This document shows, in pieces, positions 1 to 64,000 of a DNA stretch of 64,000 nt. Each line of letters starts with the position of its first letter. Within the stretch, counting starts at the first letter, position 1. A model generated the notes under the pieces. The model was not told where the DNA came from and made no database searches. It saw nothing but the letters and a program-made list of their open reading frames with translations. The translations under genes were made by a program, and so were the position numbers. This stretch comes from Thermoproteota archaeon (GTDB taxonomy: Archaea; Korarchaeota; Korarchaeia; B14-G2): positions 93,887-157,886 of the forward strand of contig JAVCBW010000005.1 in the NCBI GenBank assembly GCA_037917675.1, written 5' to 3'.

Positions 1-2
1 GG

Positions 3-974
3 GAGCTGGCTCAGCTAGCAGCCGTATATAAGGAGACTATCTGCTTGGGGCGTACCCATGGGATAGCTGCCTTACCAGTTACTTTTGGATTTAAAATGGC
101 TGTCTTTGCATCAGAGTTCAAGAGGCACCTGATAAGGCTACGTGATGTGGTAGATAGGGTTTGTGTCGGCAAGATGAGTGGAGCAGTAGGTACCATGGCA
201 GAGTTCGGTGAGAAGGGGCCTGAGCTCCAGAGAAAGGTCATGAGAAAGCTCGGGATCAAGCCTGCTGAGATATCTACGCAGATAGTCCCCAGAGACCTCC
301 TTGCTGAGTTTATATGCTACCTAGGGCTGCTATCCTCCAGCTTAGATAAGCTCGCTAATGAAATAAGGAACCTGCAAAGGACAGAAATAGGAGAGGTTGA
401 GGAGCCGTTTGAGAGAAGGCAGGTTGGCAGCTCCACCATGCCACACAAGAGGAACCCTGTCAGCTGTGAGAAGGTTTGTGGCCTGGCTAGGGTTGTTAGG
501 GGGCTTGTGCTAGCTGCTCTAGAGAATGTGGTCTTAGAGCATGAGAGAGACCTAACTAATAGCTCATGTGAGCGTGCTATAGTGCCTGAAGCCTGCCTCC
601 TTGTCGACGAGCAGCTTAGAACTATGGTCAGAGTCCTCAAAGGGCTTGTGGTCCATGAGGACAGGATGCTTAGAAACCTGCTTTCTGTCAGAGATCTGAT
701 CATGTCTGAGGCTATCATGCTTGAGGCTGTGAGGAGGGGAGCTGATAGGCAGAAGATGCATGAGGTAATTAGACGCCTAGCCATGAGTGCGATAGAGGGA
801 GGCAAGAGCTTTAGGGAGCTGCTGAAGCAGAGCAGCGAGATTAAGGAGTATTTCGCTGAGGAGGAGATAGATGAGATGCTAGATCTACGTAGATACATAG
901 GGCTTGCTGCTGAGATCGCTGAGAGGATTGCTAGCTCTGTTGCTGAGGCCTTAGGACCCGAGGAAGTCGCTTAG
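3..974 (+). CDS. purB: Adenylosuccinate lyase, C-terminal part. The 5' end is truncated by the window edge; the frame is open from nt 3.
   Basis: The frame is open from position 3 (ELAQLAAVYKETICLGRTHG...). The GRTHG and fumarase/ASL-type C-terminal region are present. The track's TTG start at 45 is an artefact of the window edge. Confidence 0.7.
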   Translation, partial: ELAQLAAVYKETICLGRTHGIAALPVTFGFKMAVFASEFKRHLIRLRDVVDRVCVGKMSGAVGTMAEFGEKGPELQRKVMRKLGIKPAEISTQIVPRDLLAEFICYLGLLSSSLDKLANEIRNLQRTEIGEVEEPFERRQVGSSTMPHKRNPVSCEKVCGLARVVRGLVLAALENVVLEHERDLTNSSCERAIVPEACLLVDEQLRTMVRVLKGLVVHEDRMLRNLLSVRDLIMSEAIMLEAVRRGADRQKMHEVIRRLAMSAIEGGKSFRELLKQSSEIKEYFAEEEIDEMLDLRRYIGLAAEIAERIASSVAEALGPEEVA

Positions 975-3527
975 AGTCCTCTTCTCCCTCTCTATGACTG
1001 GCTTGTGCTCTATACCAAGCTGGCTGAGTATGCTTGCAGCTATCCTTCTTCCTATTCCAGGTATTCTTGACAGCTCATCTATGCTAGCTGAAGCCAGGTC
1101 GCTTAGAGACCTATAGCCTGCCTCATAGAGCCTTCTTGCTCTAATCCTGCCAACTCCCTCTAGCTTCACAAGCTCTAGTAGCTCTTCTCTGACACCATGT
1201 CTCACTCTCCTCTCGAGTAGGGAGGTTAAGGCTGATTCCTCCACAAGCCCTAGAGCTCTAGCTATCATTGAAGCTGCCTTTAGAAGCCAGCTTGCAGAAT
1301 CTACTATCCTCGCTAGGTCACCTAGCTGTACATTCAGCTTTTCCTCGATCTCCCTCTCGCTTCTCTCGTTTATCCAGCTCACGAGTGCAGCAGTCTTCTT
1401 GACAGCTGATAGGAATTCACCATACTCAAGCTCATCTAGGGCAGTAGAAACCTCTGGCTGCGGGAACTCCTCTGAGTGTGTGTAGTAGAAATCCAGTAGG
1501 CCTCTGACTTCACTTCTCCTCACAGGTAGGTCTTCCATGTCTGGTGCTGATGCCACCATGTAAATGAAGTATAGAGGAGTCTTCTTGGCTTCACGTAGCA
1601 TACGCTGGAACAGGCTCGCTGACTTAGGATCTATATATGACTTAGCTGTAGCTTGGCCTAGCTTAGTTGCTGAAAGCATGTTATCCTTCCTTGATATGAA
1701 GCCACCAGAGGCTAGGTATTTGATCACCTTAGCTATGCTCTTCTGGACTGCTGTCTGGCCATATTGGATGGCGAACAGCGTCTTTGAGAACCTGAAAGCC
1801 ACCTCGCTCCTGGATATAGGCCCCCACGTTGCTATGACACCTAGCACATGCGACCTCAGAGCTGGTGGATTGGAGAGCTTTGATTCTATTGGCTCAGGCT
1901 CTCCTCTGATGTAGCTCTCGAATAGCGCTTCTAGCTCAGCTCTGGACTTAGCTATAATTACAGCCTCCCCCAGCTCATCATATCCTGGTCTGCCAGCTCT
2001 CCCACAGTTGTGTACGATGACCCCCTCTACTATGTAGGCTGGAGTTGGAGCTAAAGTCAGGTTGTATACTCTCTCAGGGTAGCTTAACTCATGTAGCCAT
2101 AGGACCTTAGCCCACCTGACTCTGCTACCTTCTGCAAGAGCTATCTTAGATCCCTTGGAGAGGGAGGCTGCTGGAGCCCACCCTGCTGGTGTTAGAACTG
2201 GGTGCTCTGGGGTTATAGCTATATAGCTGCTGCCAGCTTCAACCTCTATAATGTGGCTAGCTATTCTGCTGCCTGCTCTAGTTACGTAGCTAATGCTACC
2301 TGAACCTGGAGAAAGCAGCTGGTCTCCTAGCTTTAGGTCTCTGATCTCAGTTGGCCCATGTGGGGTATGTACTCTCATGTCTCCTGGTATGCACATTTGC
2401 TTATACTCCATTACAGGTATAGGCCTCTGCCCTATTCCAGCTTCATATCTCCTATAGTCTCTGATGACTACTAGCCTAGCTGGAAGGTTTACTCCAGCTG
2501 CTAGAGTAGGTGTTGAGCACACTACCTTGATGCACCCCTCTCTGAAAAGGCTTTCAACTGTTTTCCTGGCCTCGTGAGGAAGCCCTGCATGGTGGAATGC
2601 TACACCACGCTTTATGCAGTCTACTAGCTCCATTGTGGTTGGGGTTGCTGGCACCTTGCTCTCTAGATCTCTTATCGCAGAGTAAACTTCCTCAGCTTCC
2701 CCCTGTGAGAGAGCTATTTTGAGGCAGCGAGCCAGTCTCATTGCAGCTTTCTGGGCTCTTGACCTACTTCCATAGAAGACTAAAGCCTGTCCTCCCTTCC
2801 TTAGGTAGTGCTTTACTAGCGCTTCTACTGGCTGGCTCACCTTAGCTTCTGAAAGAGATCTAGCACCTGTCTGATAGTGGACGGCTCCATCTAGGTATAC
2901 TCCCTCTAGCAGGGGAACTGGCCTCCAGTTGCTCACTACAGGTTCTGCTTCAAGCCAGCTTGCTAGCTCACTTACATTGGATACTGTCGCGCTTAAGCCT
3001 ATCATCTGGCAGCTAGGAGACTCAGCTTTCAGATTTGCTACTATGACCTCTAAGGTTCCTCCTCTCGTCTCACTTGAAGCAAGGTGTATTTCATCTAGGA
3101 CTATGCAAGATAGTGCTTGTAGCATGCTAGGTGTGTGCCTGGTTAGTGAGTCAAACTTCTCATAGGTCGTGACAAGCAAGTCGCTTCTACCTGGGTCTGC
3201 ATCCCTTGAAGTGTAGTCTCCGAGACTGATCGAAACCCTTATGCCGAGGCTGCTATAAGTCTCCTGAAACTTTTCATACTTCTCGCTAGCTATGGCCTTT
3301 AGAGGGGTGAGATATACTGCTTTTCCTCCTCTTAGTATGTTGCTCACAGCAGCTATCTCTCCTACCAGCGTTTTCCCACTGGCTGTAGGCGCAGCTAGGA
3401 GAATGCTTTTCCCATCTAGAACACCATGCCTGATAGCCTGCTCCTGAGGGGGGTATAGCTTGAGGTAGCCTGCCTTCAGGAGAGCTTCCTTGAGAGCTGG
3501 TTCTACTGGTAGTTCTTCTATCCTCAT
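951..3527 (-). CDS. hel308: Hel308/Ski2-like DNA helicase with a mini-intein inserted in helicase motif VI.
   Basis: It has a Walker A motif (AAPTASGKT), a DEIH box and an SAT motif. Motif VI is split as EYKQM|C...VHN|CGRAGRPGYDE. The C-terminal WH and HhH domains are typical of Hel308. Confidence 0.8.
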   Translation of the reverse strand: MRIEELPVEPALKEALLKAGYLKLYPPQEQAIRHGVLDGKSILLAAPTASGKTLVGEIAAVSNILRGGKAVYLTPLKAIASEKYEKFQETYSSLGIRVSISLGDYTSRDADPGRSDLLVTTYEKFDSLTRHTPSMLQALSCIVLDEIHLASSETRGGTLEVIVANLKAESPSCQMIGLSATVSNVSELASWLEAEPVVSNWRPVPLLEGVYLDGAVHYQTGARSLSEAKVSQPVEALVKHYLRKGGQALVFYGSRSRAQKAAMRLARCLKIALSQGEAEEVYSAIRDLESKVPATPTTMELVDCIKRGVAFHHAGLPHEARKTVESLFREGCIKVVCSTPTLAAGVNLPARLVVIRDYRRYEAGIGQRPIPVMEYKQMCIPGDMRVHTPHGPTEIRDLKLGDQLLSPGSGSISYVTRAGSRIASHIIEVEAGSSYIAITPEHPVLTPAGWAPAASLSKGSKIALAEGSRVRWAKVLWLHELSYPERVYNLTLAPTPAYIVEGVIVHNCGRAGRPGYDELGEAVIIAKSRAELEALFESYIRGEPEPIESKLSNPPALRSHVLGVIATWGPISRSEVAFRFSKTLFAIQYGQTAVQKSIAKVIKYLASGGFISRKDNMLSATKLGQATAKSYIDPKSASLFQRMLREAKKTPLYFIYMVASAPDMEDLPVRRSEVRGLLDFYYTHSEEFPQPEVSTALDELEYGEFLSAVKKTAALVSWINERSEREIEEKLNVQLGDLARIVDSASWLLKAASMIARALGLVEESALTSLLERRVRHGVREELLELVKLEGVGRIRARRLYEAGYRSLSDLASASIDELSRIPGIGRRIAASILSQLGIEHKPVIEREKRTLSDFLGS
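2007..2393 (-). mobile_element. Mini-intein of about 129 aa within the Hel308 coding sequence.
   Basis: It runs from Cys379 to Asn507 of the ORF. It begins with C and ends ...IVHN, followed by the C extein CGRAGR that restores helicase motif VI (QMxGRAGR). Confidence 0.65.
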
Positions 3528-3532
3528 CTCAG

Positions 3533-6500
3533 CTACCTTCTGGTCCTCATCACCCTGCCTGGAGCAGGCTCATATATCACACCTTGGTCATACTTCTCTC
3601 TATATACCCTCAGTACAGCTCTCCTTATCTTCTCTGGGTCAAGCTCAGGGTTGCTGGCCTTAATCGCGTTAGTGACGCGATCTATCAGCTTGTCTCTTGG
3701 GACACCCATCCTTGATACAGCTATCCCTGATTCAGCTGCCTCAGCTAGCATCTCATCTAGCACCCTGTCGAAAGTCTCTCTGACCATCACACTGGAAGAA
3801 AACACTCCTACATGCACTGCTCTTATGTCTCTTCTCCCTGTGAAGGGGTCTATTGCGACATCTGTGTACATAGCTTCCATCAGAGCTATAGCTGCTAGCG
3901 CGTCCTCTGCTGTCACCTTGCTTCTCAGATGCATTCTTGCTCTGGCCATTGCAAGCCTAACTAGAGCCTCCAGCTGCCTTGGAGTGACTGCTAGAGACTT
4001 TTTCGTGTCTCTGCTTTCGTCTCTAAGCTTCACATAGTAGTCTTCAAGTATTTTGCTGGCTTCCTCCGTCATCTTCGGCATCACTTTCTGCCTGGCATGT
4101 GCTATGTACTTTCTTAAGAGCTCTGGTGGTATTATTGGTGTTGCTAAAGCCGTGTCTCCTCCTCTAGTCTTTAGAATATGCTTTGCTATAGCCCTGTCCT
4201 TCTGGGGCTCAGGGACGTCATGTAGCCTCAAGATGAGGTCGAATCTCGATGTTATGGTCGGAGGGAGGTTCACGTTCTCAGTTATCGGGAGCTCTGGGTT
4301 ATATATGCCATCCTTAGGGTTGGCGGCAGCTATTATCGTTGTCCTAGCATTTAACGTAGCTATTATGCCTGCTTTAGCTATGGATATCGTGTTGTGGAGC
4401 ACTAAGCCGTCTCCTATGATGGAATGAGTAGGGTTAACCTGTATGTCATAGACCCACTTATCCTTATTTGGCTCTACACTCTTTGAGGAGACCTCAGCCC
4501 ATGCTAGCTTAGACTTTAGGAGAAACTCTGCTGACCTCACTACCTGAAGGCTCTTCTCTGTGAGGGGAGCTTTCCTTAATGCCTTAAGCACTTCTAACGC
4601 CTTAGTTCTGCTGGAGGATATAGCTTCTGAGGAGGCTGCTAGCCCTACCTCGTGAGCTAACTCAGCTAGGTGTTCTGCAAGAGGTTTAGGTAGCAGCCTG
4701 CAGCCTGGCGATAGGAGGGCAGGAGACCAGTCACCTACCTTTATGGAGCTAGCTGGGATAGTCTTTAGTATGCCATCTTCGCCCATAACGTAAACTGGGT
4801 GATCTGGTGTGACCTTCAGTATGCTGCCATTCGAGTACCTTATGGTGATGATGTTCTCTGGAGGCTTATGACGGCTTACTGCTGTAGCATCAGCTGGATA
4901 GATTCTTTTGAAGTCTGTTGTGAGAACTCTCAGCTGTCCCTTCTTTAGCTTGAGGATCTCGCAGTCTATGCCTTGCTCTACCCTAGCTCTCTCCTCTAGG
5001 AGAAGCTTGTCTACTAGCTCTCCGATCTGGACGAGGTCTCCGCTCTCAAGCTTGATCAGCTGAGATGGGTGAAAGGACTGCTGTTCCATTGCTTCATGTA
5101 TTGCTATCCTGTCATTCCTATCCATCTTGTCAAACTCGTCTATAGCAGCTATTCCCCGGTCTGCTATGATAAGTGCACCAGCCTCCAGTGACCACCCTCC
5201 AGTCAGGGGGTCTTTGACTACAGCAGCAGTCAATCCAGCTGCTGTAGATCCCTTTCCAGTAGTATATATTGCTCTTGGAGCCACCTTAGCTATGAACTTG
5301 AGTATCTGGCTGTTATGTAGAACTATGAAGTTTCCTATGAAGTTTAGAGTACTGCTGACCTGGACATCATAAACCCAGCCGTCACCTTCTACCTCAGAGA
5401 TTTTCACTACCCTATCCCAGCTTACATGTGAGGTAGCTATAGCCTTAGCAGTCTCTATGAGCTTCCTGTTCTCAGGGTAGGTGAGCTGCTTACATGCTCT
5501 TATCACGTCTAAGAGCTGCCCTCTTCTCAGCCCACACCTCTTAGCTAGCTCCCTTACATCTCTAGCTGACCTAGCTACATGAGGATTTGTCGCAGTTAAT
5601 AGTATCTCCCTTGCTTCCTTCATTTTCTTCTCAGCTGCCTCTACTAGAGCTGCTAGATGCTCTCTTCTGATAGGCGCGTCTCCTCTCTCTACTCTAGCTA
5701 GTGTAGATGCAGGGGCATTTATCTCTCTATACTTGAGGCTAAAGTTCCTCTTGAGAGCTGAGACCAGTGAGGATACGCAAGGTATCTTTGAGCTTCCATC
5801 TAGTGTAGGCGAGTCATCGCTGTTTATGTGGCTTACTTGAGATCTGGTTAGAGTTATGCTGTGGCTATCATGCTCCTTTGCTACTACTCCAACTCTAAGC
5901 AGAAGCAGCCTTAGGTTATTGAGCGAGCTTCTGCTTTGAAGCCTTATCTTAATTGCCTTCCCTTCCTCATAGCAGCTCACAAACCCCTTAAGGAACGCTG
6001 CTATCTGCCTCCTGCTTGCTGAAAGCATGCTTTCAGGTACTCTTCTTCTCTTGGCTACTAGCTCAGGCACCTTCTCTTCAATGAGCTCACCAAGCTTCTT
6101 GGACCTCCAGTACAGTAACATGCTACGCTTCGATGTAGTTATGATCTTAACCTGGCTCTTCACCTCAAGCTTATCGAGAGCTTCCTTAAGCAGCTCTAGA
6201 GCTCTCTTGTTTGCCCTCAGCTTGAAAGTATACCAGCTCTTCGACTTCTTCACCTCACCTCTAGCTGCAAGCATACCAATCAGCGTGTACAGAAAGCTAT
6301 CGTCTATGGACCTTGAGCGCAGAGGCTTCTGCTGTGGAGATGGGAGGAAGCCAAGTACTGCTATGTAGTCTCCTGGCTTGAGCTCTTCCGCCTTCACTGG
6401 CAGGAGAGCCCCGCCTTTGCTCTTGAAGAAGAGGTGGTCTGGTGTAACTTTGACTTCTAGCCCGGATTCCGTCCTGATTTTAAGCAGCTTCCTGTCTGCA

Positions 6501-7654
6501 GGCTTTCTGGCTACAGCATCTGGTGTAGTGAATACAGCCTTTCCTTCTCTAGATATTGTGAGGACCTCTGGTAGATCTCCCATGTTATATAGCTCCTCTA
6601 TGGTGATCAAGCCTTCTCTCGTTAATACTAGTGTGTCTCCTGTTACACACTTTGCTGTCCCTGGGTCGCCTACTAGGAGTATGTTGACTTCTCCTCTTAT
6701 CCTTGTTCCATCAGGTAGCTCTATGGGTACTCCACCGAAGAGAGCGTATGCTATCCCCTTCTTGACTACTTCCCAGCCATATATTGATGGAGCTATTGAC
6801 TGCACTATCAGCTCCTCTAGCTTCGGAGACCTCGCAAGCTCAAGTATCTTCTCCTCTTCCTCTGGAGTTATCTCTATCTGTTCGAACTCCCTTGGAGGAG
6901 TCTTCACTGAGTTGACGTCTAGTATCATGTTGAAAATAACGTCTGCCTTACCTTTCCTCTTCTCTACTAGCCTAGGTACCCCTACTACTGTCACTCGGTC
7001 ACCAGGCTTCACTACATCGACCAAGTCATCTACGAGAATACAGTCTATTGAACGAGGCATTGTCCCGGGAGGGAGCTCCTCAGGCATCTCCTGAAGCTTT
7101 ATCCTCTGCCAGTCTAAGAGCTTGCTTTCCTCTTGAACCAGCTTGAGCCCTCTGCTTCCACAGCTCTCACAGATCGACGGCTTAGAGAGCCACCTGCTTG
7201 GCTGGGGTACCTCTACTTCTGCTCCACAGCTCTCACATCTGAACTTAGCTACATCAAGCTTGAAGGCTACCTCTGAGCATGATGTAACTATCCCCTTGAC
7301 TGAGATAAGCTTGTTCAAGTGCTTAGATGACACACCTCTCAAGGGTATTTCAGCCATCAGGTCCACTATTCTTGGATAGAACTTTGTAGCCTCAGCATAC
7401 TCTGGGTCTATTATAGAGACTCTCCTCCTTATGACCTCAGATGCCGCTAGAAGCACCCTATCAGGGTTATCTACAAGCTCTCTGGCTAGCTTCACGTTAA
7501 AGCTCCAGAGATCTCTGTAGCTTATCTCAAGTGATTTCCTTCTATCAACAGACAGCTGTCCTATCTGCTCATAGTACTTCCTTCTCCCTGACTCGTCTCT
7601 GAACTCTATGAAAAACTCCTCGAAAGCCTCTTCTATACTTCTCCTGTCCATCAA
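3533..7654 (-). CDS. mcm: MCM replicative helicase (1373 aa precursor) containing two inteins.
   Basis: An MCM N-terminal domain with a Zn finger (CESCG...CESCG) is present. Walker A is split as GDPGTAK|C...LHN|SQILKF. The arginine-finger region is split as HEAMEQQ|S...LHN|TISIAKAGI. An SRFDL motif follows. Confidence 0.85.
4391..5077 (-). mobile_element. MCM intein 2 (about 229 aa), inserted between EAMEQQ and TISIAKAG.
   Basis: It starts [21 protein letters not shown] (Ser nucleophile, block-A like) and ends GLVLHN with +1 Thr. The flanking exteins reconstitute the conserved [19 protein letters not shown] motif. Confidence 0.6.
5312..6649 (-). mobile_element. MCM intein 1 (about 446 aa), inserted immediately after the Walker A lysine. 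It probably carries a degenerate LAGLIDADG endonuclease domain.
   Basis: The N-terminal block is [13 protein letters not shown], the C-terminal end is FIVLHN, and the +1 residue is S. An internal [20 protein letters not shown] segment resembles LAGLIDADG motifs. Confidence 0.65.
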
Positions 7655-7655
7655 C

Positions 7656-8129
7656 TCAGCTCCCTCCTGAAGCCTGCTGTATGGCAGTATCTACCAGGAG
7701 CCTAGCTAGCTTAAGTAGCACAAGCTCCTCTGGCGTAAGCTTACGCTCCTCGCTCTCGCTCACAGAAGGAGAGAGAGCCATCCTAAATACCTTTCTGAGC
7801 CTAGATCTCACTAGATCCTCTAGGTACACCCTTTCTTTCCCTGCTAAATTGGGGGAGCTGAGTCTTAGCTGGGAGAAGAAGTCCTCTGGGAGAGGCTGAA
7901 GTATGTCCTGTACTCTCTCAAGCTCGAGCTTTTCAGGCAAGTCGAGATTCTCTGCCTCAGCTGGCTTTGCGACACCATGTTTAATGAGAACTGCTGCCAG
8001 CCATGTCGGCAGCTCCGATACATCACCTCGTGATACATCTACTCCAAGCTCATCCTGCACTTCCTGAGGAAGAGCATCCTCTAAGATCTTCACCCTGACA
8101 AATGTGTAATACTTTAGGATGGGTATCAT
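7656..8129 (-). CDS. GINS subunit, Gins23-like; its stop/start is adjacent to the mcm start.
   Basis: It is a 157-aa acidic helical protein located immediately upstream of mcm. The gap to the mcm start is 1 nt, as in the crenarchaeal gins23-mcm operon. The assignment rests on size and context. Confidence 0.45.
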
Positions 8130-8177
8130 CTTGTCTTTAAGCGCAAGTATAAGGACCCCCCAAATCTAATTGGGGGG

Positions 8178-8192
8178 AGAAAATAAAAGGGT
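8178..8192 (-). terminator. Candidate terminator: an oligo-T tract (minus strand) plus a C6/G6 hairpin, downstream of the GltB-like gene.
   Basis: On the minus strand the sequence cccttttattttctcc follows the stop at 8197. An adjacent inverted repeat (ccccccaa...ttgggggg) lies at 8156-8177. Confidence 0.3.
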
Positions 8193-8196
8193 TGGC

Positions 8197-9801
8197 TTAG
8201 TCTAGTAGGATGTGCTCTATGAGAGCTTTCTCGACGTCTTCTAGCAGCGGTATCCCAGTTACCTTATAGGCTCTCTCAGTTAGGGATGCTAGATCCCCTC
8301 TGTCTATGAGATCTAGCTTCCACTTTCTGACACCTGCTATCAGCTGCTGCAAGCCTACCCTTATCCTGTCCCAGTAGGTGTAGAGGCCTATTGCTCCAAC
8401 CGGGATCTCTTTGACCCTCTCTCCGAACATCTGCTCTAAGTCATGGTATGTTATGAACATGGTTTCAGGCTTATCTCCATATAGCTCCTTGAACTTAGGT
8501 GGAAGCTTACCTTCTGAGGCTAGTTTGGTGAAGTACTTTGCCTTGAATACTGCTGTCAGAGGGGCTCTTGCTTGGGCTACTGCCTTTACGTAGGGCTTTC
8601 CTGTGAAGTTACTCATTGCTATGGCCTTGAACAGCTGAGTTTCGTTTACAAAACCTCCTGCCACCACTATATCAGGAAGATATCTGCCATGTCTCCTCAG
8701 CAGCTCGCAGCAGCTGAGAACTTGTGCCTCAAGATACACAGTTGGCGTCCCACACTCCATCATCATAGGGACTGGGCTCATCCCTGTCCCTCCTCCTGCG
8801 CCATCAAAGGTTACTGCATCTACCCTTGCCTCTGATGCAGCCTTCAGTGTGAATGCAACTACAGCAGGTCTGTATGACCCAGTTTTAAGGAAGACCTTCT
8901 TGGCACCCATCTCTCTTAGCTTCTCCACATCCTCTACAAAGGATTCTATGGTAGGCATGCCTACTCTACTATGCCTCTCGAATGTCCTGAACTCCCCTCT
9001 CTTGAATGCAGCCTGCACCTCCTTGTCCTCTGGATCAGGTATCACAATGTAGCCACGCTTCTTTAGCATTATAGCCCTCTCCAGCGAGCCTATCCTGACT
9101 TCACCTCCTATCGCCTTAGCTCCCTGCCCCCACTTCCTCTCTATGATGTCCACTTCTAGCTTAGATATCACATATTCATCTACACCTAGCCTCTGATCCT
9201 CTACATTTGTCTGGACTGCTATGTCACCATGCTTCCCATCCCAAAACTTCCTGTAAGACTCTATTCTGAACTTCATGTCCTCACTATGCGTCACCTTGCC
9301 ATTCGTTATCACGCTGTTAGGATCCATGCCGCAGACATTTTCTCCTACAACTTGTATTGTCCCTGATAGTGCTGCTCCAGCAGCCAGCCCATCCCAGTTC
9401 ACTTTAGCTACTGCTGTGGAGCCTAGTGCAGCTATCATTAGAGGGATCTTCATTGGCACTCCACCTACGCTTGTTGAAACGTCGACATTTGGGAATATTG
9501 CTTTGTCTGGGTCTGGCTCTACCCCCTTAGCTCCTCTGACCTCGACAAGGATCTGAAAGTGGCTCCAATCTAGGCCATAGTCTTTGTTTGATGCTGCTGT
9601 GCTATGCCCGAACTCCTCTGCGATAGGATATAAGACCTCTCTGCCTCTGAATGCTGATAGACCTATCTCACAGAGGACAGGGCAGTGGTCTATGCATATG
9701 GGACACATTCCACTCTGCGGGCTAGGGTCTCTAACTCGCAGAGATGTGCCTGTAGTTGATCTGGCATTAGGGTATGAAGGTAGGCTCATATACCTGCTCA
9801 C
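8197..9801 (-). CDS. Archaeal glutamate-synthase-related FMN protein (GltB domain-2 homologue).
   Basis: It is 534 aa with an N-terminal Cys cluster (CPICIDHCPVLC) and GltS FMN-domain-like segments (GGTGMSP, VVAGGF). Confidence 0.55.
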   Translation of the reverse strand: MSRYMSLPSYPNARSTTGTSLRVRDPSPQSGMCPICIDHCPVLCEIGLSAFRGREVLYPIAEEFGHSTAASNKDYGLDWSHFQILVEVRGAKGVEPDPDKAIFPNVDVSTSVGGVPMKIPLMIAALGSTAVAKVNWDGLAAGAALSGTIQVVGENVCGMDPNSVITNGKVTHSEDMKFRIESYRKFWDGKHGDIAVQTNVEDQRLGVDEYVISKLEVDIIERKWGQGAKAIGGEVRIGSLERAIMLKKRGYIVIPDPEDKEVQAAFKRGEFRTFERHSRVGMPTIESFVEDVEKLREMGAKKVFLKTGSYRPAVVAFTLKAASEARVDAVTFDGAGGGTGMSPVPMMMECGTPTVYLEAQVLSCCELLRRHGRYLPDIVVAGGFVNETQLFKAIAMSNFTGKPYVKAVAQARAPLTAVFKAKYFTKLASEGKLPPKFKELYGDKPETMFITYHDLEQMFGERVKEIPVGAIGLYTYWDRIRVGLQQLIAGVRKWKLDLIDRGDLASLTERAYKVTGIPLLEDVEKALIEHILLD

Positions 9802-9816
9802 CGGAGTATAGGTGTA

Positions 9817-9834
9817 GATAAAAAATTTTTAACC
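9817..9834. promoter_or_regulatory. AT-rich palindromic TATA-like element between divergent genes.
   Basis: The sequence gataaaaaatttttaacc lies about 20-30 nt upstream of the nob1 ATG at 9851 and upstream of the minus-strand GltB-like gene. Confidence 0.35.
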
Positions 9835-9850
9835 CTCAGTGGTGGCGTAG

Positions 9851-10363
9851 ATGCCAGAAGAGCTCACGTGTATACTGGATGCGTCAGCGTTCATTGGAGG
9901 CCTTAGCCCCTTTTCGATCAGATGCCATAGGATCCTGACGTGCAGCAGTGTTATAGAGGAGCTAGCTGACATCAAGAGCTCCTCCTACCTGGAGGCAGGG
10001 CTTGCATCCAAGAGAATCGAAGTCATAGACCCTGAGGAGAGGTATGTTAGAGAGGTTGCCGAGGAGGCGAAGAGGAAAAGCCTCTATAAGGCGCTCTCCA
10101 CAACAGATATAGAAGTTTTAGCACTCGCGCTACAGGAGAGAAGTAGAGGGAATGCTGTGATCGTATACACTGATGATCAAGTTATGCAGAGCATGTGCAT
10201 CTACATGAAGCTGAGGTGGAGGGGAGTAAGGAGGAAGGGCGTAAAGAGGCCTGTCAGCATAGAGGTCAGATGCAAGCTCTGTGGAAAGAGCTATGGCAAG
10301 CTGGACTTAGAGGAATGCCCGCTATGTGGCGGTGAGCTCGAGGTTGTAAGGAGATATGGATGA
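9851..10363 (+). CDS. nob1: Nob1-like endonuclease (PIN domain plus C-terminal zinc ribbon).
   Basis: An N-terminal PIN-like fold is present (ILDASAFI..., D residues). The C-terminus is CKLCGKS...CPLCGGELEV. Confidence 0.6.
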   Translation: MPEELTCILDASAFIGGLSPFSIRCHRILTCSSVIEELADIKSSSYLEAGLASKRIEVIDPEERYVREVAEEAKRKSLYKALSTTDIEVLALALQERSRGNAVIVYTDDQVMQSMCIYMKLRWRGVRRKGVKRPVSIEVRCKLCGKSYGKLDLEECPLCGGELEVVRRYG

Positions 10364-11508
10364 AGCTCTCTCTAAAGCTTGAGACCGACGTACTCGAGCT
10401 TGTTAGGCTAGTTTATGGAGCTAAGACGGATGCCGTCTTGAGGACGCTAGCTACCCCTACATCCAGGTACTTTGTCAGAGTAAACACCATTAAGACAAGC
10501 GTAGAGAGGCTGCTGAGAAGCCTCTGGAAAAGGGGGATCGAAGTACACGTGCACCCTGAGGTTGAAGAAGCCCTCTACTTCCCTGTAAAGGGACCATTCA
10601 CGCTGCAGCAGCTTGAAAGAGAAGTCAGGGCTGACAAGAAGGCTGCTGAGAGCGTTATACAGGGAGCAGACCTGTACTGCCCAGGGGTATTAAGAGCTAG
10701 TAGCGGCATCAAGAATGGAGATGAAGTCTCTATAGTAGAGGAGTATACTGGAGCTCATGTAGCCAATGGCATAGCAGTCATAGGCAGGAGAAGGATGCTT
10801 TCCTGTAGAAGAGGGAGAGCAGTTAGAGTTACACATCCACTGTTTAAGGCACCAAAGATCAGAGAGATGCCTGAGTACAGTGAGGGACTAATATACCCTC
10901 AAACTCTACCTTCAATGCTAGCAGTGCTAGCGCTGGAACCTTGGAGACACAGCCGGATACTAGATATGTGTGCAGCACCAGGTGGAAAGCTCACTTACAT
11001 CATGCAGCTAGCCCCACATGCTGAAGTCATAGGAGTAGATAGGAATAGGAAGAAGATCATGGAGATTAAGCAGACTATTGCAAGGCTGAAGATTCGGGAG
11101 GCAAAGCTACTAGTAGAGGACTCCAGATACCTTGACATCAGATACCCCTCACTCAGACCAGACGCCATACTCTTAGACCCCCCATGTTCAGCTTTAGGAG
11201 TGAGACCTAAGCTCTATGACAAGAAGACCAGGAGGGACGTAGAAGCCTTAGCGTGCCTCCAAAGACAGCTTCTGAAGGTTGCTGCAAAGATCCTCAAGCC
11301 TGGTGGGACTCTAGTTTATAGTGTTTGCACCGCGACAGCTAACGAGTGTGAGAAGAATGTAGAGTATGCAACTGCCCTGGGACTCGAGCCAACAGAACCC
11401 CATGAAGTGGTCAGAAAGCTTGGAGAAGCTTCAGATGGAGCTGTCAGATTCCACCCTCACATCCATGATACACCAGGCTTCTTCATAGCTGTCTTCACAA
11501 AGCAGTAG
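10360..11508 (+). CDS. RNA cytosine-C5 methyltransferase (NOL1/NOP2/Sun family) with an N-terminal PUA-like domain.
   Basis: The SAM motif DMCAAPGGKLTYI, DPPCSALG and the catalytic Cys region SVCT are present. There is a 4-nt ATGA overlap with nob1. Confidence 0.7.
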   Translation: MKLSLKLETDVLELVRLVYGAKTDAVLRTLATPTSRYFVRVNTIKTSVERLLRSLWKRGIEVHVHPEVEEALYFPVKGPFTLQQLEREVRADKKAAESVIQGADLYCPGVLRASSGIKNGDEVSIVEEYTGAHVANGIAVIGRRRMLSCRRGRAVRVTHPLFKAPKIREMPEYSEGLIYPQTLPSMLAVLALEPWRHSRILDMCAAPGGKLTYIMQLAPHAEVIGVDRNRKKIMEIKQTIARLKIREAKLLVEDSRYLDIRYPSLRPDAILLDPPCSALGVRPKLYDKKTRRDVEALACLQRQLLKVAAKILKPGGTLVYSVCTATANECEKNVEYATALGLEPTEPHEVVRKLGEASDGAVRFHPHIHDTPGFFIAVFTKQ

Positions 11509-11512
11509 AAAA

Positions 11513-11525
11513 CATTTAATATCCC
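11513..11525 (+). promoter_or_regulatory. tRNA promoter (TATA/BRE-like catttaatatccc).
   Basis: It lies about 23-35 nt upstream of the tRNA start. A near-identical motif (acatttttatccc) precedes the second tRNA-Leu at 15116-15128. Confidence 0.45.
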
Positions 11526-11547
11526 TGTAAGCAAAGTAATAGCTTAG

Positions 11548-11645
11548 CGGGGGTAGCCAAGCCTGGCCAACGGCGGCAGAAGCTGCTGAGACTCAAGATC
11601 TGCTCCCTTAGGGGTTCGTGGGTTCAAATCCCACCCCCCGCACCA
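11548..11645 (+). tRNA. tRNA-Leu (anticodon CAA). It has a type II variable arm and probably an 11-nt intron at a non-canonical position; CCA is encoded.
   Basis: The acceptor is GCGGGGG/CCCCCGC. The D-arm is GCC-AAGCCTGGCCAAC-GGC. The anticodon stem GCAGA/TCTGC encloses 18 nt ending CTCAAGA. The variable arm is TCCCTTAGGGG, the T-arm is GTGGGTTCAAATCCCAC, and the 3' end is ACCA. Confidence 0.7.
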
Positions 11646-11772
11646 TATCTAAAGGCCTGCTAAAGGCCTGCATGGAGATTGTATCCTCAAAATTGATCCA
11701 CCTGAAGGTGCGCACTTCTTAAGAATAAGAGTAGCATACGAACCATTGAACCGCTCTATTGAATAGAAGGAA

Positions 11773-12828
11773 TTGTTAAAAAATATAATTAGAATGGGAG
11801 TAGAAGTAAATGGAGTTATGACCGATGATGGCTTACATGTTAATGGAACAGATTTAACAAAAGCAATAAGCCAAAGATTTTGGATCAACTATTACATACT
11901 AAAACCTGAAGAAGATTCTGATGGAGATGGAATACCAAATAGCATTAAAATAGGTGAGAACCATTACAGAGCTTTAGATACTAATCCAAGAATACTAGAT
12001 CCAAAACCCATTAAAAATAGTATGAGTGTTGGAGTTTGGTATATTACAGGCTGGGGACTGAAAGGAAGATCAGTCGATTGGTCAATAGGCGCATCATTTC
12101 ATTCTCTTTTAGGAAATTATTCTTCTAATGATCCTGACGTAGCGGATTGGCATATAAAGTGGGCTGTTGAACATGGGATAAATGTCTTTATATCCCCTTA
12201 TACAAAGCCTTTATGGGGATGGGAGAATAATCTTGAAGATGGATTGCTAAGAGCTAGGTTCTTACCTTATATTAAGTGGGCAATCATGTTCAACAATGAA
12301 CCATTTTGGCCTGGAAATCCATTTGGATTTGATCCTTCTTACCTAGACAAGCTAACTAATGAAACAATAAGCTATATCGCAAAAAACTATTTTGACAGCC
12401 CTTCCTACTTTAAAATTGATAATAAACCTTTAATGATATACAACGCGGCAGTTTATCATGATGATATCATTGGCCATGAAAAATTTAGTAAGTTTATTGA
12501 TGAAATTCGAAATATCACAAATAGAACAGGAAATTCTGTTTATCTTGTAGGAGATGTTATGAGTACGTGGATAGGCTATGATGAAAATGCATTAAAACAT
12601 GCTAAAGAAGTTATAAGTTCTCTCGACGCAGTCTCCGCTTATGCAGTCCTAGATGCTGGCGAACATTGGGAATTTGATGAAAAAGGAAATGTACACCTAA
12701 TAAAACCCTACGATACTATGGTTGATGTTGTCACGATAAGTTTGACAAAACGGTCTAACGTATTTTTACCAAAGCTTATCTTCATAGCTCACCACTCAAC
12801 TCATGTCGGCCTTACAGGCCTTAGTTGA
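11773..12828 (+). CDS. AT-rich hypothetical protein with a DxDxDG calcium-binding motif and a glycoside-hydrolase-like central region. Its C-terminus is probably disrupted.
   Basis: It has roughly one-third GC by eye, against about half elsewhere. A DSDGDGIPN motif is present. W/F/Y-rich segments (WHIKWAVEHGINVF..., NNEPFWPGNPFGFD) resemble GH-like proteins. The composition switches near 12780, just before the IS fragment. Confidence 0.35.
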   Translation: MLKNIIRMGVEVNGVMTDDGLHVNGTDLTKAISQRFWINYYILKPEEDSDGDGIPNSIKIGENHYRALDTNPRILDPKPIKNSMSVGVWYITGWGLKGRSVDWSIGASFHSLLGNYSSNDPDVADWHIKWAVEHGINVFISPYTKPLWGWENNLEDGLLRARFLPYIKWAIMFNNEPFWPGNPFGFDPSYLDKLTNETISYIAKNYFDSPSYFKIDNKPLMIYNAAVYHDDIIGHEKFSKFIDEIRNITNRTGNSVYLVGDVMSTWIGYDENALKHAKEVISSLDAVSAYAVLDAGEHWEFDEKGNVHLIKPYDTMVDVVTISLTKRSNVFLPKLIFIAHHSTHVGLTGLS

Positions 12829-12830
12829 TA

Positions 12831-12983
12831 TGGTTAAGGAGGCGAAGGTGTTCAAGCGCAACAAGACTCCGTTGGAGAAGAAGGTGCTCGCCAGCATGCT
12901 ATGCTTTGCCGGCCTATCTTACAGGAAGGTAGCTAGCTTGGTCGATGGATGTCGAGGATGGCGGTGCAACGGGCATTCATAGC
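12831..12983 (+). pseudogene. Fragment of an IS transposase (N-terminal HTH region only).
   Basis: A 50-aa ORF (MVKEAKVFKRNKTPLEKKVLASMLCFAGLSYRKVASLVDG...) resembles the HTH N-terminus of archaeal IS transposases. It is followed by out-of-frame residual sequence with no catalytic domain. It abuts the truncated AT-rich ORF. Confidence 0.35.
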
Positions 12984-13234
12984 TATGAAGAGCTTACCTA
13001 AGCCTGAGGAGGGAAGGCTTCCCACTACATGAGTAAAAGTATGAATGTAGCGGGAAACCAGAACGGGAAATGTAGAGAGCATTTTGACGTCACGGTTTGA
13101 GATGTAGGATTGTCGAATTCTTCATGGATATCTGAGAGCAATAGCAGATTATGCTCAGATGGTCTTTAGCAAAGTTAATCTAGAGATCTGCTAGCAGAGT
13201 TTAGCGGAGTTTCCATCTGCACTTGGTGTAGGAT

Positions 13235-13993
13235 ATGAGGCTGTCGACGACACTTGCTATAATGGTACTGGGGGTGTTAGCTATCACAGCAGTCAGTTTC
13301 CTGATTCCTGGCAGAGAGGGGAAGGCGCCTTTTGAGCTTGAAGTCAGGTTTCAAGCTTCGGAGAAGTGTGTCTATGAGAGCACTAGCAGAGGTGGTGTGG
13401 CCAAAGTTGTTATGGAGTTGACTTCTCAGGTAGAGCTTAATGGAAGCATGTTCTATAGGATAGTTGGGAGTATACATGAGGAGGATGGAGAAAACAGTTA
13501 TGTTGTGAGAGAGGAGCTTCTAGCGTCATGCAATAGCCTTCTGCCTATCATAGTGAACCTCACATATGTAAACAATAGTGTTGTCGTCGCTAGGCTTAAC
13601 ATGACGTTCAGTCAGGAGAAGGGGAAGGTTCTGATATGCTTCTACAGAGCTGGGCTTGAGGATGCTAAGGTAGTGTGCATAGAGCCAGGTAGGAGGGTTT
13701 ATGACTCGCTCTCAGAGCTCTACTTCCTCAGGTCTATCAAGTGGAGAGAGGGTGTTATGGCTAGGTTCTATCTTTTGGCGTCAGACTTTAAGGTTGAGGA
13801 GGTGGAGGCTTCCTTTGCAGGATACGAGAGCCTGGTGGTCCCAGCTGGAAGCTTCAGCTGTGTTAAAGTCTTTGTTAGAACGCCTAGGGATGAGATATGG
13901 GTCTGGATAAGCTTAGATTCGCCTCACCAGATAGTTCAGATAGAGAGTAAGAGGGAGCAGTCTCTTCTCAAGCTTGTAGACTACAGCAGCTAG
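13235..13993 (+). CDS. Secreted or membrane-anchored hypothetical protein (N-terminal signal/TM).
   Basis: The N-terminus MRLSTTLAIMVLGVLAITAVSFLIP is hydrophobic. No recognisable domain was found. Confidence 0.4.
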   Translation: MRLSTTLAIMVLGVLAITAVSFLIPGREGKAPFELEVRFQASEKCVYESTSRGGVAKVVMELTSQVELNGSMFYRIVGSIHEEDGENSYVVREELLASCNSLLPIIVNLTYVNNSVVVARLNMTFSQEKGKVLICFYRAGLEDAKVVCIEPGRRVYDSLSELYFLRSIKWREGVMARFYLLASDFKVEEVEASFAGYESLVVPAGSFSCVKVFVRTPRDEIWVWISLDSPHQIVQIESKREQSLLKLVDYSS

Positions 13994-15003
13994 CTGGGCT
14001 CTTTAAGCAGGCTAGCTATGCTCTCAGATAGTACTATAACGTTAGTCTTCCCCTGAGGTCTCTTGATGACAAACCCTTTCTCCTCAAGAGCCTTTAAGAT
14101 CCTGCTGACTTTAGCCTTAGATAAGCCTGTTGCCTCTGGGAGCTCCTTTTGCAGCATAGATCCCCCAGCATCAAGCACCACTCTCAGAATAGCCTTCTCG
14201 TCTTCAGTAAGCAGATCCATGCGGGCTACCTTGGGGCCCTTACCTCTCCTCCTAATTCTCATGAGAAGTAAAGCTGCTATCATACCTCCTACTGTAGCTG
14301 CAGCTATGCCTGCTGCTAGGAGAGGGGCTTTAGTCCCCTCACCTGCTACGATAGAAGCTGATACAGAGACTCTCTGGCCTGGATCTAGATGGCTGAAGCC
14401 CCACTCTATGGTCATCTTACCGGACCAAATGTTTAACTCTGTTCTGTTTGGTGTCGGGAAGTATATGGGGAGAGCTTCGACTATCTGCTTCGCCATGTAT
14501 CCCTCTGGGAGGACGAACTTTATCAGAAGGCTGTTGACAGAGGCGTTTGGGCAGAAGAACTCATAGGACACATAGAGCTTCTCACCTTCGAGGACGCCGA
14601 CTCTGACATTGCGCCTGTAAGCATAAACGAACATCTTGAACTTGAACTCCTTGCTTGATCCAGGAGGAATACTGTCTTGGAAAGTTAACATCACGGAGTC
14701 ACGGAATCCAGAGACATTGCTTATGACTTTAACTGTATACCTCTGCTCACCTCCTATAGGCTCTGGAATAACCTCGCTTACCCTGTACTTCCTGAGAGCC
14801 TCAGGGGGTATGACTGGGAAAACCAGAGATCTTACTGGAACTTGCCCGCTATTCGACACGAGCCCTGAGACTACTATGGTAACTGGCGCGTCTGCTGGAG
14901 GAATAAGCAACTCCACCTCGAGCCTAGAGATAGTTGCCTCAGCCTGCTGAGGAAGGAGCGCTATAAAGGCTAGTAGAGCAAGCGACATTATCATCTTGAT
15001 CAA
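13990..15003 (-). CDS. Single-pass membrane protein with an extracellular domain and a cytoplasmic C-terminal winged-HTH (TrmB/MarR-like). This is a candidate transmembrane one-component regulator.
   Basis: It has a signal peptide (MIKMIMSLALLAFIALLPQQAEA), a roughly 230-aa ectodomain, a TM segment (LLAAGIAAATVGGMIAALLLM), an RIRRRGK stop-transfer, and then a wHTH (DEKAILRVVLDAGGSMLQKELPEATGLSKAKVSRILKALEEKGFV). Confidence 0.5.
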   Translation of the reverse strand: MIKMIMSLALLAFIALLPQQAEATISRLEVELLIPPADAPVTIVVSGLVSNSGQVPVRSLVFPVIPPEALRKYRVSEVIPEPIGGEQRYTVKVISNVSGFRDSVMLTFQDSIPPGSSKEFKFKMFVYAYRRNVRVGVLEGEKLYVSYEFFCPNASVNSLLIKFVLPEGYMAKQIVEALPIYFPTPNRTELNIWSGKMTIEWGFSHLDPGQRVSVSASIVAGEGTKAPLLAAGIAAATVGGMIAALLLMRIRRRGKGPKVARMDLLTEDEKAILRVVLDAGGSMLQKELPEATGLSKAKVSRILKALEEKGFVIKRPQGKTNVIVLSESIASLLKEPS

Positions 15004-15152
15004 AACATGACACCTTTAACATGATGGTATTGAGACTCCTAGCTGCTGGCATCTTTATACTTTTTCCTGAGCTGGCCTCAGTCTAAGGCATAGGTGAGAG
15101 GGAATACCTAAGATAACATTTTTATCCCAGAGCTTAGAGAGTATAGGTGAAT

Positions 15153-15271
15153 GCGGGGGTTGCCGAGCCTGGACAAAGGCGCAGGAGCCGTTATGGCGGT
15201 GTGACTTAAGATCTGGGTGGTGAGGCATCCTGTCCCTTAGGGGTTCGTGGGTTCAAATCCCACCCCCCGCA
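15153..15271 (+). tRNA. tRNA-Leu (anticodon UAA) with about 34 nt of intronic sequence that appears to flank the anticodon loop on both sides. CCA is not encoded.
   Basis: The acceptor is GCGGGGG/CCCCCGC. The anticodon stem CAGGA/TCCTG encloses 41 nt containing CTTAAGA. The variable arm TCCCTTAGGGG and the T-arm are identical to those of tRNA-Leu(CAA). Confidence 0.65.
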
Positions 15272-15278
15272 CAGGCAG

Positions 15279-15656
15279 GTGAGGACTTTGGAGAGTGAGC
15301 TGCTGCTAGCTAAGTTGAGGAAGCTGGCTCAAATGCAGAGGAGGATAGCTGTAGCAAGAGAGGAGGAGGAGAGGAGGAGAAGAAGAGAGGAGGAGAGAGC
15401 TAGACTCATATCCAGCATCACTACGCGGGATGGAGCTGAGAAACTTGAAGCTCTTAGAAGTAGTAGCCCGGAGCTTGCGAGGAAAATAGAGGATGTCATG
15501 CTGGAGATAGGTAGGATCTATGGGTTTAGGGTGGTATTTGACAGGTATGCTATTGAGGCTATCAGAAGGAAGCTTACTGGAGAGGAGACCAAGATAAGAA
15601 TTCAGAGAGAAGGGCGTACGATAGACTTCAGCGAGTACATTAGAGGAAAAACGTGA
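15279..15656 (+). CDS. PDCD5/TFAR19-like dsDNA-binding protein.
   Basis: It is 125 aa with a charged N-terminal helix, then a segment (KLEALRSSSPELARKIEDVMLEIGRIYGF) that aligns with the PDCD5 core ([29 protein letters not shown]). Confidence 0.45.
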   Translation: MRTLESELLLAKLRKLAQMQRRIAVAREEEERRRRREEERARLISSITTRDGAEKLEALRSSSPELARKIEDVMLEIGRIYGFRVVFDRYAIEAIRRKLTGEETKIRIQREGRTIDFSEYIRGKT

Positions 15657-15714
15657 AGACTGCTTCATAGGCTAAAGTTATAAATAGCTTCCTTCGGGTA
15701 CCTGCTGATCAGCC

Positions 15715-16521
15715 TTGCTAGCAGTTAGAGCCTTAGAGGGGCTTTTAGTTACATCTTTCTTAGGGCTGCTAAGCTATAAGAGGAGGCTAGTTGATGTAAG
15801 CGGTGTTATAGCAGGCATATTTGTTGGGACTAGTGTAATAGTATTCGGTAGCTGGAGGATGTTCATACTGTTAGCTACATTCCACTTTGTAGCAGGATTC
15901 TTCACACATTACAAGTATGAGGTTAAAGCAGCTAAGGGGGTTGCAGAGTTTAAGAGAGGAGCTAGATCCTGGCAGAATGTCCTAGCGAATGGGCTTATAC
16001 CAGCCTTAACTGCAGTGGCAGAATACTTCCATGGAGGAAGCATAGCAACCTTAGCCTTCGTTGGAGCTGTAGGAGCTTCACTATCAGATACACTCAGCAA
16101 TGAAGTTGGTGTCTTGAACCCCTCACCTCCGAGGCTAATAACCTCACTGAGGATTAAGGTTCCTCCAGGCTATCCTGGAGGAGTTTCTCCACTGGGGACA
16201 TTCACAGCGTTTGCTGCACCCTTGTCTCTAGGAGCTATGGCCTACTGGCTTAGAGTGATACCAGAGAGCAAGCTTGCAGCACTCTGTGTAGGTCTCGCTG
16301 GCGCCATCGGCTCTATGGTGGATAGCCTGATAGGCGCAACCCTACAGGGGGTTTATGTCTGTAGGGTATGTGGGAAGTTTACTGAGAGGAGGCACCACTG
16401 TGGGAGACCTGCTAGGCTTCATAGAGGCTATAAGGTGGTTAATAACCATGTTGTCAACTTACTGATGTCTACTGCTGGAGCAGCAGCTGCGGTGGCGATG
16501 TGGATGTTATTAAACTTCTAG
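15715..16521 (+). CDS. Polytopic membrane protein (DUF92/TMEM19-like) with a C-terminal Cys4 zinc ribbon.
   Basis: It has about seven hydrophobic segments. The motif RSWQNVLANG is present. The C-terminus is CRVCGKFTERRHHCGRP. Confidence 0.3.
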   Translation: MLAVRALEGLLVTSFLGLLSYKRRLVDVSGVIAGIFVGTSVIVFGSWRMFILLATFHFVAGFFTHYKYEVKAAKGVAEFKRGARSWQNVLANGLIPALTAVAEYFHGGSIATLAFVGAVGASLSDTLSNEVGVLNPSPPRLITSLRIKVPPGYPGGVSPLGTFTAFAAPLSLGAMAYWLRVIPESKLAALCVGLAGAIGSMVDSLIGATLQGVYVCRVCGKFTERRHHCGRPARLHRGYKVVNNHVVNLLMSTAGAAAAVAMWMLLNF

Positions 16522-16548
16522 GAACAGTTATAAATCATCGACGGAAGA

Positions 16549-16570
16549 TTTATATATAACCTTATATTAA
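16549..16570 (+). promoter_or_regulatory. TATA box (tttatatata, with a downstream cttatattaa) for tfb.
   Basis: It lies 27-36 nt upstream of the tfb ATG at 16585. Confidence 0.5.
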
Positions 16571-16584
16571 TTTTTTTGGTGAGT

Positions 16585-17538
16585 ATGCGAGAGCTCATAG
16601 GTGAGATACCTAAGAAGTGCCCATACTGTGGTAGTGATAGGATAGTAATAGATGCAGGTAGTGGAGAAGCTGTCTGTATGGGATGTGGTAGAGTAATAGA
16701 GGAGAACCTCATAGATAGTGGGAAGGAGTGGAGAGAGTTCGATGACGAAGTGAGTGCTGAAAGGGCTAGAGTAGGGCCTTCAACCTCACCTATCAAGGTA
16801 GGCTTTGGTCTAACGACAGAGTTCGACCTGTATAGCAAGGGGGTAAAGCTTCCCCAGGAGATTAGGAAGAAGGCAAGCAAGATAGCTCTCCTCCAATGGA
16901 GGGCGACAAGGGATACTATGCCAAAGAGGTCTGTTAGCGCAGCACTACCACAGCTAAAGAGGGCAGCCTCAGGTCTAGGGCTCTCAGATCACGTGATAGA
17001 GGAGGCAGCCATGATATATAGAAAGGCTTCAGCAGCAGACCTGATTAAGGGCAGAAGCGTGATAGCTACAATGGCAGCAGCAGTGTACATAGCTGTAAGA
17101 CTAAACTATGTCGCGAGAACTCTTGAGGAGGTAGCTAGAGAATTTGGAATCTCAGAGAAAGATCTCGGAAGGAATTTCAGGCTTCTGATCAGAGAGCTAA
17201 ACCTGAAGCTACCACCTCCATCACCAGAGGCCTTCGTAGAGAGGATCTGTGGAGAGCTAAAGCTTCCAGGTGAAGTGGCTGCTAGAGCCCATCAGGTGCT
17301 GAAGAAGGCGAGAGAAGCTGGTATAACAATGGGCAAGGAGCCCTGTGGGATAGCTGCAGCAGCAGTGTACATGGCTTGCCAGGAGACCAATGAGAAGAGA
17401 ACCCAGAGAGAGCTAGCTCAGGCAGCTGGAGTAACAGAGGTAACTGTGAGAAATAGGTTCAAGGAGCTTGTAAACAAGCTTTACCCCGGCAAGGTGATAG
17501 TGGAGGAGGTGGCAGAAAGGAGGAGGGGGAAGGAGTAG
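16585..17538 (+). CDS. tfb: Transcription initiation factor IIB (TFB).
   Basis: An N-terminal Zn ribbon (CPYCGS...CMGCG), a B-finger/linker and two cyclin repeats are present. The C-terminal RTQRELAQAAGVTEVTVRNRFKEL is the HTH of the second cyclin repeat. The ATG at 16585 is preferred over the track's TTG at 16576. Confidence 0.9.
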   Translation: MRELIGEIPKKCPYCGSDRIVIDAGSGEAVCMGCGRVIEENLIDSGKEWREFDDEVSAERARVGPSTSPIKVGFGLTTEFDLYSKGVKLPQEIRKKASKIALLQWRATRDTMPKRSVSAALPQLKRAASGLGLSDHVIEEAAMIYRKASAADLIKGRSVIATMAAAVYIAVRLNYVARTLEEVAREFGISEKDLGRNFRLLIRELNLKLPPPSPEAFVERICGELKLPGEVAARAHQVLKKAREAGITMGKEPCGIAAAAVYMACQETNEKRTQRELAQAAGVTEVTVRNRFKELVNKLYPGKVIVEEVAERRRGKE

Positions 17539-17853
17539 CTATTCCTCGACCTCAATCCTCTCAGGTGGGAAGCCACGTTTCTCAAGGAGCTCCCTGACCT
17601 TCTTCGTGTGCTTGCCCTGCAGTATTATCATATTCTCCTTGACAGTACCTCCACAAGCACACTTAGACTTCAAGTACTTGGCTACCTCATATATGTCGTC
17701 ATCTGGAACCCCCTCTATTATGGTTACATCCTTTCCCCACTTTCTTTTCTCTGCCCTTATCTTGATTATCTGGAGCTCTAGCTCACGGGTCTTACACGTG
17801 CAGAGCGCTATCGGCAGCCCGCAGATCTCACATCTCTCCATGATATCCCACAA
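17539..17853 (-). CDS. Translation initiation factor aIF1 (SUI1).
   Basis: Features are CEICGLPIALCTC, IKIRAEKRKWGKDVTII, ACGGTVKENMIILQGKHT and LLEKRGF. Confidence 0.85.
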   Translation of the reverse strand: MWDIMERCEICGLPIALCTCKTRELELQIIKIRAEKRKWGKDVTIIEGVPDDDIYEVAKYLKSKCACGGTVKENMIILQGKHTKKVRELLEKRGFPPERIEVEE

Positions 17854-17989
17854 CAGCCTCAGTCTCTAAAGCATACTACACTAGGGTTTAAAACTTTATC
17901 GTAGCTTAGGCTGTAGTCTCCTAGGCTAAGAGGAGACTTTCTTAAGGCAAGTTTAAAGAGCACGCTAAAGGTAGTTGGGGGGTGTAGCC

Positions 17990-18142
17990 ATGAGCTATAT
18001 ATGTGCTAAGTGCAAGAGGATAATGACGATTGAGCAGCTCCAGACAAGCTTTATGAGCCCGAGAGCGAGATGCGTCTACTGTCAGTCTAAAGTCCTATTT
18101 AAGGCGAGACCACCTATCGTGAGGAGGGTTAAGGCTATATGA
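17990..18142 (+). CDS. rpoP: DNA-directed RNA polymerase subunit P (RpoP/Rpb12). It is absent from the ORF track because it is under 60 aa.
   Basis: The 50-aa sequence is MSYICAKCKRIMTIEQLQTSFMSPRARCVYCQSKVLFKARPPIVRRVKAI. It carries a C-x2-C...C-x2-C Zn ribbon and a C-terminal RxPxVxxVKAI as in archaeal RpoP. Its stop overlaps the next gene's ATG (ATGA). Confidence 0.7.
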   Translation: MSYICAKCKRIMTIEQLQTSFMSPRARCVYCQSKVLFKARPPIVRRVKAI

Positions 18143-18678
18143 GCCTGCAGAAGCATATAGCTAAGAACATAGCCTCAGTGATCCTGCTTGCTATCAGCAT
18201 ATACATTGCTACCAACATCCTCGTAGTATATGCTCTCGGGACTAAAACTCCATTCACAGTGGTCACAAGCGGTTCTATGAGGCCTACTTTGATGGAGGGC
18301 GACCTGCTCATAGTACGGGGAGTCAGCAACCCAAACAGCCTTAAGGAGGGAGACATAATAGTTTTCAGATACAAGTTCAGTGACAAGCCTGTTGTACATA
18401 GGATAGTCAAGATCATACGTACGCAAGATGGAAGCGTATACTACCAGACGAAGGGTGATGCTAACCCTGCTCCTGATGCAGGGTATAGGACGATAGAGGA
18501 CATACTTGGAGTCGTAGCATTCAGGATCCCAAAGCTGGGTTATGTGTTCTGGTTCTTTCATACAACAGAGGGAAGAACTCTAGCACTTCTACTCATAGCA
18601 GGTATAGTGGTGTGGAGTATAGTCAGAGAGAAGAGGGAAAGAGAGGAGGAGCTGCTAGAGGAGACAGAAGAAGGGTAA
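18139..18678 (+). CDS. Signal peptidase I (archaeal Sec11/S26 type).
   Basis: There is an N-terminal TM segment, the catalytic box TSGSMRPTL and a C-terminal TM segment. Confidence 0.8.
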   Translation: MSLQKHIAKNIASVILLAISIYIATNILVVYALGTKTPFTVVTSGSMRPTLMEGDLLIVRGVSNPNSLKEGDIIVFRYKFSDKPVVHRIVKIIRTQDGSVYYQTKGDANPAPDAGYRTIEDILGVVAFRIPKLGYVFWFFHTTEGRTLALLLIAGIVVWSIVREKREREEELLEETEEG

Positions 18679-18796
18679 AGCAAGGTTCTCCTCTGAGCTC
18701 ATTGAATAAAAATTTTCACTTTTATGGAGAAGAGTGTTGCATAAAATGCCACTATGTATTTATAGAATGTCAATACAATAAGCTAGTGTGAGGTAG

Positions 18797-19405
18797 TTGA
18801 GCAGCGTGAGGGGGAGAGAGCAAATCAAGATAGAGGACTTACCAGAGCCTTTAATAAACATAGAAAATGTAGTTGCCTCTGTTGTGATAAATCAGAGGCT
18901 TGATCTACATAAAATAGAGCAGCTGATACCTGGGGCTACGTTCAATCCAGATAAGTTTCCGGGTCTCATCCTGAAGCTTAAGGAGCCTAAAACAGCCCTT
19001 CTGATCTTTAGTAGCGGTAAGTTCGTTTGCACCGGGGCTAAGTCGGCAGCTACGGTAGCTAGAGCTGTCAATAAGGTTATAGAGATGCTTAACTCTAAGG
19101 GAATAAGAGTTACAGGAAAGCCTTTGATCAAAGTTGAGAACATAGTAGCTTCAGCTAAGCTCTATGTCACGGTAGATCTTGAGAGAGCATCTGTAGAGCT
19201 TGAGGGGACAGTATATGAGCCGGAGCAGTTCCCTGGAATGATACTGAGAATGGAAAACCCTAGCGTCGTCTTTCTGGTGTTCTCCTCTGGAAGCCTAGTG
19301 TGTACAGGAGCCAAAAAGGAGGAAGACGTTTATAAGGCTGTTTATAAGCTTAGAAGGATCCTAGCTGAAAAGGGGCTGATAATAAGCGTGGCTCCTCGAG
19401 AGTGA
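18797..19405 (+). CDS. tbp: TATA-box binding protein.
   Basis: Two direct repeats are present: NIENVVASV...FPGLILKL...LLIFSSGKFVCTGAKS and ENIVASAKL...FPGMILRM...FLVFSSGSLVCTGAKK. The start is non-ATG (TTG/GTG), and a TATA-like tatttataga lies upstream. Confidence 0.9.
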   Translation: MSSVRGREQIKIEDLPEPLINIENVVASVVINQRLDLHKIEQLIPGATFNPDKFPGLILKLKEPKTALLIFSSGKFVCTGAKSAATVARAVNKVIEMLNSKGIRVTGKPLIKVENIVASAKLYVTVDLERASVELEGTVYEPEQFPGMILRMENPSVVFLVFSSGSLVCTGAKKEEDVYKAVYKLRRILAEKGLIISVAPRE

Positions 19406-19409
19406 TAGC

Positions 19410-20498
19410 ATGAGTAGAATAACGGTTTCTGTGATAAAAGCTGATATAGGGAGCCTAGCAGGCCACCATGTTGTTCCAGAGGAGATAAAGGAAGCTGCCA
19501 GGTCGATGCTAAGGGAGGCAGCTGATGAAGGGAAGATAATAGACTACTATGTGACAAACTGTGGAGACGACCTTGAGCTCATAATGACACATAGAAGAGG
19601 AGAAGAGTCACCTGAGATACATGAGCTGGCATTCAAGACGTTTAAGAAGTGTGAGAAGAGGGCTAAGGAGCTCAAGCTCTATGCTGCTGGGCAGGACATA
19701 CTGTCAGATGCATTCTCAGGAAACCTGAGGGGGATGGGGCCTGGCTTCGCTGAACTGGAGTTTGAGGAAAGGCCATCAGATCCTGTCGTTGTGTTCATGG
19801 CAGACAAGACAGAGCCTGGCGCATTCAACCTCCCTCTCTTCAAGGCGTTTGCAGACCCCTTCAACACAGCGGGGCTTGTTATAGACCCTAAGATGCATAG
19901 CGGTTTTGAATTCGAGATTCTAGACGTCGTAGAAGGTAAATCTGTCAGACTGAAGTGTCCTGAGGAAATGTATGACTTACTTGCCTTAATAGGGACTACA
20001 GGAAGATACATAATCAGGAAAGTATACTCTAAGAATGGGGTGCCTGCTGCAGCAGTCAGCACAACAAGGCTTAGCCTCATAGCCGGCAGATATGTTGGAA
20101 AAGATGATCCTGTTGCAGTAGTTAGGGCGCAGGCAGGGCTCCCTGCAGTCGGGGAAGTGCTGGAGGCATTCGCATTCCCACATCTAGTTGCAGGATGGAT
20201 GAGAGGATCTCACTATGGCCCTCTGATGCCAGTTTCAGAGCAGGATGCTAGGTGTACGAGATTTGATGGGCCACCGAGGGTAGTTGCCTTAGGCTTCCAG
20301 GTGTCGGATGGAAAACTGCTTGGACCTGCAGATCTATTTAGGGATCCAGCATTTGATAGAGCTAGGGAGCTATGCAATCAGATAGCAGACTACATGAGGA
20401 GACACGGTCCCTTCATGCCCCATAGGCTTGGTCCAGATGAAATGGAGTATACAACACTGCCTAATGTCCTAGAGAAGCTAAGAGACAGATTCAGGTAG
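19410..20498 (+). CDS. fbp: Fructose-1,6-bisphosphate aldolase/phosphatase (class V FBPase).
   Basis: The N-terminus ITVSVIKADIGSLAGHHVVPEE is diagnostic. The length is 362 aa. Confidence 0.85.
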   Translation: MSRITVSVIKADIGSLAGHHVVPEEIKEAARSMLREAADEGKIIDYYVTNCGDDLELIMTHRRGEESPEIHELAFKTFKKCEKRAKELKLYAAGQDILSDAFSGNLRGMGPGFAELEFEERPSDPVVVFMADKTEPGAFNLPLFKAFADPFNTAGLVIDPKMHSGFEFEILDVVEGKSVRLKCPEEMYDLLALIGTTGRYIIRKVYSKNGVPAAAVSTTRLSLIAGRYVGKDDPVAVVRAQAGLPAVGEVLEAFAFPHLVAGWMRGSHYGPLMPVSEQDARCTRFDGPPRVVALGFQVSDGKLLGPADLFRDPAFDRARELCNQIADYMRRHGPFMPHRLGPDEMEYTTLPNVLEKLRDRFR

Positions 20499-20504
20499 GT
20501 CAGG

Positions 20505-21128
20505 TTGCTGAGCGAGGAAGATGGAGAGTATCTTGTTAAGCTGGCTAGAAGAGCAATAGAGTATTGGCTTGGTGAAAGAAGGTACCTTGAGGTTAAGCAG
20601 GCGCCTAGTAGGCTAAGAGAGAAGAGAGGAGTGTTTGTCACGCTTAACAAGTATCCAGCTATGGAGCTCAGGGGATGTATAGGGTTCCCTTATCCAATAT
20701 ATCCTCTCATAGATGCTGTGACTAGAGCAGCTGTCGCAGCAGCATTTGAGGACCCTAGATTTCCTCCTCTATCTAGAGAGGAGCTTAGTGAAGTAGTTGT
20801 CGAAGTTAGTGTGCTCACGTTTCCTAGTAGGATCTTCGCTAGCTCAGCTGAAGAGTATGCAGAGAGGGTGGTGGTAGGCAGAGATGGTGTCATAGTCAGC
20901 TACCATGGGAGGAGCGGCCTCCTCCTGCCTCAAGTCGCTGTGGAGCAAGGCTGGGATAGTATGGAGTTCCTTAGACACTGCTGCTATAAGGCTCTTCTCC
21001 CGGAGACGATACTAGATAGTCCAGATGTTGAAGTCTATACCTTCCAGGCAGAGATATTTGCGGAAGAAGAGCCTGGTGGAGTTGTGAAGAGAGTTGAGCT
21101 TAAGGCTGTGAGGAAGCATCAATTATAG
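20505..21128 (+). CDS. AMMECR1-domain protein.
   Basis: The LRGCIGFPYP motif is present and the size is typical. Confidence 0.75.
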   Translation: MLSEEDGEYLVKLARRAIEYWLGERRYLEVKQAPSRLREKRGVFVTLNKYPAMELRGCIGFPYPIYPLIDAVTRAAVAAAFEDPRFPPLSREELSEVVVEVSVLTFPSRIFASSAEEYAERVVVGRDGVIVSYHGRSGLLLPQVAVEQGWDSMEFLRHCCYKALLPETILDSPDVEVYTFQAEIFAEEEPGGVVKRVELKAVRKHQL

Positions 21129-21645
21129 CCCTCCTAATAGCATTCAACACTCTTCTAGAGGACCTCTCGTCTCTGAGGTTATATACTACTATCCTCCTCA
21201 AGATCCCTCTTTCACCCTCTATCTTCCAGTCGATAGCCTGCTTGGGATCTAACTCCCCACTCTTAGCCTTCCTCAGGTCTTCCTCTCTCATGGGATATAG
21301 CACCTTAGCAACAAGGAAATTTCTTATGGGCTCTGAATCTACTCTGAGAGCTATACCCTCAGATGGTGTGAAAACAAGCATGTTCTCATACTCTACAACC
21401 CTTCCAAGGACGATGCCATCAGGCTTTTTGACAGGTATAGTATGCTCCTCGGGTCTCTCGATGAGCATCTGATCTGCTGTCATAATGCTCTTAGATGCTG
21501 CAAGAGATTCCAGAACTGCTATAAGCTTTCGTAGAAGCTTCTCCCTGCGCTGAACTTCCTCTAGCTCCCTCATCAGCTCAGCTCTGACCTCCATTATCTC
21601 CGCTAGAAGCTTGAACTCATCAGGCTTCTTTGAGCTCAATGACAT
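21100..21645 (-). CDS. Hypothetical protein with a coiled-coil N-terminus.
   Basis: It is 181 aa with a charged heptad-like N-terminus. No recognisable motif was found. Confidence 0.35.
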   Translation of the reverse strand: MSLSSKKPDEFKLLAEIMEVRAELMRELEEVQRREKLLRKLIAVLESLAASKSIMTADQMLIERPEEHTIPVKKPDGIVLGRVVEYENMLVFTPSEGIALRVDSEPIRNFLVAKVLYPMREEDLRKAKSGELDPKQAIDWKIEGERGILRRIVVYNLRDERSSRRVLNAIRRAIIDASSQP

Positions 21646-21713
21646 GGCAGCAACCCAGCTGACACCATGAGAACTTATTTTAATGTTATCTGCCTACTAG
21701 CTTGAGAGCAGAT

Positions 21714-23132
21714 ATGGAGGAAAGTGAAGCTCTAGAGGCCTTGTTCTACCCGAAAAGCATAGCTGTGATAGGAGCCTCTAGGGATCCAAGGAAGATAGGA
21801 TATCAGGTTCTTAGGAGCCTAGTAGAATATGGCTACCAGGGTAGGGTATATGCTGTAAACCCTGTAGCTGATAGCATTCTTGGAGCCAAGTGCTATAAGA
21901 GTGTCCTGGAGATACCAGAGAACATAGACTTAGCTGTCCTAGTTGTGAAAGCAGAAGATGCAGTAAGAGTAGTCAGGGAGTGCGTGAGAAAGGGAGCTAA
22001 GGGAATAATAGTGGTTTCAGGAGGATTCAAGGAGAGGGGAGAGGAGGGAGAAAAGCTTGAGAGAGAAGTAGTCCATGTGGCTAGGGCACATGGTGCACGT
22101 GTAGTAGGCCCAAACTGCATTGGAGTATACAACTCAAGCAATAAGCTAGACACGCTATTTCAGGCAGCTGAGAGGTGTCTAAGGCCAGGTAAGGGGCCTC
22201 TTGCCTTCATATCCCAGTCTGGTACATTTAGCCTGGCCATGTTGGAGTGGGCTGCTGAAAGCAAGCTTGGGGTCTCCAAATTCGTCAGCATTGGAAATAG
22301 ATGTGACCTGACAGAAGCTGAGCTGCTAGAGTACCTTACAAAAGACCCTGAAACGCATGTTATAGCCATGTACATGGAGAGCATACCTGATGGGAGGAAG
22401 CTTCTTGCAGCAATAAAGAGAGCAGCTGGTAGAAAACCTGTCATAGCGCTTCTCGTCGGGAGAAGCGGAGAGGGAGCTATTGGAGCAAAGTTCCATACAG
22501 GTAGGCTTGCTGGAGACTACAAGAGGGCAGCTGGAGCACTCAGGCAGGCTGGAGCAATACTAGCTGACACGATACACCAGCTATTTGATTACGCCAAGGC
22601 ACTAGCTTGGCAGCCTCTCCCACCCGGAAATAGAGTGGGCTTTGTGACAAATGGAGCAGGGCCTGTCGTCATAGCACTCGATAAGCTCAGCGAGTGGAGG
22701 CTTAAGCTCGCTGAGCTAAGTGACGCTACGCTCCAGAAGCTTGGAGAGAGGCTGCCAGCATACACCCAGTCAGAGCAAAATCCAGTTGACCTCACAGGGT
22801 CTGCTACAAGCTTAGATTTCAGAGAGGCTCTAGATGTCCTTCTTAACAGCAGAGAAGTTGACATAGTCATGCCATTCTTTGTCTTCCAGGATACGCCGCT
22901 AGATGAAGGTATAGTCGACGTTATGCGAGAGATATCAGGTAGAGCAATGAGCCTTAAGAAGCCTGTAATCTGCTGTGCTATGGGAGGCCCTTACACTAGG
23001 ATGATGTCTTCTAAGGTTGAGGAGAGCAGGATACCAGTGTATGATAGCCCTGAGAGAGCGCTATCAGCTGCATGGGCTCTTTGCAGGTACTCAGAGGTCA
23101 GAAGGCGGCTTGGAGCAAGAGAATCTACTTGA
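21714..23132 (+). CDS. ADP-forming acetyl-CoA synthetase alpha subunit (CoA-binding plus ligase-CoA domains).
   Basis: Supporting sequences are YPKSIAVIGASRDPRKIGY and NCIGV, with the length and domain order of ACD-alpha. The ATG at 21714 is preferred over the track's TTG at 21702. Confidence 0.75.
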   Translation: MEESEALEALFYPKSIAVIGASRDPRKIGYQVLRSLVEYGYQGRVYAVNPVADSILGAKCYKSVLEIPENIDLAVLVVKAEDAVRVVRECVRKGAKGIIVVSGGFKERGEEGEKLEREVVHVARAHGARVVGPNCIGVYNSSNKLDTLFQAAERCLRPGKGPLAFISQSGTFSLAMLEWAAESKLGVSKFVSIGNRCDLTEAELLEYLTKDPETHVIAMYMESIPDGRKLLAAIKRAAGRKPVIALLVGRSGEGAIGAKFHTGRLAGDYKRAAGALRQAGAILADTIHQLFDYAKALAWQPLPPGNRVGFVTNGAGPVVIALDKLSEWRLKLAELSDATLQKLGERLPAYTQSEQNPVDLTGSATSLDFREALDVLLNSREVDIVMPFFVFQDTPLDEGIVDVMREISGRAMSLKKPVICCAMGGPYTRMMSSKVEESRIPVYDSPERALSAAWALCRYSEVRRRLGAREST

Positions 23133-23886
23133 AGTATGCTTGGTCTAAAGTAGAGTATAGAGCTTCAAGCCCTCTACCATCCATAGCACTGACTTCAGTC
23201 AGGGGATAGGGGAGCCCTGTCTCCTCTAAGAGCCTCAGAAATGACATGGCTATGGTCTTATACCGGTCAGATGACTCCAATACCTGAGAGAGAACAGCTT
23301 CTCTGAGCTCTTCATATGAGGACAGAAGGTGGGTAATTCTCCTCCTGTCTGCCTCGCTAAGCAGGTCAGTCTTGTTTATTATGGTGTACACTGGTATGTT
23401 CAGCCTGAACTCAGCTATCTTTGACATCACTAAGCTCGTTAGGAGGGAGTCTACCTTCATCAGCGCAGGAGCACTTACAAGGAATACTCCAATGATGCGG
23501 GACATCCTGGATAGTGATGAGACGACCTCGGAGGAGATCTCTCTCATTATAAAGAGCTCCATCTGGCCTGGTGTATCTATCACAATGTAGTCTGCATTGA
23601 AGGCTCCTATGTCGCTTACAAGCTTGCTAAGATGCTCTGAGATCATGTCACATGAGAGAATGAGGGCTCCATTAGGCCCTAGTTGGTACTCTCTTATCAC
23701 ACTCTCATAGCTCACATACTCCCTTATGTCGACATCTGGGTCATATGGGACCTCTATGACTGCTGGATCAAGATTTACGAGGCATGTTGTCTCACCATAG
23801 CTGTCTAGCAGCTCTGAGAAGGCCTTTGTGAAGAAGGTCTTACCTACCCCAGCTAAGCCAAGTACAAGTAGAGAGAGAGGCAGCAT
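23125..23886 (-). CDS. GPN-loop GTPase.
   Basis: A P-loop (GLAGVGKTF), the GPN motif (QLGPNGAL) and DTPGQMELF are present. Confidence 0.8.
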   Translation of the reverse strand: MLPLSLLVLGLAGVGKTFFTKAFSELLDSYGETTCLVNLDPAVIEVPYDPDVDIREYVSYESVIREYQLGPNGALILSCDMISEHLSKLVSDIGAFNADYIVIDTPGQMELFIMREISSEVVSSLSRMSRIIGVFLVSAPALMKVDSLLTSLVMSKIAEFRLNIPVYTIINKTDLLSEADRRRITHLLSSYEELREAVLSQVLESSDRYKTIAMSFLRLLEETGLPYPLTEVSAMDGRGLEALYSTLDQAYFK

Positions 23887-23935
23887 AGGTACCTAGCTAA
23901 GAGTCTAATAAAAGTGGGGTAGCGGAGAGGTTAAG

Positions 23936-24256
23936 TTAAATCTTCCTCTCCAGCTCGATCTCTATTACGCTAATCCCTCGTCTCTCTCCTGTTTCATCGA
24001 AGATCTCTTCTGTCCCTGTTCTGATATCAGAGACCCTCAGAAGCCCCTGCAGGTACTTGAGCCTTAGAATCTCTGCTACATCGACTGCCCTAGATATCGA
24101 CCTCCCTCTAGCCTTTAAGACGACCTTCTTCGCACCCTGGTTTATCTGGAGGACTGTAGCCATGACATAGCTTGTAGCAGGCTTCTTACCTATGTAGACG
24201 ACACCTACTTCTCCTCTGGACAAACTGCTCACCTCATGGTAGGTGATTAACCTCAC
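23936..24256 (-). CDS. albA: Alba (Sso10b) chromatin protein.
   Basis: The sequences VLKARGRSISRAVDVAEILR and IDETGERRGISVIEIELERKI are typical of Alba. Confidence 0.85.
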   Translation of the reverse strand: MRLITYHEVSSLSRGEVGVVYIGKKPATSYVMATVLQINQGAKKVVLKARGRSISRAVDVAEILRLKYLQGLLRVSDIRTGTEEIFDETGERRGISVIEIELERKI

Positions 24257-24285
24257 ATAGAGGAGGCATTTTAACTTTTCTCCAG

Positions 24286-24534
24286 CTACCTTAGGAGCTC
24301 TTTGACATCAATCCTGCAGACTCTACCTCCTTTGGTAGCTCTTTCTATTACTATAGGAAGTACGCCAGCTTCAAGCTCTCTCTCAGCTATCTCAGTTGGA
24401 GAACGGATGTGAGGAGGGATGTCGCTGAGCAGTGGAGGAGCACCCTTAGCCAGCTGCAGAGCTCTTATCGTGATAATCTTCACCTTCTCGTATTTTGTCA
24501 GCCTTTTGGGGCCTAGCTTGCACCAGCTGTTCAC
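24286..24534 (-). CDS. rpoK: RNA polymerase subunit K (RpoK/Rpb6).
   Basis: The sequences LTKYEKVKIITIRALQLAKGAPPLL and IAERELEAG are present. Confidence 0.8.
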   Translation of the reverse strand: MNSWCKLGPKRLTKYEKVKIITIRALQLAKGAPPLLSDIPPHIRSPTEIAERELEAGVLPIVIERATKGGRVCRIDVKELLR

Positions 24535-26156
24535 TCGAATCCACCGTATTCTTCTTTGCCCTTCTTCTCCTCTTTGGCCTTGCCAGCAGCTATCACGTCA
24601 TCTATCCTGAGTATAGATTCTGCGGTCTCTGCTGCAGACTTTATCACTTGCCTCTTTACTCTAGCAGGCTCTAGGATGCCCTTCTCCTTCATGTCCACTA
24701 TCTCTCCTGTCTCTAGGTCTACTCCAGCATGCTTGTTGCCCTCTGTGTGGGCCTTTACAAGCTCAGCTGACTTGGTTACCACGTCGAAGCCTGAGTTTTC
24801 TATCAGTATCTTTGGTATGCTCATGACTGCGTTTGCAAACTTGTTTACTATGAGCTGCTCTTTGCCACCTAGTGTCTTGGCATATTCTTGTAGTGCAAGT
24901 GACACTTCAGTTTCTATAGCCCCTCCTCCAACAACTATCTCTTGATCTTCTATCGCGTTTCTGACGACTGAGAGTGCGTCTTTGAGAGTTCTTTCAGCTT
25001 CATCTATTATCTGCTTAGTCCCGCCTCTAAGCAGTATTGAGATGGATCTGGGGTTCTTGCAGCCCTCAACGAACACCATCTTGTCCTCTCCGACTATCCT
25101 CTCCTCTACTAGCTCTGCTTCACCTAGGTCGCTTGGCTTCAGGTCTCTTATGTTGGCTACCACATTGGCGCCTGTCGCTCTCGCTAGCTTCTCCATATCA
25201 GACTTCTTTACCCTCCTGACTGCTAGTATGCCTAGCTGAGCTAGGAAGTGCTGTGCTACATCGTCTATTCCCTTCTGGCAGAAAACTACGTTTGCTCCAA
25301 CCTCCTTTATCTTCTCCACCATATCCCTTAATATCTCCTTCTCCTTCTCCTTGAACTTCCTCATCATCTCTGGTGAGGTTATGTTGATCTTTGAGTCATA
25401 CTCTAGCTTCTCTATCTCTAGTGGTGCCTGTATGAGAGCTATCTTTGCATTCTCTATCCTCTTTGGCATCTCCGGGTGTACTACCTCCTTGTCTACCACT
25501 ACACCTCTTATCAGCTGGCTATCATATACGCTTTTGCCATCCTTCTTCTCTATCTTTACATTGTCAAGGTCTGCGACTATTTTCCCATCCCTCTCCTCTG
25601 CTACAGCTAGGATTGCCTCTACAGCTAGGTCAGCTAAGTACTCTCTTGCATAGTATGCTGCCTTAGTTGCCATCGAGACCATAGCTATCTTTTTCAGAAC
25701 ATCCTTATCTCTCCAGTCTATCTTGATTTTCAGCTCTTCTATCGCCTCTAGGGCCTTTCTAGCAGCCTTTCTGTATGCCTCTACTATTAGTGTCGGGTGG
25801 ATTTCCAGATCTATCAGCTCTTCAGCTGCCTTGAGGAGTTCGCCTGTCAATATGACTGATGTCGTTGTTCCATCTCCAGCCTCCTGATCTGTGGCTTTAG
25901 CTACCTCAACCATCATCTTTGCTACTGGATGCTCGACTTCTATCTCTTTCATGACAGTAGCTCCATCTCCTGTGACCACTACGTCGCCGAAGGAGTCTAC
26001 TAGCATCTTCATCATGGACTTTGGCCCTAGTGTCGTTCGCACTGCATCTGCCACAGCCTTTGCTACACTTATGTTTGTCCTTAGAGCCTCTCTACCTCTA
26101 ACTCGGGTAGTGCCTTCCTTCAGGATTAAGACAGGGATCCCCTGTCCTGCCATCAT
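24531..26156 (-). CDS. Thermosome subunit (group II chaperonin).
   Basis: Supporting features are the N-terminus ...[42 protein letters not shown] and GGGA, at 541 aa. Confidence 0.9.
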
Positions 26157-26249
26157 TCAAATCACCTACAACTTTGGTATGAGCGTCATGACAGCATTTC
26201 ATGAATGCTACTCTATAGCTTAGGATCATGTGGGTGGATTTAAACTTTT

Positions 26250-26279
26250 AGCTATACTGTATCAGGTCGCAGTATAGCT
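26250..26279. promoter_or_regulatory. Perfect 10-bp inverted repeat (AGCTATACTG-N10-CAGTATAGCT) in the divergent thermosome/Lhr intergenic region. It is a candidate operator.
   Basis: Read directly from the sequence. It lies immediately downstream of a TATA-like ggatttaaactttta (26238-26251) and about 40 nt upstream of the lhr-like ATG. Confidence 0.4.
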
Positions 26280-26320
26280 GATGTTACGCTTTATTAGCAT
26301 GAACAGCAGTTGAGCTCTAT

Positions 26321-28645
26321 ATGGCTATCAAGGGAGCATTTAGGATGCTTAGACCTGAGATCAAGGCTTGGCTTGAAGACTATGGGATATCAGAGCCTAC
26401 CCCTGTTCAGGAGAGGTGCATTCCTCTCGTCCTAAGCGGAGTGAATGTGCTAGTGTCGTCTCCTACAGGCACAGGTAAGACCGAGGCTGCTGTCTTACCT
26501 ATAGCGAGTAAGATGCTGGATGCTAAAGCCAGCAGAGCTATAGCCCTATATGTGACGCCACTTAGAGCTCTCAATAGAGATGTTTTCAGTAGACTTCAGG
26601 CTCTCTTCAGGGTGGTGGGACTTGAGATATCTGTGAGGCATGGAGATACACCTGAGAGTATAAGGAGAAAGCAGGCTGCTAAGCTGCCAGACATGCTTGT
26701 AACCACCCCTGAAACCCTTCAGATAATGTTGGGAGGGAGAAGGCTCAGAGAAGGGCTCTCTGCTGTCAGGTTCGTTGTAGTAGATGAGGTACACCAGCTA
26801 GCGTTCAACAAGAGGGGAGCTCAGCTCTCTGCTGGGCTAGAGAGGCTTAGAGAGCTGGCAGGAGACTTCCAGGTTGTTGGGCTCTCCGCTACGGTAGGTG
26901 CTCTGGACGAGGCTGCTAAGGTCCTGTTTGGCTCTAGAAGCTATGAGATAGTTGACATGGGTGGAGTTAAGAAGTTTGAAGCTGAAGTCATCATGGTGGG
27001 GGAGCTGGGTGAGAGAGAAGTCTGCAAAGCTATAAGCAAAGCCTGTAGAGGAGCTAGGTCAGCTCTAGTGTTCACCAATACCAGAGCTACGGCAGAATAC
27101 ATAGCTTCAGCTATGAGCAGATACAGCTCAGAGAGCGGGGTGCATCATAGCTCACTGTCTAAGGAGATGAGGCTTGCAGCAGAGGAGGGGCTTAGGTCAG
27201 GGAAAGTTAGGCTTCTGGTGTGTACGAGCTCTCTTGAGCTGGGAATAGACATAGGGACTGTAGACATAGTTGTTCAGTACATGTCTCCTAGGCAGGTTAC
27301 TAGGTTCCTGCAGAGGGTAGGTAGGTCTGGGCACAAGCCTACATCGACATCTAGGGGGGTTGTGCTCGCTACAAGCTGGGAAGACGCGCTTGAGGCCTCA
27401 GCTATAATCAGGAGGGCTAAGCTCGGGGAGCTCGATGCAGAATCTCCTCCCGAAGCTCCATTTGATGTCTTATGCCACCAGCTTGCAGGTCTGATCATAG
27501 AGAGAAAGGCTGTGCCATTAGAATATGCTGTCAGAGTTCTCAGGAGATCTCATCTATATAGGGGGCTCAGTGTGAGAGATCTCCTCAAGGTGCTTGGCTA
27601 CATGGCTGAGAGATGGCCTAAGCTGGCTGTTGTAAAGGATGGGGTAGCTAGAAAGCCACCAGATGCAAGTACACTGTACAAGTACTATTTTGACTGTGTC
27701 TCGATGATACCAGATATAAAGACGTTTGAGGCTGTGGACGAAGATGGAAGGAGAATTGGAGTGTTAGATGAGCCTTTTGTACTAGAGTACTGCAGAAAGG
27801 GGAGCAGGGTGGTAATTGGAGGACGTACATGGCGTGTTGTGGAAGTGAGAGGAGATAGGGTTGTCTTGAAGACAGCTAGTGATGAGGGGGGAGTCGTACC
27901 TAGCTGGATAGGAGAGGACCTTCCAGTTTCACTTGAAATAGCTGAAGAAGTCGGGTCCATGAGAGAGAAGGTGGAGAAGGGAGTTAGGTTGGGAAGCGAA
28001 GCTAGCGTGCTTGATGAGCTATCAGAGACCTACCCATTCTGCGACCCTAAGGCATTCAGAGAGTTAGTTAACAGTGTTAGATGGGCGCTGACTAGGGAGA
28101 TGGAGATACCCTCTCCTAACAGAGTTGTCATAGAGGAAGCTGGAGAGTTTACTGTCGTACACAGCTGCTTTGGGACACGCGTAAATAGAGCTCTAGGAGA
28201 CATGCTCAGGTGGATGCTACGTGACTTCAGAGCTGATGTAAGGGTCGTTGTAGACCCATATAGAGTTTATTTAGTTCCAGCTATCCCATGTAAGCTTGTT
28301 GTCGATTCTCTTCAGAGAGCTGATCTGAGTAGCGTAGAGGAGTTGCTGCTTAGCCAACCTGATCTGCCTACTCTTAGGAGGAGACTTGTTAACGTAGCTA
28401 AGAGGTTTGGCGCCATAGACAGGGAGGTAAGTGCTGTCGACTTGCCGCCTATCAGGCTGTTTGACATGTTCTATGGTACGCCAGTTCTTGATGAAGCTAT
28501 CAAGGAGGTTTTACAGATAGACTATGACTTCGAGGGAGTAAAGCAGGTTTTAGATGGCATTAGATCAGGTAGGCTGGAGCAGGCATGCTTCACTTGCCGT
28601 GGTGGAAGCCCCTTTGCTAGGATTGGGATATGGAGAGTCAGCTAG
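26321..28645 (+). CDS. Lhr-like DEAH/DEVH-box helicase (SF2).
   Basis: Motifs present are motif I SSPTGTGKT, motif II VVVDEVHQL, SAT (LSATVG) and motif VI QRVGRSGH, with a winged-helix and extended C-terminal region. Confidence 0.65.
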   Translation: MAIKGAFRMLRPEIKAWLEDYGISEPTPVQERCIPLVLSGVNVLVSSPTGTGKTEAAVLPIASKMLDAKASRAIALYVTPLRALNRDVFSRLQALFRVVGLEISVRHGDTPESIRRKQAAKLPDMLVTTPETLQIMLGGRRLREGLSAVRFVVVDEVHQLAFNKRGAQLSAGLERLRELAGDFQVVGLSATVGALDEAAKVLFGSRSYEIVDMGGVKKFEAEVIMVGELGEREVCKAISKACRGARSALVFTNTRATAEYIASAMSRYSSESGVHHSSLSKEMRLAAEEGLRSGKVRLLVCTSSLELGIDIGTVDIVVQYMSPRQVTRFLQRVGRSGHKPTSTSRGVVLATSWEDALEASAIIRRAKLGELDAESPPEAPFDVLCHQLAGLIIERKAVPLEYAVRVLRRSHLYRGLSVRDLLKVLGYMAERWPKLAVVKDGVARKPPDASTLYKYYFDCVSMIPDIKTFEAVDEDGRRIGVLDEPFVLEYCRKGSRVVIGGRTWRVVEVRGDRVVLKTASDEGGVVPSWIGEDLPVSLEIAEEVGSMREKVEKGVRLGSEASVLDELSETYPFCDPKAFRELVNSVRWALTREMEIPSPNRVVIEEAGEFTVVHSCFGTRVNRALGDMLRWMLRDFRADVRVVVDPYRVYLVPAIPCKLVVDSLQRADLSSVEELLLSQPDLPTLRRRLVNVAKRFGAIDREVSAVDLPPIRLFDMFYGTPVLDEAIKEVLQIDYDFEGVKQVLDGIRSGRLEQACFTCRGGSPFARIGIWRVS

Positions 28646-30126
28646 ACTTCAGGGACTTCTCTGATAGCTTCCTCTATCGCTTTCTTCCTCCTGAGCCTTA
28701 TGGCATATGCAACTATGGCTATGACAACAGCTAACATTGTAGCAAGCATCATGACTGTAGCAGCCTTGATTCCCTCCTCTCCTTCTGGCTGTAGTGTGCT
28801 AGCTGACGGCGGTGATAGCTGTTCTCTAGGAGATGCTGTAGGTGTTAGCTCTGTAGGTGGTGTTATCGTAGGTGTAGGAGAAGGCTTAGGAGAGGGAGCT
28901 ACAGTGAATGTGATAGCTGAACGCATGTAGCCGCTCTTAGACACAGTTAAGTTATGTAAGCCACTTGCCACTGGCATGTAGACTGTGCCCTTGCTGTCAG
29001 TGTAGTATACTATGGTCGTCCCATTGGAGTATCTGGCTACAACCTCAGCTCCTCTGACAGGCTCTCTAGATATGGCGTCAAGCACCTTCACTTTAGCTAT
29101 TCTAGCTGGCTGCAGAGCTACTTCAATCAGCAGCTTTCTGAGCACGCTTATTTCCAGCCAAGTCGTATTGAGGTATTTCCCATCAGCCCGCACTACTACC
29201 TTAACCCTATATGAACCTGGAGGGGGGAGCTCTATCTCTAGAGGGATTTCCTCAGATGTTTCTGCTAGTGGAAGAGCTGTGAAAGCCTTTCTTCCAGATA
29301 CACTAGCCTCTGGGATACTCCATAGGACTTCTATGCCTATGGGAGTAGATAGCTCGTGTGCTACTGTGACTAGCAACTGATAGCCTGTAGTCTTGTTCCT
29401 CAGCTGTACATTAGAGTAGATTTTAGGCTGCACTAGGAACACTCGATGGGTAGCTGTTAGGGTTATGTTGCCAGCGGAAATCTCTAATTGCAGATCATAT
29501 GGGCCAGCACTCCAGTTTGAGGTTACAATCTGGAGCTCAGGAGAATCTATGTCTGTAATGGAGCTTGGAGGCAGTACTGTATCTATTTGAGACGTACGTA
29601 TCAATCTATCACCTGAGAATACTGTCATCTTGATGCTGACAGCTATAGAGCTGTTGATAGTGTTTGCTAGCTTGAAGCTTAGAGGGATCCTTGACCCTAT
29701 AGGGATCTCATATGGCATCGATGAGGGGATCAAAATTATGGGAGGCACTTCAACTCTGAAGTAGTATGTAGCTAGCAGCTGTGATCCTACTCTGACCTCT
29801 AACTTCCATACACCTTGTGAGGAGGAGATTGGAAGCTTATATGTGTACGTGGCTTCTCCTAGAGTCACATAGATGAGGCTCTCATCTACTATAGTCCCAT
29901 TTGGAGCATAGAGAGTAGCTAGTAGAGCTACCCCTGAGACAGCCTCACCCTCCCGGGTTCTAAGGTACATCACACACTGTATGTTTTCTAGTGGATGATA
30001 GGATTCTCTCGTGAACCCACCTGTGATGGTGTACTGTTGTACAGGCGATACCTGTAGTAGTATAGTAGCTAGAGCTAAGATTAGAGCTCTCAGACTTAAT
30101 CACCAAGTCAGTCTGGGAATCAGCAT
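28642..30126 (-). CDS. Cell-surface protein: Ig-like/beta-rich ectodomain, Pro/Thr-rich stalk and C-terminal TM anchor. If the ATG at 30126 is used, the signal peptide contains an in-frame TGA.
   Basis: The C-terminus is ...SPKPSPTPTITPPTELTPTASP...ATVMMLATMLAVVIAIVAYAIRLRRKK. Upstream and in frame, MLIPRLTW-TGA-LSLRALILALATILLQVSPV would form a signal peptide. The track ORF (28642..29973) starts at a GTG after that segment. Confidence 0.45.
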
Positions 30127-30127
30127 A

Positions 30128-31513
30128 TTAATCCTTTCCTTCAGAAGACCTGCATGTTAGCCTTCTCTCCACAGCTTCTATAGCATCTGCTTCACCGAGA
30201 ACCCTCACCTTCTCTCCAGGCAGAAGCTCTCGCGACACACGTGGGATCTCAGGATCCCCTCCCCGTGTGTAAACTAAGGTTACTGTGACACCCATCTCCT
30301 GTATCTCACCTACTGTAGGGGCTAGATGTGTATCTACTTCTATCAGCTTGAATAATGGTGCACCTGACTTGTAGAAGGATGGTGATCTAAGCTCCATCTC
30401 CTCTCCTTTAGTGATGAGAACTTCGACAATCCTCTCGCTTGCCTTCCCATCTCCAAATGGACAAGGCTGCTCTCTTGCCTTCTCCCGGATATCAGGGTCA
30501 TATATTATCCTCCTCACAGCACTGACTATCTTCTCTGTAGCACATCCAACTAGGATATTGGTTCCTAGCTCCACTGTTTCCGGCCTCTCTGTGTTCCTTC
30601 TCAAGGTTATGCATGGGATCCCTATTGCAGCAGCCTCTTCTTGTACGCCTCCTGAGTCTGTCAGTACAAGCATGCTTGCCTGTAATACTCTTAGGAAGTC
30701 TATGTACCTTAGAGGCTTTAGCAAGTATAGGTGCTCTATCTTCTTGGCTCTCTTCCAGAGGCCCTGCGCCTTTAGAGCTTCCTGCGTCCTAGGGTGTACA
30801 GGAAATAGGAATATCAGGTCATCTAGCTGCTCTATTGCAGCCAGGATCCTCTCCAGAGCCTGCTTAGTCACATTGCTTGGCCTATGAACTGTTATAGTAG
30901 CTATAGCCATGTCTTCACTCAGACCTAGGTCTTCTATGACATCAGACTCCTCTCTAGCCTTATCTAGGTATTTTACTAGAGCATCTATGCCTGTGTTCCC
31001 TGTAACATAGACTGATGAGGGGGGGACTCCCTCATATAGGAGGTTTAAGGCAGCTCTCTCTGTTGGAGCAAAGTTCAGAGAGGATATCGAGTCTACTATC
31101 CTCCTGTTCACCTCCTCTGGCATCGTCATGTCAAAGCTTCTGAGACCTGCCTCTATGTGCGCAAATGGAATACCTAGTTTAACAGATGCTATTGCTGCTG
31201 CCAGCACTGAGTTTGTGTCTCCCTGAGCCAGGCATAGGTCTGGTTTAAAGGTAGATATTACATGCTCTGCCTTCACCATGGTTTCTCCTGTCTGGGAGGC
31301 ATGAGAGCCTGAACCCACCTCTAAGTCGAAGTCTGGCTCTCCTAAGTTAAAGTCTGATAGAATAGCATCTCTCAGCATTCTATCGTAATGCTGGCCTGTA
31401 TAGCAGAGCGCCCATTCAATCTCAGGATGCATCTGAAGCTTCTCGAGTACCGGTGCGGTCTTAACTATCTCAGGTCTAGTTCCAACAAATACGAGAAGTC
31501 TCAATGGGATCAC
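30128..31513 (-). CDS. wecB: UDP-N-acetylglucosamine 2-epimerase (WecB-like) fused to a C-terminal TrkA-C (RCK_C) domain.
   Basis: The N-terminal 370 aa (VGTRPEIVK, CYTGQHYD, LAQGDTNSV, HIEAGLRSFD) is epimerase. The C-terminal 90 aa (KLIEVDTHLAPTVGEIQE...LVYTRGGDPEIP...LLPGEKVRVLGEADAIEAVE) matches the TrkA-C pattern. Confidence 0.6.
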   Translation of the reverse strand: MIPLRLLVFVGTRPEIVKTAPVLEKLQMHPEIEWALCYTGQHYDRMLRDAILSDFNLGEPDFDLEVGSGSHASQTGETMVKAEHVISTFKPDLCLAQGDTNSVLAAAIASVKLGIPFAHIEAGLRSFDMTMPEEVNRRIVDSISSLNFAPTERAALNLLYEGVPPSSVYVTGNTGIDALVKYLDKAREESDVIEDLGLSEDMAIATITVHRPSNVTKQALERILAAIEQLDDLIFLFPVHPRTQEALKAQGLWKRAKKIEHLYLLKPLRYIDFLRVLQASMLVLTDSGGVQEEAAAIGIPCITLRRNTERPETVELGTNILVGCATEKIVSAVRRIIYDPDIREKAREQPCPFGDGKASERIVEVLITKGEEMELRSPSFYKSGAPLFKLIEVDTHLAPTVGEIQEMGVTVTLVYTRGGDPEIPRVSRELLPGEKVRVLGEADAIEAVERRLTCRSSEGKD

Positions 31514-31564
31514 CTTAAATGAACAGCATATTTAAGAAGTTTAGCAGCTGTCTCTAGGCTGAGC

Positions 31565-32650
31565 ATGTGCATGAGAGAGCAGCTACCTAGAACCATTGAG
31601 TGGATGGATGGCAGAGTTCGATTCATCAATCAGCTTAAGCTGCCTGATAAGCTTGAGTATGTTGAGACAAGCAGCCCTGAGAGAGTAGCAGAAGCCATAT
31701 CCAGGATGGAGATAAGGGGTGCCCCAGCTATAGGTGTTGCAGCAGCTATGACGCTTGCTTTAGCTGCTGTCAACTCTCAGGGGGAGAATATTCTTGACGC
31801 CGTCAAGAAGACAGCTGAGACTCTGCTTTCCACTAGACCTACAGCATATAACCTCTATGGAGCGGTCAGTAGAGTCCTCAGGAGAGCAGAGGAAGCCTGT
31901 AATGCTGGCGAAGACGCTACCAGGGCTATAGTAGAGGAGGCTCTCAAGATAGCTCACGAAGATGAAGAGGCAAATAGGAGGATAGGTAAAGCTGGCGAGC
32001 AGCTCATAGAGGAGGGAGCTAGAGTTCTTACGATATGCAATGCAGGGTCTTTAGCAACCTCATACTATGGGACAGCTACAGCCCCCATGTATGCAGCACA
32101 TGAGAGAGGTAAGAGCTTTGAGGTTATTGTCCTTGAAACTAGACCTTACCTTCAGGGAGCTAGGCTCACAGCATGGGAGCTAAGTAGATGCGGGATTAAG
32201 GTCACAATAGCTCCAGATAACCACATGGGCATCTTGATGCAGAGAGGACTCGTCGACATAGTACTCACTGGAGCAGATAGAGTAGCTATCAGCGGGCATG
32301 TCGCAAATAAAGTCGGGACATATCCGCTTGCAGTCATGGCACATAGGCACTCAGTACCTCTATACGTCTGCTCACCTATGTCTACAGTAGACCCTAAGGT
32401 AAGCGGAGAGAACATGCCTATTGAGACTAGGAGCGCAGATGAGGTACTGTACTTTGCAGGCAAGAGGATAGCACCAGAGGGAGTTAATGCAGTCTACTAT
32501 GCTTTTGATGTGACGCCACCAGAACTGATCACAGGTATAGTAACCGAGCTTGGGATAGCTGAGCCTCCATATCAAAGGAGCCTTAAGATGCTAGTTGAGC
32601 AATATTATGCTCTCCATGGGAGTAATTTAAATAGAGGGTTAGGATGGTAG
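31565..32650 (+). CDS. eIF-2B alpha/beta/delta-like isomerase (methylthioribose-1-phosphate or ribose-1,5-bisphosphate isomerase family).
   Basis: Supporting sequences are GAPAIGVAAA, CNAGSLAT and GADRVAISG, at about 360 aa. Confidence 0.65.
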   Translation: MCMREQLPRTIEWMDGRVRFINQLKLPDKLEYVETSSPERVAEAISRMEIRGAPAIGVAAAMTLALAAVNSQGENILDAVKKTAETLLSTRPTAYNLYGAVSRVLRRAEEACNAGEDATRAIVEEALKIAHEDEEANRRIGKAGEQLIEEGARVLTICNAGSLATSYYGTATAPMYAAHERGKSFEVIVLETRPYLQGARLTAWELSRCGIKVTIAPDNHMGILMQRGLVDIVLTGADRVAISGHVANKVGTYPLAVMAHRHSVPLYVCSPMSTVDPKVSGENMPIETRSADEVLYFAGKRIAPEGVNAVYYAFDVTPPELITGIVTELGIAEPPYQRSLKMLVEQYYALHGSNLNRGLGW

Positions 32651-32657
32651 AGGCCTC

Positions 32658-33836
32658 TTGAGCGAAAGGAGATCTGTCCGTGAGATACTGGTTGAGCTTA
32701 AAGATACAGCATCCTATGTTGTTAGCTTAGCATACGCCTCTCTTCTATCTAGGAATGTAGAGCTTGCTAGAGAAGTCATTGAGCTAGAGAATGAGGTAAG
32801 AGACCTGAGAGACGACTTGCTTGAAGCTATCCTCCTTGCTGCCAGAAGTGCGCGTAGAAGAGAAGAGGTGAGGTCTCTCACCACACTACTAGAGGTAGGG
32901 TATGTTTCCATGCAGATAGCTAACGCAGCTGCAGACATAGCTAAGCTTGCTATGGCAGGAGGCCCTCTGCCTCTCTACCTTGTTAAGGCACTTAAGGAAT
33001 CTGAGATTGTGACTAGCATAGCTACAGTGAGCAGTAGATCTAAGCTTGTAGGCAAGAGGCTAGCTGAGCTCTTTAACCCACCCATCCTAGGTGGGTGTGA
33101 TGTATTAGCTATAAGAAGAGGGAGGACATGGATATTTGACTATGATGCTGACGAGGTTATCGAGGAAGGAGATCAGCTTCTGTTGAAGGGAACAGCAAAG
33201 GGGGTTAGGGAGGCAAGCGCAGCACTTGGAGGAGAAATCGTGGTCCAGGGGCCTCTTGGAATGGTCGATCTACCAGTCATAAGGAACATCTTAAGGAGGA
33301 TGAAAGACATCTCTGAGAGCATGATTGAGCTAGCTTACACAGCTCTGATATATGATAACATCGAGATAGCTAGAGAAGTCATCAAGCTAGAAGAGCAAGT
33401 GGATAGGCTTTACACACAGTTTGAGAGAGAAGTGCTTAAGGTGGCTGGAGCTGACCTGGCAAGCAGCTTACCTCCAGCTCTTAGGGTAGCAATAGCCTCT
33501 GAGGGCATCGCCGATGCAGCAGCAAGCCTAGCTGAGCTTGTTATAGACAGGATAACAGCTCACCCAGTACTTAAAATAGTCTTCAGAGAAGCAGAGGAGA
33601 CTGCTATCCTAACTAGAGTTAGACATGGCTCGTATCTAGATGAGAGAGGGATAGCGGAATCAGGTATTGAAGAAAAGAGCGGGATGAGAATTGTTGCAGT
33701 CAAGAGAGGAGGAAGGTGGATAGTAAACCCGCCAGCTAACTACGTGGTTAAGAGGGGAGATCTGATCGTAGCTGTAGGCATGCCAGAAGGAGCAAGAGTC
33801 CTCCTTAGCATGGTGGAGGGGGATGGGAGCACATAG
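32658..33836 (+). CDS. PhoU-like plus TrkA-C tandem-repeat protein (COG3273-type).
   Basis: It contains two repeats, each a PhoU-like helical segment (VELAREVIELENEVRDLRDDL; IEIAREVIKLEEQVDRLY) followed by a TrkA-C-like beta domain (VGKRLAELF...GDQLLLKG; ...RGDLIVAVG). Confidence 0.5.
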   Translation: MSERRSVREILVELKDTASYVVSLAYASLLSRNVELAREVIELENEVRDLRDDLLEAILLAARSARRREEVRSLTTLLEVGYVSMQIANAAADIAKLAMAGGPLPLYLVKALKESEIVTSIATVSSRSKLVGKRLAELFNPPILGGCDVLAIRRGRTWIFDYDADEVIEEGDQLLLKGTAKGVREASAALGGEIVVQGPLGMVDLPVIRNILRRMKDISESMIELAYTALIYDNIEIAREVIKLEEQVDRLYTQFEREVLKVAGADLASSLPPALRVAIASEGIADAAASLAELVIDRITAHPVLKIVFREAEETAILTRVRHGSYLDERGIAESGIEEKSGMRIVAVKRGGRWIVNPPANYVVKRGDLIVAVGMPEGARVLLSMVEGDGST

Positions 33837-34719
33837 AAGGCCTAACACGCTGTCTTTTGCTGGACTCACAGGATATGAGTATGATAGTATAAGATATGTT
33901 ATAGTACCTGTACCATATGACTCGACTGCCAGCTTCCACCCTGGAGCTAGAGAGGGGCCCTTTAAGGTGCTTAGGGCATCAGAGGAGCTTGAACTATATG
34001 ATCCTAAGCTAGGGGTGACGCCAGCTGAGGCAGGTATAGCAACAGCTAGTGATCTAGAGCTTCCACTTGGTAATCCAGTAGAAGCTATCAGAGCCATAGA
34101 GGACTTATGCTATCAGGTGATAGCTGATCGCTGTATCCCAATACTCATTGGAGGAGAGCACACTATAGCTGTTGGAGGAGCAGCCGCAGCTAAGCGAGCT
34201 TATAGGGAGGTTGCAGCTGTGATCTTTGATGCACATCTAGATCTGAGGGACTCATATCGAGGGAGTAGATACAGCCATGCCTGTACTGCTAGGAGAGTCC
34301 TAGAGCATGCTGATAGGGTTATTATAGTTGGATGTAGAGAGGCTAGCTATGACGAAGCTGAATATGCTAGGGAAGAAGGGAAGGTAGAGGTCATATGGAG
34401 ATGGGACCTCTTAGATGGCATGGAGAAGCTATCTGAGGCCCTAAGTGAGGCTGGTGAAGCTATCTACCTGTCTTTTGACCTAGATGCGCTAGACCCCAGC
34501 GTGCTGCCCTGTGTAGGATGCCCCTCTCCAGATGGGCTCTCATTCAGAGAAGCAGAGCATGCTTTGGCATGCATCCTGAGGAGATGCTATGTGGTCGCTG
34601 CCGATTTCACTGAGCTCTCCTGTATGCTCCCCCATGCAAGCTGTGGTATGACCGTTGCCAAGCTAGTCTATAGGTTTATTGGGATGCTGGAGTCCTATAG
34701 CTCAGCTAAGGGTAGGTGA
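33823..34719 (+). CDS. Arginase-family ureohydrolase (agmatinase-like).
   Basis: Mn-binding motifs are present: GGEHTIAVG, DAHLDLRD and SFDLDALDPS. Confidence 0.75.
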   Translation: MGAHRRPNTLSFAGLTGYEYDSIRYVIVPVPYDSTASFHPGAREGPFKVLRASEELELYDPKLGVTPAEAGIATASDLELPLGNPVEAIRAIEDLCYQVIADRCIPILIGGEHTIAVGGAAAAKRAYREVAAVIFDAHLDLRDSYRGSRYSHACTARRVLEHADRVIIVGCREASYDEAEYAREEGKVEVIWRWDLLDGMEKLSEALSEAGEAIYLSFDLDALDPSVLPCVGCPSPDGLSFREAEHALACILRRCYVVAADFTELSCMLPHASCGMTVAKLVYRFIGMLESYSSAKGR

Positions 34720-35864
34720 AGCTCTTTCAATAGAAGTTTAAGCCCAGACTTTATGTTGCCAGATGCTAATATCACGTGCTTGAGTGGATCATGCAGGAGT
34801 AGGAGCTCTATGGGGCAGGTCACTGATACCACGGCTTGAGCTCTACATAGCTCTGTGAACATCATGTTCGACTGGATCACCTTACCCTCTGCTATAGCTG
34901 CTCCCTCACAGCGAAGAGGCGCTATGATAGTCACCTTACCAAGCCTTATGTCTCCAGTTGGAGAGACACCTAGCTTATGTCTGGCATGGGTCCTCAATAC
35001 AGAGAACTCTAGGCCACCTACTAAGCTTATTGGTATTGTGCAGTGTGAGACCACTAGCTGCCTTTTATCGAAGTCTACAGAGGATATGTGAGGCATCCAA
35101 CATGGCTTCCCCCTCAGGTTAGATGCTATTGAGAAAAGCAAAGATGCTGAAGCCTCCTCTCCACAGCCGAGAGGTATTCCTTCCTCATTCAAGACTGCTA
35201 CTGGAAGGCAGGGAGCTACGCCTAGAGAGCCTATCAGCTCTCTGCTGCATTCGATGTGAGCTCCCAGCTGCAGCTTGGTGCCTAAAAGCTCTCTTAGAGC
35301 AATATATGCCCTAGCAGATTTTACCATTAGATCCCAGCTAGCATCTAGGATACCCATCGCTTGGCTTCTCCACTTTTCCGCCATGTGCTCAGCTTCCTGC
35401 ATGCTAACCTCTTCATAGGCTTCTAGCAGGCTGTCTACTGTGATGTGCTTCACTCTTATACTGGAAGGGAGCTGCTGTCTGCCATAGCCTATCATGTAGA
35501 ATGGATGAGAAAGCTTTTGGATGGATCCAGCAATCCTGAGAAGCGACACTAGCCGCTCCACTGTCCTCCTTCCAACCTTGTCTATGTACCATGGGAAACG
35601 TGCTTGAGGATGCTCTCTGACGAGCTCTATTGCTCGTGTTATGCTGCCTATCCCTCCTATGCTCACTGGTATCACTGGAAGCGTATCTGGAGCATTCTTT
35701 AGTGAAAAGCTGCTCTCACTGAATGCAACTAGGACGTCTACCTCCTCTAGCTTTTCAAAAGAAAATGTGATGAAGGGATCTATCTCCTGAGCTCTAAGCA
35801 TGAGCTCATCAATAGCTGACCTGCAGCTATCTGACTCAGCTATGACACCTACTCTCAGCCTCAA
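34695..35864 (-). CDS. Hypothetical protein (389 aa). It lies directly downstream of, and on the same strand as, the pilin-like gene.
   Basis: No confident motif was found. A sugar-isomerase-like fold is a weak guess only. Confidence 0.3.
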   Translation of the reverse strand: MRLRVGVIAESDSCRSAIDELMLRAQEIDPFITFSFEKLEEVDVLVAFSESSFSLKNAPDTLPVIPVSIGGIGSITRAIELVREHPQARFPWYIDKVGRRTVERLVSLLRIAGSIQKLSHPFYMIGYGRQQLPSSIRVKHITVDSLLEAYEEVSMQEAEHMAEKWRSQAMGILDASWDLMVKSARAYIALRELLGTKLQLGAHIECSRELIGSLGVAPCLPVAVLNEEGIPLGCGEEASASLLFSIASNLRGKPCWMPHISSVDFDKRQLVVSHCTIPISLVGGLEFSVLRTHARHKLGVSPTGDIRLGKVTIIAPLRCEGAAIAEGKVIQSNMMFTELCRAQAVVSVTCPIELLLLHDPLKHVILASGNIKSGLKLLLKELHLPLAEL

Positions 35865-35907
35865 GCCTATCTGTTAGAGCTGTTCCACCACCCTTATTAA
35901 GCAGCTG

Positions 35908-36162
35908 TTACCCACCTGAGAGCCAGCTCCAGATATCTTTCAGCCCACCGGATAGCGTATCCAGCAGCTTCGACCCTGATTCAGACGCTGCCTTCATGAG
36001 GGAGTCTAGGAATGATGCTATCCCCTTGATGGGCTCTACTATCAGTATGAAAAACAGAGCCACAGTTGATGTCAGTAAGAGAGCCTCGCTTACCACTTCG
36101 TTCACACCCCTCTCATCTCTGATGAAATCCTTGATAAGTGAGAAAAATCTTCTAGCCTGCAA
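35908..36162 (-). CDS. Small type-IV-pilin-like protein with a class III signal peptide.
   Basis: A putative prepilin-peptidase cleavage site is IRDERG|VNEVVSEALLLTSTVALFFILIVEP, followed by a roughly 20-aa hydrophobic helix. The predicted mature size is about 65 aa. Confidence 0.45.
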   Translation of the reverse strand: MQARRFFSLIKDFIRDERGVNEVVSEALLLTSTVALFFILIVEPIKGIASFLDSLMKAASESGSKLLDTLSGGLKDIWSWLSGG

Positions 36163-36191
36163 CTCATCCCCATAGTCAGTATAGCCGTGAA

Positions 36192-36234
36192 CAGATTTAT
36201 CCCCCGAACATCTGAATCTCGGATAGTAAATCTG
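36192..36234. promoter_or_regulatory. Inverted repeat (CAGATTTAtcc ... ggaTAGTAAATCTG; 8-bp perfect arms 27 nt apart) in the divergent pilin/ATPase promoter region.
   Basis: Read directly from the sequence between the pilin start (36162, minus) and the ATPase start (36256, plus). Confidence 0.3.
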
Positions 36235-36255
36235 TTTCTGGGTGTGATATAGCTG

Positions 36256-37914
36256 ATGATAGAGCTAGGCATGGAGAGACTGCCTTCAAAAGGTTGCAGC
36301 AGATACGCTAACTGCTTGGCTGTCAAGGCTGCACTGGAAGTATGCCTATACCTTCCACAGCAGACATGCTCTAGTCTAAATGGGTTTAAGGCTGAGCTTC
36401 AGGATGAGAATCAGGCGAGAACCCTAGCTAGGTCAGTGCTAAAATCCATGAGGAACATGGCTAAGGCCCCACCAGACTGCAGAGTGCTGCGTAGCATCCA
36501 CTGTAGGCACGTGATCGGGCGTGTTGTGGAGGGAAGCAAGCTAGCTAATCTAGCCTGTATCTTCTGCAGGCATGCTGAGTCTTGCAGCTTATGTGCCAGC
36601 CTTCTTGAAGTTTGGAGAGCAGTGAATTCGATGAGCTTCCGTATATGGGAGCCTGCGGAGGAGGTGTTGAGGACAGAGGAAGTTGAGTTTACTGAGGTAA
36701 GCTATGTGAGGAGGGGAGGGAGAGTATATGCCTTTTTCCGGGAGAAAGCTCGTAGCATGCTGCAAGCTGAGGCGCTCAGGGCTTGCCTACGCTTTCTCTC
36801 TGAGAGCCCACCTAGCGGGAGAAGCCTAGGTGATGCAATAGAGCTGGGAGTACATGCTATCGGGGAAGCTCTCCGCAAGCTGGCAGGTTATGAGTGGTTT
36901 AGAGAGGTAGCGCTTGAAGCTGTCATGATGCACTTTAGGCTACATGAAATCTATCCGCTAATAGCAAACCCTAGGGTTACAGAGGTCTATGGGACGCTTG
37001 GGCACACACTGTACTTTGACCACATACACCTAGGGAGATGTGATACTAGGGTACAGCTGACAAAGGAGCTTTATGATAGGATCCTTTCTATAGCTGAGCT
37101 AGACCCCTATAGCTGGCTTGACGAGAAAAGCCCCTCACTTAAAACAAGCATTGAAACAAGGTATTTTAAGCTCAGAATAACTGTAGACGGGGCTCCTCTG
37201 GCAGAACCGTCAGTAGACATCAGAAACCTCACTAGCATGCAGCTCATGTCTCTACCAACACTGATTAGCATAGGTAGCATAAGCTATCTTGACGCTGCAA
37301 AGATGCTTAAGTCGCTGGCTTCGGGAGCGAATATCCTTGTAGCTGGGCCTACGGGAAGCGGAAAAACTACACTGTGCAATGCGCTTCTCGTGTTCACAGA
37401 CCCCTCTGCTAGGATAATTAGCATAGAGGGGAGCAGAGAGATAGAAGACATGAGCAGATATGGGAAAAAGCACCACATATATGTGGTCCCTCCAGCTGAA
37501 AGCGGGGATAAAGGTGGGAAGTGGGAGGAGGTCATCAAGCTTCTTCATAGGAACCCAGATGTTGTCTTCCTCGGTGAACTGCAACACCAGATGCATGTAG
37601 ATGCATTCTTTACAGCAGTGGAGAGCGGGTTTCAGGTGATGGCAACAACTCATGCTAGGTCGCTTGAGGAGCTTAGAGAGAAGTGGACTAGATGGAATAG
37701 GCAGTTTGACCCCTATAAAGTGGATGTCGTTGTCACCATGGAGAAGAATGGGGGAGCACGTAGGGTAGCTACAGTCTACCAGAGGAATAGAGCCGACCTT
37801 AAAGGTAGAGAGCGTGTTGTAGAGAAGATGCTTCAGATCCTAAAGAGAGGAGAGCTACCCAACATCGAGTGTGCTAGAGCAGTAAGACAAGCCTACTATG
37901 GGGATGACGGTTGA
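36256..37914 (+). CDS. Type IV pilus / archaeal secretion ATPase (FlaI/PilB/VirB11 family) with a roughly 150-aa Cys-rich N-terminal extension.
   Basis: Walker A is ILVAGPTGSGKTTLCNALL. An Asp-box-like PDVVFLGELQ and a His-box-like VMATTHA are present. The N-terminal FlaI-like domain contains ...TRYFKLRITVDG. The first 150 aa carry about 14 Cys (CSRYANC...CRVLRSIHCRH...CIFCRHAESCSLC). Confidence 0.7.
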   Translation: MIELGMERLPSKGCSRYANCLAVKAALEVCLYLPQQTCSSLNGFKAELQDENQARTLARSVLKSMRNMAKAPPDCRVLRSIHCRHVIGRVVEGSKLANLACIFCRHAESCSLCASLLEVWRAVNSMSFRIWEPAEEVLRTEEVEFTEVSYVRRGGRVYAFFREKARSMLQAEALRACLRFLSESPPSGRSLGDAIELGVHAIGEALRKLAGYEWFREVALEAVMMHFRLHEIYPLIANPRVTEVYGTLGHTLYFDHIHLGRCDTRVQLTKELYDRILSIAELDPYSWLDEKSPSLKTSIETRYFKLRITVDGAPLAEPSVDIRNLTSMQLMSLPTLISIGSISYLDAAKMLKSLASGANILVAGPTGSGKTTLCNALLVFTDPSARIISIEGSREIEDMSRYGKKHHIYVVPPAESGDKGGKWEEVIKLLHRNPDVVFLGELQHQMHVDAFFTAVESGFQVMATTHARSLEELREKWTRWNRQFDPYKVDVVVTMEKNGGARRVATVYQRNRADLKGRERVVEKMLQILKRGELPNIECARAVRQAYYGDDG

Positions 37915-38525
37915 GAAAGGTGGATGCTCTATTCCTCGTGCTGCTCACGGCAACAGCAGCTACTGTACCAGCTCTCTCAGCAGCTATACTTGCTACTAGG
38001 CTTCTCCTTGTAGCTCTTGAGAGGGCTGCGTCTAAGAGGGTAGAGTTATCCTATCTGACGTCAGCATACGCCTTCGCATTCACCTACCTAACTGGGCTAG
38101 AGAGAGGAGTACCTTCAGCACTAAACGCAGTGTTAGCTCTTGGTATAGAGCCATATGCAGCTGATCTCAGGAAGCTGAAGGCTGAAGCTCTGAGGGGTAG
38201 GCCTCTACAGGAGCTAGTTTCAGAGTATGCTGAAAGAGTCCCTGTACTCCCATCTAGGATAGCAGTGCTCTCTTCACTAGGCAAGCAGGAGAAGCTAGGC
38301 TACATAAGAGAGCTTGTAGCCATAGAGGTGAGTGAGAAGATATCTGCCTACCTTAGTGCAGCATCACTTGCTGTAGTAGGAAACTACCTCCTACTCCTCA
38401 TGCTGCTGATGCTCCTTGCGCTTGGAAGAGTTAGTGGCAGCCACATGCTGGTAGCAGCCATATCAGCCTTCACTATGGAGGTAGGTGTACTTGAGTACTG
38501 GAGCAGGACCGAGGCTGAGGAGTAG
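37911..38525 (+). CDS. TadC/FlaJ-like membrane platform protein, first half (one T2SS-F-like repeat).
   Basis: It has a TM segment, a cytoplasmic helical domain and TM segments. It overlaps the ATPase stop; the start may be the GTG at 37920. Confidence 0.45.
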   Translation: MRKVDALFLVLLTATAATVPALSAAILATRLLLVALERAASKRVELSYLTSAYAFAFTYLTGLERGVPSALNAVLALGIEPYAADLRKLKAEALRGRPLQELVSEYAERVPVLPSRIAVLSSLGKQEKLGYIRELVAIEVSEKISAYLSAASLAVVGNYLLLLMLLMLLALGRVSGSHMLVAAISAFTMEVGVLEYWSRTEAEE

Positions 38526-39150
38526 GAGGTTCATATGGGAGACTCCAGATGTAGACGAGATCCTTGGGTTAGCAGAGATCATAGAGAGGACAGCATCACA
38601 TATGGGAAAGTGTAGAAGCCTGTATGCTGCTCTGGTAGAGGGGTGCAGAGAGTATAGAGGGTATATGAAGGAGCTGGTTCAGGAGGCAGCCAGAAGAGCT
38701 AGCTCAGGAGAGTATACGGTGGAGGAGCTTGCGGCAAAGTTGGAGGAGACATTTCCTACGAGAGGGAAGATCCTCAGGCTCCTCCTCCTAAGCAGAGTAG
38801 ATTTAGAAGAGCTAAGCAGGAACATCAGAGAGCTCCACATGATGTTGCTTAGTGAGGCTGTGATCGCTAGGAAACTAGCATCTTCTCTTAGAGAGATGCA
38901 TAGGAGAGCGCTTCTCCTGCTATCTCTCCTGACAGCCTCATCTATAGGGCTTCTCAGAGTTAGGGATGTACTGGCAGGAGCCAGCGTGCTCAGAGCCGCC
39001 CAAAGTACACCTTGGTATGCTCTAGCAGCTGTCATGGGGGTTAATATTGTAGTTCTGTCAAGGCTCTGCCAGCTTAGCATAGTTAGGTCTCTGCTAGCTA
39101 CAGTCTTGGGGGCACTCTTGGGGTACCTCCTCTTTTGGGTGGTATTCTGA
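38485..39150 (+). CDS. TadC/FlaJ-like membrane platform protein, second half.
   Basis: A cytoplasmic helical domain is followed by three C-terminal TM segments. It overlaps the previous ORF by 41 nt in another frame. Confidence 0.45.
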   Translation: MYLSTGAGPRLRSRRFIWETPDVDEILGLAEIIERTASHMGKCRSLYAALVEGCREYRGYMKELVQEAARRASSGEYTVEELAAKLEETFPTRGKILRLLLLSRVDLEELSRNIRELHMMLLSEAVIARKLASSLREMHRRALLLLSLLTASSIGLLRVRDVLAGASVLRAAQSTPWYALAAVMGVNIVVLSRLCQLSIVRSLLATVLGALLGYLLFWVVF

Positions 39151-39647
39151 ACATGCTGCTAGCTTTAGGCTGCATTCCAATAGCATGCTCTATAGTAACA
39201 GACTTGATCTATGGTAAGGTGTATAACGCGGCCATAGCTGCTGAGCTAGCGATACTAGCAGCACTATCATACACTAGTGGCAGCTGTAGGGGCTTCGCAT
39301 ACCTGCTAGCTACAATCCCACCTTCACTAGCGTTGTTCTCAGCTGGGCTTGGTGGAGGAGACTGTAAGCTGCTAATGACTACATCAGCCCTCATATCCAC
39401 CATAAACCTGAAGGCTGGAGCATACATGTACGTGTACTTTCTAGCCCTACTTCATCCAGCCTGGTATCTACGTGAAGGAAAAGTGAAGGGCATTGTGTCA
39501 GCGATGCTAGCTTCTCTGCCAGCTCCCAAAATAGCCCCATACACGTGGCTAATGCTTGCTGCATCCTCCTCATTTAGCAAAAGAGGGGTGCTAGCTACTC
39601 CACTTATTATGCTAGCTTATACTATGGCAGCTAGCTATGTAGTCTGA
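39135..39647 (+). CDS. Prepilin/preflagellin peptidase (A24 family, PibD/FlaK-like), short form.
   Basis: It is polytopic, with the first Asp in TM1 (IVTDLIYGK) and a conserved LGGGDCKLLM motif. Confidence 0.65.
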   Translation: MGGILNMLLALGCIPIACSIVTDLIYGKVYNAAIAAELAILAALSYTSGSCRGFAYLLATIPPSLALFSAGLGGGDCKLLMTTSALISTINLKAGAYMYVYFLALLHPAWYLREGKVKGIVSAMLASLPAPKIAPYTWLMLAASSSFSKRGVLATPLIMLAYTMAASYVV

Positions 39648-40959
39648 GCTTTATGTACTCATAAGCTAGCCTCCCGCTCTCAAAGCAGTAGTGTATGCTC
39701 CTGAACCCCCTTCTGAACTCAGATACCTTCTGGAAGACCTCTCTCGGATCCCTTTTATCGATTATAACCTCTCTAATGAAGCGAGCTATCTCATCCATAT
39801 CGCTCTCCTTCATGCCAAGCCTAGTTACCTCAGAAACTCCCAGCCTTATCCCTCCAGGCTCTCTGAAGCCCCTCCCAAGCCGGATGTCCCATGGGAGCAG
39901 GTTCCTGTTCACTATGATCCCAGCCTCCTCTAGAGCTCTCTCAGCCCAGGCTCCATTCCCATGCTCCCATACGTCTACTAGCACGGTATGGCTCTCTGTG
40001 AAGCCTCTCTTCTCACCCACTACCTTAAAGCCCTCTCCACATAGAGCTTCAGCGAGCCTCTTGGCATTCCTTATGATCTGGCTACAGTACTCCTTTCCGA
40101 ACTCAAGCATCTCAGCTAGAGCAACAGCCAGCCCAGCTACATTGTGGAGGTGGTGATTGCTGGTTACACCTGGGAAAACAGCCTTCTTTATCTTCTCAAA
40201 GTGTTCTTCGCTATTGGTTATTATAGCACCATGTTGTGGGCCAGGTAGCGTCTTATGTGTAGACATGCTGACGGTGTCAGCGCCTTCACCTAGAGGATCC
40301 TGAAAAAGCCCTGCTCCAATCAGCCCTGCTACGTGAGCTGCATCATAGTTGACTACAGCTCCGACAGTATGCGCCACCTCAGATAGCTCGCGGACTGGTG
40401 CAGGGAATAAGAATACGCTTGCTCCGAGCATTATGAGCTTAGGCCTGCTAGCCTCGATGGCCTTAGTGGCTCGATCCACGTCTATGGTGAAGTTCTCTTC
40501 ATCAAAGGGCAGATACTCCACTTTGAGCCTAGCTACAGCCCCTGCAGTTCCACCGATTTTAGCGCCAGTCTTGCCTATGTCAGGCCCCATTGATATGTGG
40601 CCTCCGCTTGGTATCGACTGGGCGAACATGGTGTCTCCAGCCTTAGTGAAGGCTGTGTAGATGGCCAGGTTGGCAACTACACCTGACGTCGGCCTGACAT
40701 CAGCATACCTACATCGAAACAGCTCTTTCATCAGGTCTATGCAGAGAAGCTCGACTTTATCTATGAGCTTACAGCCAGCATAGACACGTTCACCAGGCCA
40801 GCCTTCAGCATATCTATGGCCGAAGTCAGAGATCATGGCCTCCTTTACAGCTGGACTCACTATATTCTCACTAGCTATCAGAGGGATAACATTATCGAAC
40901 CATCTGTGATGCTCTTCTAGGAGCTTAAAAACCCTTTCATATGCCTGTCTGTACCCCAT
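39631..40959 (-). CDS. glyA: Serine hydroxymethyltransferase.
   Basis: Supporting sequences are LIASENIVSPAVKEAMISDFGHRYAEG and the PLP-Lys region STHKTLPGPQHG. Confidence 0.85.
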   Translation of the reverse strand: MGYRQAYERVFKLLEEHHRWFDNVIPLIASENIVSPAVKEAMISDFGHRYAEGWPGERVYAGCKLIDKVELLCIDLMKELFRCRYADVRPTSGVVANLAIYTAFTKAGDTMFAQSIPSGGHISMGPDIGKTGAKIGGTAGAVARLKVEYLPFDEENFTIDVDRATKAIEASRPKLIMLGASVFLFPAPVRELSEVAHTVGAVVNYDAAHVAGLIGAGLFQDPLGEGADTVSMSTHKTLPGPQHGAIITNSEEHFEKIKKAVFPGVTSNHHLHNVAGLAVALAEMLEFGKEYCSQIIRNAKRLAEALCGEGFKVVGEKRGFTESHTVLVDVWEHGNGAWAERALEEAGIIVNRNLLPWDIRLGRGFREPGGIRLGVSEVTRLGMKESDMDEIARFIREVIIDKRDPREVFQKVSEFRRGFRSIHYCFESGRLAYEYIKLRLHS

Positions 40960-40974
40960 GACATGCTCATGTAG

Positions 40975-42192
40975 CTAGTGCTGAAAACCTTTTCCCATGC
41001 TCCATTCAGCTATCCTTTGCTCAGCTTCATCTAGGAACTTAGAGAGAGTGCTTCTTGGAAGGATAGCTGACCCTGCATAGTCGTGGCCGTCACCGAGCTC
41101 TCCGACGGCTCTAGCTGCTGATGAGATCACTAAGCTTATAGGAGGCTTGCCTCCGGATTCTATCTCTCTCCTGAGGCCTCTGGGGGCTCTCATGGAAGCC
41201 TTCATGAGATCTCTACCATGCTCTCCAAGCCCGGGGATCTGTGGCTCCAGCTCCATGAGCCCAAGCAGATACTTGCTCTGGTCAACCAGCCTGTAGTTAG
41301 AGAGCATAGAGCAGAAGCTTCCAATAACCTTACTTCCCATCCCTCTAAAGGCTCTGCCAGCATTGAAGTACTGTATGTTCTCGGTTGAAGACAGTCCCTT
41401 TCTCGCTAAGATCGCTGTGAGCCTCTTAAATGCCTTCTTACGCTCACTTCTTAAAGCCTCAGCCATCTCATTGACATCGCTACTGAACCCCTCTAGAAGA
41501 GCTTTGACTCCAGCCTCAGGGCCTCCCTTATAGTACCCCACAGAGCCTAGGACTTGAAGCGTTGAAAAAGCCTTTGAAAGAGAGGAGCCTAAGCTTACAG
41601 ACACCAGCTGCTTACCAGACCTCTCTACAGCACCAGTAGATAACGCTTCCTTGAGGACAATCTTGGTGAAGAAGCCATCCATCTTAGGTAACTCGTGTGC
41701 TCCGACGAGAGCCACATGAGGAAGAGAAGCCCCAGCCAGCTCCTTAGCAAATATGTAAGCCACAATGCTCCCGCTAGCATCGACTTCACCCTGAAAACCA
41801 TAGAGCTCAGGGTTGATGTTTGCTATACGCCTACCTGAGTAATCAGTGTTGTGGTGATCAAGTATGACGATAGCCTCATCAGGCATCATCTCCTCAATGA
41901 GGCTGGCATGAGGAGAGGCTAGATCAGCATAGATGAGTAGGTCAAAAGCTCTCTTATGAAGTAGCTCAAGAGCACTCAAGCTTAGCCTCTCTAGACATAT
42001 GGTAGTCGGCTGGTAGCCTATCTTCCTCAAGGCATCTAACAGGATTGCAGCGGAAGAAAGGCCATCTGCATCATCATGGTACACAAGCCCTACACGACTC
42101 CAGCTGCCGCCCTTAACTAGGTCAACAGCCTCTCTAACAGCTCTCATGAAGTCAGAAGCAGACCCCATGAAGACCCTAATATAGGGGTACAT
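40975..42192 (-). CDS. DHH-family phosphoesterase (DHH plus DHHA1; RecJ/NrnA-like).
   Basis: Supporting sequences are YHDDADGLSSAAIL, ILDHHNTD and a DHHA1-like GGH region. Confidence 0.6.
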   Translation of the reverse strand: MYPYIRVFMGSASDFMRAVREAVDLVKGGSWSRVGLVYHDDADGLSSAAILLDALRKIGYQPTTICLERLSLSALELLHKRAFDLLIYADLASPHASLIEEMMPDEAIVILDHHNTDYSGRRIANINPELYGFQGEVDASGSIVAYIFAKELAGASLPHVALVGAHELPKMDGFFTKIVLKEALSTGAVERSGKQLVSVSLGSSLSKAFSTLQVLGSVGYYKGGPEAGVKALLEGFSSDVNEMAEALRSERKKAFKRLTAILARKGLSSTENIQYFNAGRAFRGMGSKVIGSFCSMLSNYRLVDQSKYLLGLMELEPQIPGLGEHGRDLMKASMRAPRGLRREIESGGKPPISLVISSAARAVGELGDGHDYAGSAILPRSTLSKFLDEAEQRIAEWSMGKGFQH

Positions 42193-42533
42193 AAGCAGAA
42201 AAACCTAACGTCCCATAAGGCTACTAGCCCCTGGCAATCCTCAGGAGGCTATCTGGAATTCCATGTATAAGAGCTGACTCAAAGCTGCCAAAGCATAAAA
42301 GTTAATAGACCCCCTCCAGTAGGGTGTGAAGCCTAAGCAACTTGATCGACACAATGCCTAGCATGCCCTAGCAGGCTAAGAGTAATGCAGATACACTAGG
42401 AGATGTTGCTAGCATCTTCCACCAGTTTAACACATAAGCTATAAGAGACGTAAGGAGAGCTCTGCTCATCTGTTATATGGAGGCTAAGTAGCTGGGAGAA
42501 ACTCTTAATAGGTTAGGGGTAACTACTGAGCTG

Positions 42534-42587
42534 ATGATGAATGCTTCCGGGACTGAGCTAGGCGATGATGTAAAGGCATTTGACTGA
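42534..42587 (+). ncRNA. Candidate C/D-box sRNA (C-guide-D'-C'-guide-D).
   Basis: The C box is AUGAUGA (42534-40). A 12-nt spacer precedes D' CUGA (42553-56). After 7 nt comes C' GAUGAUG (42564-70). A 13-nt spacer precedes D CUGA (42584-87). It ends 10 nt before the ATG of the next gene. Confidence 0.45.
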
Positions 42588-42597
42588 GGGGACATAG

Positions 42598-43530
42598 ATG
42601 ATTAGAGTTGGGGTAGTAGGCTGCGGCTGGTTTGGTAGAGCACACTGTAGAACCTATAGGACGCTGAGTGGAGTCGAGCTTGTTGCAGTAGCGGACAAAG
42701 ACAGGCATAGGGCACAGGAGGCAGCAAAAGAGTACTCCTGCAGAGCGTATACGAGCTTAGAGGAGATGGTGATGAGGGAAGATCTTGATGCAGTCAGTAT
42801 AGCAGTAACTCCACAGATGCTTACTAGAGTAGCAGTAGAAGCAGCTAGAGAAGGAGTAGCAATCCTCCTAGAAAAACCTCTTGCAACAAGCCTAAGTGAG
42901 TACGAGGAGCTATACAGGGTCATTAAGAAGGAAAGCTGCCTGATGATGCCTGGGTTCATAGAGCTCTTTAACCCAGCATATAGAGCTTTGAAGGAGGTGG
43001 CTAAACACGAAATAGGAGAACTATACCTGCTGAGCTCGAAGAGAATAGGATGGAACCCAAAGAGAGAGGTCAAGTGGGAAATAGGAGTCATCCATGACCT
43101 TGCAATACATGACATCTACTTGTTCAGAGACATGTGTGGACAACCCTCTAGGGTAAATTGCCGAGCAGGGTACATCCTCAACAGCAAGTATGAGGACATT
43201 GCGATAATAACAATGGAGTTCCCTAGTGGAGTCTTCGGGGTGATTGAAACAAACTGGATAACTCCTACAGGGGAAAGGGTGCTTAGAGCCACAGGGTCTA
43301 GAGGGTCAGCTGAGATAGACTTCTTAGCTCAAAGTCTCGAGATCAAGTTTAGAGAGAAGACTGTGAAGCCTCATATGAGGAGGGAGGAGCCGCTTAGAGT
43401 AGAGCTCCAAGCGTTCATAGATGGCGTTAAAAGAGGGGAGGCGAGACTGAATGAGGATGACGGCTTGTCTGTCTGGAAAATCCTACAAAAAGCCATAGAT
43501 GAGGCGAGAGGGGGTAGAGCTAGGTTGTGA
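42598..43530 (+). CDS. Gfo/Idh/MocA-family NAD(P)-dependent oxidoreductase.
   Basis: The N-terminal Rossmann motif is IRVGVVGCGWFGRAH. The size and C-terminal alpha/beta domain fit the family. Confidence 0.7.
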   Translation: MIRVGVVGCGWFGRAHCRTYRTLSGVELVAVADKDRHRAQEAAKEYSCRAYTSLEEMVMREDLDAVSIAVTPQMLTRVAVEAAREGVAILLEKPLATSLSEYEELYRVIKKESCLMMPGFIELFNPAYRALKEVAKHEIGELYLLSSKRIGWNPKREVKWEIGVIHDLAIHDIYLFRDMCGQPSRVNCRAGYILNSKYEDIAIITMEFPSGVFGVIETNWITPTGERVLRATGSRGSAEIDFLAQSLEIKFREKTVKPHMRREEPLRVELQAFIDGVKRGEARLNEDDGLSVWKILQKAIDEARGGRARL

Positions 43531-43722
43531 TAGAGAATTCCTATAGGCTGTGGCTGCAGGTGCTTGAATGAGAAGCTCAGCCAGCTCATCTTCTGCTAGC
43601 TGAGCTAGGCAAGATTAATGTACAGATCTTCTATGTTAGAGCATAGTGTATGCTTAAGATGACGCCTGAAGCTATTATGTTTGTAGAGATAGCAGCCTGA
43701 TAGCAGCAGTGGAGGTGGTGAA

Positions 43723-44826
43723 GTGGAAGGTGAGAGGGCTATTTTCGAGTACAGGGGCTTCAACGAGATATACTACGAGAGCGGAGGAGGCATAGACGAG
43801 CTATATGAAAAGGGGTATGTTGAGAAGCTTCCAAGTGGAGAGTATGTGATGCCATCAGTAGCAGCAGTCCACTTGCTTGAGCAAGGTAAGGTGGTGATAA
43901 GGGAGGAGGGGAGAGAGGTTACAGCACTGGAGGTCTTAGAAGATGCTGTGAAAGCTAGCCCAGACAATATACTAAGGTACTTCGTCTTTAAGGATCTCAG
44001 AACAAAGGGGAGGCTAGCTAAAGTTGAACTTAACACCCCGTTCATAAGGCTATACCCAAGAGGAGGGAGAGTAGGAGAAACACCAGCAACCACGCTGATC
44101 TACTGCATATCAGAGGATAAGCCCATAAGGCAGAGCGAAATACTGGAGAAGATAAAGTATGCTCAGCTAGCTAGGAAAAGCCTCATATTTGCAGTAATCG
44201 ATGACGAGATGAACATAAGCTACTATGCTGCAGAGGAGTTCGAGCCAAAGAAGATACGTGAAGTAGACTTATCCTTTCCTGAAGCTGATGGCATAGTCAT
44301 GCATGACAGAGTCATAGTATGGGACCATGAAGTTGGGAATGCCATATATAAGGCAGGTTTCTGGGGGCACTTTATAGGGGTAGCTAAGCCGAGGCATGAC
44401 CAGTACTATGAGAAGCCACTCCAGCTCTCCCTGACCGAGGCATGCTATCTAGCTGAGAAGAAGAAGATAAAGCTATATAGGGTAGGGACACATAGCCTAG
44501 TGAGCACCAAAGAGATAGCTGAGCTTCATGCTAAAAGCAGGGTTAAGGGAGCAGAGAAGATAGTAGCATACACATACTGGAGGGATAGGGGATACGTAGT
44601 TAAGCCAGCGTCAAAGTATGGGGTGGACTTCATGTTCTATGAGCTTGGGCCGGGAATAGACCATGGGCCCTATATGTGCCTCGTCTCAACCCCTGATGAA
44701 ATGATACTCCCAGTTGAGCTTATCAGAGCAGGGCGTATAGCGACTTCAGTGAGAAAAACCTTTGTTGTGACCGTAGTTGATGGGAGTAGAGTAGTTAACT
44801 ATAAGTTCAGCTGGAGGAAGCTTTAA
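43723..44826 (+). CDS. endA: tRNA-splicing endonuclease, long two-repeat form (degenerate N-terminal unit plus catalytic C-terminal unit).
   Basis: The C-terminal unit is SLTEACYLAEKK...AYTYWRDRGYVVKPASKYGVDFMFYELGPGIDHGPYMCLV, with catalytic Tyr/His/Lys as in the archaeal EndA active site. The N-terminal unit is YFVFKDLRTKGRLAKV...LIFAVIDDEMNISYY. The start is GTG. Confidence 0.7.
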   Translation: MEGERAIFEYRGFNEIYYESGGGIDELYEKGYVEKLPSGEYVMPSVAAVHLLEQGKVVIREEGREVTALEVLEDAVKASPDNILRYFVFKDLRTKGRLAKVELNTPFIRLYPRGGRVGETPATTLIYCISEDKPIRQSEILEKIKYAQLARKSLIFAVIDDEMNISYYAAEEFEPKKIREVDLSFPEADGIVMHDRVIVWDHEVGNAIYKAGFWGHFIGVAKPRHDQYYEKPLQLSLTEACYLAEKKKIKLYRVGTHSLVSTKEIAELHAKSRVKGAEKIVAYTYWRDRGYVVKPASKYGVDFMFYELGPGIDHGPYMCLVSTPDEMILPVELIRAGRIATSVRKTFVVTVVDGSRVVNYKFSWRKL

Positions 44827-45247
44827 GTGGAAGCGGAGGCACTCTCCCAGAAGCCATGTTCAGGAAGTCTCTCAGCTTCATCCACGACCTCCTTGCCTCA
44901 TCTAGCTTAACTGAGAAGGTCTTACCCCTCCTTTCAGGTATTTCTGTAGCTCTTATGAAGAAGAGCTCGCCTGGAGCCAGCTTTGTAAACGCAGCCACCA
45001 GCCAAGGCTCTGCGCTGAATTTCTCACAGAATATAGCCAGCTGAGCTATCTCATCCCACGTATACTTGATCCTGTCTCCAGCTGTCGATTTAACTTGGAA
45101 AGCATAGAGCCTGCCATCTATACAGGCCAAGACATCTGGAGATGGATGTACCGAAGCCCCACTACCAGGGCTTCTGAGAGCCCCATATCCACTTCTCCAC
45201 ATGATGTCCACAAGCTTACGCTCGATATACTCACCTCTCTTCGGCAA
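44807..45247 (-). CDS. hjc: Holliday junction resolvase Hjc.
   Basis: Supporting sequences are GEYIERKLVDIMWRSGYGALRSPGSG and PDVLACIDGRLYAFQVKS (catalytic E/D/K). Confidence 0.8.
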   Translation of the reverse strand: MPKRGEYIERKLVDIMWRSGYGALRSPGSGASVHPSPDVLACIDGRLYAFQVKSTAGDRIKYTWDEIAQLAIFCEKFSAEPWLVAAFTKLAPGELFFIRATEIPERRGKTFSVKLDEARRSWMKLRDFLNMASGRVPPLPLKASSS

Positions 45248-45248
45248 G

Positions 45249-46157
45249 CTACCACCTTAATGGAGCTGCTATAACATGGTTGCCATCTCCATCAACTATG
45301 ACTGTAGCCTCAGCTTGAGCAACAATGCTATCTGAAGACTCAACTAGTGGAGGATAGGCCCTAAGCGCACCTACTTTAGCTAGCTTGTCGAGCTCAGGGA
45401 CATAGAGTGCTCCAAGCTCCCTTCTAACCCACCGTCTACAGAACGGTAGCCCTTTGAGGTCAGATGCATATGATAGAATAGGTGCTTCAGCCCTCCTCCT
45501 GGGTTTCCTGAACCTAGCTAGAGAGAATATCTGAGCTGGAGGATGCTCGATCACGGTACCTGCTGCATCAGGAAGTGTAGCGAAAGGCTCGATAGCGAGG
45601 ACATCTCCTGTCTTAAGCTTGTATAGCGAGGACCAAGATCTTACGTTTGGGATTGAGACACCTGCATGAAGCCGATATCTCCCTATCATGTGTCCGGTTA
45701 GGTTTGAAACAGGCTTTGCACCATGCCTTCTTATCTCCTCATCTATTATGTAGCTTATCTCACGGACCCTTACTCCTTCTCTCACGTGAGACAGAGCTTT
45801 CTCGAGAGCTGCCTCACAGGCCTCCTTGAGCTCTACCCCTTGGTCTCCTACACAAACTGAGACAGCTGCATCGGCTATGTAGCCTTCATAGTGTACACCG
45901 ATGTCTAGCTTTACAAGTGCAAGCTCACCAACCTCCAAGTCGTCTTCAGGACCTGCTGTATAGTGAGCTGCAATGCTATCCACTGAGAAGTTGACTGGAA
46001 AGGCCGGCTTACACCCAGCTTTACTGATCTCCAGCTCTATCTGATCACAGATGCTCAGAGCAGATGTACCCTGAGAGATGCGCCTAGAGTACTTCATCAG
46101 GAGCCTCGATAAGACATGCCCAGCCTTAGCATATCCATCTATTACACTGGATTCCAT
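45249..46157 (-). CDS. map: Methionine aminopeptidase, type 2 (archaeal).
   Basis: The pita-bread fold is supported by the metal ligands DIGVHYEGYIADAA, HG and EPF, at 302 aa. Confidence 0.8.
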   Translation of the reverse strand: MESSVIDGYAKAGHVLSRLLMKYSRRISQGTSALSICDQIELEISKAGCKPAFPVNFSVDSIAAHYTAGPEDDLEVGELALVKLDIGVHYEGYIADAAVSVCVGDQGVELKEACEAALEKALSHVREGVRVREISYIIDEEIRRHGAKPVSNLTGHMIGRYRLHAGVSIPNVRSWSSLYKLKTGDVLAIEPFATLPDAAGTVIEHPPAQIFSLARFRKPRRRAEAPILSYASDLKGLPFCRRWVRRELGALYVPELDKLAKVGALRAYPPLVESSDSIVAQAEATVIVDGDGNHVIAAPLRW

Positions 46158-46218
46158 TATATGTAGCTAGCAGCCATACAATATATTCTTTTAGAAGACT
46201 ACACTCTGGACATGATGT

Positions 46219-46857
46219 ATGCGGGTGATTAAGGTAGATTATGACAAGCCAGATAGAAAAGCTATTGAGATGGCAGTTGAGGTGCTGAAGCTCGGTGGGC
46301 TTGTAGTATACCCCACAGACACAGCGTATGCGCTTGGAGCTGATGCGCTCAACACCAGAGCTGTCCTAGACGTCTATGCAGCAAAAAGGAGGCCTCTTAA
46401 CAGGTACCTGACGGTAACAGTCTCTGACACTAAGATGGCAGAAGAGTATGCGATAGTGACTGACATAGCTAGAGCTATCATGGAGAGACTCATGCCTGGG
46501 CCTATCACAGTGATTCTCCAGAAGAGGGCTAGGATACCTGATGTAGTGAACCCTAGGCACATCGGCATAAGGATCCCAGACTGTAAGATTGCAGTAGAGC
46601 TAGCTAAGAGGCTTGGGAGGCCTGTTGTAGCGACGAGCGCAAACATAACAGGTATGCCTCCACCCTACTCTGCTCTTGAAGCATATAGACAGCTCGGGAG
46701 CCTAGTACACTTAGTGCTAGATGCAGGACAGCTGCCTATCAGGAAGCCTTCGACGATAGTGGATGTAACAGGAGCTGCACCTACCTTAGTGAGAGAGGGG
46801 CCTGTCTCATTCTCAGAGATCCTTAGGGAGGTGAGGGATGCTATCGCTAGGCATTGA
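46219..46857 (+). CDS. L-threonylcarbamoyladenylate synthase (YrdC/Sua5-like, short form).
   Basis: Supporting sequences are VVYPTDTAYALGADA, KRRP and ...SANITG. Confidence 0.75.
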   Translation: MRVIKVDYDKPDRKAIEMAVEVLKLGGLVVYPTDTAYALGADALNTRAVLDVYAAKRRPLNRYLTVTVSDTKMAEEYAIVTDIARAIMERLMPGPITVILQKRARIPDVVNPRHIGIRIPDCKIAVELAKRLGRPVVATSANITGMPPPYSALEAYRQLGSLVHLVLDAGQLPIRKPSTIVDVTGAAPTLVREGPVSFSEILREVRDAIARH

Positions 46858-47884
46858 ATCTACTGCTCACACGTTTGGAATAGGTGTAGTGACAAGTGAG
46901 GGCAGGATACTAGTAGATGAGAGAGCTGTCTATACGCCTCCATCAGGAGGTATAAAGCCTCAGGAGGCAAGTGAACACCACTATCATGCTGTGAGTGAGG
47001 TCATAAAAAGGGTCTTTAACACCATTAAACCAGAGGATATAGGTGTAGTGTGCTTTTCAAGAGGCCCAGGGCTACCACCCTGCCTTAGCATAGGAGCTAT
47101 AGTAGCAAGAACTCTAGCACATGCACTTGGCAAAAAGCTGATAGGAGTTAACCACTGTACTGCACATGTTGAGCTAGCTAGACTGCTCTCAGGATTCCAT
47201 GACCCAGTTATCGTCTATGTGTCAGGAGGCAACACGCAGGTAATAGCGTACTCTGAGGGGAGATACAGGGTTTTCGGGGAGACTGAGGACCTTGGGCTTG
47301 GAAACGCCCAGGATAAGCTTGCCAGAGAGCTTGGAGTCCCGAACCCACCAGGCCCCTACATGGATAAGGTCGTTGGGAAGTGGATAGAGCTACCCTATAC
47401 TGTGAAAGGCATGAATCTCGCCTATAGTGGGCTGGTTACAGAAGCTGTCAAGAGAGCTAAGCAGGGGGCTAGAGTAGAGGATGTGATTTATAGCTTCATG
47501 GAGGTCAGCTTCTCCATGCTAGTTGAAGTAGCTGAGAGGGTGCTAGCGCACGTGGGTAAACAGCAGCTTACGCTCACAGGAGGAGTTGCAGCCTCACCGA
47601 AACTGAGAGAGAAGTTCAGGCTGATGTGCGAGGAGAGGGGAGTAGAGTTCTATGCAGTAGAGCCGAAGCTAGCTAGAGACAATGGAGCTATGATAGCTTG
47701 GACAGGTATACTAGCATACATGCAAGGTAAGTGGATGGATGAAAGCTGGATTAAGCCAAGCTGGAGAATAGATGATGATAGCTGGGAGCTTATCGATCTA
47801 ACCAAGCTGGTGGAGAAGGGAGGTGACGTATGTGAAGATACTTGTAAGCGGGCTAGCAGGCACTGGAAAGACGACGCTATGTAA
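46838..47884 (+). CDS. kae1: Kae1/TsaD tRNA N6-threonylcarbamoyladenosine transferase.
   Basis: Supporting sequences are LGIESTAHTFGIGVV, HCTAHVE and VSGGN. Confidence 0.85.
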   Translation: MLSLGIESTAHTFGIGVVTSEGRILVDERAVYTPPSGGIKPQEASEHHYHAVSEVIKRVFNTIKPEDIGVVCFSRGPGLPPCLSIGAIVARTLAHALGKKLIGVNHCTAHVELARLLSGFHDPVIVYVSGGNTQVIAYSEGRYRVFGETEDLGLGNAQDKLARELGVPNPPGPYMDKVVGKWIELPYTVKGMNLAYSGLVTEAVKRAKQGARVEDVIYSFMEVSFSMLVEVAERVLAHVGKQQLTLTGGVAASPKLREKFRLMCEERGVEFYAVEPKLARDNGAMIAWTGILAYMQGKWMDESWIKPSWRIDDDSWELIDLTKLVEKGGDVCEDTCKRASRHWKDDAM

Positions 47885-48407
47885 GAGACTCGCATCCGAG
47901 TTCAATCTAGAGTACTACTCTGGAGGAGATGCTCTGAAGGAGGTTGCATCGAGGTTAGGGTATAACGTGTCGCAGGTAGGCTGGTGGGAGAGCGAGGAGG
48001 GGCTGGATTTCCTCGAGGAGAGGAGGAGAAAGCTTGAGTTCGACAGGAAAGTCGATGAGCAGCTGCTGAAGAAGGTCAGGGCAGCAAGAGGCATAGTAGT
48101 AGATGGATGGGCTCTCCCCTATCTGTATGATGAGAAGGATGCTGTCAGGATATTCCTTAAGGGAGAGCCTGAGGTCAGAGCGGAGAGAGTAGCTAGGAGA
48201 GATGGAATCCCTTTGAGAGAAGCTCTAAAGGCAATAATGAGAAAGGAGGAGATGACTAGAGAGATCTATAAGGAGCTCTACGGCTTCACTATAGGAAGGG
48301 ATCTGGAGCCATTTAACCTCATAGTAGACACAAGCAGACTAACAGCAGACCAGGTATTTGAGATAGTGAAAAGCTACATCAACTACTTCTTTAAGCGTGA
48401 CAGTTAA
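47832..48407 (+). CDS. cmk: Archaeal-type cytidylate kinase (P-loop NMP kinase).
   Basis: The pattern (V)KILVSGLAGTGKTT...VVDGW...IFLKGEPEVRAERVARR resembles archaeal CMP kinases. The GTG start at 47832 is preferred. The gene overlaps the kae1 3' end. Confidence 0.6.
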   Translation: MKILVSGLAGTGKTTLCKRLASEFNLEYYSGGDALKEVASRLGYNVSQVGWWESEEGLDFLEERRRKLEFDRKVDEQLLKKVRAARGIVVDGWALPYLYDEKDAVRIFLKGEPEVRAERVARRDGIPLREALKAIMRKEEMTREIYKELYGFTIGRDLEPFNLIVDTSRLTADQVFEIVKSYINYFFKRDS

Positions 48408-48438
48408 GAAGAATGCTGAGAGAGCTTAGGGGGGTAAT

Positions 48439-48924
48439 ATGGTCAAGATAGAGGTCGTAGACCTCACGCCTCCAGAAGGTTGCCAGATGATAATCGGGAT
48501 GTCACACTTCATCAAGACAGTAGAAGATCTATATGAAGCCATGGTGAACTCTGTGCCTGGAATAAAGTTTGGGATAGCATTCTGCGAGTCGAGTGGACCA
48601 GCTCTAGTAAGGTATGATGGAAGCGACAAGGAGCTCACAGAAAAGGCTGTAGAGTATGCCCTAAAGCTGTCAGCAGGGCACAGCTTCGTCATCCTATTCA
48701 AGAATGCATATCCAATCAATGTTCTAAGCAGGCTGAGGGTCGTAGATGAGCTAGTTAACCTCTTCTGTGCCACAGCAAACCCTGTTCAGGTGATAGTAGC
48801 AGAGACAGAGCAGGGTAGAGGTATACTTGGAGTAATAGATGGCATAAAGACGAAGGGTGTCGAAACAGATAGAGACAAGGAGGAGAGGCACAGGTTCCTA
48901 AGGGAAATAGGCTACAAGAGGTAG
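48439..48924 (+). CDS. Adenosine-specific-kinase family protein (PF04008-like).
   Basis: Supporting sequences are IIGMSHFIKTVEDLYEA, ILFKNAYPINVL and CATANPVQVIVAETEQGRGILGVIDG. Confidence 0.45.
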   Translation: MVKIEVVDLTPPEGCQMIIGMSHFIKTVEDLYEAMVNSVPGIKFGIAFCESSGPALVRYDGSDKELTEKAVEYALKLSAGHSFVILFKNAYPINVLSRLRVVDELVNLFCATANPVQVIVAETEQGRGILGVIDGIKTKGVETDRDKEERHRFLREIGYKR

Positions 48925-48931
48925 AAGGAGG

Positions 48932-49405
48932 ATGGGAAAGAGGGTTTTAGTAGGAGGGTGCTTCGACATAATACATCCTGCACACATTAAGATGCTCAGT
49001 AAGGCAAGAGAGATCGCAGGGGAGGGGGGAGAGCTCATAGTAGTTGTTGCTAGAGACAGAAACGTGAGGCGTCTGAAGGGTAGAGAGCCCATAGTCCCAG
49101 AGGAGTCTAGGAGATTCATAGTGGAGAGCCTCAAGCCTGTCGATAAAGCCGTGCTTGGCAGTGAGGGAGAAGACCTTCTTGAGATCGTATGTGAAATAAA
49201 GCCTGATGTCGTGGCACTTGGGTATGACCAGCCATTTGATGAGGAAGCCTTAAAGCAGACACTTCACGCGAGAGGGCTTAGAGTAGAGGTAGTTAGGCTA
49301 CCGAAGTATAATGCAACCCCAGACAGCACCTCAGAGATACTGAGTAGGGTGAGGAGGCTGCTTGAAAGCAGTCAAGACTCTCATAGGAGTATGGAGGCTG
49401 ACTAG
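48932..49405 (+). CDS. ribL: FAD synthase RibL (nucleotidyltransferase).
   Basis: Supporting sequences are RVLVGGCFDIIHPAHIKML, IVVVARD, LKGREPIVPEE and LKPVDKAVLG. Confidence 0.7.
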   Translation: MGKRVLVGGCFDIIHPAHIKMLSKAREIAGEGGELIVVVARDRNVRRLKGREPIVPEESRRFIVESLKPVDKAVLGSEGEDLLEIVCEIKPDVVALGYDQPFDEEALKQTLHARGLRVEVVRLPKYNATPDSTSEILSRVRRLLESSQDSHRSMEAD

Positions 49406-50243
49406 ATTCGAGCATGCGCTCATAGCTGGCCTAGCTGTAGTCGCAAGCTACACTATAGTCTGTAAGCTCACATACATCAGGGTCAGCACACCAGATGCAG
49501 CTATTGGTTTCCTAGTTGGTGTACTAATCACGGCAGCAAGCTTCTCGATAAACGACTACTTTGACATCGAAGTTGACAGAGCTAACATGAGGCTTGATAG
49601 GCCTCTCGTGTCAGGTGAGATAAGCCCGTCATCAGCCCTGTATGGAGCTATAGCAGCATATGCTGGAGGAGTAGGCATAGCAGCGCTGATCTCAGTGAAG
49701 GCATTCATGTCAGCACTTGTGTTTGCAGTCTGTATTGGAGCACTCTATAGCTGGAGGCTTAAAGGGCTACACTGGAGCATCAAGAATATGGTAGTGGGGC
49801 TAAGCTACATGATCCCGTGCATATATGGCTGCTTCATGGTAGAGGAGGTCAGTGGCATCCTGTGGGCTAACATGATGGTGCTGGGTGGGACAGCATTCCT
49901 CTATGGTTTTGGCAGGGAAGTCATGAAAGACATAATAGACCTAGAGGGAGATAGGCTGAGGGGAATTAAGACAGCTCCCATGGTGATGGGGTCTAGAAGA
50001 GCCTCTCAAATTGCTGCAGCATTCTTCATAATGGCGGTAGCTATGAGCATGGTTCCATATCTCTCCCTGCTGAAAACCTTCTGGTATGCAGCCATCATAG
50101 CAGTAGCAGACACCATAGCCGTAGTGACAGCTATACTGGCGCTTAGGTGTAGTAGAGAGAGCCTTAAGAAAGGCAGAAATTACTCAATAATAGTTATGGG
50201 GCTAGGTATACTAGCCTATACCATGGGAGCACTAAGCATTTAG
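49362..50243 (+). CDS. UbiA-family prenyltransferase, probably (S)-2,3-di-O-geranylgeranylglyceryl phosphate synthase.
   Basis: It has the NDYFDIEVDRAN motif, a second Asp-rich motif (DIIDLEGDR) and about eight TM segments. The start is TTG. Confidence 0.6.
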   Translation: MKAVKTLIGVWRLTRFEHALIAGLAVVASYTIVCKLTYIRVSTPDAAIGFLVGVLITAASFSINDYFDIEVDRANMRLDRPLVSGEISPSSALYGAIAAYAGGVGIAALISVKAFMSALVFAVCIGALYSWRLKGLHWSIKNMVVGLSYMIPCIYGCFMVEEVSGILWANMMVLGGTAFLYGFGREVMKDIIDLEGDRLRGIKTAPMVMGSRRASQIAAAFFIMAVAMSMVPYLSLLKTFWYAAIIAVADTIAVVTAILALRCSRESLKKGRNYSIIVMGLGILAYTMGALSI

Positions 50244-50246
50244 GGC

Positions 50247-51551
50247 CTAAGATAGGTGCTGAGAGAGGAGCTGCCCTAGCTTCAGCGCGCCCTCTCTGAG
50301 AACTTCAGGAGGCTTGTAGACAAAGCACAGCCTCATTCCATTGGTCTTTGGGGAGCTTGGAGAGAGCCTTCTGCTAGATGGAGTATACTGGTACCCTGTG
50401 GGAGGATAGAATGCGTGGCTCGGCACGTAGATTATGTCGTTTTTCAAGGCCACCTCCTCGAGGAACCTCTTTGAGTCGAAGTCTTCTCTCTCTGACTCCC
50501 ACCAGATGAAGAACCCTCCAGTTGGATCTGTCCTCCACCCTGCAGGGAAGCTTTCGTCTATGGCCCTTTTTAGAGCATCACATCTCCTCCTGTACTCAGC
50601 TAGGATCTCAGGCAGGTGTCTATCAATGTACTTAGTGTAGTACCTAGCTAGTATGTACTGCACTAGGCTTGGAGAGCAGAGGTCATAGTACCCCTTAGCT
50701 TTGACTATCTCTTCTCTCAGCTGGGGAGGCACAAGTATGTATCCTATTCTGAGTGGTGCAGCCTCCTTGGAGGATGACCTTATGTAGGCTACATACTTAT
50801 TGTCCTTGTCATATGCCTTCAGTGGAGGAAGTCGAGATTCTGTGAACTGCATCTCCCTGTATGCAGCATCTTCTATGATAAGCATCCCCCTCTCAGCACA
50901 CGTGTCGAAGATCTGCTTCCTCCTCTTCTCTGAGAGAGTGGAGCCAGTTGGGTTGTTTGAGTCAGGAATGATATATAGTATCTCAGGTTTCTTGCCAAGC
51001 TCCTTGACTGCGACATCAAAGGCTTCATCAACATACTCAGGGACTATGCCTTCCCTGTCAGATGGGACTATCACTACTCTAGCTCCAAGCTTCACTGCAG
51101 GCATCACGAACCCGAGGTAGGCTGGTGAAGATACCATTATCACGTCTCCCTTGTCTATGAGCGTGTCAAGGATTGCATAGAGAGCCTGTTGCGACCCAGA
51201 TGTTATCACCAGCTCATTTGGATCCGCTTCCACACCATCCTTCTCCCTCATCCTCTTAGCTAAGACCTCTCTGAGCACAGATATGCCCTCTGTTGGCCCA
51301 TAGTTATACTGCTCAAGGGCCTCCTCATATCTCCCTTCATCCAGCATCTTAAGCTGCTCCTGTCCCATTTCAATCAGTATCTTGGCCATAGCCTTTATGG
51401 GGATCTTACCAGGCTTCCCTCCAGCAAAGTAATATTTCACATTGTACCTTAGAAGCCTCCTGATCTCAGATTCAGGGATGAGGCGAGTCCAGGCAGCAAA
51501 GTCATAGATAGAAGAAGAGCTACTCATGCCAGCACCTAGCTTAAACTGCAT
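50247..51551 (-). CDS. Class I/II PLP-dependent aminotransferase. The start is revised to the ATG at 51551.
   Basis: It has an aminotransferase fold with the Lys motif region SSSKEAAPLRIGY. The track start (51632) would overlap rnz by 40 nt. A TATA (ttatattatt) lies 10-20 nt upstream of the ATG at 51551 (MQFKLG...). Confidence 0.7.
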   Translation of the reverse strand: MQFKLGAGMSSSSSIYDFAAWTRLIPESEIRRLLRYNVKYYFAGGKPGKIPIKAMAKILIEMGQEQLKMLDEGRYEEALEQYNYGPTEGISVLREVLAKRMREKDGVEADPNELVITSGSQQALYAILDTLIDKGDVIMVSSPAYLGFVMPAVKLGARVVIVPSDREGIVPEYVDEAFDVAVKELGKKPEILYIIPDSNNPTGSTLSEKRRKQIFDTCAERGMLIIEDAAYREMQFTESRLPPLKAYDKDNKYVAYIRSSSKEAAPLRIGYILVPPQLREEIVKAKGYYDLCSPSLVQYILARYYTKYIDRHLPEILAEYRRRCDALKRAIDESFPAGWRTDPTGGFFIWWESEREDFDSKRFLEEVALKNDIIYVPSHAFYPPTGYQYTPSSRRLSPSSPKTNGMRLCFVYKPPEVLREGALKLGQLLSQHLS

Positions 51552-51561
51552 GGGCAGCCTA

Positions 51562-51573
51562 ATAATATAAGGT
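51562..51573. promoter_or_regulatory. Shared bidirectional TATA element (taataatataag) between the divergent aminotransferase and rnz genes.
   Basis: It lies about 10-20 nt from the minus-strand ATG (51551) and 20-30 nt from the plus-strand ATG (51593). Confidence 0.4.
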
Positions 51574-51592
51574 TTGCCATAAGCTGGCTTCC

Positions 51593-52543
51593 ATGTCCAT
51601 GAGGGTAACAATCCTAGGGTCAGGAGGAACATACCCTACACCAGAGAGGGGGCTACCTGCCATAGCAGTCAGGATGCCAGGGAGACTCTACCTGCTAGAC
51701 TGTGGGGGATGCACTCAGAGGCAGATTTTCAAAGGGAAGCTCAAGATAGGCCCTCTTACACACGTCTTCATAACCCACTTGCATGGAGACCACGTCTTCG
51801 GCATCTTTGGGCTGCTTCAGACTTTATCTCTGCTTGACAGAAAGAAGCCACTGTGTGTAGTTGGCCCTGAGGGAATAGGAAGCTTGATTGAAGAAGTCGG
51901 TAGGTGGACTCGGCTTAAGCCAAGCTATGAGCTTTCAGTCATAGAAGTCGGTAGGGAAAGGGTCTTTGAGCTTGACACACACTACATCAAGCTGTTTCCA
52001 GTAAGCCATGGCATCCCAGCATTTGGGATAGCGATAGAGGAGAAGCCTAGGCCAGGGAAGTTCGATGTAGAGAAGGCTGATAAGCTAGGAGTTCCAGTCC
52101 ACCTTAGAAAGGACCTCCAGCTCGGCAAGGCCATCAAGACACCATCTGGGAAGCTAGTATATCCGGAAGATGTGCTAGGAGAAAGTAGGCCAGGGAGGAA
52201 GATCGTTTACACAGGAGACACATCTCCCTGTGATAGAGTTGCTAGAGAAGCTAAGGGAGCAAACCTGCTAATACATGACTCAATGTATCTGGTTGGAGAC
52301 GAGGAGCTCGCTGAGGAGGGGGTACATAGCAGCTATCGAGATGCATGTGAGGTAGCTGCAGCATGTGAGGTAGGCCTTTTGCTCCTAACGCATTTCAGCC
52401 CAAGATACAGGATGGAAGACGTGCTGAGGGCTGAAAAAGCTGCTAGAAGCTACTTCCCTAGGACTATAGCCTGCAGAGACTTCACTACAGTTGAGATCGA
52501 CTTCTCTGGCGCCTGCCATGTTGTCGAAGCTGGTATGCAATAG
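51593..52543 (+). CDS. rnz: Ribonuclease Z (tRNA 3'-processing metallo-beta-lactamase).
   Basis: Supporting sequences are ILGSGG, HLHGDHVFG and the C-terminal HFS and H motifs. Confidence 0.85.
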   Translation: MSMRVTILGSGGTYPTPERGLPAIAVRMPGRLYLLDCGGCTQRQIFKGKLKIGPLTHVFITHLHGDHVFGIFGLLQTLSLLDRKKPLCVVGPEGIGSLIEEVGRWTRLKPSYELSVIEVGRERVFELDTHYIKLFPVSHGIPAFGIAIEEKPRPGKFDVEKADKLGVPVHLRKDLQLGKAIKTPSGKLVYPEDVLGESRPGRKIVYTGDTSPCDRVAREAKGANLLIHDSMYLVGDEELAEEGVHSSYRDACEVAAACEVGLLLLTHFSPRYRMEDVLRAEKAARSYFPRTIACRDFTTVEIDFSGACHVVEAGMQ

Positions 52544-52931
52544 CTGGAGGGCAAAGCCAGTTGATGACTTTGAGAGCATCATCACACTCGATTACGACAT
52601 CTATGACTCCGAGGGGGGTGGAGTGGGTCGGTGAGAAGTTTATCACCCCATGATATGCTGCCTGCTTGTTCAGCTCAAAGTGTATAACTCTCCCATCAGG
52701 GCTCCTCCCATCGAGCAGTAGCTTCCTTGCTGTTGCCAGTATTCTCCTCTCTCTAAAGCCTCTGTATAGCTTTTCGAGAGCAGGCTTACCGCTCCCAACT
52801 AGGATGATAGAGGACTCTGTGTGCTTCACTTCCCCGCTGGCAACATTCAATACAGCCTTCTCTACTTTACTCCTGTCTTCAGTAGAGTATATAGGAGCCC
52901 TGACTCTCACAACTATCTGAGACATCAGCAT
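52485..52931 (-). CDS. Hypothetical small protein (possibly UPF0201/COG1931-like), divergent from cca.
   Basis: It is 148 aa with no confident motif. Its 3' end overlaps rnz convergently by 58 nt. Confidence 0.3.
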   Translation of the reverse strand: MLMSQIVVRVRAPIYSTEDRSKVEKAVLNVASGEVKHTESSIILVGSGKPALEKLYRGFRERRILATARKLLLDGRSPDGRVIHFELNKQAAYHGVINFSPTHSTPLGVIDVVIECDDALKVINWLCPPAIAYQLRQHGRRQRSRSQL

Positions 52932-52967
52932 GTTAAAGCCTGAGGGGTATATAAGATTGGGGGGATA

Positions 52968-54377
52968 TTGGACAGCATCCTGAAGCTCATATCAAGTGAG
53001 GTGACACCGAAACCAGAGGAAAGAGAGGCTTTAGAGAGGGCTGTATCAGAAATCACGAGGAAGCTGCAGGATATCAGAGACAGATATGGGTGGAGATATG
53101 AAGTAATGCATCTGGGGTCGACAGCAAGAGACACATGGCTTTCTGGGAGCAGAGACATAGACATCTTTCTAGCATTTCCCTTAGATGAAGGCGAGAGTGC
53201 AATGGAGGAGATAGGTGTTAGAGCTGGGATAGAGGTGTCAGGTGGAAGATATAAGCTGCTTTACTCAAGCCACCCATATGTCAGAGTGGAGCATAGAGGC
53301 TTTGAGATAGACATTGTACCATGCTATAGGATAACAGATGTATCTCAGCTTAGGAGCGCAGTCGATAGGACACAGCTGCACCAGAAGTATCTGGAGGAGA
53401 AGCTGACTCCAGAGCTATGCAGTGACATAAGGCTGATGAAAGCCTTTGCTAGGGGGGTTGGGGTATATGGAGCTGAAGCTAAGACTAGAGGCTTCTCAGG
53501 ATATCTACTAGAGCTCATAGTCCTCTACTATGGGAGCTTCCTTGAAGCGATCAAGGAGGCATCAATGTGGAAGCCTCCTATAGTAATCGACATAGAGGGG
53601 TATTATGCTCCGAGAGAAGCTAGAGAGGTCTTTGACTCCCCTATTATAGTCGTGGACCCAGTGGATAGGAGAAGGAATGCTGCTGCATCAGTGAGCAAGC
53701 AGGCACTATCAGCCTTCATAGCAGCCTCCTCGCTCTTCCTAGCAAGGCCCAGCATTGCCTTCTTCAAGCCACCACAGAAAAAGCTACCTGACAAGGTCGA
53801 AAGCCACTTTGCAATAGTGGCTTTCAAGCTGACTAGGGCTCCACCAGATGTCCAGTGGAGCCAGCTTGAGAAGACATGTAACAAGGTCAGAGCATACCTG
53901 GAGGAGCAGGGAGCTCAGGTATTGGGGGCTAGCTTCTGGACAGATGAAGATATCAGAGGTGCTTTAGCATTTAAGTTCGCTAGCTGGCAGATACCAGAAG
54001 CTAGAGTGCACTATGGGCCATTTGTCTGGCAGAAGGAAGAGAGCTTGAAGTTCATAGACAAGCATCTTAGGAGAGAGGATACGATTGAAGGCCCTTTCAT
54101 ACAGGACTTCAGGTGGGTTGTGGTGAAGAGAAGAGAGAGAAGTGTGCTGAGCATTTTGAGGAGCCTTGTATCTAGTATGAGCATCATGGTGTCAATTGGG
54201 GTACCTGCAAGGATAGCTGAGTGCATAGAGAGGGAGCACATGGTCTTAACTGAAAGGGATATAGCAGCCATAAGGGGCACAGAGCTAGAAGAGTTCCTGT
54301 CGGAGCTACTGGATAGAACTCCTCAGTACGTCAAGTGGGGCCGGCGGGACTTGAACCCGCGACCTCCAGCGGTCTAG
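52968..54377 (+). CDS. cca: CCA-adding tRNA nucleotidyltransferase, archaeal class I.
   Basis: Supporting features are GSTARDTWLSGSRDIDIFLAFP (Pol-beta NT motif) and the typical length. The last 14 codons run antisense through the neighbouring tRNA gene. Confidence 0.8.
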   Translation: MDSILKLISSEVTPKPEEREALERAVSEITRKLQDIRDRYGWRYEVMHLGSTARDTWLSGSRDIDIFLAFPLDEGESAMEEIGVRAGIEVSGGRYKLLYSSHPYVRVEHRGFEIDIVPCYRITDVSQLRSAVDRTQLHQKYLEEKLTPELCSDIRLMKAFARGVGVYGAEAKTRGFSGYLLELIVLYYGSFLEAIKEASMWKPPIVIDIEGYYAPREAREVFDSPIIVVDPVDRRRNAAASVSKQALSAFIAASSLFLARPSIAFFKPPQKKLPDKVESHFAIVAFKLTRAPPDVQWSQLEKTCNKVRAYLEEQGAQVLGASFWTDEDIRGALAFKFASWQIPEARVHYGPFVWQKEESLKFIDKHLRREDTIEGPFIQDFRWVVVKRRERSVLSILRSLVSSMSIMVSIGVPARIAECIEREHMVLTERDIAAIRGTELEEFLSELLDRTPQYVKWGRRDLNPRPPAV

Positions 54378-54434
54378 CAGAGGCCCCAGGCTCACGCCTG
54401 TGTTGGCGCCCTAGCCAAGCTGGGCCACGGCCCC
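54336..54434 (-). tRNA. tRNA, 99 nt, containing an intron or introns. The isotype is unresolved; a CUGCUAG loop would give Ser-GCU.
   Basis: The acceptor is GGGGCCG/CGGCCCC. The D-arm is GCCC-AGCTTGGCTA-GGGC. The T-arm is GCGGG-TTCAAGT-CCCGC. The discriminator is A. About 24 nt of excess sequence lie in the anticodon region. Confidence 0.6.
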
Positions 54435-54551
54435 TAGCTGCTACTAGACTACAGAGTTAAAAGAGTATCTGAGGAGTAGAGTACTTGAGCAGTATGCTGT
54501 AGAGCCTCTGTCAGCAGAGGATGTAGGTTATCGCTGAAGAATGGAAGCATG

Positions 54552-56720
<2,169 letters not shown>

Positions 56721-56729
56721 TCAACCTAG

Positions 56730-57260
56730 CTACTCTATCCTTATCTCCTTCCCAGGCCTAGGCTTCTTCTCGGCTCTTGGAAGCCTCACCTCTAGGATCC
56801 CGTTTCTATATGAGGCCTTAGCTTCCTCAGGCCTCACCTTAGCTGGGAGCTCTATTGTCTTGTCAAACCCCCTCTCAGGGTGCTTAACTGATACACGTAG
56901 CTCTGTCTCTGTGCAGTTTAGGTTTATCTGGTCTTTTTCTACACCGGGAACCTCTATCGTGACTATTATCTCATCGTCAGCCTCTACCACATCTACTAGC
57001 GGCTCTCTCTCAGGGACTATGATTGGGCGGCCTCGCATCCTCCTTATGTTCCCAAACTCGTGTATGATAGGCTTCCCATCAGGGCCTATTCTCATGCTGA
57101 ACCCATAGACATAGGGGCCTTCCACCCTGATTCCCTCTGTCTCTCTTTCAAAGGCTCTTTCAAAGCTTCTCTCCATCAGCTCATCAAAGAGCTCGTCTAT
57201 CCTCTCGAAGAACTCGAAGATATCTGACCAAGGCCTCCTACGTCTTCTCTCTGACATCAA
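56730..57260 (-). CDS. Small heat-shock protein (Hsp20/alpha-crystallin).
   Basis: The alpha-crystallin domain sequence VDVVEADDEIIVTIEVPGVEKDQINLN...LRVSVKH is present, with TATA ggtatataatgg immediately upstream. Confidence 0.8.
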   Translation of the reverse strand: MMSERRRRRPWSDIFEFFERIDELFDELMERSFERAFERETEGIRVEGPYVYGFSMRIGPDGKPIIHEFGNIRRMRGRPIIVPEREPLVDVVEADDEIIVTIEVPGVEKDQINLNCTETELRVSVKHPERGFDKTIELPAKVRPEEAKASYRNGILEVRLPRAEKKPRPGKEIRIE

Positions 57261-57589
57261 GACACCATTATATACCTGCTCTCTAGTATTGAAAAGTCTT
57301 ATTCCAGTGGGTTCCTATGCTACCTCACCTGAACTCCACAGGAGACCCTCCAGGCGCATGGTAGGTAGCTCCTTTGCATCCTCTGGCAGCCTACTGGAGT
57401 GGATTTTCTCTTAGAGAGCTCCTAGAGGAGCCATATGAGAGCTGTGACATGAGGCTGATGAAGCGTTGAAGCTACTGCCTGCTGAGAGGTGGCGTACTAT
57501 CTAGGTTTAGCTAGAAACTGTTTTTAACTCAGTGGTAGCATAGTGCATTAGGCGGGATAGTGCGAGTGAAAAGTAGAGACATCATACTA

Positions 57590-57724
57590 TGCCCCTCATG
57601 TGGATACTCTTTTAGCGTCACATATAGCCGGATGGTTGCATGTAGAGGGTGTCCAACCTTATCCTCTCAGCTATCCTGTTCCTATGTGAAGTGCCCTAAG
57701 TGTGGACATGAGTTTGTGAGGTGA
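57590..57724 (+). CDS. Possible small zinc-ribbon protein (about 45-55 aa; the start is uncertain and may be a GTG at 57560/57566).
   Basis: The frame encodes ...CPSCGYSFSVTYSRMVACRGCPTLSSQLSCSYVKCPKCGHEFVR, which contains three CxxC pairs. It lies immediately upstream of the next small ORF. Confidence 0.25.
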   Translation, partial: CPSCGYSFSVTYSRMVACRGCPTLSSQLSCSYVKCPKCGHEFVR

Positions 57725-57729
57725 TGTAG

Positions 57730-57936
57730 ATGGCAATAGCTCCCCCTCCACACAAGCTTAAGAAGAAGACGCTCCTCAGAGAAGCCCTTAGAGACCTCTC
57801 TCCAGGGCTCCAGGAAGAAGTCTTGGAGCTCATAGAGTCATCTGAGGATGCTGAGAAAGTTAGAGATAGACTTGAGGAGAAGCTTGGGCCTGAGAGAGCT
57901 AGGAAGCTGGTCAGGAGGATATGGGGCTCTGAATGA
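57730..57936 (+). CDS. Hypothetical small basic helical protein whose stop overlaps the glycerate kinase start.
   Basis: It is 68 aa with an ATGA overlap with the downstream gene. Confidence 0.3.
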   Translation: MAIAPPPHKLKKKTLLREALRDLSPGLQEEVLELIESSEDAEKVRDRLEEKLGPERARKLVRRIWGSE

Positions 57937-59345
57937 AGAGTGTCATCAAGAACATAGAGGAGCTTCTCAGGCTGGCAGATAGCAAGGAAGACGAGAAAGC
58001 TGCTGAGATAGCCCTAGCAGCTGCTAGTGAGGCTGTAGAGAGCGTGCTGCCTGACAGAGTTGTCAAGAGGTGTGTGAGCTTAAAGGGAAGCAGGCTCCTA
58101 GTAGAGGGGGTCTATGAGAGCATAGAAGTGGACTTGAGCCATTATGACAAGATTTGGATATTTGGCTGCGGGAAGGCAAGCGGGCTGATGGCATCTGCTC
58201 TAGAGAGCTTGCTTGGAGATAGGGTGACAGGAGGCATTGTGCTGGTGCTTAAGGGGACAGAGACTAGAATTCAAGCCAGGAACGTAGATGTCATAGGAGC
58301 TGGGCACCCTCTACCTGATGAGGAAAGCATCAAGGGGGCAGAGGCTATAGTCAACCAGCTTAAGGAGCTTGGGAGAAGAGATCTGGTCTTATTCCTGGTT
58401 TCTGGAGGGGGGTCTGCGCTGATGACCCTCCCTAGAGAGGGCATCACGCTTGAAGACATAGTTGAAGCTACAGGACAGCTTCTCAGGGCTGGAGCAGACA
58501 TATATGAGGTTAATGCTGTCAGAAAGCATCTCTCTGCTGTGAAGGGAGGGTGGCTTGCCAGGTACGCTTACCCAGCTACCATGATCAGCATGATAGTGTC
58601 AGATGTTGTTGGAGATAGGCTTGACACAATAGCATCAGGGCCAACAGCACCAGATGAAACCACATTTAGAGACGCGATAGAGGTGCTCAGGAGGTATAGG
58701 CTGCTCGACAAGGTGAGTAGCCGTGTGAAAGACATACTGGAGACGGGGGCTAGGGGAGCTATACCTGAGACCCCAAAGCCAGGAGACCCTGTATTCAAGA
58801 GGGTGAAGAACATAGTTGTATGCAACAATGCTAGCGCACTAGAGGCTGCAGCTAAGGCAGCAGAGAGGAGAGGCATCAGAGCTGTCGTGCTTGGGTCGCG
58901 TATCGAGGGAGAAGCTCGGGAGGTAGGCAAAGTGCTAGCAGCCATAGGTAAGGCGGTAGCCTACGAGAACACTCCAGCTTCCCCCCCTGCACTGGTGATC
59001 GCGGGAGGAGAGACCACGGTTACGGTGAGAGGAGAGGGTAAGGGTGGAAGAAACCAGGAGCTCACGCTGTCAGCTTCTCTTAAGATGAGAGGTGAGAGGG
59101 GGATTGCCTTGTGCTCCATTGGAACTGATGGAATAGATGGAAACACCGATGCAGCTGGGGCAATAGCATTCGGGAGCACAGCTGACAGAGGGATGCTGGC
59201 TGGAGCTGACCCCTGGGAAGCCCTCGATAGAAATGACAGCTATGGCTTCTTCTCTAGGGTGGGTGGCCTTATATTCACTGGGCCTACACTGACGAATGTA
59301 AATGACATAATGCTTGTGTCAGTTTCCAGAAACGCTTTTAACTGA
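57933..59345 (+). CDS. Glycerate 2-kinase (MOFRL family).
   Basis: Supporting sequences are IWIFGCGKASGLMASA, GAGHPLPDE, LVSGGGSAL and ITGPTLTNVNDI. Confidence 0.75.
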   Translation: MKSVIKNIEELLRLADSKEDEKAAEIALAAASEAVESVLPDRVVKRCVSLKGSRLLVEGVYESIEVDLSHYDKIWIFGCGKASGLMASALESLLGDRVTGGIVLVLKGTETRIQARNVDVIGAGHPLPDEESIKGAEAIVNQLKELGRRDLVLFLVSGGGSALMTLPREGITLEDIVEATGQLLRAGADIYEVNAVRKHLSAVKGGWLARYAYPATMISMIVSDVVGDRLDTIASGPTAPDETTFRDAIEVLRRYRLLDKVSSRVKDILETGARGAIPETPKPGDPVFKRVKNIVVCNNASALEAAAKAAERRGIRAVVLGSRIEGEAREVGKVLAAIGKAVAYENTPASPPALVIAGGETTVTVRGEGKGGRNQELTLSASLKMRGERGIALCSIGTDGIDGNTDAAGAIAFGSTADRGMLAGADPWEALDRNDSYGFFSRVGGLIFTGPTLTNVNDIMLVSVSRNAFN

Positions 59346-59351
59346 CTGTAA

Positions 59352-59678
59352 GTGTGGTGTGTAGAGAGCTTGCCTAGGAGAAAGCCGAGAGAGCTTGTAG
59401 CTAAGCCTAAGGATAGGAGAAGGCTCAGGAAGTACGTCAACTACATGCTTGCTGAACAAGACTACACAAAGCTTGTCAGAGAAGAGGGCGGTGAAGTAGG
59501 CGTTGGAGACGAGGTTGAGGTTGTGATAACAGACGTGAATGACAGGGGGCAGGGAGTAGCTAGGGTAGGTGATCTAGTAGTTTATGTAAATGGCTCTGAG
59601 CCTGGAGAGAGGGTTAAGGTGAAAATAGTTAAGAGGAAAGCCACATATGCAGTAGCTCGGGTGGTTGCTAGGCGCTAG
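59352..59678 (+). CDS. TRAM-domain protein with a basic N-terminal tail.
   Basis: The C-terminal sequence VGDEVEVVITDVNDRGQGVARVGDLVVYVNGSEPGERVKVKIVK forms a TRAM (OB-like) fold. Confidence 0.6.
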   Translation: MWCVESLPRRKPRELVAKPKDRRRLRKYVNYMLAEQDYTKLVREEGGEVGVGDEVEVVITDVNDRGQGVARVGDLVVYVNGSEPGERVKVKIVKRKATYAVARVVARR

Positions 59679-61212
59679 CTCCTCTGAGCCTTCTCCACTC
59701 CTCTATTGGAATAGAGTACTTTTTCTCGATCTGTTTCCTATAGAGTGATCTACCATGCCTGTCTGTCATATTCATTGCACAGAAGGGGATGAGTCTACCA
59801 TCTAAAGTTGGGTAGTGTATTGCACACCTCTTAAGCCTCTCTAAGTCTAGGTTAAATGCATCTTGGAAGTGCATCATCCCTATCATGAGGACTCTATTCA
59901 TGTGGAACTCTGCTAAAGCAGAGTAGTCTCTCTTCACTAGCACCTGCTTGAGGAGGTGTAGGATGTCGAGCTCCGGAGGAAGCTCCTCTTTGACCATAGA
60001 GCTCCGGAGAGCTGATAAGGCCTTCAGGCGAGCTCTGGTCTTAGCTAAGATCCCCCCCTTCCTAAGGATCTCTGAGGCATCTCTGAGAGCATCTAGGAAC
60101 CTATCTACGTTGATAAACCTTGGAATTGGCTTATAGCTCCCGTCTCTGCTAACATACAGGTAGGTTGCCATCCCGCAGTGTACATTGGTTGTGAACTCAA
60201 CTTTCGGGCTTCCCTCCAGGAGCCCTATGAACCTAGATATGTCTACGACAGTCGGCACAGGGTAGAAGTCCTCCTTCCTTATCCTGCCATTAGTCTGCTC
60301 CTCTATCTTCTCTATGGCCTCTGGTATCGTGATCCTATGCTTCTCTATCTCCTCAAGCTCACATCTACCTACAAAGGATATTGGTTGGATATTGACACAC
60401 CGTATCACATCTATGTTTTCCACAGCAAACTCTATGATCCTCCCTAGCTCCCCGTCGTTTACCCCTTTGACTAGCGTTGGCACTAAGACGACGTTTATCT
60501 TAGCCTTCCTGCAATTCTCTATAGCCTTCAGCTTCTCCTCTAGGAGGTTCCTGCCCTTATGCTCATATGCCTTGTCGCTGAAGCCTTCAAATGACAGGTA
60601 GACCGTCGTGCAGCCTGCTTCAGCTATCTTCATAGTGTACTCTAGGCTTTCAGCTAGCTTTAAGCCGTTTGTGTTAAGCTCTATATGAGCGAAGCCTGCC
60701 TCCCTAGCTGCCTTGACGATCTCAAGCAGGTCCTCTCTCACTGTGGGCTCTCCTCCAGTTATCTGGACAGCTGGGCATGGTACAGGACTGTTTGACCTGA
60801 GTATGCTGAACAGGAACTTGATCTGCTCTAGAGTAGGCTCATACACGTACCCTGTAGCGAATGCAGCGTCAAAGCACACAGGGCATCTCATGTTGCAGCG
60901 GTTTGTCACATCTACTATACCTAATGCAGTATGTGACTTATGGATAGGGCATAGGCCACAGTCAAATGGGCATCCTCTATCCATCTCCTTTATGGCAGGA
61001 TTCTCTACACCGTTACCATCTCTAGAATACTTCTCAACTCTCTTAAACATCTCAGCATCACTCCAGTATATGTGAGAGAAGAACCCGTGCTCACTGCATG
61101 CCTTCTCCAAGTATACCTTCCCATCTCGCTCAACTACCTCTGCATCGATCAGCTTAAGGCACTCTGGACACAGGCTCTTGGTCTTGTATAGGAGCTTTTG
61201 ATCTGAAGACAT
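59668..61212 (-). CDS. Radical SAM protein with an N-terminal zinc ribbon and a large C-terminal domain (Tes/GDGT-MAS-like?).
   Basis: The N-terminus is CPECLKLIDAEVVERDGKVYLEKACSEHGF. The radical SAM cluster motif CNMRCPVCFD is present. The protein is 514 aa with additional Cys residues in the C-terminal half. Confidence 0.55.
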   Translation of the reverse strand: MSSDQKLLYKTKSLCPECLKLIDAEVVERDGKVYLEKACSEHGFFSHIYWSDAEMFKRVEKYSRDGNGVENPAIKEMDRGCPFDCGLCPIHKSHTALGIVDVTNRCNMRCPVCFDAAFATGYVYEPTLEQIKFLFSILRSNSPVPCPAVQITGGEPTVREDLLEIVKAAREAGFAHIELNTNGLKLAESLEYTMKIAEAGCTTVYLSFEGFSDKAYEHKGRNLLEEKLKAIENCRKAKINVVLVPTLVKGVNDGELGRIIEFAVENIDVIRCVNIQPISFVGRCELEEIEKHRITIPEAIEKIEEQTNGRIRKEDFYPVPTVVDISRFIGLLEGSPKVEFTTNVHCGMATYLYVSRDGSYKPIPRFINVDRFLDALRDASEILRKGGILAKTRARLKALSALRSSMVKEELPPELDILHLLKQVLVKRDYSALAEFHMNRVLMIGMMHFQDAFNLDLERLKRCAIHYPTLDGRLIPFCAMNMTDRHGRSLYRKQIEKKYSIPIEEWRRLRGASA

Positions 61213-61288
61213 GGGAATCTAAGCTGCCTGCTGTACTTAGTTTATAAGCTTTCTGTCGCAGTTCCACAGGGCTCTCTGCTTTAGGCAG

Positions 61289-61999
61289 CTATCCCATGAA
61301 AATCTCTAGCCCAACTTTCCTCCTAGTAGGCTTGAGATCTATCAGCGATATCTCTCTGGTACATGGGAGGCTGACGTTGTAAACTGGACAGAAACCTACT
61401 TGAGCCTTAGGCTGACCGCGATGTACGTGCGCGTGTATGGCGATGTCAAAGACACCAGCTTTAAGACACTTCTCCACCATCCTAGAGCCTAGCTGGGGGT
61501 ATATTGATCTGGGTTCTCCCTTCATCGTCTCGTAGGTTGGGGCATAGTGGGATAACAGAGCCTTCACCTCTGCTTTAGAAGACCTAGCTAGGTCACAGAC
61601 TAGAGCAGCTCTCCTCCTGTACCTCTCAGCTATACCAGGCATGTTCCTAGCTTGCCAGGCTGTCGGCTTGTCTAGAGAGCCTTTGGTTCCAACTAGGCAC
61701 AGCTCCATGCCATGAGCTCTCACAGTGACTACTGTGTCATTTAGCACAATCGCGTGGTCTGCCATCTCGCTTGAGAAAACGCTTTCAGAAAACTCCTCAT
61801 TACCAGGGACAGCTACCATCGGGCACCCTACTGTCTCAGCTATCTCAACTACCTTCTTAAGCCACTCATATCTTCCCCTGTATATCAGGTCCCCTAGTAG
61901 AGCTAGCATCTCTGGCTTCGCGTCTAGCCTGGACACAGCTTCCTCAAAGAGCTGGAGGTATTTTGGTGCGTGGATATCTCCTACTGCAGCCAGAATCAA
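61289..61999 (-). CDS. Calcineurin-like metallophosphoesterase.
   Basis: Supporting sequences are ILAAVGDIH, LALLGDLIYRG, GNEE and AIHAHVH. Confidence 0.7.
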   Translation of the reverse strand: MILAAVGDIHAPKYLQLFEEAVSRLDAKPEMLALLGDLIYRGRYEWLKKVVEIAETVGCPMVAVPGNEEFSESVFSSEMADHAIVLNDTVVTVRAHGMELCLVGTKGSLDKPTAWQARNMPGIAERYRRRAALVCDLARSSKAEVKALLSHYAPTYETMKGEPRSIYPQLGSRMVEKCLKAGVFDIAIHAHVHRGQPKAQVGFCPVYNVSLPCTREISLIDLKPTRRKVGLEIFMG

Positions 62000-62002
62000 C
62001 TG

Positions 62003-63319
62003 CTACACCTTAGCAACATCACCTACCTTAGGGACGTATACAGTATACCCCCTGAGCTTTTCAAGCTTCTTAGCTAGCTGCATAGACTTCTCCGGTTCAC
62101 CATGGACTATGAAGGCTTTCCTCACACCTCTGAGCTTAGATGTGAACTGGAGGATCTGCTTCTGGTCTGCGTGAGCTGAGAGCTCTGCGAATTGAATCCG
62201 CGCCCTTATCTTGACTACTCCATCAGGCAGCTCTAGCTCTCTAGCTCCATTCAGGAGAGCTCTGCCGCGTGTCGACTCAACCTGGTATCCTGTTATAACA
62301 ATCAGGCTCCTGCTGTCTGGAGCTATCTCCCTCAGGTATCCCAGTACAGGGCCTCCCTCAAGCATACCAGAAGTCGTTACGACCACATATGGCTCAGATA
62401 TCTCAAGTATCTCCTCTCTGTCAGCCACATCAGATATGGCCCTGTAGTCAAGAGGGGAGGCTCTAGTCTGCCTGACTTTTCTTCTGACCTCAGGCTTAAG
62501 CCACTCCCAGTATAGGAAGTAGACCTTGTTGACCTCTCGGATCATCCCATCTACGAAGACAGGATACTCAGGTAGATACCCCGACCTCATGTAGTCAGCT
62601 ATTATAGAAAGAACCTCTTGAGCTCTGCCAACAGCAAATGTGGGTATCAGAACTCTCCCCCCATTGTCGAGCGCTCCCTTTATAGCATCTACAAGTGATC
62701 TCTCCGTCTTCTTGATGGCAGGGTGAGCGTCGAGGTCCCCACCATATGTCGACTCAATTATGAGTACATCTACTTCAGGTAGGTCTGTTTCAGCTGGAGG
62801 TAGAAGCCTCGTCGATCTAGCTGAGAAGTCTGAGGTGTATAAGAGCCTAGTGCCGTGTGCTTCGAGGTATATCATAGAGCCTCCCAGCACATGTCCTGAG
62901 CAGTATAGGGCTGCTCTGACCTCACCTAGATCTAGTTCCTCGCGGTAGGAGGCTTCTACCTCAGATGACCTCACTTTCATCACGTCCTCATTTGTATATG
63001 GGATCTCGTGTCCCAAGTGACTTGAAAGCCTCAGCGCATCAGTGAGTAAGAGCTCGCTGAGGTCTACTGTAGGCGGCGTCGCTATAGCCACGCAGCCATG
63101 CTCTCTGACCACCCAGGGAGCCATCCCAACATGGTCTAGGTGAGCATGAGACAAGATGATAGCATCGACTTGCTGGGCTGCTCTTAGAGGGAACCTATCA
63201 ACCTTAGAAGCCAAGTTTACGCCGCAGTCTAGCAGTATGCTCTTGCCTCCATAAGAGGCCTCGATGCAAGACCTTCCTACTTCACGTGCTCCACCTAGAA
63301 ATCTCAGAGTGAGTGGCAA
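62003..63319 (-). CDS. beta-CASP ribonuclease of the aCPSF2 type (metallo-beta-lactamase without KH domains).
   Basis: The MBL motif HAHLDHVG, beta-CASP motifs and the C-terminal His (VHGEPE) are present, at about 438 aa. Confidence 0.75.
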   Translation of the reverse strand: MPLTLRFLGGAREVGRSCIEASYGGKSILLDCGVNLASKVDRFPLRAAQQVDAIILSHAHLDHVGMAPWVVREHGCVAIATPPTVDLSELLLTDALRLSSHLGHEIPYTNEDVMKVRSSEVEASYREELDLGEVRAALYCSGHVLGGSMIYLEAHGTRLLYTSDFSARSTRLLPPAETDLPEVDVLIIESTYGGDLDAHPAIKKTERSLVDAIKGALDNGGRVLIPTFAVGRAQEVLSIIADYMRSGYLPEYPVFVDGMIREVNKVYFLYWEWLKPEVRRKVRQTRASPLDYRAISDVADREEILEISEPYVVVTTSGMLEGGPVLGYLREIAPDSRSLIVITGYQVESTRGRALLNGARELELPDGVVKIRARIQFAELSAHADQKQILQFTSKLRGVRKAFIVHGEPEKSMQLAKKLEKLRGYTVYVPKVGDVAKV

Positions 63320-63391
63320 GCTGAAGGCACCTGTGTTCCCCTGTGTTTTTAAGTATAGGAGCTACTGAAAGCCAAGCTGTGGTGGTAGAGC

Positions 63392-64000
63392 TTGAGCACC
63401 ATCAGGGAGGGAGATCTAGTGCTCTTCTATGACGGGAGAAAGAGAAAGTACATCCGGACAGTGAGAGGGGGAGATAGGCTTGAAACAGATCTTGGCTATG
63501 TTGACATGCAAGCTGTCATGGGCAAGCAGGTGGGGGAGGCTGTTTCGACGAGCAAGGGTGCAAGATTCTATCTCCTTAAACCTACGCTGATAGATTTGAT
63601 CTTCTCCTTTAGGAGGCCTACTCAGGTCATATATCCAAAGGATGCTGGGCTGATACTGCTGGAGGCTGACATAAGGCCTGGAATGAGGATTGTTGAGGTC
63701 GGGACAGGCTCAGGGTTCCTCACAGCAATACTCTCAGAGTATGTTGGGCCAGAGGGCAGAGTCTATACGTACGAGTATAGAAGAGAGTTCCTGCTAGCAG
63801 CAAAGAGAAACCTGAGTAGGCATGGGCTTGGTTCAAACGTGGAGTTCAAGCTTAAGGACGCTACTGAAGGAATAGACGAGCAAGATGTAGATGTGGTTGT
63901 AATAGACATAGCAGAGCCCTGGAGGGTTCTTAGGCATGCCTGGAGCGCGCTTAAGCCCTCAGGTAGGTTTGTATCCTTCTCACCAACATATAACCAAGTT
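63392..64000 (+). CDS. trmI: tRNA (m1A58/57) methyltransferase TrmI (Gcd14 family). The 3' end is truncated by the window edge and the start is probably TTG.
   Basis: Supporting sequences are IREGDLVLFYDGRKRKYIRTV and the SAM motif VVEVGTGSGFLT...DLP-like region. No in-frame ATG precedes the conserved N-terminus; a TTG lies at 63392. Confidence 0.7.
   Translation, partial: MSTIREGDLVLFYDGRKRKYIRTVRGGDRLETDLGYVDMQAVMGKQVGEAVSTSKGARFYLLKPTLIDLIFSFRRPTQVIYPKDAGLILLEADIRPGMRIVEVGTGSGFLTAILSEYVGPEGRVYTYEYRREFLLAAKRNLSRHGLGSNVEFKLKDATEGIDEQDVDVVVIDIAEPWRVLRHAWSALKPSGRFVSFSPTYNQV

Follow-up and report, generated by a model that had tools for sequence, protein, structure and literature searches.

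Two tRNA-Leu genes within the 64,000-nucleotide stretch of DNA analysed here (the window) carry extra nucleotides in their anticodon arms, which raises the question of whether, where and by which enzyme these inserts are removed. The data make it very probable that the loci encode a functional tRNA-Leu(CAA) and a functional tRNA-Leu(UAA) of an archaeon related to the Kor-7 group, and that the inserts are introns of the bulge-helix-bulge (BHB) class spliced by a fused tRNA splicing endonuclease (EndA), with transcription, cleavage, ligation and their order predicted from sequence. The gene structure is of an already known archaeal kind, with short, protein-spliced introns.

Two interrupted tRNA-Leu genes

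The tRNA-Leu(CAA) gene occupies positions 11547-11642 of the forward strand, with exon 1 at 11547-11579, an 11-nt intron (AAGCTGCTGAG) at 11580-11590 and exon 2, ending in A73, at 11591-11642. The tRNA-Leu(UAA) gene lies at 15153-15271 of the same strand and comprises exon 1 (15153-15185), intron A of 18 nt (AGCCGTTATGGCGGTGTG, 15186-15203), exon 2 (ACTTAAG, 15204-15210), intron B of 16 nt (ATCTGGGTGGTGAGGC, 15211-15226) and exon 3 (15227-15271). As described in the initial annotation, 18 nt lie within the stem GCAGA/TCTGC and 41 nt within CAGGA/TCCTG, and the acceptor, variable and T arms of both genes are identical: they share the 5′ acceptor strand GCGGGGG and the last 39 nt (variable arm, T arm, acceptor 3′ strand and A73). 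In-silico splicing followed by ARAGORN analysis yields a perfect 85-nt cloverleaf for Leu(caa) after removal of 11 nt, and another for Leu(taa) after removal of 18 and 16 nt. The predicted spliced junctions join GCAG to ACUCAAGA in the former, and CAGG to ACUUAAG and this to AUCCUG in the latter. The earlier view of two real intron-containing isoacceptors at these coordinates, one of them with two introns, is thereby borne out, with BHB motifs at both Leu(UAA) introns. Gap-free alignment with intronless archaeal genes shows identity at 82 of 85 positions for Leu(CAA) (L008) and at 79 of 85 for Leu(UAA) (L101, from a Ca. Korarchaeum sp. MAG); compensatory stem pairs are found among the differences. 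A CCA that is not kept in the relative follows the Leu(CAA) gene at 11643-11645, and foreign low-GC DNA is inserted directly 3′ of this gene.

Standard tRNA finders miss or mislabel these split genes. Unspliced Leu(CAA) scores 38.3 bits with the Rfam tRNA model and is reported by ARAGORN, with introns enabled, as Leu(caa) plus an 11-nt insert; unspliced Leu(UAA) has no match to the Rfam tRNA model even at E <= 10. ARAGORN, run with -i, reads 15153-15271 as a single-intron tRNA-Leu(GAG) with a 32-nt intron inside the anticodon loop. This reading is extremely improbable, as it entails a G x A mismatch at 31:39, a shifted arm register, an 87-nt product and an excision without a BHB (one of four central pairs); moreover, the would-be GC at 37-38 is UA in the relative, where ARAGORN then calls the gene Thr(agt). 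A proper, separate Leu(GAG) gene is present in the relative (L083), so the gene at 15153-15271 is not needed as GAG isoacceptor, and it is intronless Leu(UAA) genes that the two-intron product matches.

A third split gene, tRNA-Pro(GGG), is located at 54336-54434 of the reverse strand (47.2 bits with the Rfam tRNA model), with intron A at 54392-54403 (12 nt, position 29/30) and intron B at 54372-54383 (12 nt, position 37/38). Under the two-intron model each intron has 4/4 BHB pairs, and splicing yields a perfect 75-nt Pro(ggg); in the orthologues from L135/L136 the exons are the same and the introns have diverged. The ARAGORN call 'Ser(aga)' for this gene requires an A x C mismatch.

Position and geometry of the introns

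Each intron can be excised in two to four sequence-equivalent ways, exactly one of which conforms to BHB geometry, where each strand would be cut between the second and third bulge nucleotide (marked below by a slash). For Leu(CAA), registers 28/29 to 31/32 are equally writable in the window alone because AGA is repeated; only 30/31 among these four shows BHB geometry. Here, tRNA positions 25-28 (CGGC) pair with GCUG of the intron (central helix H 4/4, outer helix h = 2), the 3′ bulge is AG/A and the 5′ site lies within a 7-nt loop, which makes this non-canonical intron a relaxed bulge-helix-loop (BHL) form. Intron A of Leu(UAA), likewise at the non-canonical position 30/31, takes the full hBHBh' form: positions 25-28 (CGCA) face GGUG with three base pairs and one A28 x G (H 3/4), with h = 3, h' = 4 (a GCCG/UGGC hairpin) and bulges GG/A and UG/A, while its two alternative registers have h = 0. 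Intron B is writable at 37/38 to 40/41 and has BHB geometry at the canonical 37/38 only, the other three registers failing. C32 U33 U34 A35 pair with UGAG (4/4), with bulges AG/A and GC/A, h = 2 with intron A still in place, and h' = 2; this matches the published central helix of 37/38 introns, formed by positions 32-35 (PMC4090602).

The model of the initial annotation, spelled out, has 31/32 as the upstream intron position and puts the second intron of Leu(UAA) 3′ of the loop, at 38/39, so that both Leu(UAA) introns are non-canonical. In the window alone this model gives the same mature sequence, through repeated GA and A/TC at the junctions, yet we consider it very unlikely. In Leu(CAA), none of the four helix pairs form in the 31/32 register; in Leu(UAA), three form there but no outer helix. 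The 38/39 register has two of four with h = 0, whereas 30/31 and 37/38 give 4/4 or 3/4 plus flanking helices. Furthermore, in the L002 orthologue of Leu(CAA) the intron (TGAAACGCTGAG) measures 12 nt and likewise ends in GCTGAG, and the base after GCAG is T; 31/32 is excluded for Leu(CAA) because such an excision cannot restore the stem. What holds of the earlier proposal is a non-canonical intron in the 5′ anticodon-stem strand of both genes and a pair of introns in Leu(UAA); the upstream position is 30/31 by BHB geometry. Since the downstream intron sits at 37/38, with a textbook BHB, Leu(UAA) combines a non-canonical with a canonical intron.

When used alone, a relaxed geometric scan for BHB motifs returns many chance candidates per gene. 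Shuffled introns reach the observed BHB quality with a probability of 0.013-0.18 per intron; for all five introns of the window taken together, this becomes ~6e-8. The BHB conformers require an opened D stem, and at 37 °C RNAfold finds a minimum-free-energy fold that is 9.6-12.8 kcal/mol more stable, a gap that is weak evidence against BHB motifs because RNAfold also misses the cloverleaf for two mature tRNAs out of three.

In cyanobacteria and plastids, tRNA-Leu(UAA) hosts a classical group I intron, and the Leu(UAA) insert might be taken for a self-splicing intron of this type. The match is limited to the identity of the host tRNA, and we discard this explanation entirely: the inserts measure 16-18 nt as opposed to >200 nt for group I introns, they are found at 30/31 and 37/38 and not at 34/35, no Rfam group I match occurs in the window, and the organism is archaeal and encodes EndA.

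Conservation and covariation

In the Kor-7 relative with conserved gene order (L002/L132/L133), the exons of both tRNA-Leu genes are identical at 85 of 85 nt, and all differences fall in intron loops or bulges. Intron A differs by a single T->C in the hairpin loop and intron B by three changes in the loop and 3′ bulge; in the Leu(CAA) intron, the portion forming the loop is replaced and longer by 1 nt, with the helix-plus-bulge GCTGAG kept. This lineage is sampled by two species, which differ by ~25% at the protein level. Conceivably, both loci might be pseudogenes undergoing decay, or artefacts of assembly, with random, unspliced inserts, and the modest Rfam score of Leu(CAA), the failure of the same model on Leu(UAA) and the foreign DNA directly after Leu(CAA) would fit such a view. 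Exons that are 100% conserved across this distance next to diverged introns, BHB geometry in all inserts and promoter boxes conserved in the relative argue against it, as do the presence of the same sequence in independent Logan and NCBI assemblies and the fact that intronless copies of Leu(CAA) or Leu(UAA) were not seen in the lineage loci. We therefore attribute only a very small likelihood to this explanation.

The covariation analysis covered 17 archaeal tRNA-Leu genes that carry an intron at 30/31 and come from Korarchaeota, Nitrososphaerales and soil metagenomes. In this pseudo-alignment, which rests on an analyst-chosen splice register, positions 25-28 and the intron 3′ end are 97% paired, versus 27-52% in slid registers. 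Pairs 27 and 28 display compensatory changes, and the covariation score of the helix is 0.399 versus 0.143 for shuffles (0 of 500 reach 0.399). The outer helix h (23-24 with 32-33) lies outside the reach of covariation because it is invariant across the 17 genes.

Promoter-like boxes

A BRE/TATA-like box, AACATTTAATATCCC, is found at 11511-11525 of the forward strand (-36 to -22 from the 5′ end of tRNA-Leu(CAA)), and a second one, AACATTTTTATCCC, at 15115-15128 of the same strand (-38 to -25 from tRNA-Leu(UAA)), with the consensus AACATTT(N1-2)TATCCC. The pattern AACATTTN{1,2}TATCCC has two exact matches in 64 kb, where 0.01 are expected, and these occur only 5′ of both tRNA-Leu genes. The previously proposed shared promoter box is thus confirmed, albeit not as a 13-nt motif, which is one base too long for Leu(UAA) (CATTTAATATCCC in the first gene versus CATTTTTATCCC in the second). 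In L002/L132/L133 the core AACATTTTTAT of the Leu(CAA) box is kept and the Leu(UAA) box is identical; a similar TAGTTTTTATTCCCC precedes the Leu(GAG) gene of the relative. Both boxes look like an ordinary archaeal BRE/TATA promoter and may function as such.

Host lineage and a possible splicing pathway

The only close relatives of the window are Guaymas Basin MAGs including B14_G2 (GCA_003661385.1), with 71-87% protein identity, conserved gene order and identical tRNA exons. B14_G2 is classed as Kor-7 marine Korarchaeota (PMC10469681), and by sequence comparison the host is an uncultured archaeon related to this group. The initial annotation had instead pointed to a Thermoproteales/Thermofilum-like lineage, with multiple and non-canonical introns as its hallmark. 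Besides the closest relatives, the endonuclease speaks against this: it is of the fused korarchaeal type, whereas Thermoproteales have a two-gene (alpha-beta)2 enzyme. Nor is the hallmark exclusive: published examples of such introns come from Thaumarchaeota, Nanoarchaeota, ARMAN and Korarchaeum (PMC4033280, PMC8450103), and they are frequent in our survey of archaeal tRNA-Leu genes.

EndA (43723-44826, forward strand, 367 aa; Pfam tRNA_int_endo in two stretches plus tRNA_int_endo_N) consists of an N-terminal structural (beta-like) unit, with a weak match to beta/structural subunits, and a C-terminal catalytic (alpha) unit matching the alpha subunits of A. pernix, P. aerophilum and S. tokodaii (1e-23 to 1e-31). 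It keeps the catalytic Y/H/K triad, and its loop motif VAKPR (K222-P-R224) aligns to VEKPR (K44/R46) of A. pernix, in which K44 is required for BHL and non-canonical cleavage (PMC3241643). All named full-length homologues are labelled 'Candidatus Korarchaeota archaeon'. We infer that this fused EndA is the enzyme cutting the introns described here.

We hypothesize that each tRNA-Leu gene is probably transcribed from the BRE/TATA promoter ~25-35 nt upstream. The 30/31 introns would be recognised in an alternative fold: the intron 3′ end would pair with positions 25-28 (the last D-stem nucleotide, position 26 and the first two anticodon-stem nucleotides) in a 4-bp central helix, with the 3′ cut within a 3-nt bulge and the 5′ cut two nucleotides beyond the helix, in a bulge in Leu(UAA) and in a loop (relaxed BHL) in Leu(CAA). 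The two Leu(UAA) motifs share nucleotides 32-34 and would therefore form one after the other, as neighbouring intron motifs must (PMC8450103). Cleavage may be carried out by the fused EndA acting as a homodimer, whose Lys/Arg of the crenarchaeal specificity loop would allow cutting at relaxed sites and at non-canonical ones. Exon joining after EndA cleavage is performed by RtcB in archaea and presumably also here, although no RtcB gene was seen within the 64-kb window. End maturation would involve RNase P together with RNase Z and the CCA-adding enzyme, of which the latter two are encoded in the window on the forward strand (by Pfam, an RNase Z-like metallo-beta-lactamase at 51593-52543 and a CCA-adding enzyme at 52968-54377); these genes are relevant because the Leu(UAA) and tRNA-Pro genes lack an encoded CCA.

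Comparison with known systems

Short protein-spliced BHB or relaxed BHL introns are likewise present in tRNA genes of Crenarchaeota (Thermoproteales: Pyrobaculum, Thermofilum, Caldivirga) and Thaumarchaeota, with up to three introns per gene and a non-canonical intron often beside a canonical one at 37/38, as here; both 29/30 and 30/31 have been listed previously as intron positions (PMC4090602). In contrast to Thermoproteales, the host is a Kor-7-like korarchaeon and its endonuclease is one fused polypeptide instead of separate alpha and beta; no evidence of near-identical 'transposed' introns, as described for Thermoproteales, was seen here. The same 30/31 insertion point occurs in tRNA-Leu genes of Nitrososphaerales and soil archaeal metagenomes (L004, L037, L042, L059, L065, L073, L075, L093, L106, L123-L130), with the same architecture (25-28 paired with the intron 3′ end, then a two-nucleotide bulge) and often with an additional 37/38 intron; these introns differ in length (15-50 nt), interior sequence and isoacceptors (CAG, UAG, GAG, CAA).

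The (alpha-beta)2 EndA of A. pernix and P. aerophilum (PDB 3P1Z, 3AJV, 2ZYZ) has the Tyr/His/Lys triad and the Crenarchaea-specific loop Lys-Pro-Arg in common with the window enzyme, whose catalytic unit matches it at E = 1e-30 to 1e-32 but which fuses the structural and catalytic units in one 367-aa chain. A fused EndA together with non-canonical and multiple tRNA introns has already been described for Korarchaeum cryptofilum (PMC3239211, PMC4033280), whose 'korarchaeal alpha2' EndA has a catalytic unit that groups with the (alpha-beta)2 family and has the specific loop (Fujishima et al. 2011, PMC3239211). Between the window EndA and the other full-length homologues, whether Korarchaeota-labelled or unnamed, identity amounts to 42-52%. 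Compared with Korarchaeum cryptofilum, the present host comes from a separate marine group, which is basal. Among the few loci sampled, intronless Leu(UAA) and Leu(UAG) genes occur in Korarchaeum-like genomes (L090, L101, L138, L139), whereas in the window lineage all sampled tRNA genes are interrupted.

Structure of the two tRNA-Leu genes

The window carries tRNA-Leu(CAA) at 11547-11642 (+) and tRNA-Leu(UAA) at 15153-15271 (+). The first is laid out as GCGGGGG-TA-GCCA...CGGC-G-GCAGA-(18 nt)-TCTGC-TCCCTTAGGGGT-T arm-CCCCCGC-A, and the second as GCGGGGG-TT-GCCG...AGGC-G-CAGGA-(41 nt)-TCCTG, followed by a 39-nt 3′ part that is that of the first gene. The initial annotation described the acceptor, variable and T arms of both genes as identical and the anticodon stems as enclosing 18 and 41 nt, respectively; read from the sequence, both statements are correct as written. 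In-silico splicing of tRNA-Leu(CAA) by removal of AAGCTGCTGAG (11580-11590) yields an 85-nt tRNA-Leu(caa) with a perfect cloverleaf (ARAGORN), and removal of both AGCCGTTATGGCGGTGTG (15186-15203) and ATCTGGGTGGTGAGGC (15211-15226) from the second gene yields a perfect 85-nt tRNA-Leu(taa). After excision, Leu(caa), Leu(taa) and a third gene, Pro(ggg), all form a canonical cloverleaf with the standard 7-nt anticodon loop. The predicted spliced junctions would read GCAG^ACUCAAGA for Leu(CAA), and CAGG^ACUUAAG^AUCCUG for Leu(UAA).

The spliced sequences were compared with intronless tRNA-Leu genes of other archaea. Spliced Leu(CAA) is identical to the intronless gene of a Nitrososphaerota MAG (L008) in 82 of 85 positions without gaps, the mismatches being one D-loop base and the compensatory pair 32/44 (gene numbering). 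Spliced Leu(UAA) and the intronless gene of a Candidatus Korarchaeum sp. MAG (L101) share 79/85 positions, again without gaps, and the mismatches include two compensatory stem pairs. The inserts in the Leu genes of the window lie in real genes and are very probably real introns, of a well-described class; the positions 29/30, 30/31 and 37/38 at which introns occur here are already on the published list.

The group I intron of tRNA-Leu(UAA) is a self-splicing ribozyme, over 200 nt long, that lies at 34/35. It was considered and rejected for the window gene, in which the inserts measure 18 and 16 nt and lie at 30/31 and 37/38, and in which no Rfam group I matches are found.

Directly after tRNA-Leu(CAA), a CCA is encoded at 11643-11645. 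This is probably coincidental, because the orthologue on L002, a contig of a Kor-7 relative with the same gene order, has CTC at this place, and CCA is absent after the other two tRNA genes of the window. Also directly 3′ of tRNA-Leu(CAA) lies about 1.6 kb of low-GC DNA (11650-13230; 0.32-0.38 vs about 0.49 in the flanks), which is missing from the syntenic L002. Its coding content is a 351-aa ORF (11773-12828), which matches GH99 below threshold, and some short pieces of ORFs. Two repeats accompany it: CTAAAGGCCTG, 11 nt long and present twice in tandem (11649-11670), and an imperfect inverted one (11658-11668 / 13161-13171). At the far side of the insertion, no att-like copy of the tRNA 3′ end was found. 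This insertion could be a remnant of a mobile element aimed at the tRNA 3′ flank.

Intron registers and bulge-helix-bulge geometry

Short repeats at the junctions allow each intron to be written in 2-4 equivalent ways. Every register was scored for a bulge-helix-bulge (BHB), i.e. a central 4-bp helix (H), with each strand cut between the second and the third nucleotide of its bulge. This convention is in line with the description of the 37/38 intron, in which the central helix takes in the first two anticodon bases (PMC4090602). Only one register per intron satisfies the BHB geometry. For Leu(CAA) it is 30/31, with H 4/4, an outer helix of 2 bp and the 5′ site within a 7-nt loop, which is the relaxed bulge-helix-loop (BHL) form. 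Intron A of Leu(UAA) is likewise placed at 30/31 (H 3/4 with one A x G, flanking helices h = 3 and h′ = 4), and intron B at the canonical 37/38 (H 4/4, pairing C32 U33 U34 A35 with UGAG). The predicted splice sites are symmetric about a 4-bp helix with two 3-nt bulges, or with a bulge and a loop. Introns at 31/32, as first proposed, and at 38/39, as implied by the initial annotation, do not hold: those registers score 0-3/4 and lack a flanking helix.

On geometry alone, a scan for relaxed BHBs yields dozens of candidates by chance in each gene, and is much too lenient to serve as evidence by itself. In place of a free scan, the BHB test was confined to excisions that leave a mature tRNA, and complemented by shuffling of the introns. 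The observed BHB quality is reached in 1.3-18% of shuffling trials per intron; multiplied for all five introns in the window, these probabilities amount to about 6e-8. The BHB conformers are absent from the minimum-free-energy folds of RNAfold; in constrained folding they lie 9.6-12.8 kcal/mol above the RNAfold optimum. This energy gap is a weak objection, since RNAfold also fails to fold two of the mature tRNAs as cloverleafs. Beyond the 3′ ends that form the helix, no intron-to-intron similarity pointing to transposition was seen by eye in the window.

A third interrupted gene

The third tRNA gene of the window, tRNA-Pro(GGG) at 54336-54434 (-), contains a 12-nt intron at 29/30 (H 4/4, h = 5) and another 12-nt intron at 37/38 (H 4/4). 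The spliced tRNA-Pro(ggg) measures 75 nt and all of its stems are perfect (ARAGORN), and the 'Ser(aga)' assigned by ARAGORN to the unspliced locus was rejected. Hence, all three tRNA genes in 64 kb are interrupted, with five introns altogether. Two orthologous loci, L135 and L136, display exons that are identical to those of the window (L135) or differ in one D-loop base (L136). In both loci, intron A has another sequence (and, in L136, another length too), with GCGTGA kept, and intron B, of 14 nt, is unrelated to that of the window. The 3′ part of tRNA-Pro overlaps the 3′ end of the convergent ORF of a CCA-adding enzyme (52968-54377) by 42 nt, and does likewise in L135.

Tool behaviour and annotation errors

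In default mode, ARAGORN reports no tRNA gene in the whole window. The Rfam tRNA model, in a gathering search, recovers tRNA-Leu(CAA) with 38.3 bits and the locus 54336-54434 (-) with 47.2 bits; tRNA-Leu(UAA) is missed even at E <= 10. The intron option of ARAGORN, which permits one intron per gene, returns Leu(caa) with an 11-nt insert for the first gene, and Leu(gag) for the second, with one insert of 32 nt and an anticodon stem that includes a G x A mismatch. This single-intron Leu(GAG) model was rejected, as the excision lacks a BHB (1/4). Furthermore, the copy of the second gene in L002 is called 'Thr(agt)', and the Pro orthologues are called 'Ser(tga)' or 'Tyr(gta)'. Because orthologues receive conflicting identities, these single-intron solutions are artefacts.

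In total, orthologous multi-intron genes are given the differing wrong identities Leu-GAG, Thr-AGU, Pro-AGG, Ser-UGA and Tyr-GUA by ARAGORN. At gathering threshold, the Rfam tRNA model misses both two-intron Leu(UAA) genes and the Pro gene of L135, and it also misses a single-intron Leu(GAG) on L083, a further contig of the relative. The affected loci are L002 4120-4238, L083 1929-2026, L135 20543-20645 and the window at 15153-15271. For the annotation of MAGs, the consequence is false "missing" tRNAs and phantom anticodons, which here concern the sole UUA/UUG decoders seen.

Promoter-like boxes

In an archaeal promoter, a purine-rich BRE stands before an A/T-rich TATA box, which lies about 25-30 nt upstream of the start. 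Promoter-like boxes are found at 11511-11525 (AACATTTAATATCCC) and 15115-15128 (AACATTTTTATCCC); the window has no further match of AACATTTN{1,2}TATCCC, against an expectation of 0.01. The common box proposed upstream of both Leu genes is there, and in the window it is unique to them. AACATTT(A/T)(A/T)(T)AT at about -36 to -25 occurs in both Leu genes and is also conserved in the Kor-7 relative, where AACATTTTTAT is kept upstream of both Leu genes and CCC at Leu(UAA) only. The upstream sequence of Leu(GAG) in the relative reads TAGTTTTTATTCCCC, and those of the Pro genes read ACTCTTTTAACTC / ACCCTTATAACTG. The putative promoter boxes resemble a common archaeal BRE/TATA layout, with their centre some 27-31 nt upstream.

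Comparison within the Kor-7 lineage

An RsmB/NOP2-PUA methyltransferase is encoded just upstream of tRNA-Leu(CAA). It has one homologue at 75% identity, all others being at 48% or below; the contig of this homologue is L002, in which the gene order is the same and both tRNA-Leu genes are present. The exons of both Leu genes are identical between the window and L002 (85/85 each), and differences are found in introns only. In the Leu(CAA) intron of L002 the loop part is replaced and one base longer (TGAAAC vs AAGCT after the first base), and the helix-plus-bulge GCTGAG is kept. Since the base after GCAG is T in L002, an excision at 31/32 is excluded. Intron A of Leu(UAA) displays a single change, in the hairpin loop, and intron B displays three, in the loop and the 3′ bulge. 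A separate tRNA-Leu(GAG) of the relative (L083) contains a canonical 12-nt intron (BHB 4/4, h = 6). The tRNA genes of two more contigs, L132 (GCA_003661385.1) and L133, are identical to those of L002, which restricts within-lineage covariation to two species. A search with the membrane/HTH neighbour of tRNA-Leu(UAA) returned homologues from the same Kor-7 species alone.

GCA_003661385.1 is the MAG B14_G2 from Guaymas Basin sediment, assigned to Kor-7, one of three basal marine groups of Korarchaeota (PMC10469681, Table S2). The window organism is a different species of the Kor-7 neighbourhood, and three of its proteins share 71-87% identity with this relative. The intron pattern had been taken as a hallmark of a Thermoproteales/Thermofilum-like host. 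The data do not bear this out, as the closest relatives are Kor-7 Korarchaeota MAGs, and as the tRNA splicing endonuclease (EndA) is fused, not separated into alpha and beta subunits, with named homologues in Korarchaeota. A Thermofilum homologue of the neighbouring methyltransferase shares 46% identity and is no closer than that of Bathyarchaeota.

The window is rich in genes for tRNA maturation, located at 10360-11508 (+), 46219-47884 (+) and 51593-54377 (+) and encoding the RsmB/NOP2-PUA methyltransferase, Sua5, Kae1/TsaD, an RNase Z-like protein and the CCA-adding enzyme. UniRef names the Ignisphaera homologue of the methyltransferase tRNA (cytosine72-C5)-methyltransferase. An MCM helicase gene at 3533-7654 (-) encodes 1373 aa with two inteins (Pfam MCM / Intein_splicing / MCM / Intein_splicing / MCM), an architecture also present in the Kor-7 relative (L133).

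Introns at 30/31 beyond the lineage

A survey of archaeal tRNA-Leu genes covered the matches listed for a general pattern with a common 3′ end, from many archaeal phyla and with L083 among them. About 45% of some 110 genes among these matches are longer than 85 nt, and many of the long ones (Nitrososphaeria, Bathyarchaeia, Caldarchaeales) contain non-canonical or multiple introns. Leu(YAA) genes whose anticodon stem is interrupted in its 5′ strand were sought in metagenomes; the scan returned the Kor-7 loci and contigs from soil or peat. The 30/31 introns of these soil/peat Leu(CAA) genes measure 15-16 nt (30 nt in the contig L130) and end in GCCGAG, GCTGAG, GCCGAC or GGCGTT. The same genes also contain a 37/38 intron, and at times a third in the variable arm; JGI soil/peat contigs L123, L126 and L129 carry tRNA-Leu(CAA) with inserts at 30/31, at 37/38 and, about 20 nt long, in the variable-arm region. 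A 190-nt Leu(GAG) of 'archaeon isolate B6' (L106) contains a 50-nt intron at 30/31 and a 55-nt intron at 37/38.

For 17 genes, a pseudo-alignment of fixed length was put together from positions 22-30 and 31-34, with the intron between them represented by its first base and its last six. The helix of positions 25-28 with the intron is paired to 97%, with pair 27 seen as CG, GC, UA and UG, and pair 28 as CG, GC, AU and GU. The covariation score, in a register of our own choice, amounts to 0.399 vs 0.143 +/- 0.028 in shuffles, and is reached by none of 500 shuffles. In slid registers, pairing of the same 17 genes amounts to 27-52%. The outer pairs 24:32 and 23:33 are invariant in all 17 genes, and hence give no covariation signal either way.

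The splicing endonuclease

EndA of the window (43723-44826 (+), 367 aa) contains two tRNA_int_endo stretches and tRNA_int_endo_N (Pfam). Over residues 187-367 it matches catalytic alpha subunits, those of the heterotetrameric EndAs of A. pernix (3P1Z_B, 8.7e-32), P. aerophilum (2ZYZ_B) and S. tokodaii (2CV8), and over residues ~42-172 it weakly matches structural subunits. The context of the catalytic Tyr/His/Lys (FMFY...GIDHGP...SVRKTF) is conserved, and VAKPR aligns to VEKPR (K44, R46) of A. pernix, in the Crenarchaea-specific loop. In A. pernix, K44 is needed to cut BHL and non-canonical introns, and grafting of this loop into A. fulgidus EndA widened its specificity (PMC3241643). Judged from these residues, the genome would encode an endonuclease able to cut relaxed and non-canonical motifs. 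By its architecture, the enzyme belongs to the korarchaeal family of fused, two-unit homodimeric EndAs (PMC3239211), with a catalytic, (alpha-beta)2 alpha-related C-terminal unit and the specific loop, and it would itself dimerise. Full-length homologues are few, and those with names belong to 'Candidatus Korarchaeota archaeon'. The neighbourhood GFO-EndA-Hjc-M24-Sua5-Kae1 is kept in the full-length homologues; in relatives, Hjc, peptidase M24, Sua5 and Kae1 come after EndA.

Possible mechanism and relation to known systems

The motifs at 30/31 and 29/30 would draw on the 3′ strand of the D-stem, position 26 and the first bases of the anticodon stem. With the D-stem strand engaged in this way, the enzyme must act on a conformer other than the cloverleaf. 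Since both motifs of Leu(UAA) need nucleotides 32-34, they would form in turn, and such sequential formation is known for multi-intron archaeal tRNAs (PMC8450103). We infer that the introns would be removed by EndA and the exons joined by RtcB; RtcB was not found among the window ORFs scanned.

In the Kor-7-like sample, 4/4 distinct tRNA genes are interrupted by 6 introns (about 1.5 per gene), and the Korarchaeum-like loci sampled contain mostly intronless genes. Pyrobaculum calidifontis contains 71 introns in 46 genes. A far-reaching hypothesis, which we regard as rather doubtful, is that the intron load of Kor-7-like organisms is as high as in the record-holding Thermoproteales, and consists mostly of a very short BHL intron that recurs at 29/30-30/31, is recognised only once the D-stem has opened and is serviced by a fused beta-alpha EndA. 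The same hypothesis would make the 30/31 intron of tRNA-Leu, which also occurs in Nitrososphaerales and soil lineages and is equipped with a covarying helix, an ancient TACK-wide feature and not a set of recent independent gains.

The data provide another independent case of a broad-specificity EndA with the specificity-loop lysine alongside non-canonical and multiple introns, here in the fused form. They support the published model of EndA-intron co-evolution and do not reveal a new mechanism. New here are a basal marine korarchaeal lineage as a member of this group and its apparently high intron load. It is already known that Korarchaeum cryptofilum, the only well-studied member of the lineage, joins such introns with a fused broad-specificity EndA. 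The likeness extends to the enzyme, a fused two-unit EndA with a loop-bearing catalytic unit rooted in the (alpha-beta)2 family, and to the genome, in which non-canonical and multiple tRNA introns occur beside the fused EndA (PMC3239211, PMC4033280).

What the first reader, a model, noticed from the sequence alone, without database searches (positions are those of the whole stretch)
11646..15152. Compositionally anomalous islet between the two tRNA-Leu genes (AT-rich GH-like ORF, IS fragment, secreted protein, membrane-anchored wHTH)
The segment immediately downstream of tRNA-Leu(CAA) (about 11650-12780) is conspicuously AT-rich relative to the rest of the window. It begins with a tandem 11-mer (TAAAGGCCTGC x2 at 11651-11672). 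It encodes an ORF with a DxDxDG Ca-binding motif and a GH-like aromatic-rich body, whose C-terminus switches composition and abuts a transposase N-terminal fragment. The rest of the inter-tRNA interval encodes only a secreted hypothetical protein and a transmembrane wHTH protein. tRNA-adjacent, compositionally deviant DNA with IS debris is the signature of horizontally acquired material. No integrase is visible, so this may be an eroded islet.
Basis: partly seen in the sequence, partly recalled or inferred. Interest (0 to 1): 0.55.

Follow-up and report, generated by a model that had tools for sequence, protein, structure and literature searches.

The report
Decayed mobile-element remnant beside tRNA-Leu
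A 1.6-kb scrap of foreign, AT-rich DNA sits directly after a tRNA-Leu gene in an archaeal genome: a broken sugar-hydrolase-like gene cut off by a broken insertion sequence.

Summary
A related species (two independent assemblies) is collinear with the window on both sides. There the tRNA-Leu(CAA) 3' end lies 15 nt from the start codon of the DUF3108-like gene, so it shows an empty site. The DUF3108-like and membrane-anchored wHTH genes are conserved in the same order there and have normal composition, so they are native.

The insert has five parts:
- an 11-nt tandem duplication;
- an internal fragment of a GH99/WbsX-like gene with 35% GC against 48.8% background. It lacks the N-terminal ~100-170 and C-terminal ~115 codons, including the catalytic-motif region, and has one in-frame stop;
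- an IS6-family insertion-sequence remnant, whose left inverted repeat marks exactly where the hydrolase homology ends;
- about 150 nt that I could not assign;
- a degenerate 40-nt copy of the tRNA 3' half at the far edge.

The best reading is a tRNA-targeted integrated element that deletions reduced to debris. No integrase survives and nothing here looks functional. This is a new instance of a well-known kind and of low interest.

The parts
11547..11645 (+). tRNA-Leu(CAA) with an 11-nt intron just 5' of the anticodon loop. Its 3' end is the left boundary of the insert. CCA is genomically encoded here but not in the relative.
   Evidence: Rfam RF00005 38.3 bits. ARAGORN with the intron option calls Leu(caa) i(35,11), and the spliced form is called Leu(caa). 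Identical in the relative except for the intron.
11644..13222 (.). Lineage-specific insert of 1,579 bp. GCAC is present at both edges (11640-11643 and 13219-13222), so the boundary is ambiguous by 4 nt.
   Evidence: L010 and L015 align with window 9446-11643 and 13225-20000 at 76-80% nt identity and have nothing in between. In them the tRNA 3' end is 15 nt from the ATG of the DUF3108-like gene.
11650..11671 (+). Exact tandem duplication TAAAGGCCTGC x2 at the left junction. The second copy runs into the first recognisable codons of the hydrolase-like fragment.
   Evidence: Read directly from the sequence. It is the only such duplication in the window. Translation shown.
11674..12723 (+). AT-rich internal fragment (pseudogene) of a GH99/WbsX-like gene. 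It has an in-frame TAG at 11764-11766 where homologues have Trp. It lacks the N-terminal ~100-170 codons and the C-terminal ~115 codons that carry the GFDN and AWNExxEGxxIEPT motifs.
   Evidence: Homologues are 400-600 aa, and the intact ones are 512-598 aa. Homology continues upstream across the stop. 78% nt identity to L007, a contig of 31% GC. PDB profile hits to GH99 structures at E = 1e-9, with the motif region lying in the part missing here. GC 0.352, z = -9.6.
12724..13029 (+). IS6-family insertion-sequence remnant. It comprises the left terminal inverted repeat GATGTTGTCACGATAAG (12724-12740) and the transposase N-terminal HTH (12803-12949, continuing after a frameshift to 13029). The DDE domain and the right inverted repeat are missing.
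   Evidence: The same 17-mer forms perfect inverted repeats 718 bp apart, with an 8-bp target duplication TAAAATTG, in L006. The window holds only one copy of the 17-mer. P0026 is 65% identical over 93% of the fragment. Full-length relatives P0070, P0079 and P0140 (213-225 aa) hit PF13610 DDE_Tnp_IS240 above its cut-off. tblastn finds no DDE remnant.
13030..13182 (.). Unassigned spacer inside the insert (GC 0.41 over 13030-13220), with stops in all six frames.
   Evidence: No similarity to any fetched locus, to phage or plasmid records, or to IS6 proteins.
13183..13222 (+). Degenerate copy of the 3' 49 nt of tRNA-Leu(CAA), running from the anticodon loop to the discriminator. It abuts the native spacer and is attR-like.
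   Evidence: 30 of 40 nt match in an end-to-end alignment that includes an exact AGATCTGCT. In the right-anchored test, 7 of 9632 control anchors score as high. With GCAC excluded the figure is 97 of 9632. Unanchored scans find equal scores elsewhere by chance. The copy is absent from the relative.
13235..13993 (+). Native DUF3108-like membrane-anchored or secreted protein. Not part of the islet.
   Evidence: PF11306 34.6 bits. Same position and orientation in L010 and L015. Host-like composition.
13990..15003 (-). Native protein with a signal sequence, a transmembrane segment and a C-terminal wHTH (DUF7343/MarR_2). Not part of the islet.
   Evidence: Pfam. Orthologue P0030 is 71-72% identical over the full length and sits in conserved synteny with the dsDNA-binding protein, DUF92 and TFB genes.
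15153..15272 (+). Second tRNA-Leu. A two-intron model gives anticodon UAA with a perfect anticodon stem. ARAGORN's one-intron model gives GAG. It is native and conserved in the relative.
   Evidence: The 40-nt 3' part is identical to that of tRNA-Leu(CAA).

Best explanation
Window 11644-13222 is the non-functional remnant of a mobile element that entered this archaeal lineage at the 3' end of tRNA-Leu(CAA).

Shown:
- The 1,579 bp are absent from the orthologous site of a related species.
- They consist of an AT-rich internal fragment of a GH99/WbsX-like gene from a low-GC donor.
- That gene had been interrupted by an IS6-family insertion sequence, because its homology stops exactly at the IS inverted repeat.
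- The IS is now truncated to its first ~300 bp.
- The DUF3108-like and wHTH genes are native.

Inferred:
- The element arrived by integrase-mediated recombination with the 3' half of the tRNA gene. This rebuilt an intact tRNA on the left and left a duplicate 3' half on the right, which is now degenerate (13183-13222).
- Later deletions removed the integrase, the 5' third of the hydrolase-like gene, the rest of the IS and everything else.
- Those deletions stopped at the tRNA and at the start of the downstream gene because selection protects both.
- The 11-nt tandem duplication at the left junction is probably a repair scar of one such deletion.

Nothing in the insert is expected to work today. 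My confidence is about 0.9 for the descriptive part and about 0.55 for integrase-mediated entry.
For: - Empty site: two independent assemblies of one related species (L010 from NCBI GCA_003661385.1, L015 from a JGI metagenome, 99.7% identical to each other) show an empty site with collinear flanks.
- Composition: GC z = -9.6 and tetranucleotide z = 7.5, confined to 11673-12723.
- Hydrolase-like fragment: truncated at both ends relative to 512-598-aa homologues, with one in-frame stop. The closest DNA (78% identity) is on a contig of 31% GC.
- IS6 remnant: left inverted repeat, HTH and frameshift are present. An 8-bp target duplication is seen on a complete degenerate copy elsewhere. Full-length relatives carry PF13610.
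- attR-like copy: it ends exactly at the independently defined right junction and is followed by the native trailer (GCAC-TTGGTGTAGGAT-ATG against GCAC-TCGGGTGCAGAAG-ATG in the relative).
- Independent precedent: the homologue P0004 in L008 also sits in an AT-rich island that begins at a tRNA-Gly(GCC) gene and contains a clear partial copy of that tRNA's 3' part.
Against: - No integrase or integrase fragment is detectable in the insert.
- The att-like repeat is weak. Only 9 + 4 nt are exact, conservative p is about 0.01, a strict local alignment is not significant, and an unanchored scan finds equal or better scores at several unrelated places.
- The decay levels do not match. The duplicate tRNA half has 10 mismatches and 9 deleted nt in 49. 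The 1-kb pseudogene has only one stop and no frameshift, and its dN/dS against the nearest homologue is 0.14. The cargo may therefore be younger than the att scar, which would mean two events, or the scar may be an imperfect attP arm.
- Only one related species was available for the empty-site comparison.
- No second assembly spans the junctions. The Logan contigs stop at 11576 and 13229.
Confidence: 0.6

Rival explanations
1. IS6-mediated delivery. The hydrolase-like fragment was carried in as DNA adjacent to an IS6-family element, either by cointegrate formation and resolution or as a translocatable unit. On this view the position next to the tRNA is incidental.
For: An IS6-family end directly abuts the foreign gene fragment. 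IS6 elements move by cointegrates and can carry adjacent DNA (PMC7986276). The donor-like contig L007 also carries an IS6 remnant.
Against: There is only one IS copy, it is truncated, and no IS copy sits at the left edge. The insert is not flanked by an 8-bp duplication, only by GCAC. The window holds no other copy of the inverted repeat or of the transposase. The insert starts exactly at the tRNA discriminator base and ends with a tRNA-like stretch.
Confidence: 0.15
2. Illegitimate (microhomology-mediated) insertion. A random piece of foreign DNA that was already an IS-disrupted gene fragment was taken up and inserted with no mobile-element machinery.
For: A 4-nt microhomology (GCAC) lies at both edges. 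An 11-nt tandem duplication sits at the left junction. There is no integrase. The pseudogene is only lightly decayed.
Against: The placement exactly at a tRNA 3' end, plus the tRNA-like 40 nt at the far edge (p about 0.001-0.01), would both have to be coincidences. The homologue in L008 is also tRNA-linked.
Confidence: 0.15
3. One reading: the whole interval between the two tRNA-Leu genes (11646-15152), including the secreted protein and the wHTH protein, is one acquired islet.
For: The two tRNA genes share an identical 40-nt 3' part in direct orientation, which could be mistaken for att repeats.
Against: The relative has both genes and both tRNAs in the same order with only the 1.58 kb missing. 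Composition over 13250-15250 is host-like. The shared 40 nt is simply the common T-arm and acceptor stem of two Leu isoacceptors and is equally present in the relative.
Confidence: 0.03
4. Assembly artefact. The AT-rich segment is a chimeric join in a metagenome-derived contig.
For: The source appears only once in the protein collection. Two Logan assemblies break at 11576 and at 13229 and do not span the insert.
Against: The contig returns to exactly the adjacent native nucleotide after 1,579 bp, which chimeras do not do. The internal junctions make biological sense, since the gene homology ends exactly at an IS inverted repeat. The Logan breaks at 11576 and 15243 lie inside the tRNA genes, where sequence repeated between tRNA-Leu genes (such as the 40-nt 3' repeat at 15233-15272) can end a short-k-mer contig. 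The break at 13229 is not explained.
Confidence: 0.05

Closest known systems
tRNA-linked integrated elements and their degraded remnants in archaea (SSV-type and pNOB8-type tyrosine-integrase elements; reviewed in PMC8371274)
   Same: The insert starts at the 3' end of a tRNA gene that stays intact. It is absent from a relative and has deviant composition. A partial tRNA 3'-half-like sequence lies at the distal edge. It carries cargo plus IS debris.
   Different: No integrase or split integrase remains. The distal repeat is degenerate rather than exact. Only 1.6 kb is left, so the family of the original element cannot be named.
IS6 family insertion sequences (IS26, IS257 and archaeal members; PMC7986276, PMC6807381)
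   Same: The N-terminal HTH is homologous to 213-225-aa transposases that carry the IS6-type DDE domain PF13610. The terminal inverted repeat is 17 bp and contains a TGTT core. A complete degenerate copy in L006 is 718 bp long with an 8-bp target duplication.
   Different: The window copy is a stump of ~300 bp, with no DDE domain, no right end and one frameshift. The repeat tip is GATG rather than the usual GG. Most copies of this archaeal subgroup found in the databases are themselves fragments.
GH99 endo-alpha-mannosidase/mannanase and the WbsX-like family (PF16317, PF14307; PDB 4ad1, 4acy, 5ngw)
   Same: Full-length homologues hit PF14307 above its cut-off. A family profile hits GH99 structures at E = 1e-9, and the family motif AWNEyqEGsvIEPT aligns to SFNEWHEGSQIEPA of GH99.
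   Different: The family adds an N-terminal membrane anchor, a beta-rich domain and a DxDxDG calcium-type loop. The window copy is only the middle ~350 codons, lacks the motif region and scores below the Pfam cut-off. No enzymatic activity of this archaeal subgroup is known to me.

Membership tests
tRNA-targeted integrated mobile element / genomic islet | Insert begins at the 3' end of a tRNA gene, which remains intact | tested here: met
   Identity with the relative runs through ...CCCCCCGCAC (11643) and then diverges. The tRNA is called by Rfam and by ARAGORN -i.
tRNA-targeted integrated mobile element / genomic islet | Empty site in a related genome | tested here: met
   In L010 and L015 the tRNA 3' end is 15 nt from the ATG of the DUF3108-like gene, and the flanks are collinear at 76-80% nt identity. 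Only one related species was available.
tRNA-targeted integrated mobile element / genomic islet | Direct repeat of the tRNA 3' part at the distal end (attL/attR) | tested here: inconclusive
   A degenerate copy matches at 30 of 40 nt. The anchored p is about 0.0007, or about 0.01 with GCAC excluded. It is not significant in unanchored or strict local tests.
tRNA-targeted integrated mobile element / genomic islet | Integrase gene, whole or split | tested here: not met
   No Pfam, NCBIfam or PHROG integrase hit on any ORF of 11644-13222. The six-frame translation of 13020-13225 is full of stops.
tRNA-targeted integrated mobile element / genomic islet | Composition different from the host | tested here: met
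   GC 0.352 against 0.488 +/- 0.014 (z = -9.6) and tetranucleotide z = 7.5, for 11673-12723 only.
IS6 family insertion sequence | DDE transposase of the IS6/IS240 type (PF13610) | tested here: not met
   The window keeps only the first ~75 codons. Full-length relatives found with the N-terminal profile hit PF13610 at 32-51 bits against a cut-off of 27.
IS6 family insertion sequence | N-terminal HTH homologous to family members | tested here: met
   65% identity to P0026. tblastn against P0035, P0037 and P0038 gives E = 1e-17 to 1e-21 on the region and 1e-15 to 1e-17 on the whole window. Against the full-length P0070, P0079 and P0140 it gives 1e-8 to 1e-11 on the region.
IS6 family insertion sequence | Short (15-20 bp) terminal inverted repeats at both ends | tested here: not met
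   The left repeat is present at 12724-12740. No inverted copy exists anywhere in the window, even allowing 3 mismatches. Both ends are present in L006.
IS6 family insertion sequence | 8-bp target-site duplication | not testable with these tools
   The right end is deleted in the window. The L006 copy has TAAAATTG on both sides.
GH99 / WbsX-like glycoside-hydrolase-like proteins (PF16317, PF14307) | Domain match above the curated threshold | tested here: not met
   The window ORF scores 26.8 bits on PF16317, below the 33-bit cut-off, and has no PF14307 hit. Homologues P0002 and P0004 score 60.9 and 39.9 bits on PF14307 against a cut-off of 25.1.
GH99 / WbsX-like glycoside-hydrolase-like proteins (PF16317, PF14307) | C-terminal NEW(H)EG-type motif region. 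From my own knowledge of the Bacteroides GH99 structures, this region carries the catalytic glutamates. | tested here: not met
   In the alignment the window sequence ends about 115 columns before AWNExxEGxxIEPT. That motif aligns to SFNEWHEGSQIEPA of 4ad1.

The most novel reading that the evidence does not exclude
The AT-rich GH99/WbsX-like gene may be a recurrent cargo of an undescribed family of low-GC, tRNA-targeting archaeal integrative elements. It is seen here at tRNA-Leu(CAA) and independently at tRNA-Gly(GCC) in L008. In this lineage the decayed duplicate tRNA half at 13183-13222 may also have been retained because it now supplies the TATA-like promoter element for the downstream DUF3108-like gene. 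In the relative that gene starts 15 nt after the tRNA and may use the tRNA T-loop (TTCAAAT) as its TATA box.
Probability: 0.12. Interest if true: 0.35.

Novelty: new member of a known kind. Interest (0 to 1): 0.15.

Why it matters
It matters mainly for annotation. The 336/351-aa 'protein' deposited for this locus is a pseudogene fragment fused to IS read-through, and it should not be counted as a glycoside hydrolase. The two neighbouring genes should not be labelled as island cargo. More broadly, this is one more documented case of a tRNA gene acting as an entry point for foreign DNA in a poorly sampled Thermoproteota lineage. It also shows that an AT-rich GH99-like gene moves between archaeal genomes of very different GC content. 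None of this is surprising to a specialist.

Tried and rejected
- Default ARAGORN found no tRNA in the window. The intron option or manual splicing was needed.
- The genome-contig scan with the neighbouring methyltransferase returned only 37-44% identical relatives that are not syntenic and have no tRNA downstream. It was useless for the empty-site test.
- Exact look-ups of P0001 and of the 59-aa IS ORF found no contig.
- NCBIfam and Pfam gave nothing convincing on the IS fragment (HTH_23, E = 0.13). Pfam also missed the DDE domain in a stitched translation of the degenerate L006 copy. The family assignment came only from the profile search and full-length hits.
- blastn of the insert against the phage and plasmid collections found no match.
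- The GH99-like family was not found on viral contigs and matched no PHROG.
- Exact junction strings were not found on viral contigs.
- The 13030-13182 stretch matched nothing.
- A strict local alignment of the tRNA to the right end found only a 9-mer, which is not significant: 324 of 1008 controls scored as high. An unanchored fitting scan found equal scores elsewhere. I therefore rate the att-like repeat as moderate evidence only.
- L016 shares 'TATGGTT' upstream of the inverted repeat. I suspected the same gene-IS junction, but its upstream DNA is unrelated, so the match is chance.
- The Logan contig end at 13229 was considered as evidence of an empty-site variant in the population. It lies 6-8 nt away from the junction, so it cannot be read that way.


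Full report
**Setting.** The window is archaeal. It encodes TFB (16576-17538), a Nob1-type PIN protein, an RsmB/NSUN-type methyltransferase (10360-11508) and an MCM with inteins. Mean GC is 0.486. Default ARAGORN finds no tRNA because the tRNA genes carry introns. Rfam calls a tRNA at 11547-11642 (38.3 bits). For the second gene, a two-intron model gives anticodon UAA with a perfect anticodon stem, and ARAGORN's one-intron model gives GAG. The two genes share an identical 40-nt 3' part. The exact proteins of this locus occur once in the 15-billion-protein collection, with no relatives above 90% identity.

**Checking the observation.**
- GC falls to 0.30-0.39 between about 11700 and 12750.
- For 11673-12723 GC is 0.352, against 0.488 +/- 0.014 for equal-length windows elsewhere (z = -9.6). 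The tetranucleotide deviation there is the highest in the window (z = 7.5).
- From about 12750 onward, including both protein genes up to the second tRNA, the deviation is at or below average.
- The tandem TAAAGGCCTGC x2 is at 11650-11671. It is the only exact tandem duplication of period 9-15 in 64 kb.
- The 351-aa ORF, the DSDGDG loop, the short transposase-like ORF, the anchored DUF3108-like protein and the signal/TM/wHTH protein are all present as described.

**The AT-rich ORF is a gene fragment.** Its homologues are 400-600 aa and carry PF14307 (WbsX-like) and PF16317 (GH99). In the alignment the window sequence starts about 100-170 residues into the family and stops about 115 residues before its end. 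It therefore lacks the GFDN and AWNExxEGxxIEPT blocks. A profile of the family hits solved GH99 endo-alpha-mannosidases (4ad1, 4acy) at E = 1e-9. The missing block aligns to SFNEWHEGSQIEPA of GH99. From my own knowledge of the Bacteroides GH99 structures, that block holds the catalytic glutamates. Upstream of the annotated start the same frame still reads ...GDCILKIDPPEGAHFLRIRVAYEPLNRSIE*KELLKN..., which matches the homologues across a TAG that replaces a Trp. Recognisable gene sequence therefore begins at about 11674, immediately after the 11-mer duplication. The nearest DNA relative (78% identity) lies on a contig of 31% GC (L007). A second homologue (L008) is itself a 38%-GC gene in a 54%-GC genome. 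Pairwise dN/dS against L007 is 0.14, and the fragment has one stop and no frameshift. Most of its divergence therefore predates inactivation.

**What truncates it.** Homology ends at 12723. From 12724 the sequence GATGTTGTCACGATAAG follows. In the unrelated contig L006 this 17-mer occurs twice as perfect inverted repeats 718 bp apart, flanked by an 8-bp duplication TAAAATTG. The window has only this one copy, even allowing three mismatches. Downstream, 12803-12949 plus a frameshifted continuation to 13029 encode about 75 residues that are 65% identical to P0026. A profile of this N-terminus retrieved 122 proteins, mostly fragments. These include 213-225-aa proteins whose C-terminal parts hit PF13610, the IS6-type DDE domain, above its cut-off. 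The features agree with the published description of the IS6 family: 15-20-bp inverted repeats with a TGTT core and 8-bp target repeats (PMC7986276). No DDE remnant or second IS copy exists in the window. The last 35 codons of the '351-aa ORF' are read-through into this IS.

**Extent of the foreign DNA.** The wHTH protein has a 71-72% identical orthologue, P0030, in a Thermoproteota MAG (GCA_003661385.1; L010). An independent JGI contig of the same species (L015, 99.7% identical to L010) extends further. These loci align with window 9446-11643 and 13225-20000 at 76-80% nt identity. The gene order is the same: methyltransferase, tRNA-Leu(CAA), DUF3108-like, wHTH, tRNA-Leu, dsDNA-binding protein, DUF92, TFB. 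In them the tRNA ends ...CCCCCCGCAC and the DUF3108-like ATG follows after TCGGGTGCAGAAG. The window therefore carries 1,579 extra bases (11644-13222), with GCAC at both edges. The two protein genes and the second tRNA are native. This refutes the wider islet and confirms a narrower one.

**Mode of entry.** The last 40 nt of the insert (13183-13222) align end to end with the 3' 49 nt of tRNA-Leu(CAA). Thirty positions match, including an exact AGATCTGCT that covers the anticodon-loop end and the 3' strand of the anticodon stem. The native trailer follows.
- With the right end anchored at the junction, which was defined independently by the empty site, 7 of 9632 control anchors score as high.
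- With the GCAC that helps define the junction removed, the figure is 97 of 9632.
- A strict local alignment and an unanchored scan are not significant.

The support is therefore moderate and depends on the location. The arrangement is the one expected from tyrosine-integrase recombination with the 3' part of a tRNA gene, which rebuilds an intact tRNA. According to the review of archaeal tyrosine recombinases, this is the preferred target in archaea, with att sites that may start at the anticodon loop (PMC8371274). A precedent supports it. The L008 homologue lies in an AT-rich island that begins directly after tRNA-Gly(GCC) and contains a clear partial copy of that tRNA's 3' part. Against this reading, no integrase remains. 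The tRNA-like scar is also much more decayed than the pseudogene. That suggests either two successive events at this site or an imperfect element-borne arm. IS6-mediated delivery and simple microhomology-mediated insertion cannot be excluded. I give them about 0.15 each.

**Function.** Nothing in the insert is expected to be active. The hydrolase-like fragment has no signal or anchor, no catalytic-motif region and a stop codon. The IS has no catalytic domain and only one end. I rate the descriptive conclusion at about 0.9 and integrase-mediated origin at about 0.55.

**Limits.** Only one related species was available. The genome-contig scan gave only distant, non-syntenic relatives. Two Logan assemblies of other runs match the window at 99.95-99.99% identity but end at 11576 and 13229/15243. 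The junctions therefore rest on a single assembly. A chimera is unlikely because the contig resumes at exactly the adjacent native base and because the internal junctions make biological sense.

**Verdict.** This is a real but ordinary feature: a small, eroded remnant of horizontally acquired DNA at a tRNA gene. It is a new instance of a well-known kind.

Noticed in passing
L008 4875-9990 (JGI Ga0315280_10000129; same region in L009): The GH99-like homologue P0004 (38% GC) lies in an AT-rich island of a 54%-GC archaeal contig. The island starts right after tRNA-Gly(GCC). It contains a clear partial copy of that tRNA's 3' part (6467-6530) and a 15-nt repeat at 6513 and 9973, where GC returns to 0.64-0.69. 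Two more tRNA-Gly(GCC) copies follow at 12482 and 13304, which suggests that elements have accumulated at this tRNA.
   Followed up: partly
L011 1717-1747, L012 584-613, L013 6846-6875 (IMG/VR contigs): Three related head-tailed-virus-like contigs (portal, protease/scaffold and capsid genes) carry the exact 31-nt 3' end of these tRNA-Leu genes without the rest of the tRNA. This looks like an attP-type site. No integrase was seen in the stored parts. A fourth hit (L014) is a complete tRNA.
   Followed up: partly
window 13183-13237; L010 11760-11830 (minus strand): In the relative the DUF3108-like gene starts 15 nt after the tRNA, so the tRNA T-loop TTCAAAT lies about 27 nt upstream of the ATG. 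That is the distance expected for an archaeal TATA box on a leaderless mRNA. In the window the degenerate tRNA-like remnant has TTTA (13201-13204) at the same distance. This may be a promoter kept by selection, but that is speculation.
   Followed up: no
window 15153-15272: The second tRNA-Leu is missed by Rfam at the gathering threshold and by default ARAGORN. A model with two introns flanking the anticodon loop gives UAA with a perfect stem, and CTTAAGA is invariant in the relative while the putative introns vary. ARAGORN's single-intron model gives GAG.
   Followed up: partly
window 11644-11646: tRNA-Leu(CAA) has a genomically encoded CCA in the window (GCA-CCA-TATC) but not in the relative (GCA-CTC). 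The trailer is therefore insert-derived.
   Followed up: no
window about 3533-7654 (minus strand): A 1,373-aa MCM helicase gene is interrupted by two intein domains, according to the Pfam annotation of the identical Logan contig L004.
   Followed up: no
window 11576, 13229, 15243: Independent Logan assemblies from two sequencing runs match the window at 99.95-99.99% identity but break at these positions. None of them spans the insert. The break at 13229 is 6-8 nt inside native sequence and remains unexplained.
   Followed up: partly
L006 7936-8653; L016; L007 5777-6001: Most database members of this archaeal IS6 subgroup are fragments or frameshifted copies: 122 hits, of which few exceed 200 aa. 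This suggests a largely extinct or heavily decayed IS lineage.
   Followed up: no

Follow-up and report, generated by a model that had tools for sequence, protein, structure and literature searches.

A probable minimal, highly diverged Tad/Epd-like type IV pilus locus, with a two-gene platform and a Cys-rich assembly ATPase, in an uncultured Korarchaeota-affiliated archaeon

A gene cluster in a 64,000-nucleotide stretch of archaeal DNA (the window, meaning the whole stretch analysed) raises the question of whether its components make up a new kind of type IV filament system, and whether two oddities are real, namely its two-gene platform and the Cys-rich front end of the assembly ATPase. The initial annotation had suggested that the pilus type may be uncharacterised, which does not hold given the precedents in Tad and Epd pili and in archaeal clade 4. 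The cluster is a genuine type IV pilus cluster, very diverged and of a kind already in the literature; both odd features are genuine as well, yet each has a published precedent. We consider it quite probable that its product is a minimal, highly diverged type IV pilus system of Tad/Epd-like type, in an uncultured Korarchaeota-affiliated archaeon.

All six ORFs of the initial annotation, including that of a 389-aa neighbour, were found where it had placed them (Table 1). An orthologous locus with an identical gene layout, L003, occurs in a 70%-identical species. Against L003 the genes gave dN/dS ratios of 0.13-0.34 at a dS of about 0.9-1.4, near saturation (six genes were compared; the short pilin gene yielded no ratio because its dS was saturated), and this purifying selection indicates that the six ORFs are real genes and not chance ORFs. 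Five of them form the module: an 84-aa prepilin, a T2SSE-family ATPase, two small platform proteins and a short A24 peptidase. The proposal of a self-contained archaeal type IV filament module, with prepilin, ATPase, platform and peptidase, was upheld. The four machinery genes are tightly spaced (two overlaps, of 4 nt and 35 nt, and one 2-nt gap) and constitute one tightly coupled operon transcribed divergently from the pilin gene.

Table 1. Positions of the pilus locus features and of the neighbouring gene within the window.
Feature	Position	Strand	Basis
AraA/FucI/SftI-like sugar-isomerase-like protein, 389 aa	34695..35864	-	distant NCBIfam/Pfam matches
Flp-like class III prepilin, 84 aa	35908..36162	-	motif family, orthology
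Perfect 10-bp inverted repeat, AACAGATTTA / TAAATCTGTT	36190..36236		in 93-nt divergent intergenic region
T2SSE-family (FlaI/GspE/CpaF-type) assembly ATPase, 552 aa	36256..37914	+	Pfam, profile search, motifs
Lineage-specific Cys-rich N-terminal region of ATPase, aa 1-150	36256..36705	+	10 Cys, conserved in L003
Platform protein 1, 204 aa, TadB/TadC-like, single T2SSF-like domain	37911..38525	+	orthology to T2SSF-matching protein
Platform protein 2, 219 aa, second half of two-gene platform	38491..39150	+	by fold
A24 aspartyl prepilin peptidase, 164 aa, TadV/EppA size	39153..39647	+	orthology and Asp motifs

The ATPase matches Pfam T2SSE over aa 295-470 (E 4.4e-17, 62 bits; cut-off 24.9 bits), and the Walker A, Asp and His boxes reported initially for a FlaI/PilB-family ATPase were located. 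In the numbering of the 552-aa protein, Walker A (GPTGSGKTT) begins at aa 364, the Asp box (IEGSREIED) at aa 390, Walker B (DVVFLGEL) at aa 435 and the His box (ATTHA) at aa 463. The ATG start at 36256 is conserved, the L003 orthologue beginning at the same place in the alignment. The public gene call starts the ATPase at 36271, giving 547 aa. Searched against PDB, the ATPase family profile A1 matched FlaI (4II7, 1.4e-21), AfGspE (2OAP, 1.8e-21), VirB11 (1e-14) and CpaF (4.7e-13). The window protein reaches no equivalog cut-off among the FlaI, TadA and VirB11 models and is roughly equidistant from all three; for this reason 'Tad-like' should be read as a label for architecture, not for demonstrated phylogeny. 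The locus shares with the archaellum the logic of an ATPase plus a polytopic platform (FlaJ/ArlJ), and FlaI/ArlI is the best solved-structure match of the ATPase core. However, the ATPase scores 52.8 bits on the NCBIfam FlaI equivalog, for which the cut-off is 550, the platform is split, the pilin has 84 aa, and the locus lacks archaellins, FlaH, FlaF, FlaG, FlaX and FlaCDE.

The ATPase had been described as carrying an N-terminal extension of about 150 aa with about 14 cysteines. The Cys-rich region is genuine, but it holds only 10 cysteines (C14, 20, 30, 38, 75, 83, 101, 104, 110 and 113, spaced C-x5-C-x9-C-x7-C ... C-x7-C-x17-C-x2-C-x5-C-x2-C), 14 being the count over the whole protein, and the net gain over the nearest relatives (466-475 aa) is only about 85 aa, consisting of an insertion and an N-terminal addition to an N-region that the relatives already possess. 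The region belongs to the ATPase ORF and not to a separate upstream ORF, as borne out by the ATG at 36256 and by protein-level conservation in the orthologue. In the orthologous N-region, which is 51% identical, nine of the ten cysteines do not vary and the tenth has moved by 1-2 residues; pN (0.31) is below pS (0.60), and variation is least at the second codon position. Judging by these comparisons, the Cys-rich N-terminus is translated, and its protein sequence is conserved. It is missing from the other 16 ATPase family members, and a profile search of 1.84e9 representative proteins returned its own cluster and one spurious repeat protein, with no other homologue. The initial annotation did not associate such an extension with characterised FlaI/PilB/ArlI ATPases, but it has a precedent: in subclades 4F and 4D, archaeal pilus ATPases have been reported to carry variable N-terminal Cys-rich domains (Makarova et al. 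2016, PMC4858521).

This clade-specific, conserved, helical Cys-rich addition would most likely bind a structural metal or form stabilising disulfides. A regulatory role through iron-sulfur or redox chemistry is possible, though unsupported, and we regard it as rather unlikely that the region is, as initially suggested, a metal or redox sensor gating the pilus motor, for example through an O2- or NO-labile [4Fe-4S] cluster. The cysteines have been kept although the surrounding sequence has diverged to 51% identity, the relatives stem from MAGs of anoxic hydrothermal sediment, and C83-x17-C101-x2-C104-x5-C110 resembles the [4Fe-4S] ligand spacing of WhiB1 (C9, C37, C40, C46; PMC6282962). This resemblance is, however, the sole link: the N-region lacks the Wbl signature G[V/I]WGG, domain and profile searches gave no homology to any known sensor domain, and the AF2 model of the region (pLDDT 43.8) is uninformative. 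The tetracysteine sites of bacterial GspE/PilB, moreover, are structural zinc sites. Comparable archaeal regions were read as disulfide-forming by Makarova et al. (PMC4858521).

In the prepilin, a basic leader of 19 aa, ending ...DERG, precedes one hydrophobic helix (aa 23-41) and a short amphipathic tail. The RG/V class III site and hydrophobic helix noted initially are both present, the cleavage-site context being ...DERG/VNEVVSEALLL... (cleavage at the slash), and among all ORFs of the window only this one passes the [KR][GA]+hydrophobic filter. The protein is 82% identical to its L003 orthologue. Homologues adjoin the same ATPase family in L007, L021, L016 and L019 and are also found in L088 (phmmer 3.5e-15) and L090 (1.1e-13); the motif family, D-x-R-[GA]-(V)-x-x-[LIV]-[LIV]-x-E-[AG]-[LI]-L, stands beside the ATPase family in at least six lineages. 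The window prepilin has no Pfam pilin match, and its L088 orthologue matches Pfam Flp_Fap weakly (E 0.05). A short A24 prepilin peptidase had been recognised by GGGDCKLL, and this assignment was confirmed. The motif lies in a 164/170-aa ORF whose own Pfam Peptidase_A24 match reaches only E 0.018, and whose 127-aa orthologue in L088 (phmmer 4.7e-11) passes the A24 threshold (9.8e-8, 32.8 bits against 26.5). The window, L003 and L007 all keep both catalytic Asp motifs, D17-x3-GK-x2-N and GGGD70-x-K, unchanged.

Clade-4 T4P-like systems of TACK archaea (PMC4858521) have their host lineage in common with the window locus, and the ATPase and TadC-like proteins are fast-evolving in both. By description the Cys-rich region is like the N-terminal Cys-rich domains of subclades 4F and 4D, and the two platform genes are like the two TadC genes of subclade 4B (PMC4858521); the window region differs in having no detectable sequence homologue beyond its own small clade. 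Also notable among the clade-4 systems is the Korarchaeum cryptofilum locus (arCOG01818 and arCOG01811; PMC4858521), whose order of PKD protein, 2-TM protein, ATPase and TadC is that of family members L008-L012, but which has one TadC gene where the window has two platform genes. For subclade 4D, to which a TFIIB homologue is linked, a repurposed, non-pilus role has been speculated upon (Makarova et al., PMC4858521). That the window locus is likewise a repurposed machine of ATPase and membrane proteins, with a secretion or transcription-linked role, would fit the published tree, which places the Korarchaeum ATPase sister to 4D with its pilin-less loci (PMC4858521), the TFIIB-like genes adjoining the ATPase family in the Korarchaeota-type and Heimdall-type sister loci, and the extreme divergence of every component. 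We nevertheless find it improbable, for the window locus differs from 4D in that genes for an A24 peptidase and a prepilin-like protein lie next to those for the ATPase and platform, as they do in its relatives, and these genes have no obvious role except pilin processing; nor is a TFIIB-like gene adjacent, the only such ORF in the window (16576-17538) lying some 20 kb away. There is only a slight chance that the filament is a DNA-uptake (competence) pilus, which has nothing in its favour beyond the known ability of some type IV filaments to take up DNA, whereas the annotated neighbourhood of about 17 kb holds no ComEC, DprA or nuclease-type genes and the characterised short-pilin Tad and Epd systems serve adhesion (PMC6668835).

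Neither platform protein significantly matches its Pfam family directly, platform protein 1 having no direct Pfam match. By phmmer, platform protein 1 (a TM segment, a helical cytoplasmic domain of about 110 aa, then two TM segments) is the orthologue of the first post-ATPase gene in Korarchaeota-type loci, matching a 167-aa protein of L090 at 4.8e-7 and a 171-aa protein of L088 at 1.9e-3; the latter matches Pfam T2SSF over profile positions 15-118 of 125 (6.1e-5, 23.4 bits; cut-off 25.2). Its dN/dS against L003 is 0.22, and its TTG start overlaps the ATPase stop by 4 nt. Platform protein 2 has a helical cytoplasmic domain of about 115 aa followed by three TM segments, and paralogy of the two proteins was not significant (hhalign E 0.024). 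The 41-nt ORF overlap given initially is correct counting from GTG 38485, and becomes 35 nt from the conserved TTG 38491. The split had been put forward as a candidate frameshift, but that the ORFs are one gene broken by sequencing error, recent frameshift or programmed ribosomal frameshift can practically be discounted: they do overlap in different frames, and in several relatives one protein of about 300-313 aa makes up the platform, but the identical split recurs in independent assemblies from three lineages of the clade (L001/L002, L003-L005 and L087) although dS exceeds 1, each half shows purifying selection, the second gene has a Shine-Dalgarno motif (GGAGGT) ahead of it and a TTG start, both conserved, and in other clades the frame offset is different (-1 in L088 and L090) or the two genes do not overlap (L016). 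Two genes also encode the platform in Korarchaeota-type and Heimdall-type loci. What looks like a split gene is a platform made of two genes that evolution has conserved, as in the TadB/TadC-like arrangement of Tad and Epd pili.

In Tad and Epd systems the platform takes two genes with one T2SSF each, and the pilins are short (Denise et al. 2019, PMC6668835). Like bacterial Tad and the Epd-like pili of Methanococcus, the window locus has two adjacent platform genes with one T2SSF-like domain each, directly after the ATPase gene, a very short, almost purely helical pilin with a G/A-1 cleavage motif, and a short A24 peptidase without a methyltransferase domain; its Korarchaeota-type sister loci hold a ParA/CbiA-like gene at the TadZ position. 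Differences are that the ATPase stands at least as near to FlaI or VirB11 as to CpaF/TadA and bears a Cys-rich N-terminus not known in TadA/CpaF, that the pilin has Glu at +3 and +7 and not at the canonical +5, that all components score under family thresholds, and that the window has no TadZ/FlaH-type second ATPase, secretin or minor pilins.

The 389-aa gene lies 43 nt downstream of the pilin gene. Its product had been listed as unknown, but is distantly AraA/FucI/SftI-type isomerase-like: NCBIfam sulfoquinovose isomerase matches all three members of the family (best 3.2e-16, window protein 2.4e-6), with scores far below the equivalog cut-off, and P0073, a distant homologue, weakly matches Pfam Fucose_iso_C (1.4e-4) and AraA_central (1.7e-3). 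P0073 has Asp23 and Dak2/FakA as neighbours and no pilus genes, the 389-aa gene is missing from every other locus carrying the ATPase family, and its protein shows neither a convincing TM segment nor a signal peptide. The gene probably just adjoins the pilus locus without contributing a component to it.

The intergenic inverted repeat exists, but is a perfect 10 bp and not 8 bp long. Its arms, AACAGATTTA (36190-36199) and TAAATCTGTT (36227-36236), are 27 nt apart, and each is TAAATCTG read outward, about 25-32 nt upstream of a start codon. The 9-mer of the repeat occurs four times in the window against 0.47 expected, and the core GATTTA/TAAATC and nested CCGA..TCGG are conserved in L003. We infer a promoter role, the arms likely being two divergent TATA/BRE promoter elements, or a palindromic operator.

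The mechanism we propose for this putative Tad/Epd-like pilus is drawn by analogy with Tad, Epd and FlaI systems. The operon and the divergent pilin gene would share a promoter region with the 10-bp palindrome. The 84-aa prepilin would insert into the membrane, where the short A24 aspartyl peptidase would cut after Gly19 and take off the 19-residue basic leader. A hexameric T2SSE ATPase would dock on a platform of two single-domain T2SSF-like proteins (TadB/TadC equivalents), and ATP hydrolysis would lift the almost purely helical pilins of about 65 residues from the membrane into a thin Flp-like filament, which would most likely serve surface or cell-cell adhesion.

All six ORFs of the pilus locus lie at the coordinates assigned to them in the initial annotation (Table). 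Their order and orientation are identical in the same organism's two other assemblies (L001 and L002), and are unchanged in the three loci (L003-L005) of a relative with an ATPase 70% identical to that of the window. Comparison with L003 gave dN/dS ratios of 0.13-0.34 at dS values of ~0.9-1.4, indicating purifying selection on every gene for which a ratio was obtained; the pilin gene is short and its dS saturated, and it gave none. On the strength of this selection we regard the six ORFs as real genes. The public record names the orthologues 'hypothetical protein [Candidatus Korarchaeota archaeon]'. The G+C content of the window is ~49%.

Table. Coordinates of the pilus genes and of other features in the window and in comparison loci.
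Feature	Locus	Position	Strand	Size
Isomerase-like gene	Window	34695-35864	-	389 aa
Pilin-like gene	Window	35908-36162	-	84 aa
ATPase gene	Window	36256-37914	+	552 aa
Platform gene 1	Window	37911-38525	+	204 aa
Platform gene 2	Window	38485/38491-39150	+	221/219 aa
A24 peptidase gene	Window	39135/39153-39647	+	170/164 aa
tRNA gene	Window	11547-11642	+	
TFIIB-like ORF	Window	16576-17538	+	
MG2/CarboxypepD_reg-like gene	Window	28642-29973	-	443 aa
Agmatinase/arginase-family gene	Window	33823-34719	+	
tRNA-intron endonuclease gene	Window	43723-44826		
tRNA gene	Window	54336-54434	-	
P-loop protein gene	L088	2168-3475	+	
P-loop protein gene	L090	2213-3475	+	
Pilin gene	L088	4698-4988		
Pilin gene	L090	4698-4991		
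TFIIB-like gene	L088	7746-8579	-	
TFIIB-like gene	L090	7614-8420	-	
TFIIB-like gene	L013	3589-4638	+	
TFIIB-like gene	L016	4609-5667	+	
TFIIB-like gene	L017	8173-9240	-	

The ATPase belongs to the T2SSE/secretion-ATPase superfamily. Pfam T2SSE (PF00437) matches residues 295-470 (E 4.4e-17, 62.2 bits against a gathering threshold of 24.9), and the Walker A, Asp box, Walker B and His box motifs, which start at residues 364, 390, 435 and 463, are invariant in an alignment of 18 family members. In the PDB the family profile matched FlaI (1.4e-21) and AfGspE (1.8e-21) best, followed by VirB11 and CpaF, the CpaF structures (4.7e-13) being weaker matches than FlaI. The window ATPase reached neither the cut-off of the FlaI/ArlI equivalog NF058587 (52.8 bits against 550) nor that of the TadA/CpaF model TIGR03819 (50.8 bits against 373), and no archaellin or FlaH-like genes were found in the pilus locus. 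In a search of 5.8 billion proteins, members of the family scored at least 159 bits and everything else at most 51 bits. Judged by these scores, the family forms a deeply diverged archaeal clade among the secretion ATPases; the records label its hosts as Thermoproteota/Korarchaeota, Heimdall/Asgard and Marsarchaeota MAGs. Bacterial loci from a genome scan were tried as TadB/TadC references and were rejected as TrbB conjugation loci.

By lineage the locus probably falls among the clade-4 systems of TACK archaea, which evolve fast. Its one link to the Cys-rich ATPases of subclade 4D/arCOG05558 (PAE2119-like) or 4F/arCOG01818 (MA1299-like) is indirect, by way of the published tree and of layouts that the loci share. 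In the tree of Makarova et al. (PMC4858521), the lone Korarchaeum cryptofilum ATPase (arCOG01818) is a long-branch sister of subclade 4D, and the layout of the K. cryptofilum locus is that of the ATPase-family loci L008-L012. In the window, the gene ~5 kb upstream encodes a 443-aa protein whose MG2 and CarboxypepD_reg-like matches are weak; in L010, L012 and K. cryptofilum, comparable large secreted proteins, rich in Ig/PKD domains, are encoded immediately before the ATPase.

The initial annotation had described the platform protein as split between two overlapping ORFs, possibly by a frameshift. The split is real. Pfam gave no direct matches for either membrane protein, and each has almost no homologues. 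The nearest relatives of the ATPase (44-45% identity) are in the Korarchaeota-type sister loci L088-L091, where the order is pilin, ATPase, a 167/171-aa protein, a 187/188-aa protein and then, in L088/L089, an A24 peptidase. Of these two small proteins, the first is matched by the 204-aa protein (4.8e-7 and 1.9e-3) and the second by the 219-aa protein (3.6e-4). The 171-aa protein of L088 matches nearly the whole Pfam T2SSF domain (PF00482; E 6.1e-5, 23.4 bits against a cut-off of 25.2), and the topology of the 204-aa protein fits that of T2SSF platforms, in which TM helices come after a helical cytoplasmic domain. When the two halves were aligned by hhalign with each other and with the single-gene and Heimdall platforms, the alignments were co-linear and non-significant (E 0.02-0.5). 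Searches of the PDB with platform sequences and profiles returned no match or noise only. We take the 204-aa protein, on indirect evidence, as a candidate first platform component and the 219-aa protein, on adequate evidence, as the probable second.

L003-L005 have the same two overlapping ORFs, and the arrangement is kept in L087, a third lineage of the clade, across saturated synonymous divergence. Conservation extends to a GGAGGT Shine-Dalgarno sequence 9 nt ahead of TTG 38491 but not to GTG 38485, which makes the true overlap 35 nt. The frame offset is +1 in the window and -1 in L088 and L090, and in L016, a Heimdall/Asgard-type locus, the genes are separated by a 5-nt gap; these differences exclude an error of sequencing as well as a programmed frameshift that has been conserved. 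The split is therefore no frameshift, and it has precedents: two single-T2SSF platform genes are the signature of Tad and Epd-like systems (PMC6668835), and two-gene platforms have been noted for archaeal clade 4B and a Methanococcus system (PMC4858521). Within the ATPase family, platforms are encoded by two genes in the window, L088, L090, L013, L016, L017 and L019, and by one gene of ~300-313 aa, in which T2SSF weakly matches two different halves, in L006, L008-L012 and L092. Since one ATPase family has platforms of both kinds, it records a fission or fusion event.

A24 peptidases are polytopic, have two catalytic Asp residues, the second within a GxGD motif, and pass the Pfam threshold. The 164-aa protein matched Peptidase_A24 (PF01478) weakly (E 0.018, 15.9 bits against 26.5). 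Its L088 orthologue (4.7e-11) passes at 32.8 bits and both catalytic Asp motifs are invariant, and through these it is assigned to the A24 peptidases. A PDB profile search with the peptidase gave no match or noise only. No other ORF of the window has a [KR][GA]+hydrophobic N-terminus like that of the 84-aa pilin-like protein, which has a short basic leader, Gly at -1 and a hydrophobic helix. Flp-type class III prepilins are defined by Gly/Ala at -1, a ~20-aa helix, Glu at +5 (G/xxxxEY, the slash marking the cleavage site) and A24 cleavage. Relative to the predicted cleavage site, the window clade has Glu at +3 and +7, whereas the Heimdall homologues, which read RA/SPLIEEGILIG, have it at +5 and +6 and Gly at +7. 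Pilin homologues, present beside the same ATPase family in six or more lineages, share the motif D-x-R-[GA]...E-[AG]-[LI]-L. Pfam Flp_Fap was matched weakly (E 0.05), in the L088 orthologue only, and direct Pfam/NCBIfam scans of the 204-, 219-, 84- and 389-aa proteins returned nothing usable. The C-terminal tails of the L088 and L090 pilins are rich in sequons (NAT/NST and NTT/NVT), which suggests N-glycosylation; the window pilin, with the C-terminus ...WSWLSGG, contains none.

In predicted function and architecture the locus is a minimal Tad/Epd-like type IV pilus. Tad/Epd systems are recognised by two contiguous single-T2SSF genes, a short pilin and a second ATPase of the TadZ/FlaH type (Denise et al. 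2019). The window locus resembles them in its contiguous platform genes and short pilin, but the second ATPase was not found in the window, and a ParA/CbiA-like gene occurs in sister loci only. There, L088 and L090 open with a 420-435-aa P-loop protein with weak CbiA/ParA matches. In place and kind it corresponds to the TadZ/FleN of Tad systems, and the window locus has no counterpart of it.

TFIIB-like paralogues, identified by the Pfam TFIIB repeat and/or TFIIB zinc ribbon, adjoin the ATPase family in L088 and L090 and in three Heimdall/Asgard-type loci (L013, L016 and L017). The TFIIB-linked Korarchaeota-type loci also encode prepilins, with an A24 peptidase in L088/L089, and pilin-like ORFs are present in two of the three Heimdall-type loci (L016 and L017). 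For subclade 4D, which lacks pilins, Makarova et al. noted the same link to TFIIB and proposed a non-pilus role (PMC4858521). The gene neighbourhoods described here suggest a dedicated transcription factor of the pilus operon rather than a non-pilus role. The only TFIIB-like ORF in the window is ~20 kb from the pilus locus, has a phmmer E-value of 3.2e-6 against a TFIIB-like protein of a Heimdall locus, and is probably a general TFB. Elsewhere in the window, two tRNA genes of 96-99 nt were detected by Rfam and missed by ARAGORN; this is consistent with intron-containing archaeal tRNAs, and a tRNA-intron endonuclease gene is also encoded.

The inverted repeat reported between the pilin and ATPase genes is genuine, but it is a perfect repeat of 10 bp, not 8 bp, with arms 27 nt apart and a core conserved in L003. 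Each arm reads TAAATCTG toward its adjacent gene, ~25-32 nt from the start codon. We infer that the arms may be a pair of TATA/BRE elements in mirror image, serving divergent and possibly leaderless promoters; alternatively, they may form a palindromic operator. A sigma-70 promoter and terminator scan, which has no meaning for an archaeon, showed nothing above background.

The 389-aa gene downstream of the pilin is absent from every other ATPase-family locus. The NCBIfam model for sulfoquinovose isomerase is matched by all three known members of the gene's family, at scores far under its cut-off. A distant member, the single protein P0073, has weak Pfam Fucose_iso_C and AraA_central matches and non-pilus neighbours. 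A PDB profile search with the 389-aa protein gave no match or noise only. The gene is best treated as a neighbour, not a part of the pilus, and a role for its product in pilin glycosylation is pure speculation. Its 3' end and that of the convergent agmatinase/arginase-family gene overlap by 25 nt (34695-34719), as they do in L003.

The Cys-rich extension of the ATPase is likewise real, although the about 14 cysteines counted in it are those of the whole 552-aa protein, of which the first 150 residues contain 10. The public gene call starts at the second ATG (36271, 547 aa). We prefer the 552-aa reading because in the alignment ATG 36256 falls exactly on the L003 orthologue's own start codon, within a conserved TATAGCTGATGA block. 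This first ATG is ~25 nt downstream of a TAAAT element, and its conservation and spacing suggest a leaderless, 552-aa product. Between the window and L003 the Cys-rich region is ~50% identical, with nine cysteines invariant and the tenth displaced by 1-2 residues; pN (0.31) is lower than pS (0.60) and variation is least at the second codon position. Cysteine conservation, pN below pS and the codon-position pattern all point to a translated region under constraint. It is absent from the other 16 members of the 18-member alignment, which places it as a ~50-residue insertion plus an N-terminal addition inside an N-region common to all members and marked by an invariant Pro in a PP motif. The window ATPase is a net ~85 aa longer than its closest relatives.

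Similarity to the neighbouring TFIIB-like genes, as a source of the Cys-rich region, was absent. When a profile of the region was run with HMMER on 1.84 billion representative proteins, the only matches were the region's own cluster and a repeat protein (P0070), the latter judged spurious, with a score added up from four weak copies. An AF2 model from two sequences (pLDDT 43.8, helices only) was uninterpretable. As a lead only, the tail C83-x17-C101-x2-C104-x5-C110-x2-C113 matches the ligand spacing of WhiB1, taken from its published cysteine positions (PMC6282962). WhiB-like [4Fe-4S] proteins are actinobacterial and combine C-xn-C-x2-C-x5-C ligands with a G[V/I]WGG turn; the spacing is present here, but the G[V/I]WGG motif is missing and neither Pfam nor HMM similarity to WhiB-like proteins was seen, and we rejected this assignment. 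Nor is the extension unprecedented, as Makarova et al. described subclade 4D ATPases with a small N-terminal domain and conserved cysteines, read as disulfide-forming (PMC4858521). That the ten-Cys module binds an iron-sulfur cluster, making the pilus motor of this anaerobic Korarchaeon oxygen/redox-responsive, we consider a long shot. If true, this would make it the first type IV filament ATPase to be gated by redox state, and the variable Cys-rich N-termini of archaeal clade-4 ATPases would be sensory and not disulfide staples. The N-terminus also offers a small, tractable target for the role of recurrent archaeal Cys-rich additions.

Both features flagged in the initial annotation are real but have precedents in the literature, and current understanding is not overturned by any of these results. 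Five genes labelled 'hypothetical protein' in Korarchaeota MAGs now receive a predicted function, and Flp-like pilins, A24 peptidases and platforms, either two-gene or fused, are found to accompany a very diverged TACK/Asgard ATPase family. The family may help to re-read the enigmatic pilin-less subclade 4D of Makarova et al. As its layout is Tad/Epd-like, and such systems are thought ancestral to bacterial Tad, it may also help to reconstruct the archaea-to-bacteria transfer.
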